DNA of 24,397 nucleotides from the NCBI GenBank assembly GCA_001724265.1, contig MEDY01000022.1:124001-148397 (forward strand). Reading direction: 5' to 3'. Shown here one piece after another: positions 1-24,397 of this stretch; within the stretch, counting starts at the first letter, position 1; each line of letters begins with the position of its first letter. The DNA is from Rhizaria sp. SCN 62-66 (lineage: Eukaryota). Under the pieces are notes generated by a model. The model was not told the origin of the DNA, searched no databases, and saw nothing but the letters and a program-made list of their open reading frames with translations. The position numbers and the translations under genes are program-made.

Positions 1-3000
1 CGCGTGAGCCGGCGCTGGCCGAAAGAACGCGCCTGCTTGTCCTTGCCTACCACGAGCTTATCGTCGGACGCGCCGCTCGACATGGACTCGGTCTCGAACT
101 CGTCGCCCGTGCCCTTCCCGCCGCCCGCGCCGCCCTTGCCCGCGACGGGGGCCAGCATTACCGAGCTGGCGGCGCTGCTGGCGGACCGCCGGCCAGCGGC
201 CTGGCGACGCTTCTGCAGCGCAGCCGAAGGGGACTCCATGACTCCGCCGGCGTTGCTGTTGTCGGCGACGCCGGGCCGTTGCACGACGTCGAGTGACTGG
301 TCGAACTTGCGCACCTGCCGCTGCGCTTGCGCGAGGCGCGCCGCGGCCGGGGTCATGAGGCCGCGGCTGCCGGGTGTCGCGGCGGGCTGGGGCGAGAGCA
401 GCCCGTCCTTGCCGGCGCCGCCGCCGTTGGCCGCGCCGGTGGGGCCGGCGGCGATGGTGGAGTTGGAGGCCGTGCCGGAGACGGAGGTGGGTACGACATG
501 GCCGATCATGCTGTTCGAGTCCATCTGGTCGTTTTCCAGCTCGTCGACGGCGAGTCCAGCAAGCAGCGAGCGGCCGACGCGGGGCCCGCCGTCGTCGTCG
601 TCGTCGGCGCGGCGCCGCGAGTGCATCGACACGAAGCTGGCGTCCGAGTCGTCCTCGTCGTCCTCCTCCTGCACCACATCGGAGATCATAGCGCGGATGA
701 ACATCACCGTCGTCTGAATCACCGTCATCGATAGCGACCACGCGCGCAGCGGCACTTCACGGTGCGTGTCGAAGTTGACACCGTTGCCGGTGTAGCCCGC
801 GCGCGTGGCCATGCCGGCCCAGTTGCGCTCCGCGGCGTCTGAGTCGTCAGAGTCGGAGAGCGCGGGGATGATGTCGCTCAGCTTGATCTGACCCGACGCC
901 ATCTGCTGGCGGCGGATGCCGAAGAACTGGTGGCAGTTGGCCGTGGCGTAGAGCACGCGGCCCGACTTGGGGTCAAGCAGGAAGTGCACGTCGCGCGGGT
1001 GGTCGATCGCCTGGATGACGCCGACCATCTTGGCGTTGGCTTCGTCGGACCAGCGCACGTAGAGGTTCACGGGCATGATGAAGTTGTGGCGGTGGCGCGC
1101 GTACGCTACACGCGTCTGGTTCACGATGCGCGATGTCTTGCGGACTAGGTAGTCAGAGACTATCTGGTCGTGCAGCTCCGCGATGGGCGAGGGCACGACG
1201 ATGTTGATGCTCTGGCCGACCAGGTCCGCGGTCTGGAAGTAGCCGAAGAGGCGCTTGGCGGCCGGGTTAACGCTCTCGATGATGCCCAGCTTCTGTCGGT
1301 CGACCGAGATGCCGAACACGGCGTTACGCTCGTCGAAGATGTCGAGGTTGCTCTCAAGCCGCTGGAGAAAGTCGCCGCTCTGCAGCGTGTCGCGCATCGT
1401 CTTGGCACGCTGGAACTCAATTGCCTCTGCGCGCTCGAACAGCGCCATGGCCTTGGAGGTGTTGCCCTGGAGGTCGAGCACGACGGCGCCGTAGGTGCGC
1501 AGCACGGGAACCGAGTTGGGGTTGATCTGCAGCAGCTTCTCGTAGTTGGACGTGCCGCGCGCGAGGAAGAGACGCGCATCGTGGCCGATCTTCGCCAGCG
1601 TGTCGATGTCGGGCGCGGGCCGTAGCAGCTCGGTCCAGAAGTCGACCAGCAGGCGCGAGGCCGAGACGATCGAGGAGTCAGCAACCTCCTTGCGCGACTT
1701 AAACTCGAGGTACGACTGAACCTCGGAAGACTGTGAGGCCATGCGGAGACTGTCAAGCATGAGGCGCAGCCGATGCTGCGTGAAGCGCGTGGGGAAGGAG
1801 CGCGTGCACGCCTCGCCGGCCTGGAGCTCGCCGTACGACAGCACGCGGTTGTCCATCACCTGCATCATGTAGCGCGCGAAAAAGGTGTGGAGCTCGGCGG
1901 AGCGCGGGAAGCGGTCGATGCCGAGCTGCAGCACCGTCTCGATGTGCTGGAAGACCTCCTTGCGGCGGTCCAGGTGCGCGCTAGTCGCTGCCTCGACGTA
2001 GATGCCGTAGCCGCGCACGTGCACCTGGTCGTGCCAGTGCCAGAGCATCGCGCGCGCGTGCAGGATGAACGCCTAGGGCGAAGTCAGGTCGCGCGTGCGC
2101 GCGTGGGCCGACTGGGCGTATCGCGAGCGGACGAGAATGACGGCAATGATGACGAGGAGCGGGAAGCCGCCGTAGAGCAGCATGGCGGCGCCGGAGTTGG
2201 GCGACGTTAGGCCGATGATGGTTGCGAGGAAGGCCGTGAAGCCGGTCCACGCGAGCGCAAGCGCCTGGATCGTGGCGAGGATCTGCGCGTCGTCTGCGTA
2301 GCGCGGGAGTTCGTAGACCTCGTAGACGGTCAGCATGACGCCCAGCGCGGTCATGATGATGGACACGGGCCAACGCCAAGACGTGGTGTGCGACACGGCG
2401 TTGAAGATGCAGAGGATGCCGAGCGTGACGGAGTAAGCGGCCGTGCTGAGGCCCGTGACCTGGGCAAAGATGGGCGCGCGCTTGTTGACCGCGACCGGGA
2501 TTGTGGGGTCGAAGCACATGATGGCGACAAGCGTCACGGCAGCGAAGAACATCACGAAGATGAGCGCGCCGAAGATGGCCGCGACGTAGAACTCGGTGGT
2601 GTGGCAGAGCACGTTGGGGTAGAACGTGTGGGGCGCGTTCTTGGCGCTGTAGAGGCAGCCGAAGGTCATGCGGATGAGTCCGTTGCCGATGGGCACTGTG
2701 CCAATGGAGCTGATGATCATGACGGCCACGCGCGAGACGCGGATGGGCTTGGTCCAGCCGAAGTATCTCAGCCCAACGCCCGCGAGGAAGCTAAAGATAA
2801 CCAGAGCAAGCGCAAGCGCAAGAGAGACAAAGAAAGGCGTCGCCAGGTTGGAGGTGGAGTTGGGGAACTCGGCGAGCGCGCGACAGATGGTCATCATAAC
2901 GTGCGTGATGCCAGTGTGCCACTGTGAGTGCGCAAAGGAAACGAAACCGAGCGGGGATTTGAGATGAGAATGATATGGGGATGTGACTAGGAGCATCAGT

Positions 3001-3474
3001 ACTGTGACTTGATAGCGCAGTGTGAGATAGCTTGAGGGGAGAAGACAGGGGATGGACGGTTGTAACGTACCTCGAAGTCAAGCATCTTGTCCGAGCCAAA
3101 ACTGACGAGCTGGAGGAGCCCGACGAACCAGAGGAAGTAATAGTAGGCGCGATGCATGTCCCAGTCACTGGCCAGGACGTCCATGAACCAAAAAAAGCGC
3201 TGGTTGGCCATGTCGAACCATTCCATAACCACGTGCACGAAGCCCTCATACTTGGCAGAGTCCTTCAGGTGGGGCGGGTTGTAGCGAGAAAAAAAATGCA
3301 CAGTCAGCAAACGGAGTGTGGTGAGTATGCGATTGAATGTGTGGATGAATGGTGAATTGTCATGCCGAGGCAAACAGTTTTAGAAGAAGGCAGACGTACC
3401 CTGAGTGTTGTGTGGATGTTAGACTGCAACAGGACCTCAGTCCCGTCGTCACCACCCCCTTTGTCAGTGGACAT
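1..3474 (-). CDS. TmcB/TmcC-like multi-pass membrane protein with TPR-like region and PAS domain(s); 3'-partial; contains in-frame TAG at 2073-2075
   Basis: Exons 3474-3400 (MSTDKGGG...HTTLR), 3262-3071 (DSAKYEG...MLDFE) and 2921-<1, joined by phase-0 GTACGT..AG introns. Several hydrophobic TM segments are followed by TAG (codon 372) and then ~690 open codons to the window edge, which the ORF track misses because there is no stop in the window. These include FWTELL...YEKLLQINPNSVPVLRTYG (TmcB-type TPR region) and a PAS signature IIESVNPAAKRLFGYFQTADLVGQSINIVVPSPIAELHDQIVSDYL. Confidence 0.85.
2922..3070 (-). other. spliceosomal intron (149 nt)
   Basis: GAG|GTACGT ... ctcacag|TGG, phase 0; joins two membrane-protein-like ORF segments. 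Confidence 0.85.
3263..3399 (-). other. spliceosomal intron (137 nt)
   Basis: GTACGT donor, GCTGAC branch-like motif, T-tract, first downstream AG (AAG); keeps frame. The exact acceptor is less certain (the next AAG is also in phase). Confidence 0.7.
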
Positions 3475-4454
3475 TTTTGTAGAGGGCACACCAAGGTTCA
3501 GTGTCCCAGAAAATTAAAACAGTAGACAGAACCTCAAGTGCAGTAGTGTCCAAACAGCCGAAATTTAATCAGGCGGTTGAAATCAAGGCAAAAGCAGCAA
3601 AAAGGTGCGGCCGTTTAAGAGCCAGTTGGTGGCGTCCAACCGGCGTGGTAGGAGCCGCAGCGCAATTTCCTCCGACGAGAGGCCGAGGACCGAAAAAGTC
3701 TATTGAGCAGAATTCACAAATAAATGTTTTCGAGCTTATAACTAATGTATATACAATGTAATACAACTTGCTGCAGCTTATTTAGCTTTACTCCATTTAA
3801 AAACTTATGTTATGTCTTGTTCAGGACTTGTTTTGTCGCAATAATGTGAGTCACAGTTTGCAATTGGGACGAGATGTTTAACTTAAATAAGTTCGTATCA
3901 CGAGACAAAATGGGCCCAAACAAGGAGAATGAAGACATTTGCAACGACTTGGTGATATAATAATGAGGACAAACTAGGCTAAAACACAGACAACTCTGTT
4001 TTGAACAAGCTTTCGATATGTAATGCTAATTATTTGTCGAGAATGCCCATGGTTAAGGATACAAACGTCAGAACGAGTGAGAAAAGCAAGACAATGCCGA
4101 CCGTAGCAGTCAGCAGTAGAAGTTATATTTTTATGACAAAACATTCTTTTACATATGCAGATTATATCCGAGATTTGTCCACACCGATGACTATTATGCT
4201 TGGTAAGCAACCTGAAGATTGTGTTGTTGAGAGGCTGAGATGAAATCTAGCCGTTGGTGACAGCCGTCCAACGGATGAGGTTGAACCGATTCTTAACACT
4301 GTTGCTACTGCAGTACCAAAGCATTAAGACAAGTTCCTACCTTTTTTCACAAAAACAATAGTGCGCTCACAACTTATGAATATTTATTATTTTCTTTACA
4401 CTCATTACCTACTTCTAAAAACTTCATACCGATCTTTCACCCGTTGGCTCGCAG
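3475..4454. promoter_or_regulatory. AT-rich divergent intergenic region between the TmcB-like and FYVE genes
   Basis: Head-to-head start codons at 3474 (-) and 4455 (+); contains CCAACGG motifs. Confidence 0.55.
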
Positions 4455-7400
4455 ATGTCCGCTCCTCGGGAAGCCGACGAAGGCACTGCCTTTGCCGCTT
4501 TCTTCGGCGCCGGCACCGACACGCCTACCCGGCGTCCTCAGATCGACACATCAGATCCTTTTGACATTGCGGACGAGGATGAAAACAACTACATCGGGTT
4601 CGGCGGCGCCGCAGACTCGGCCAAGAACACGCCCACCCAGACCGTCAAGTGCAGCATCAACTCTAAGCTTTCCAAGCTCGGCGCACCCAAGCTGCCTGGA
4701 TCTGGCAACCGCACTGCGCCTGTGCGCAACGCCGCAACCCCACAGACGATTGGATTTGCCCCTCGCGCTAGCAACACCCCGTCGACCCCTTCAAACACCC
4801 GCGCGCGCGCGGCGCCTGCCCCGACTCCTCGCGGCACGACGCCTCGCGTTGCCCCATCCTCTACTGCTCGGTATGTCAAAATATCCACATATAACTCGAA
4901 CACTGTATTTAACACACTTTGTGATTTCCTTACCGTTGTTACACTATCTGATTTCACTTTGATAACAAGTTGAATCCCGTCTTTTTCTATTCTCACGCCA
5001 ACCTCTCTCTTTGCTCTTGCACGCGTTTGCTTTCTCTAGTCCGCCTCTGTCTGCAACGCGCGCGACCCCGCAGAAGCCCAAGTCTCTGCACGAGCTGGCG
5101 CAGGGCATGAAGCTCACCATGACCCTCGGCGGTGGCGGAGGCTCCGACTCCGACTCGGACGACAACTGCACCGCAAACACAGTCAGCAACAACAACAACG
5201 ACAGCGGTGTCGCCGTCTCGTCTCTGATGCGCAGCACGCCTCTCCGCAGTACTGCCGCCGACGCTGACACCTCGTTTGCCGATGTGTTCGCCGCGCATCT
5301 GGGCTCCGGCGCCGCGTCCGTAGTCGCCACCCCTGCTCGCCACGGCGGGCATGGCCACGCGAACGCCCCTCCTACCAACACGTGCGCCGCGCCGTTCGCG
5401 TCCCCGATCCACGCCGCGGCCGCTGACTCACTCGCCGCCGCATTCCTCCAGGACCAGGCCGCCGAGGCCGCTGAGACGGAGAGCGGCAGTGCTACGACTG
5501 TGTCGGGCGGTCTGCTGGCGTCGCTGTTGGATGACCTGCCCGCCGCCACTGCTGATTGCGATGGCCTCATGAATGCCGACGCTAGCGCCGCCGACTCCGA
5601 CGCTGCTGCTGCTCCTGTTGCCGTTGCTTCCGAGAGTGAGCTTGACAGTGACGGTAACGCTCGTGCGGGCCTGACCAAGCTCCACTTCTCCCCTGGCTTT
5701 GATAGTGTTGGCGCCACCGGCGCTGCGGCCGCCGCCGACGGCGACGACGTCATCATCCGCGTCAAGATGTCCTCCGCGCACAGCTTCTCGCACGCCATTG
5801 GCGTCACGCCGCGCGCCGCCCCCGCCGGGCAGACGCTGATCATCAACCGCACGGGCCCCATGTCCCCGCAGCAGACCGCCGTCAAGGCGGGCTCGATGCT
5901 CTCCCCGACTGGCGGCAGCGGCGCGATGCGGCGCCGCCGCTCGTCCTTCGCCCCCGGCAGCCCAGGCTTTGGCGCCGGCACCGCTGGCGGCCGCCGCGGC
6001 TCTATGGCGCCGATTGCTGAGCTCGACCTGGCAGCTTTCCGCGCTGAGAACAGCATCAAGCCGAGTGACGCCGACTCCAACGGCGACTGCACTGTCAGCA
6101 GCAACGCCCGCATCGCGCACCTGAGCGACTCCGAGGCCGCCGCGGCGCTGATGGCGCGCTACCGCGCCCTCCGCGCCGTGTGCGACTCGCCGACTGGCGC
6201 CGCGATGACTGCGGGCCGCAACATGCCCGATAGCACTAGCAACCGGCTCGACGCGACAATGACCGAAATTGACGAGCTGTCGGACGCGCTGCAGGGCGTC
6301 GAGGACTTTCTCAACACGTTCCAGTCGTCTCCCTCCGCCGCAGCGGGCGGGCGCAAAAGATTCACCTTCACTCTGTCGAAGGAGGAACAACGCGCTCTCA
6401 AGGAGAAGGCCGAGCGTCTGTCATTTTCACTCGAGTGCGGTGACTTCGACTGCGGCGAGTTCGAGCCCATCACGCCGCTCTCCAACAACAACGCCAACGG
6501 CAACGACAATGCCGGCGACGCTGCCGTGGTGGAGCTGGACGCGACGCGCGCCGAGCGGGCCGTCCGCCGCCGCAGCGCCCGCGCGAGCCTCGACCGCGTT
6601 AACACCATCCTGTCTATGCTCGAGCCGTTGCCTGAGGCCGAGGTCGAGCCCGACTGCAGCAACAACAACAGCGGCAACAACGCGACTGCCGGCAGCGGCG
6701 CGCGCTTTGCTTTCGTGGCCAAGATGAGCTCACCTGAGCGCAGCCTTATTACTGATGCTGATGTTGATGCTGAGGATGAGGCTAACGCCACAGCTGTTGC
6801 CGCCGCCACTGCTGTTGGCTCTGTCACGCCCGCTGCTGCCGCGCCCACTCCCAGCCGCGGTGGCCGCTTTGCGTTCGGCTCCCCGTCCACTGCTCCGACG
6901 CCCCGCACCTCGCGCTTCGCTTTCACCGCCGCAACTCCCAACAACAACAACAACACTGCTGCTGCTGCTGATGCTGATGCCGAACCTGTCGCGGCTGTCG
7001 AGTCTGTGCTCACTTCGCCTACCTCTGTTGCTGCCGCTGCGCCTGCCGCTGCGCCCGCGTCGGCAAAGCGTTTCGCCTTTGGCTCCCCTGCCGTTCAGAA
7101 CACTGCCAGTGCTGCCGCCAACGCCAGCGCGACCCCGCTCGCGACCGCGCGCTTTGCCTTTACGTCCCCCGAGCCCATGTCTCTTGCCAACGCGAACAAC
7201 AGCGCTGCTGTCGCGGCTGCTACGCCGGCTGCTGCGACACCTGCTGCTGGAAAGACTCCTTCTCGCTTTGCGTTTTCTGCTGCGACGCCTACGGCTGCCA
7301 CTGCAACCGCCGCTGCCACTGCTACGACCCGCTTTGCTTTCTCGCCCGCTCCCATCATCTCTACCGTGGGCAACACCGCAAGAGTCGAGCCTCAGTCCTT

Positions 7401-10400
7401 GCTCGCCGACGCCGGCGCCGCTGTTAACTCGAGCACCGCCGGCGTCGACTGCGAGGCCGGGTTTGTGCAGACGCGCCGCCGCCGCACGCTGCGCTTCAGC
7501 TACGGCGCGCCCGTGCTGGGCAGCCCCGTCGGGCTGCTCAACGACTCGGCCGCGGACTCGGTCGTGGTCGACATGGCGTCGCCGCCCCGTACGGCCGCCG
7601 CGATGGCCGGCGCTGACCTCGATGCGCTGCCTGCAGTCACATGTGCTGCTGCTGTCGAGGAGGACGGCGATGCTGAGGTTGTTGCCGCGACTGCCGATGA
7701 CGTGAACGAGGGCGCGTTTGTTGATGGCGACGATGAGCACGACAACATGAACAATATTAGCACTGCCAACAAAAACGCTGTTGCTGCTGTTGAGGCCAAT
7801 GTTGATGTTGATGCCGAGGTCGAGACTCACGACGATGATGAGGCCTGCGACGATGATGACGATGATGAGGGCATGGCTGCTCTTGTAAAGCTTGCTCTTA
7901 ACGCTTCCGATTGCAACAATGTCACTGACGACAGCCACATCGATGACAGCGCCGTTGCCTGCGACTGCTCCGACTCTGGCATCAACACCAGTGGCGTAAA
8001 CGCGTCGTTCGTGTCTATCCGCAACGCCGTCGACCTTTCACTGGGCGCGATCAGTGAGGAGAACAGCGACGTCTCCGAGTTTTACGCGGACCGCAACGAC
8101 CTCAACATGAGCGGCTTTGCGCTTGCCGCAGAGCGTGTCAAGGCTGCCGAGGAGGCCAAACTTGCCGCCAAGCTTCTTGCTGACGAGGCCGCCGCCGTTG
8201 CCGCTGCTGAGGCTGAGGCCAAGGCCGCTGCTGAGGCTGCTGCTGCCGTTGCCGCCGAGGAGGCACGCCTTGCTGCTGAGGCGGAGGCTGCTGCCGAGGC
8301 AGAGCGCATCACACTTGCTGAAGCTGAGGCTGCACGTCTTGCCGCTGAGGCCGAGGCGGCCTGCTTGGCAGAGGTTGCCCGCCTTGAGGCCGAGGCAGAG
8401 GCTGCACGCCTGGCTGAGGTCACTCGCTTGGAGGCGGAGGCTAAGGCTCAGGCTGAGGCAGAGGCCGAGGCCGCTCGTTTGGCTGAGATCGCACGTCTTG
8501 AGGAGGAGGCACGCGCTGCTGAAGTTGCCCGCCTGGCCCAAGTTGCAAGGCTTGAGGCCGAGGCTAAGGCTGCTGCTGAGGCTGCACGCATCGCCGAGGA
8601 GGCCCGTCTCGCCGAGGAGGCCCGTCTCGCCGAGGAGGCCCGTCTCGCCGAGGAGGCCCGTCTCGCCGAGGAGGCCCGTCTCACATCTTGAGGCCGAGGC
8701 TATTGCTGCCGCTAAGGCCGCCGCAGAGGCTGAGGCCGCACGACTCGCCGAGATTGCACGTCTTGAGGTTATCGCGAAGGCTGAGGCTGAGGCCGCTGCA
8801 GAAGCCGCGCGCATCAAGGCCGAGATGGAGGCCGCCGCTGCCGCTGCTGCTGCTACTGAGGTTGCGCGTCTGCAGGCTATTGAGGAGGCTCGCTTTGCCG
8901 CTGAGGCTAAGGCTGCTGCGGAGGCCGCCGAGACTGCGCGCTTGGCCGAGGAGGCCCGCCTCGCTGCTGAGGCTGAGGCAGCTCGTCTTGCCGAGGAGGC
9001 CCGCCTCGCTGCCGAGGCCGCTGCCGCCGCTGAAGCTGTGCGCCTCGCCGAAGTCGCCCGACTTGAAGCCGAGGTTAGGGCTGCCGCCGAGGCTGCTGAG
9101 ATCGCCCGACTTGCAGAGGTTGCGCACATTGAGGCCGTAGCTAAGGCCGCCGCTGAGGCCGAGGCTGCGCGCCTTGCTGAGGTTGCCCGTCTCGAGGCCG
9201 AGGCAAAGGCCAAGGCTAGGGCCGAAGCCAAGGCTGCTGCTGAGGCTGAGGCCGCGCGTCTGGCCGAGGTTGCGCGTCTCGAGGAGGAGGCTCGTCTTGC
9301 TGCCGAGGCTAAGGCTGCTGCCGAGGCCGCTGCTGCAAAGGCTGCTGAGGAGGCTCGTCTTGCTGAGGAGGCTCGTCTTGCTGAGGAGGCTCGTCTTGCT
9401 GAGGAGGCTCGTTGCTGAGGAGGCTCGTCTTGCTGAGGAGGCCCGTCTCGCCGAGGAGGCGCGCCTGGCTGCTGAGGCTGCTGCTGCCGCTGAGGCTGCG
9501 CGCCTGGCCGAGGAGGCGCGTGTTGCTGCAGAGCTCAAGGCTGCTGCTGAGGCCGCTGCCGCTGCTGAGGCTGCTGCTGTTGAGGCCGCTCGCATTGCTG
9601 CTGAGGCAAAGGCCGCTGCGGAGGCCAAGGCTGCCGCTAAGGCTGCTGCGAAGGCTGTCGCGAAGGCTGAGGCTGAGGCCAAGGCTAAAGCCGCTGCTGA
9701 GGCTGCGGCTGCACGTAAGAAGGCTGAAGCTGAGGCGAAGGCTGCTGCCAAGGTTGAGAAGGAGCGCAAGAGGGCTGAGGCCAAGGCCAAGGCTGAGGCT
9801 GATGCAAAGGCTGCTGCGGAGGCCAAGGCTAAGGCTGCCACTGAGGCTGCCGAGGCTGCGCGCGTTGCTGCGGAGCTCAAGGCCGCCGAGGAGGCTGCCA
9901 CTGCCAAGGCCGCTGCTGATGCAAAGGCTGCTGCGGACGCTGTTGAGGCTGTTCGTCTCGCTGAGGAGGCTGTCGCCAAGGCCGCTGCCGAGGCCGAGGC
10001 TGCCCGTTTGGCCAGGATTACTCGCCTCGAGGAAGAGGCCCGGCTCAAGGCTGCCGCTGAGGCCGAGGTTGCACATCTTGCCGAGGTCGCTCGCCTCGAG
10101 GCTGTCGCCAAGGCTCAGGCCGAGGCGGAGGCCAAGGCTGCCGCTGAGGCTGCTGCTGCTGAGGCTGTTCGCCTTGAGGCGGAACAGGATGCCGCTGCCG
10201 CTGCTGCTAAGGCTGCCGCTGAGGCTGAGGCCGCTGCTGCCAAGAAGAAGGCTGAGGAGGATGCAGCTGCCGCTGCTGCTGCCAAGAAGGCAGCCAAGGC
10301 CGCTGCCGCCGCCGAGCGTGCCGCCGCCGAGGTTGCTGCTGCTGCGCAGCGCAAGGCCGAGAAGGAGGCGCGCCGCATCGCGGAGGAAGAAGCTGCTGCG

Positions 10401-12923
10401 CAGCGCAAGGCTGCCAAGGCTGCTGTGAAGAAGGCCGAGGATGCTGCTGCTGAGAAGCGTCGTGCTGAGAAGGCTGCTGCTGCAGCCACCGAGGCTAAGG
10501 CTGCCGCCGTGGCTAAGGCTTCCACCGAGGCCAAGGCTGCCGCCGAGGCCAAGGCAGCCGCTGAGGCTGAGGCTGCTGCTGAGGCAGAAGCCGCACGTGT
10601 TGCGGCTGAGCTTAAGGCTGCTGCAGAGGCCGCTGAGACCGCTGCTGTCGCCGAGGCTGCCCGCATTGCCGCGGTTGAGGCTGAGGCCAAGGCTGAGGCT
10701 GAACGTATTGCCGTTGCCGCTGCTGAGGCTGAGGCTAAGGCTGAGGCTGCCCGCGTCGCCACTGCGGAGGCCGAGACTGCGCGCATTGCTGAGGAGGTCC
10801 GCCTTGCCGCTGTCGCTGAGGCTGAGGCCAAGGCTAAGGCAGAGGAGGAGGCTCGTCTGGTTGCCGAGGCTAAGGCTGCTGCCGAGGCTAAGGCTACTGC
10901 TAAGGCTGCTGAGGCCGCCCGTGCTGCTGAGGAGGCTCGTCTTGCTGAGGAGGCTCGCATCGCTGCCGAGGCCGAGGCTGCCCGTCTCGCTGCCAAAGCT
11001 GAGGCTGCCCGTGTCGCTGCTGAAGCTGAGGCTGAGGCTGAGGCTGCTCGCGTGGCCAAGGAGACTCGCCTTGCTGAGCTTGCTGCCGCAGAGGCGAAAG
11101 CTAAGGCCAAGGCGGCAACTGAGGCCAAGGCTATTGAGGACGCACGCATTGCTGCGGAGGCTCAGGCTGCTGTTGCTGCCAAGGCCGCTAAGGTTGCTGA
11201 GGCTAAGGCAAAGGCTGAGGCAAAGGCTGCCGCTGACACTGCCAAGGCTGCCGAGGCTGCTGCCAAGGCCAAAGCCGCCAAGGAGGCTGCTGATGCGAAG
11301 GCTGCTGCCGACGCTGCCGCTGCCGGGGCCAAGGCTGCCGAGCGGGCCAAGGCTAAGGCCGAGGCCAAGGCCGCTGCGGAAGCTGCTGCGAAGGAGAAGG
11401 CTGCTGTTGATGCTGCAGCCAAGACCAAGGCTGTCGCCGCTGCCAAGACTGCGGCTGAGTCGAAGGCAAAGGCCAAGGCTGACGCCAAGGCCAAGGCTGC
11501 TGCTTCTGCCGCCGCTGCTTCTGCTGCTGCTGCCGCAGCCTCTGTGAGCAACACCGGCGTCAGCGCTTCCAAGCCCATTCCTCTCCCTGCTGCTGCCGCC
11601 GCCGCCGCCGCTGCCGCCGCCACCGTGACCGTGTCCCCGCGCGCGAACCTCATGGCCGCGAGCATCGCCCACTCGCTGGCGAACAACCACAGCGACATGG
11701 CATGCGACCTGCTGGCGCAGGGCAAGGTCGGCTCTGGCAACATCCTCCGCCTCTCGCTCTCCGCGCGCGACATCGACGCGCTGGCGGCGGCCACCGCAGA
11801 CAGCTCCGTGGCCGTGGCCGTGGCCGTCGTGTCGTCGGACACGGCCGCCAAGTGCACGCCCCGCGTCTCGCTGTCGCCGCACGATATCGCGGCGAACCTC
11901 GCTGTCGGCTCCCCGGTGCGCGTTAGCATCAGCGTCCTCGAGGACCACGCCAGCGCCGGTAACATCACCGCGGACGACAACACTGACTCTTGCGTTGCGA
12001 CCGAGACTGACGCCGCTGCTGCGGACGCGTCGGCCGTTGCTCTCGAGGTCAACGCCGTCATGAGCGCCCTCGTCGACAGCACCAGTCCCGCCTGCATCGA
12101 CACCAACCTCCCCGAGCCTTGCGTTGAGATCAGTGCCGCTCCTGTCGATGCTGCTGCCAATGCCGATGCTGAGTCCCCTGTCTCGGTCACGGTGCACAAC
12201 GAGTTCGAGGTGGAGATCTCGCGCACCGCACCCGCCGCACCCGCCGTGCTCTGGCACCGCTCCGCGCTGCAGCGCATCGCGGCTCGCTGGCAGCGCGCCG
12301 GCAACAGCCCGGCCTCGGCGGCCCTGGGCGCCGCGCTGGCCCGCCTCGAGGCGCTCACGGCCTGCGGCGACAGCGAGTCTATCCGCAGCGCCGTTGCGTC
12401 GGCCTTCACCAAGAAGTACAGCGAGCTGCTGCCATCGCCGGGCCAGACGGCGGTGGCGGAGAGCGTGCTGGTGCGGCTGCTGTGCCACCCGCACACGAAC
12501 GCGCCCGAGTGGCAGCCCGACGACGACGCCGTGAGCTGCAATGCGTGCACGCGCGAGTTCCGCTGGTTCCGCCGCCGCCACCATTGCCGCATGTGTGGGC
12601 TCGTCTTCTGCGCCGCTTGCTCGGCGCAGAACTCGCCGCTGCCGTGGGTGCTCGCGGCCGAGCGCGTGCGCGTGCGCGCCAAGCTGGCCGCCAAGGAGCT
12701 GCAACGCCGCACCAAGGCCGCCCGCAAGGCCGGTCGCGAGCTCACCGCCGAGGAGAAGAGCATTAGTCTTGACGCGATCGACGTCGACACCACGATCCTG
12801 CTCAAGAAAGTCGACGAGTACCGCGTTTGCGACTGCTGCGCCGCCGTCGGCGGCACGCGCCTCGCGATGCGGGTTGAGACTGAGGCTGCCAAGCGCAAGT
12901 CTGCCAACAGCAACACGCTTTAA
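4455..12923 (+). CDS. Very large (~2,770 aa) protein: disordered S/T-P-rich N-terminus, ~1,130-aa Ala/Glu/Lys/Arg helical repeat rod, C-terminal FYVE zinc finger; two frameshifts in this assembly
   Basis: Exon 1 4455-4870, intron 4871-5039, exon 2 5040-12923 (TAA). ORFs 5011-8691, 8117-9418 and 9174-12923 continue the same AEEARL-type text across frame breaks at ~8683 and ~9413. FYVE motifs: WQPDDD, CNAC, RRRHHCRMCG, CAAC, RVCDCC. Confidence 0.85.
4871..5039 (+). other. spliceosomal intron (169 nt)
   Basis: CG|GTATGT ... tttctctag|T; phase 2 restores the Arg codon and joins ORF 4455 to ORF 5011 in frame. Confidence 0.85.
8593..8682 (+). repeat. 5 perfect 18-bp tandem copies of GCCGAGGAGGCCCGTCTC (AEEARL)
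   Basis: Read directly; the frame break follows immediately at 8683. Confidence 0.95.
9344..9449 (+). repeat. ~6 tandem 18-bp copies of GCTGAGGAGGCTCGTCTT (AEEARL); fourth copy lacks CT
   Basis: Read directly; the 16-nt copy at 9398-9413 causes the frameshift. Confidence 0.9.
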
Positions 12924-13550
12924 GTGTACTTTCTATGTATAAATCAGTTTTGCATCGCACATTCTGTGGTAAGCAAGACAAACTGTAATATGCATTTCTA
13001 TTTGTTTTTTTGTTAGAGATCAATTTTAAGTCGAGGTATTCTTTTATAATTGGGTCAAATTTCCCCTTCGTACGTATTATCAATTATGGCAACAACAATG
13101 ATGCTGTTGCATGAAAAAGCATAACTGAGTTGTTTAGGACCACATGGCAATCTCGTTGTGTGAGCCTCGTGGTGACTCGAAGACAGTCGTCACGTTTTCA
13201 CTTGTTTTATGCTATCCAGAGTGTATTTTCAAACCAATAAACGATGTTTATATGAAGCATATATGATGTTTATTCTCAAGATTTTGATGTATGGCCAGCT
13301 TTAGTGCTTGTTACTGGTACCGTATGCATGCAGTAACATCGCATGATTATACGTCACAACGCATTGAATAGAAATATAAACTAAATAGGCCAATATGCAT
13401 CTGAATGTGTTTTATAACACGTTTAGTGCGCATAAATTACGTTTTCGCAACACACAGAAGTCACGACTCAGAAGTCATGACTCACCGTCGTTCTCCTTCA
13501 CTTGGCTCTTGCTTGCTCGAGTGAGTGCTTTGCGGCTTCCCTCAGAGTAC

Positions 13551-14428
13551 TCAGAAGAGGCTCTTCCACCAGGGCTTCTTCTGCCCGGCCTCGGCGGCCT
13601 CCTTCTGCTTGCGTTTGATCGCGGCCAGCTCATCGTACCACGCGTAGAGCTGCTCGCTCTTCTGCCCGCTGCGGCGCTCCTCCATGAAGTCGCGCAGCAG
13701 CTCCACCGTCTCGTCCGCCGTCTTGCCGTTGTTAAGCGCGTCGCGCGCGAGCTGGCGCTTGGTCGAGCCCCAGTAGTCCTCCTCGCGGCCGCGGCGGATG
13801 AGGTTGCGCATGTAGATCATGCCGCACATGAGAACGGGCATGTAGCCCGCCATGCGCCGCTTCACCCACAGCGCGTTGAGCTCGCGGCCGGGCACGCGCA
13901 TAGCGATCGAGCCCAGGCCCATAGCCGGCAGCAGCGCGCGGCGCTTGGCCAGGTCCGTCTCGACGATGTAGCGCTCGGCGGCGCGCGTCTGGCCGACGCT
14001 TTGGATGTACTTCGTCCAGCCGTAGGCGAGGATGCCGTAACAGGCGAACTGCTCCGCGATGTGCTCGATGTACAGCGTCTTGGCCATCCAAGTGCTGTAC
14101 AGCGGAAAGCGGGATGTCGAGTCTGCGGGGGTTTAGTAAGGTCGGATACGAACGTGTAGTACGCAAAGTGAGCGGAGTAAGGTACGTAAAAGTGGAAGTC
14201 GAACGTTCGGAGTGCGAAGAGCGCAGAGCATGGTATATGACGGAAGGGAAACGTACGCGGGGGCTTGGGGGGGTTGTCAAGGTACTCCTTGCTCTGGAAG
14301 GGGTCAACGCCGTCGACGAGTAGGATGGGCTTCTCCTTCTTGACAGGGGCAGCGGTGGTGACGGCAGCGTTGACAGCGATGTTCATCGTGGGTGCGGGGG
14401 GCGTGGCGGGGGAGGCTGCAGTAGACAT
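13551..14428 (-). CDS. Hypothetical 247-aa protein, 2 exons
   Basis: Exons 14428-14257 and 14122-13551; the phase-1 intron yields ...NPPKPPHSTSRFPLYSTWMAKTLYIEH...KKPWWKSLF, ending in TGA; strong C/G third-position bias. Confidence 0.8.
14123..14256 (-). other. spliceosomal intron (134 nt)
   Basis: C|GTACGT ... actaaacccccgcag|AC; frame-preserving. Confidence 0.8.
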
Positions 14429-14848
14429 GTAACCTTCGATATAGAGTGTTTAAATAAGGAATTAAAAGGATACGGATGAGTCATACTCGGGAATCGAACA
14501 ATTTTCCTAACAGTCGGTTCTGACACCTCGTGTTCATATCCTCCGCAGGCTTGTCCACTGAGCTCTGTTCGCCCACGGTCCTGGTTGGACATGGGTGGTG
14601 ACGGGGACCAATTCTTTCCGCTCGGTGCATTCCGTAACACATCCTTGAACAGAGTTAGTTCTTCCATAAAAGGACTTTAGTGCAAGTTTTCCATGCTATA
14701 TTACTTAGAAATTTTGCAAAGCAATGGGAATTACCGTCAACTTCGCCCGGGAAAAGCATGGGTCTTGTTGTCTCGTTTCGGGCCTGCTCGCACTTCGTTT
14801 CGCTCACCGTTTACACTTCTTTACTCACTTTTCTGACTTTTAGCGGTG
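14429..14848. promoter_or_regulatory. Compact (420 bp) putative bidirectional promoter between the orphan gene and purA
   Basis: Head-to-head ATGs at 14428 (-) and 14849 (+). Confidence 0.55.
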
Positions 14849-16279
14849 ATGTTCTCCGCGACATCTCTGTCCAAGCTTGCCCCGCGCGGCGCTTCGTCCG
14901 CGCTGCGCAGCACCGTCGGCCGCGTTTCCTCCGCCGCGCTGTCCCGCCGCACGGCTGTGACCAACGCTGCGACCGACAAGTTCGCCACCAAGGCCGGCCT
15001 GGCGACTGTGCTGGGTGCGCAGTGGGGCGACGAGGGCAAGGGCAAGCTTGTTGACATCCTTGCGAAGCAATACGACATCATCGCGCGCTTCAACGGTGGC
15101 GCCAACGCCGGCCACACGCTCGTCGTCGAGGGCAAGAAGTTCCCTTTCCACCTGCTTCCCTGCGGCATGCTGTACAAGGACAAGCTCAACGTCATCGGCA
15201 ACGGCGTCGTGCTCGACCTCAACACCATGAAGCGCGAGCTGCAGACGCTCTGGGACGCCGGCCACGACACGACAAATAGGCTCGTGATCTCGGACCGCGC
15301 GCACATCGTGCTGCAGATCCACAAGGACGTCGACGGCGCGCTTGAGAACAAGGCCAACGTCTCCGGCACGGCCATTGGCACCACGCGTCGCGGCATCGGA
15401 CCGACGTACTCGTCCAAGGCCAAGCGCGACGGGCTCCGCGTCGCCGAGCTGGTGGGCGACTGGGACACGTTCGTGCAGCGCCACACGGCGCTCGTGCGCT
15501 CGCTGCAGACTATGTACGGCGTCTCGCCCGCCGACTACGACCTGGAGGGCGAGCAGCGCCAGCTCAAGGAGCACGCCGAGATGATCCGGCCCTGGGTTAA
15601 GGACACGGTCTCGCTGCTCAACAACGCGCTCAACGATGGTAAGCGCGTGCTGGCCGAGGGCGCCAACGCGTGTCTGCTCGACATGGACTTCGGCACCTAC
15701 CCCTACGTCACCTCGTCGTCGACCACGGTCGGCGGCGTCGCTACGGGGCTCGGCGTCGCGCCCACAAAGCTGGGCAGCGTTATCGGCGTTGTCAAGGCCT
15801 ACACGACGCGCGTCGGCGCGGGCCCATTCCCTACGGAGCTGACGGACGAGAACGGGAAGCAGCTCTGCAAGGTGGGCCACGAGTTCGGCACCACCACGGG
15901 CCGCGAGCGCCGCTGCGGCTGGCTCGACATCCCCGTGCTGCGCTACTCGAACATGGTCAACGGCTACTCGTCGATCAACATCACCAAGCTCGATGTGCTG
16001 TCGGGCTTCAAGGAGATCCAGATCGGGACACACTACACTGTCAACGGGACGCGCCTGCCCGATGGCCACATGCCGGCCACCATCCCCGAGCTGGCCAAGG
16101 TGCAGGTCGAGTACGAGACCGTGCCCGGGTGGATGTGCGACATCTCCAAGGCCAAGTCCTTCGCGGACCTGCCCGCCAACGCCCAAAAGTACGTCAAGCG
16201 CGTCGAGGAGCTGCTCAACATCCCCGTGTCCTACATCGGCGTCGGACCCGGCCGCGAGGAGATGATCTCTACGCAGTAA
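14849..16279 (+). CDS. purA: Adenylosuccinate synthetase with N-terminal extension
   Basis: Motifs GAQWGDEGKGK, GGANAGHT, IGTTRRGIGPTY, DFGTYPYVTSS, EFGTTTGRERRCGWLD, TKLDVL, IGVGP; intronless CDS; TAA stop. Confidence 0.98.
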   Translation: MFSATSLSKLAPRGASSALRSTVGRVSSAALSRRTAVTNAATDKFATKAGLATVLGAQWGDEGKGKLVDILAKQYDIIARFNGGANAGHTLVVEGKKFPFHLLPCGMLYKDKLNVIGNGVVLDLNTMKRELQTLWDAGHDTTNRLVISDRAHIVLQIHKDVDGALENKANVSGTAIGTTRRGIGPTYSSKAKRDGLRVAELVGDWDTFVQRHTALVRSLQTMYGVSPADYDLEGEQRQLKEHAEMIRPWVKDTVSLLNNALNDGKRVLAEGANACLLDMDFGTYPYVTSSSTTVGGVATGLGVAPTKLGSVIGVVKAYTTRVGAGPFPTELTDENGKQLCKVGHEFGTTTGRERRCGWLDIPVLRYSNMVNGYSSINITKLDVLSGFKEIQIGTHYTVNGTRLPDGHMPATIPELAKVQVEYETVPGWMCDISKAKSFADLPANAQKYVKRVEELLNIPVSYIGVGPGREEMISTQ

Positions 16280-16820
16280 GTAAACAACGCCAAACTTCTA
16301 TACCATTCGATCGTGTGCTGTTCCAGTTTGTTTGAAGATGGTGTTTTGTTGCTCTGTTTTCCGTCTGCTGTCGTGTGAGTCGCACCAAGCACGGTTGTGC
16401 GATGTGTTCATGCGAGCAGGCTTTCTTTTGGTTTACGTCTATAGTTTTATAGCCTTATTGTTGGCGCAGTGGTTTTGCGTCTCTTAGTTTCTGTTTTGTA
16501 TGGGACAGGGAGGTTTCAGTGCCGGTTTGCAATTGATATGTCGATCTGACCACAAACGTTGTTTCCACTTCGCTGTCCGCCAAACCTAGCCTTCCAAGCT
16601 TTTCCTTTGTCTCGACCCGAGAGGGTTTATTTATGTGCTGAGAAGCACATTCTTTGATATCATACATTTGAAGTAATTTCAAACTTGAAATTTAATACTC
16701 TTGGCTTTTGACGATCATCCCACGCTTTTCCAGCTCATCTTAATCTGTTGCTTTCGCATCTCACCACTCTCGATCTCAGTATACAGCACCCCTGCATTCC
16801 TTTGATAACCCCGCCACACG

Positions 16821-19800
16821 ATGAGGCGCCGTGGTCGCGAGATCGTCGCCGACTCCTACTTTAATCCTGACGAATGGGAGCCCGTGGTGTCGACACCGGG
16901 GGCACAACTGTCCTCTCCCTTCGCCCCCAGCACCGTACGCCAGGCCATCGCTGTCCCCACCGCCGTCTTTGCCGCTGCTGCTGCCGCCCAGCCCCAGCCT
17001 ATGACAGGCGCTAACGCTCCCGCCAACATCTTTGCCTGGGCGCAGTCGCTTACCGCAGCTGCATCACGTACCACTGACACGTCAACCGATAGCGCGTCGT
17101 CTGCGGCGGAGGACGCTGCTGCCGATCCGATGTCTGCAATGCCTGGGCAGTGGGGCGAGGTGACTGCGGTATCTCTTGCGGTGACTGCGCTTGAGCAGAT
17201 TGTAGTATACCGCGCCGGTGACACTGTTGACGATGATGCTGACGCAACTGATGCTGATGTCAACAACACTGATGTTGGTGACGATTCAAGCGCTCGGATC
17301 AACAACTGTAATAGCAGCGCAAACAAGAACTAGTCCAAGAACAAACGCAATGCCCCCAATGTTGTAGCAACCGACGATAACGTGGACACTGCTTACGATA
17401 CTGCTGCAAACAACGCCGTCAAGCACATGGGCAAGAACAATGTTACAGTCTACGACAGGCAATCCGACGGGGCGAGCCGCGGCGGGCAACGAAGCGGCAA
17501 CACCAGCAGCTACTACAAGAAGTCTGCTGATGACCACGACGACGGCCTAGACACGACCCAGCGCGCTGCGTTCCCGCTTTCGATGGACTTCCTGGCAAAG
17601 AAGACTCGCAAGCAGGCGCAGCTGCGCCGCAGCAAGGCCACCAAGAGGGCCCGTCCTGCTGCTAGCGCCGCTACTGGTGCTGCTGCTGCTGCTGCTGATA
17701 CCGCAGGCGCTGACACTGATGCTGCTGACGATGCTGCTTATGATGACATCGAAACTTTCAGCGACGCTGACGGCGAGGGCGAGGGTGATTATGGCGATGG
17801 CGAAGAGGACGTCAGTAACTGTGATATTGAGGACGAGGAGGATGAGAGCTGGGATTGGGACTCGAAGGGGCTGCCGACGACTGCGGAGGAGTACCTGTAC
17901 CGCGTGCGTGTCGAGGCAGGGCGCATCACGACGGTCGTTGACTCGAGCGCGAGCGCTGGCTCTACCACTGCCGGCAACACAGAGACTTCGAACAGTGTCA
18001 TCACGACGAACTCGAACTCGAGTTTGACGAGTGCTGCGACACCTGCGAACGATGCGATGACTGACGATCCCGTTGGTGTATCTGTACCAACTGTGAGCGG
18101 CGCAAAGAGCGACGCCAATGCTGCTGACGCTGACGTGGCAAGTTGCGATCCTGCCATTCAAACTGACAATCCTGATGTCACCATTGCGGCGAGTGCCGAC
18201 TCAGACCGCAGGAGTACCCATGCTGTTATCAAGGCTGCGTCTTCCCCTGGGGCAAAGTCTACTCAGTCGCACTCTCAGGCGCAGTCGTCGCAGCCGGCAT
18301 TGACGCCCTATCAGCGCTATTTGGCCGCCGCGCGCGCTGCCCGCCCCCACCCTGCTCTTGTCCCTGCGCAAAACAGCATTACAAACACCCATCACGGGGC
18401 CCGTGGTAGTGCCTGCTGCGTCAGCGACGCTGCGGTCGCCGCAGCAACTGCACATGTGACCCTCAAGGCCCTCCGCAGGTACCTGCACCAACACTGGTCC
18501 CACTACAGGCACGGCATCGTCGTCTCCGTCACAAACGCTTTTTTACTCGCCGACGCCCACCGTCTAGTGGCCCCTGCGCTCTCGCAGTCGGTCCCGGCCG
18601 CGTACTTCGCCGCGGCGGCTGCCGATGTGGCGCTCACGGGCGGCCAGTTTGTCGGCGCAGGCTGGGGCGACAGCGGGCAAGTGACCGTAAACAGTGACGG
18701 CGCTCTCGTCAGCTCTACCTCTGCATCTCAGTCCGGGAGCGCTACGGTTAACATGGCTGTCAGTGCTGCAGTTGAGATGGCTCAGCCGTGGTCGGCCAAT
18801 AGCGGCAACAACAGCAACACGTCGCTGAGCACCCCGTTCTGGCCTTGGTACCCGATGCAGTCTGAGGCGGCCAACACGCACACGAGCGATGTTTCAGCTG
18901 CGAACGCGTGTGTCACCAAGTCGCCCTGGCGCCCTGGGGCCTCCGGCGCGAGCGTCGACCCCGACGGACCCGCTGCTCTGCTGCACATTCTCGGCACGCG
19001 GCTTACCTTACCGACTAAGGGGTCGCTGAGATCTGGGGCACGGTCAGTGAACCGGCTGACCATGAGTCCGAGTGCGCAGTTACGCGCTTTTTACTCTCAG
19101 CAAGTCAATAGCGACGAGCCACAGGATGCGGAAGTCGAGGCTCCTGGCGGTGCTGCCAGTGAAGATGCAAGTTCCAATGCAGCTCTTGAGAGCGAGATGA
19201 TGCCGTGTTTCGATGTGTTGTATCTCTGCCTTCCTCACCATCAGGGGTCCTCCGACTCACAACAACCTTTGCACCCGTTTGTGATGCCGATGTTGCCACC
19301 GCTGTATTTGCGCTCGAGTAGTGACTATCCAGACAGTGATCCGCTTCCATGCGGCCACAAGCCGGATGTTTCTGCCGACAATGTGGTGGCAGCGGCTGAC
19401 CCATCTGCTGCGATGCCATCATCGCCTCCTGCCACATTTACAAAGCGCCAACCTACACTGCGCAGCGTCAATAGCACAGCCGGTACCATAGGAAACGAGG
19501 CCGGCAACAACGACGATAACACCGACGATGCTCTGCTGCCCCCGCCACCGCCCCCGCCCCAGTCCGAGACCCCACCTCCGCCGCCGCCTCCGCCGCCGGC
19601 CGACGACGCTGCCGACTCACCGTCACGTGCAGACGGCTCACAGTCGCTGGCCTCTGACTCAAAGCCGCCTGCTCAGAGCTCACAGTCACCTGCGCAAGGT
19701 GCGCAGTGTGGCGTGTGTGCACCGCTTCTAAAGGGCGCTGTTGCAAGCGTAAAGACAGTGCTGCAGCTTGAGCCAGTTGTCATCTCCGCGCTGTTGCCCG

Positions 19801-20414
19801 CGCTTGCGACTACAATGACAAGCGAGTGGGATGCGATCATCAGTGTCATGAAGACGAGTGACTGTGAGCAGCACATGTTCTCGACCGCGCGTACAATGCG
19901 CACGTTGATCCAGTTTGCTGACACTGAAACACGCGGCGCTAGCCCGGCGAGTGATGCGGCGAGCAGCCAGGATCGCGCTGCTGAGCCGGCGACTGCTGTC
20001 GACACAGTGCTGGCCCTGCCTGTGCTCTCGGCCCACGCGCTGCAGTGGCTGTGGTTGCTCTGCTGCGCGGCTGACACGCCGTTGGACGCGGACGCTGCGA
20101 GCGCGCTCAGTGCCCTGCACAGGATGCTGGGTGCGGTGCGGAATACGCTGGCGAAGGCAGTCGTCAGGATCGCCAAGGTGGCAGGACACAAGAAGAGTGG
20201 CGGTGTCGACTCTGAGAGTGACTTTGCAGCGTTACTCTCACCGAATGCGGTGCTACCCGCGTACGTGGAAGGCAGCGCTGACGACGAAGCGGGGTCAGAG
20301 ACCGTGGCTGCTCTGCCGGCTGAGTGGAGGCGCGCTGTGACGGGCGTCGCGGGCCAGTACTCGGCTATTCTCCGAGTCATTAGGACCAGGTTCCGCCAAG
20401 GTTCATTCGAGTAA
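16821..20414 (+). CDS. Gemin2 (SIP1)-like SMN-complex protein, expanded to ~1,197 aa; in-frame TAG at 17331-17333
   Basis: ORFs 16821-17333 and 17382-20414 are in the same frame, separated only by TAG. Gemin2-like motifs: LPTTAEEYLYRVRVEA (from 17871), LQWLWLLCCAADTPLDADAASALSALHR (from 20040) and C-terminal ILRVIRTRFRQ; TAA stop. An alternative start ATG lies at 17427 if TAG is a true stop. Confidence 0.7.
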
Positions 20415-20785
20415 ACTATTATCTTTAGCTTTCGTATACAAAGAGAATACACAATTCAGCAATTTTGTTTTGCAGACTCCCTGTTTTGACTCGTTGCATC
20501 ACTTTTTGTTGATTAAAAAGTGACTTGTGGCTGAGTCGGTGACCGAACCCACGGTCCTTTTTCGAAATAGGCGTTACTTGTGTGAGGACTGAAGGCCCAA
20601 CTTTGAAGGCGTTGTTTGCCCTGCAGATCCGCACACTTCCGTTGAAACCGGAAGTTCCGTTGGTACTGCGCCGCAAGTAACTTGTGCCTTTTAGAAAACA
20701 CGCCCCGGTGTTGTATCCCGTCCCCAGCCGACTCTTCGTCCAGCCACTTTCCCGAGCCTCAACACTCGAAGCGTCCGCTGCCGCC

Positions 20786-21532
20786 ATGAGCACTCAAGAC
20801 ATGAAGCGCCCCGTTCTGGAGGTCTGGGAGCCTACCTACCGCATGAAGCCTTCCGTTGATGAGTCATTCATCCCCGTCCAGGTCGAGACCATCATTAAGG
20901 AGGTCACCGACCGCCGTCTCCGCAAGGTACGTTACCGCCACCCTCGTCTCCCTCCACAACTTGCCCTGATCTTATACTCCTATTCGTTCTCCTCTCGGAC
21001 TGTCCCATTTTTGCTGGTACTGACCCCTCTCCAATTTACTATTCCTGCGCTTCTTTTCACTTGAGTAGGTTCAATACGACGAGGCGACCTGCCGCCAGCT
21101 GTCTCAGGAGCTCTGCGTTGAAATCAAGGACCGCGTTAAGGGTACGTCATTGTAGCTATGAAAATTTGTAAATCTGCTTGTCGTTGTTTCTTAACGATGA
21201 TTTATCTTGTGCCATATAATCTAATGTAGCATTATCTCACTGCTCAGAGTTCTCCGCTCACAATCCTTCCTTGTCTCTCTCTTTGCTTTGCCACTCACTC
21301 TTTGCCTCTATCTTCACTTCGCTCCGCTGATCTTGCCTGCTTCCGCTCAGAGCTCAACCTGCCCCGCTACAAGCTTGTCCTGCAGAGCGTGATCGGCGAG
21401 GTCCAGGGCCAGGGCGCGTTCACTGCGTCCCGCTGCTTGTGGGACACCGAGGTGGACAACTACGCCTCGTACTCGTTCAAGAACGCCTCCATCTTCTGCG
21501 TTGTCATGGTCTTTGGCATCTACGTCGACTAA
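20786..21532 (+). CDS. Tctex1-domain dynein light chain (TCTEX1D2/Tctex2b-like), 131 aa, 3 exons
   Basis: Exons 20786-20926, 21069-21141, 21351-21532; motifs TYRMKP, IKDRVKELNLPRYKLV, IGEVQGQG, SRCLWD..DNYAS, FCVVMVFGIY; TAA stop. Confidence 0.92.
20927..21068 (+). other. spliceosomal intron (142 nt)
   Basis: AAG|GTACGT ... tag|GTT, phase 0. Confidence 0.88.
21142..21350 (+). other. spliceosomal intron (209 nt)
   Basis: G|GTACGT ... gctgat...ctcag|AG, phase 1 giving GAG. Confidence 0.9.
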
Positions 21533-21994
21533 AGCAACGACACTCAAACTCTAGCGCTCACTTACACATGTAACGCAACAGCTGTGTCTACTGTGCTCGC
21601 GCTTTCCTGTTTGACTCGTTGCGCTTTGTTGCGTGTTGCGATTATATGATCTTGGATGATCTTGTATGCTACTACTAGTTTGTTTAGTTTGATTGTTCTG
21701 TGACTCGGTATATGTTTGGAGTACGATCATGATGATCTGCCCTTATTTTGCGCATTGACGCCACAAATAATACCACAAAAACACGTTCACAGTGTTCAAG
21801 CTGACGCACACCGTTTGCTTGTTATAATGCTTCAGCGGAGAAATAAACATAAAAACAAAATTAAAGACAAAATCCATAGTTCCACGTCCAGCAGCTTATT
21901 TTGGGAAGCACATGTGATTTGATTTGATTGTATTACGACCTGACCGATTCAACCGATTATCACTCATACACTGACAATTTTCTGTCTAAAGATT

Positions 21995-23351
21995 TCACTT
22001 ACTAGCAGCGGGGGCGTCAGCGGTAGTCGCAGCACCGGCAGCGTCAGCGCCGCCAGCCGCCGCGGCCGCTTTGCGCGCCTTGCAGTCGGCCTTGTGGCGC
22101 TTCCAGTCGAACTGCTGGTGGTCGGGGCTGCAGTAGTTGACCGTCTTGCACGCAGCGCAGCGCAGCGGGGCAGGCCGCGAGCAGCCCAGTTGCCCCTCGC
22201 CACAGACCTTGCCCTCGCCCGGCACAGCGCCACGGGGCGCGAGCGCGGCGGCGCCCGCCTTGCTGGCCAGCGCGGCCGCGGCCTGGCGCGCGGCGTCGGG
22301 ACCCGTCATAATCGAGGGGCGGGCGGCGGCCGCGGTACCCGTCGCGGTGTCCTTGCCGGAGGCGATGTTGGCCTTGATGGCCATCTGCGCCCAGGGGCGG
22401 TTGAGGTCGAGCTCGGCCATGGTGAAGTCGTGGCGGATGAAGTCGTCGTCGTTGTCGAAGGCCATCGCCACGAACGCGTCACCGAGCACCTACACAGCCG
22501 CAAGCGCAAAGAGCAAAGAGAAAAGATAAAAATATTGAAGACAGAGATGTAATTGTGAGATGTTGAGGGATTGTCAGAGCATAAGAAGCATGTAATTTCA
22601 CGCGTATTAACGGTTGTTAAGTCCGACGGATTTCAAGACATTGTTGAAATGACACAGTTACATTACACGAAGTGCGTATGCGTACCTGGACGGGGCGCTT
22701 GACAGCGCAGCAGAGGCTCGTGGCGCGCTCATTCAGAGGGAGCTTCTTCGCAATGCCCTGGTCGTCGCAGTAAAGAATGACGGTGCGGAAGTCGGACGCC
22801 TTGTTGTTGACGAGCAGAGGCACGTTGTCGACAGAGTTGGAAGAGTAGACTTGACGGATCATGTCATCGGTGACCTTGAGGTCCTTGAGTTGGGGCTGCT
22901 CCGCAATCTACAAAGGCAACAGGAATCAACACACAAGCACATTAATAAGTATATAATTACAAATTGAAGAACATACTCATACCGTGTCCGTTGACTCAGC
23001 GATTAGCTGTGTTTGTAGTTGACATCGTGTGGTGATGCTCGCGAAGAGTCCTTTGCAGCGAGTCGCGGCATACGTTCACTAAAGCGTGAGAGCAAGCAGT
23101 AACAGCAAAGGAAGACGTACCATCTTCTGGAGCTGGGCACCAACGGCGTCGAGCTCGGCGCGCTCAGTGGCGGCGTCCATGCTCTTCTTCCGCTCGACGT
23201 CGTAGTTAGCGAGGTGAGCCCTGACGTAGTCGGTCATGGCCGAGAGCTCCTCGTCTTTCTTGATGGGCACCTCAACGTGCACGACGGGCTTGTCATTATC
23301 AGCGGGGATGAGGACAGCGATGAAGCTGCTACGGGTTTCGGTGATCGGCAT
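21995..23351 (-). CDS. 315-aa protein with DUF3846-like domain and C-terminal MYND zinc finger, 3 exons
   Basis: Exons 23351-23121, 22907-22686, 22489-21995; YCDDQGIAKKLPLNERATSL...VLGDAFV; MYND C..C..RCAACKTVNYCSPDHQQFDWKRHKADC; TGA stop. Confidence 0.88.
22490..22685 (-). other. spliceosomal intron (196 nt)
   Basis: CAG|GTACGC ... pyrimidine tract ... gtgtag|GTG, phase 0. Confidence 0.88.
22908..23120 (-). other. spliceosomal intron (213 nt)
   Basis: ATG|GTACGT ... cctttgtag|ATT, phase 0. Confidence 0.88.
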
Positions 23352-23353
23352 TG

Positions 23354-23438
23354 CTGTGCAAGGACGATATAGGCGGCAGATGAGGGCAAGTGCGGGGTGT
23401 GAGGAGGGAGCGGTGTAGCGTGGGAGCTAGAGGCTTAC
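23354..23438 (-). other. probable 5'-UTR intron (85 nt)
   Basis: GTAAGC donor, C/T-rich body, gcacag acceptor 2 nt before the ATG. Confidence 0.5.
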
Positions 23439-24222
23439 GCAAAGCAGGTGTCAAGACAGGGACCGTCAGAGGAAATCTCAGTAGGTTCCCACGAGTTAAA
23501 TATATGTCGTCGACGCGATTTATAAATTATGTGCGCTGAGCATGCGATCTTAGCTCAGGCCAGGCTTTCGCAGTCACCCTCCACTCGCACCGCTTCAGCT
23601 CGAGCCATTGGCTTTGCGATTGTGGTGAGACTGTCCTTAACAGCGCTGTTCCAAGCATATACCTGTGTGACGGCAACAACAACAACATATACGCATATGT
23701 CTTTGAGAACCAGTCTTTGGTCTAAATAGCCCGCACTCATAATATGCTTTCGATCTACATACATTGGTATGACGAAGAGCTTATTCGAGTAATCGTTACA
23801 ACATGCAGGCGTGACACAAGATGCGCGAGTTCACACAACAGTCACGATAGAGCATCAGCAGCGTCATTAATGCATGTTTCATTTCGTGTTATTTTTCGGT
23901 GTGCTTAGTTATTTGTCGTTAAGCTGTAATTTTGTTTTGTATTATTGTTACTGATATTAGAAAACGCCTAGCAAACTGAAGGCTACTAGCTTGATGATTG
24001 ACGTTTAGTCGATAAACACTGACTTTAGATTAACATTCATAACTGTTACTCACTTGAGGCATACATTTTTGTTTTTGTTTTGAACATAAATTTGTTTAAC
24101 TAAGACTTGAACACCTTGATTTGCTCAAGCGTCTGACTGATGCCGGCCGTCGCGTCGCAGTGCGTACTGCAGCGACTTTAACTTAGAGAGACCGCATGTC
24201 GCCAGAGGGGGCATTGACGTGC

Positions 24223-24397
24223 TTAGTCGACCTCCTCAACCTTGACGTTGGCAGGACCGGAGGAGGGCGCGTTGCCGCCGCCGAAGCCCGCATCCTCTCC
24301 GTCGCCCATGCCAGCGCCAGCAGCGCCGTCGGGCATGCCGCCGGCCTGGTAGAGCTTGGTGATGATGGGGGCGCAGACGCCCTCGAGCTCCTTCTGC
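24223..24397 (-). CDS. HSP70: Cytosolic Hsp70, C-terminal fragment (5'-partial)
   Basis: [24 protein letters not shown]...[11 protein letters not shown] followed by TAA; EEVD terminus; not in the ORF track. Confidence 0.95.

Follow-up and report, generated by a model that had tools for sequence, protein, structure and literature searches.

UAG and UAA are almost always reassigned together, and the few nuclear codes in which UAG alone has changed are key to the co-evolution of eRF1 and tRNAs. In the Scotinosphaerales, green algae such as Scotinosphaera, nuclear TAG specifies serine and occurs where relatives have TCC or TCG, while TAA and TGA act as stops; the excerpted report places TAG in many genes, including those for actin and GPI, and records no TAG-terminated gene (PMC8271138). 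UAG alone has become Leu in the rhizarian exLh and Gln in Iotanema spirale, where 71 genes hold 384 UAGs and 126 genes hold 204 (1.6-5.4 per gene), concentrated at hyperconserved Leu or Gln positions, according to excerpts of PMC5304391. Among phyllopharyngean ciliates, in which UAG has changed to Leu or Gln, UAG occurs inside 78-91% of genes, suppressor tRNAs have been identified and genomes have a GC content of 27-54%; in published UAG-sense lineages, UAG makes up 6.5-32% of the codons for its cognate amino acid (excerpts of PMC11687900). All the UAG-only nuclear codes compared here are mature: their genes use UAG often.

We analysed a stretch of 24,397 nt (the window) from an uncultured, GC-rich wastewater protist, in which two genes, like a third one on another metagenome contig, are interrupted by a single in-frame TAG. 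As in the Scotinosphaerales, TAG alone is affected, TAA and TGA end genes, and at one site a conspecific strain has TCG; unlike in those algae, there are only 3 TAGs in about 7,500 codons, none of them in conserved housekeeping parts. The genes analysed here share with exLh and Iotanema spirale the restriction of in-frame stops to UAG and, at the eight gene ends seen, the exclusive use of UAA (the majority) and UGA as terminators, but differ from them in having 0.33 UAG per gene and no consistent residue opposite it. With phyllopharyngean ciliates they have in common the preference for UAA as a stop, which in the ciliates followed the loss of UAG as a stop, and an overlap in habitat (wastewater protists), whereas a coding GC of about 65% and introns of 150-210 nt with GTAYG starts set them apart.

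Table 1. Features of the window and their coordinates
Feature	Position	Strand	Remarks
Exon 2, TmcB-like gene	3..2921	-	extends beyond window; TPR_TmcB and PAS domains downstream of TAG
In-frame TAG, site 1	2073..2075	-	exon 2 of TmcB-like TM/TPR/PAS gene, about 20% into protein
Intron, TmcB-like gene	2922..3070	-	GTACGT...CAG, 149 nt
Exon 1, TmcB-like gene	3071..3226	-	begins at its ATG
Giant Ala/Glu-repeat coiled-coil gene, C-terminal FYVE domain	4455..12923	+	intron 4871-5039; no internal TAG; ends TAA
178-aa gene, no family assigned	13551..14087	-	GC3 0.94; ends TGA
Adenylosuccinate synthetase (purA)	14849..16279	+	presequence-like N-terminal extension; Pfam 2.4e-172; no internal TAG; ends TAA
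Open frame, 170 codons, ATG to TAG	16821..17330	+	coding-like codon usage; frame shared with Gemin2-like gene
In-frame TAG, site 2	17331..17333	+	N/K/S-rich low-complexity stretch; codon 171 of 1197 (14%)
Gemin2/SIP1-like CDS, standard-code calling	17427..20414	+	995 aa; ends TAA
Tctex2/LC2-type axonemal dynein light chain	20786..21532	+	three exons; ends TAA
Three-exon gene, C-terminal zf-MYND domain	21995..23353	-	ends TGA
Cytosolic Hsp70, C-terminal end (...EEVD)	24223..24396	-	ends TAA
TAA gene ends	12921, 16277, 20412, 21530	+	
TAA gene end	24223	-	
TGA gene ends	13551, 21995	-	

In-frame TAGs in two window genes and a paralogue

A sequence-only reading of the window had described two genes with one in-frame TAG each, and this proved correct: site 1 is the single interruption of a minus-strand frame (3-3077) and site 2 that of a plus-strand frame (16809-20414), both flanked by coding signal and located in unique sequence. 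Its statement that no TAA or TGA lies inside the reconstructed coding sequences also held outside two frame changes within the Ala/Glu repeat arrays of the giant gene, which are the sole other breaks in coding sequence in the window. When the window stops flanked on each side by 60 or more open codons, in any frame (n=41), were ranked by codon-usage score, the two TAGs came first and third; the second was a TGA in the antisense frame of the repeat gene. The possibility raised by the same reading that the TAGs are spliced out did not hold, as the seven definable introns (starting with GTACGT in five cases, GTACGC in one and GTATGT in one; about 150-210 nt long) all lie elsewhere.

Exon 2 of the site-1 gene matched TPR_TmcB (PF25474, 9.7e-17; 61.5 bits, cut-off 27), which places it in the TmcB-like family, and also PF00989 (7.7e-9), with a GC3 of 0.89-0.91 on either side of the TAG. 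Its joined exons 1 and 2 matched the uninterrupted N-terminus of L001. Full-length homologues in one open frame of 1,709-1,920 codons were present on L001 and L002 (near-identical contigs), L003 and L005, and homologues aligned at the TAG residue for residue and without gaps, with R/H/H/H/S/Y in that column (homologue P0005 has Ser). The nearest Atlas clusters of the family are labelled Ciliophora, which is a lead only.

At site 2, coding signal continued unbroken through the TAG, including the 31 codons that separate it from the next ATG, where standard-code calling starts the Gemin2-like coding sequence, ahead of its sole conserved domain. The frame before the TAG (174 codons, 16809-17333) scored 0.72 per codon for codon usage and carried on without a break into the frame downstream; the 170-aa ORF that it contains matched no homologue but itself (P0008, on 6 contigs). 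Downstream, P0007 was 100% identical to the Gemin2-like protein over 995 aa, and the Gemin2/SIP1 assignment was supported by PF04938 (38.2 bits, cut-off 27; 1.8e-9) in two stretches, both after the TAG, the match starting 174 residues past it. GC dropped to 0.47 at about 17241-17360, near intergenic values.

The third in-frame TAG was found in a paralogue on another metagenome contig, L004, whose codon usage correlates with that of the window (RSCU r = 0.97). It lies at residue 1593 of about 1816 (88%), and it precedes the family's conserved C-terminus; the 223 residues beyond it, which termination would remove, include the best-conserved motif of the family. Past the TAG, GC3 was 0.90 and codon bias was full; identity to P0015 was 0.52 both before and after it, with no extra distance to outgroups. 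The TAG was present in every assembly on record (P0020, on 4 contigs; P0004; P0021; L004), and within the 771-2454 aa range the L004 protein was never met full-length without the TAG.

Comparison with other assemblies showed that X2/X3 contigs do not differ from the window across 16506-17558 and have no alternative letter at position 2074 (0 of 4.97 depth), so that the site-1 TAG is kept. The X4 strain, which is independent and near-identical (3 of 10,132 letters differ across the 8 long pieces listed, a divergence of ~0.03%), kept the site-2 TAG, with 0 differences across 15999-18388. In contrast, X4 has G instead of T at position 2074 (a single contig, 3.3 of 3.3 depth), which turns the site-1 TAG into TCG (Ser). 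The site-1 TAG is not a fixed sense codon, and it is a young polymorphism because X4 has TCG there. An artefact of sequencing or assembly at the TAG positions is scarcely credible: depth is low (about 3-7) and the assembly does contain real frame errors in its repeat arrays, but the TAGs are embedded in unique sequence, X2/X3 and the independent X4 carry the same letters at site 2, the window and X2/X3 do so at site 1, and the L004 TAG was seen on at least six contigs (JGI, ENA, Logan). At all three sites, the UAG lies in frame within coding sequence, is reproducible across assemblies and is not intronic.

Terminators, TAG density and aligned residues

None of the seven visible gene ends of the window is TAG (5 TAA, 2 TGA), as had been read from the sequence, and the caution that two sites and seven stops fall short of being decisive was justified, since the probability of seeing no TAG among seven ends is 0.32-0.08 if TAG ends 15-30% of genes. 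Over all eight ends available (5 TAA, 3 TGA) the corresponding chance is 0.06-0.27. TAA is favoured (5/8 ends) though A occupies just 3-10% of third codon positions tallied for five gene sets of the window and two stretches of L004.

Internal TAGs were not widespread. They interrupt 3 of 9 genes (8 in the window plus L004), with 2 in about 6,100 window codons and 1 in the 1,402 codons of L004, and were absent from purA (476 codons), the FYVE giant gene, the Tctex and MYND genes and the Hsp70 end. Read as Ser, TAG would make up 0.5% of Ser codons (2 TAG against 362 Ser; 5,466 codons counted). This density is at least 8-fold below that of the UAG-sense lineages compared, going by the excerpted figures of PMC11687900 and PMC5304391, and therefore only very recent or inefficient decoding would fit it. 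Under the codon usage of these genes, 55-57% of one-step nonsense changes give TAG, TCG being the source codon in 9-11% of such changes. Because of this bias, interruptions by TAG only are not odd (0.56 cubed = 0.18).

No consistent residue was aligned opposite the TAGs, neither at site 1 nor at L004, where the column has G in five homologues and M in one. The alignment has low power as a test because all TAG columns are variable. The earlier suggestion that Gln suits the Gemin2-like site better than Leu found no support. If UAG is decoded, the TAG/TCG difference at site 1, the sole direct hint, would point to Ser rather than Gln; this pair need not be synonymous, since the other five coding differences between the strains are all nonsynonymous. 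The search for a tRNA that the same reading had proposed was run on the window and L001-L005 alone, and no tRNA gene was found there; nor does the window contain an eRF1 gene.

Premature stops, UAG decoding and other readings

Premature termination codon polymorphisms and young pseudogenes occur in natural populations, and the data fit either such ordinary premature stops or a rare new code. The best explanation, which we hold at roughly even confidence, is the standard code with three premature TAGs of different ages in tolerant genes or gene parts. The site-1 TAG would be a young nonsense allele, arisen from TCG by a C-to-A change, in the bioreactor population of the window and absent from another strain. 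The TAG at site 2 would sever from the Gemin2-like protein an N-terminal extension that is lineage-specific and of low complexity, while the conserved part of the protein may be translated from the ATG 31 codons further on, and the TAG of L004 would drop the last 12% of one copy in a multi-copy TM/PAS family. The polymorphism, the positions of the TAGs, the downstream ATG and the mutational bias towards TAG are observed; we infer that translation stops at these TAGs and that the shortened products are tolerated. Several observations are as expected for premature-stop polymorphisms: a near-identical strain has the sense allele, the persisting stops are near protein ends, sequence downstream has not yet decayed, and nonsense mutation is biased towards TAG where G/C-ending codons abound. 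A conspecific sense codon one step away was seen at site 1 only, TAG being present at site 2 in all runs compared, and its occurrence in so close a strain implies that the site-1 TAG was gained or lost very recently, as a deleterious allele predicts. The two non-polymorphic TAGs come 14% and 88% of the way through their proteins, positions at which a premature stop can most readily survive, and a standard-code gene caller already yields the 995-aa Gemin2-like protein past site 2. Against premature stops, three single-TAG breaks in nine genes are an unusually high load, far above that of a healthy genome, with no TAA, TGA or unique-sequence frameshift among the interruptions, and one of the TAGs removes the most conserved motif of its family. 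The frames past the TAGs are intact, fully biased in codon usage and equally conserved, and therefore only very young stops, or translation, are compatible with them. Polymorphism alone accommodates a code change as well, because TCG-to-TAG is equally likely under UAG-sense and standard codes. If premature stops are the answer, the locus is ordinary and yet a caution: TAG-only interruptions mimic a code change because most nonsense mutations give TAG when a genome is rich in codons that end in G or C.

Of the proposal that UAG is a rare sense codon, the observations stood: the TAGs are real, coding and unspliced, no terminator seen is TAG, and a third TAG came to light. The TCG of X4, the low density and the inconsistent aligned residues weakened the reading itself. 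Complete or leaky decoding of UAG as an amino acid by a suppressor tRNA, with UAA and UGA as stops in a nascent or low-usage UAG-only code, is possible but doubtful. In its favour, three TAGs interrupt otherwise continuous coding sequence on two contigs of matching codon usage, all three in variable columns; in-frame TAA and TGA are absent; none of the eight terminators is TAG and TAA is preferred; the parts past the TAGs are intact and as constrained as those before them; and all assemblies seen carry two of the three TAGs. Ser would agree with TCG in X4, with the Ser of P0005 at site 1, and with the Scotinosphaerales, where TAG stands at TCC/TCG serine positions in the excerpts of PMC8271138, cited in PMC11687900. 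Against decoding stand the density, the difference at one of only two testable TAGs between strains about 0.03% apart, the position of both non-polymorphic TAGs near protein ends, the mixture of aligned residues, the lack of TAG in purA or other conserved parts, and the lack of any tRNA in the window and L001-L005. We tentatively consider that an uncultured, GC-rich, flagellated wastewater protist might be at an early or leaky stage of UAG-only reassignment, in which a suppressor tRNA, possibly tRNA-Ser, would let new TAGs arise and persist at low frequency. The absence of UAG terminators together with a few young in-frame UAGs would then be the transitional state debated by codon-capture and ambiguous-intermediate models, an 'ambiguous intermediate' caught in nature and, if Ser is right, only the second UAG-to-Ser nuclear code. 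It is improbable that the sites differ in kind, with site 1 a nonsense allele, L004 a pseudogene and the site-2 TAG the true terminator of a 170-codon upstream ORF or small gene, in which case TAG would be a working stop here. Gene callers do give the 170-aa ORF and the 995-aa protein separately, and GC near site 2 approaches intergenic values; against this, the TAG and the next ATG are just 93 nt apart, compared with roughly 370-1,230 nt between other adjacent window genes, the two frames coincide, the codon score is at its local maximum across the gap, and the ORF has no homologue. Site-specific A-to-I editing that turns UAG into UGG in the mRNA, or programmed readthrough at certain UAGs, would explain why TAG alone is affected and why downstream frames are intact, but is very unlikely: the letter after the TAG is G, T or C at the three sites, with no common context, and no RNA contig among those listed has another letter at the sites, RNA cover at 2074 being nil. 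To our knowledge, editing of premature UAGs is known from filamentous ascomycetes only.

Other genes of the window

In the giant repeat gene, an X2/X3 contig omits 7 nt at 8671-8679 and thereby joins the first two frames. The zf-MYND gene has an in-frame TAG after exon 1 that falls within an intron. A lineage link of the window to green algae is a lead only: the purA product was nearest to chlorophyte 'chloroplastic' Atlas clusters, but its PDB scores were equal for animal, plant and fungal enzymes.

Genes of the window and its source

The window is eukaryotic DNA, with a GC content of 63-70% in coding parts and 35-50% in spacers, and is a section of a 139,679-bp contig; matching DNA occurs in bioreactor, wastewater and activated-sludge metagenome runs. 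Pfam searches and ORF analysis gave eight genes on both strands. Seven introns of about 150-210 nt each were defined, starting with GTACGT (5), GTACGC (1) or GTATGT (1). No Rfam family was found. Of all window genes, the 178-aa gene has the most biased codon usage (GC3 0.94); neither a Pfam family above threshold nor a relative in the PDB turned up for it. Within EEARLAAEA-type arrays of the giant repeat gene (8111-9418; 8671-8691, 9141-9418), the reading frame shifts twice. One contig of metagenome runs X2/X3 omits 7 nt at 8671-8679, and without them the first two frames would be continuous; the first 'frameshift', at least, is thus a variant of repeat assembly and not a broken gene.

Genes of the window, with their exon structure and strand
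Gene	Position	Structure	Strand
TmcB-like TM/TPR/PAS gene	exon 1 3226-3071; exon 2 from 2921	intron 3070-2922; exon 2 runs off the window	minus
Giant Ala/Glu-repeat gene, C-terminal FYVE domain	4455-12923	intron 4871-5039	
178-aa gene of unknown family	14087-13551		minus
Adenylosuccinate synthetase (purA)	14849-16279		
Gemin2/SIP1-like gene	end at 20414		
Tctex2/LC2-type axonemal dynein light chain	20786-21532	three exons	
zf-MYND-ending gene	23353-21995	three exons	minus
Cytosolic Hsp70	24396-24223	end only	minus

The Tctex-family gene scored 64.8 bits against Tctex2B/LC2 outer-arm dynein light chains and 35 bits against cytoplasmic Tctex1. An outer-arm axonemal dynein light chain gene indicates that motile cilia or flagella are formed at some stage of the organism's life. 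The purA product begins with an extension of roughly 50 residues ahead of the conserved domain (14849-15010), rich in S, A, R and T with a single acidic residue (Asp), which looks like an organellar presequence as in the 'chloroplastic' AdSS of plants and algae. The nearest Atlas clusters, which serve as leads only, were chlorophyte and streptophyte 'chloroplastic' AdSS for purA and, for the TmcB-like family, clusters with a Ciliophora label. Comparison of purA with the PDB entries of mouse, wheat, Cryptococcus, human and Arabidopsis gave equal scores of 455-467 bits that do not discriminate between lineages. Literature searches turned up neither an account of this organism nor one of a changed UAG in a wastewater protist of high GC content.

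Coding context of the two window TAGs

The sequence-only reading had held that two window genes each contain exactly one in-frame TAG and that no visible gene end is TAG; both observations were confirmed, the ends being TAA in five of seven cases and TGA in two. At site 1 (2073-2075, minus strand, in the TmcB-like gene), the alignment with six homologues passes over the TAG without a gap, in a stretch that is locally well conserved, and the TmcB-like relatives on metagenome contigs L001/L002, L003 and L005 each have one uninterrupted frame of 1,709-1,920 codons. This gapless alignment and the uninterrupted frames place the TAG inside a conserved coding sequence, not in an intron or intergenic DNA. 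At site 2 (17331-17333, plus strand, in the Gemin2-like gene), the frame keeps a positive codon-usage score without a break between about 16760 and a point beyond 18100, and the score peaks locally across the TAG and the 31 codons preceding the next ATG. Among 1.84 billion representatives, the 170-aa ORF upstream of site 2 found only itself and one low-complexity match, and the sole match of the first 480 residues of the read-through Gemin2-like protein was the window's own 995-aa product. Start-codon contexts of five genes provided no consensus able to choose between ATG 16821 and ATG 17427. An intron at either TAG was rejected, there being no GTAYG start near site 1 or site 2. The frame-preserving GT...AG pair at 17308-17367 (60 nt) was likewise discarded, since its start, GTAATA, is non-consensus, its length is one third of the usual and it lies at the local coding-score maximum.

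Both TAGs were reproduced by X2/X3 contigs, and that of site 2 also by the independent run X4. X2 and X3 come from different studies and years, yet have the same eight long pieces with equal coordinates and depths, and are to be counted once, as a single data set is probably behind both. At position 2074, which is the second base of the TAG codon at site 1, the X4 contig has G instead of T, giving TCG (Ser), whereas X2/X3 keep TAG. The eight long X4 pieces listed show just 3 mismatches to the window in 10,132 letters, so the strains are nearly identical and the difference that the site-1 TAG makes between them is very young. A TCG-to-TAG mutation is equally likely to arise under either code, so what the X4 codon chiefly speaks against is a sense codon that is old and fixed; site 1 is also lost as independent support for a code change.

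A third TAG in a TmcB-like paralogue

The family alignment, searched against JGI metagenome contigs, recovered L004, a paralogue that carries a third in-frame TAG and shares 48% identity with the window gene in the best segment; the contig on which it lies is 44,961 bp long. Codon usage in L004 and in the window gene is practically the same (RSCU r = 0.97; third-position A/C/G/T 0.03/0.56/0.35/0.06 and 0.03/0.57/0.33/0.06, respectively). A frame of 1,178 codons leads up to the TAG at 3536-3538 and is followed by 223 in-frame codons to a TGA. The part after the TAG is homologous to the family C-terminus, including its most conserved motif, and stops where the homologues stop. Identity to family member P0015 was 0.52 both before and after the TAG, with no excess distance to four outgroups; the two parts are thus equally conserved. 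The TAG-terminated product was seen on at least six contigs (JGI, ENA, Logan), and no TAG-free full-length form of it was found. The window's own TmcB-like protein did not turn up in JGI metagenome_contigs, and the family alignment had no match in genome_contigs or viral_contigs.

Two further observations concern this family. P0003 (Logan, 1270 aa) ends within a transmembrane segment where all homologues continue for about 300 residues, and there may be another in-frame stop or an intron there. The minus strands of L003 (17414-20395) and L005 (16867-22194) contain long frames of 993 and 1,775 codons ending in TAG, which are candidate gene ends; their organism, a more distant relative with lower GC (GC3 about 0.55), appears to use TAG as a terminator.

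Premature stop or sense codon

In the nine genes we counted three in-frame stop codons, all TAG and none TAA or TGA, and found no TAG among eight terminators. Under the standard code, the three TAGs would be premature stops, a reading to which we give about an even chance; this and the other likelihoods are rough and set by judgement, not computed posteriors. It requires something improbable, namely three TAG-only interruptions in nine genes together with the absence of TAG from the eight terminators. That same pattern, and the finding in L004 of a third TAG with the window gene's codon usage and a conserved C-terminus behind it, speak for UAG being decoded as an amino acid in a nascent or leaky manner, which we regard as possible but doubtful. 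Against such decoding stands the TCG of the near-identical strain X4, and the codon usage itself biases nonsense changes towards TAG: 55-57% of one-step changes give this codon, and the probability that three of three interruptions are TAG under that bias is 0.18. The two stable TAGs also lie near protein ends, at 14% (site 2) and 88% (L004), and at site 2 an in-frame ATG follows the TAG ahead of the only conserved domain; these are the positions where premature stops are best tolerated, whereas a sense reading should give uniform positions. In addition, the residues aligned with TAG are not one amino acid, being R, H, H, H, S and Y at site 1 and G (5) and M (1) in L004, a comparison that covers these two sites, as the region upstream of site 2 is without homologues.

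Decoding would further require a lineage of a rare kind and a level of usage never yet seen, with about 3 TAGs among 7,500 codons; if it stood for Ser, TAG would account for 0.5% of the codons for that residue. Density is much higher in lineages known to read UAG as sense: UAG makes up 6.5-32% of cognate codons and occurs in 78-91% of genes in phyllopharyngean ciliates (PMC11687900), and 384 UAG in 71 genes are given for the rhizarian exLh and 204 in 126 genes for Iotanema (PMC5304391). The minor weight left beside premature stops and decoding is shared by a mixed reading, with the site-2 TAG as the true terminator of the upstream ORF, by correction of the TAGs at the RNA level, and by artefact. 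The polyA RNA run X5, which may contain DNA, has no contig covering 2074.

The earlier proposal that UAG encodes Gln found no support. If UAG is decoded, the TAG/TCG pair between strains and the Ser of homologue P0005 give a weak hint of Ser instead. No tRNA gene was found in the window or in L001-L005. TAG and TCG need not be a synonymous pair, since each of the five remaining coding differences seen among strains or runs (6719, 10293, 12414, 19998 and 20260) alters the amino acid, the changes being A>V (twice), V>L, K>Q and A>T. These five fall at codon position 1 or 2 and none at the third, despite the strong third-position bias. A precedent for a Ser reading is offered by the Scotinosphaerales, in which TAG stands at TCC/TCG serine positions and TAA/TGA are stops (PMC8271138; cited in PMC11687900). 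Each window TAG is part of a perfect palindrome of 6 bp built around CTAG, CCTAGG (2071-2076) at site 1 and ACTAGT (17329-17334) at site 2, while that of L004 (GTAG) is not; by rough estimate, such a coincidence has a chance of about 1%.
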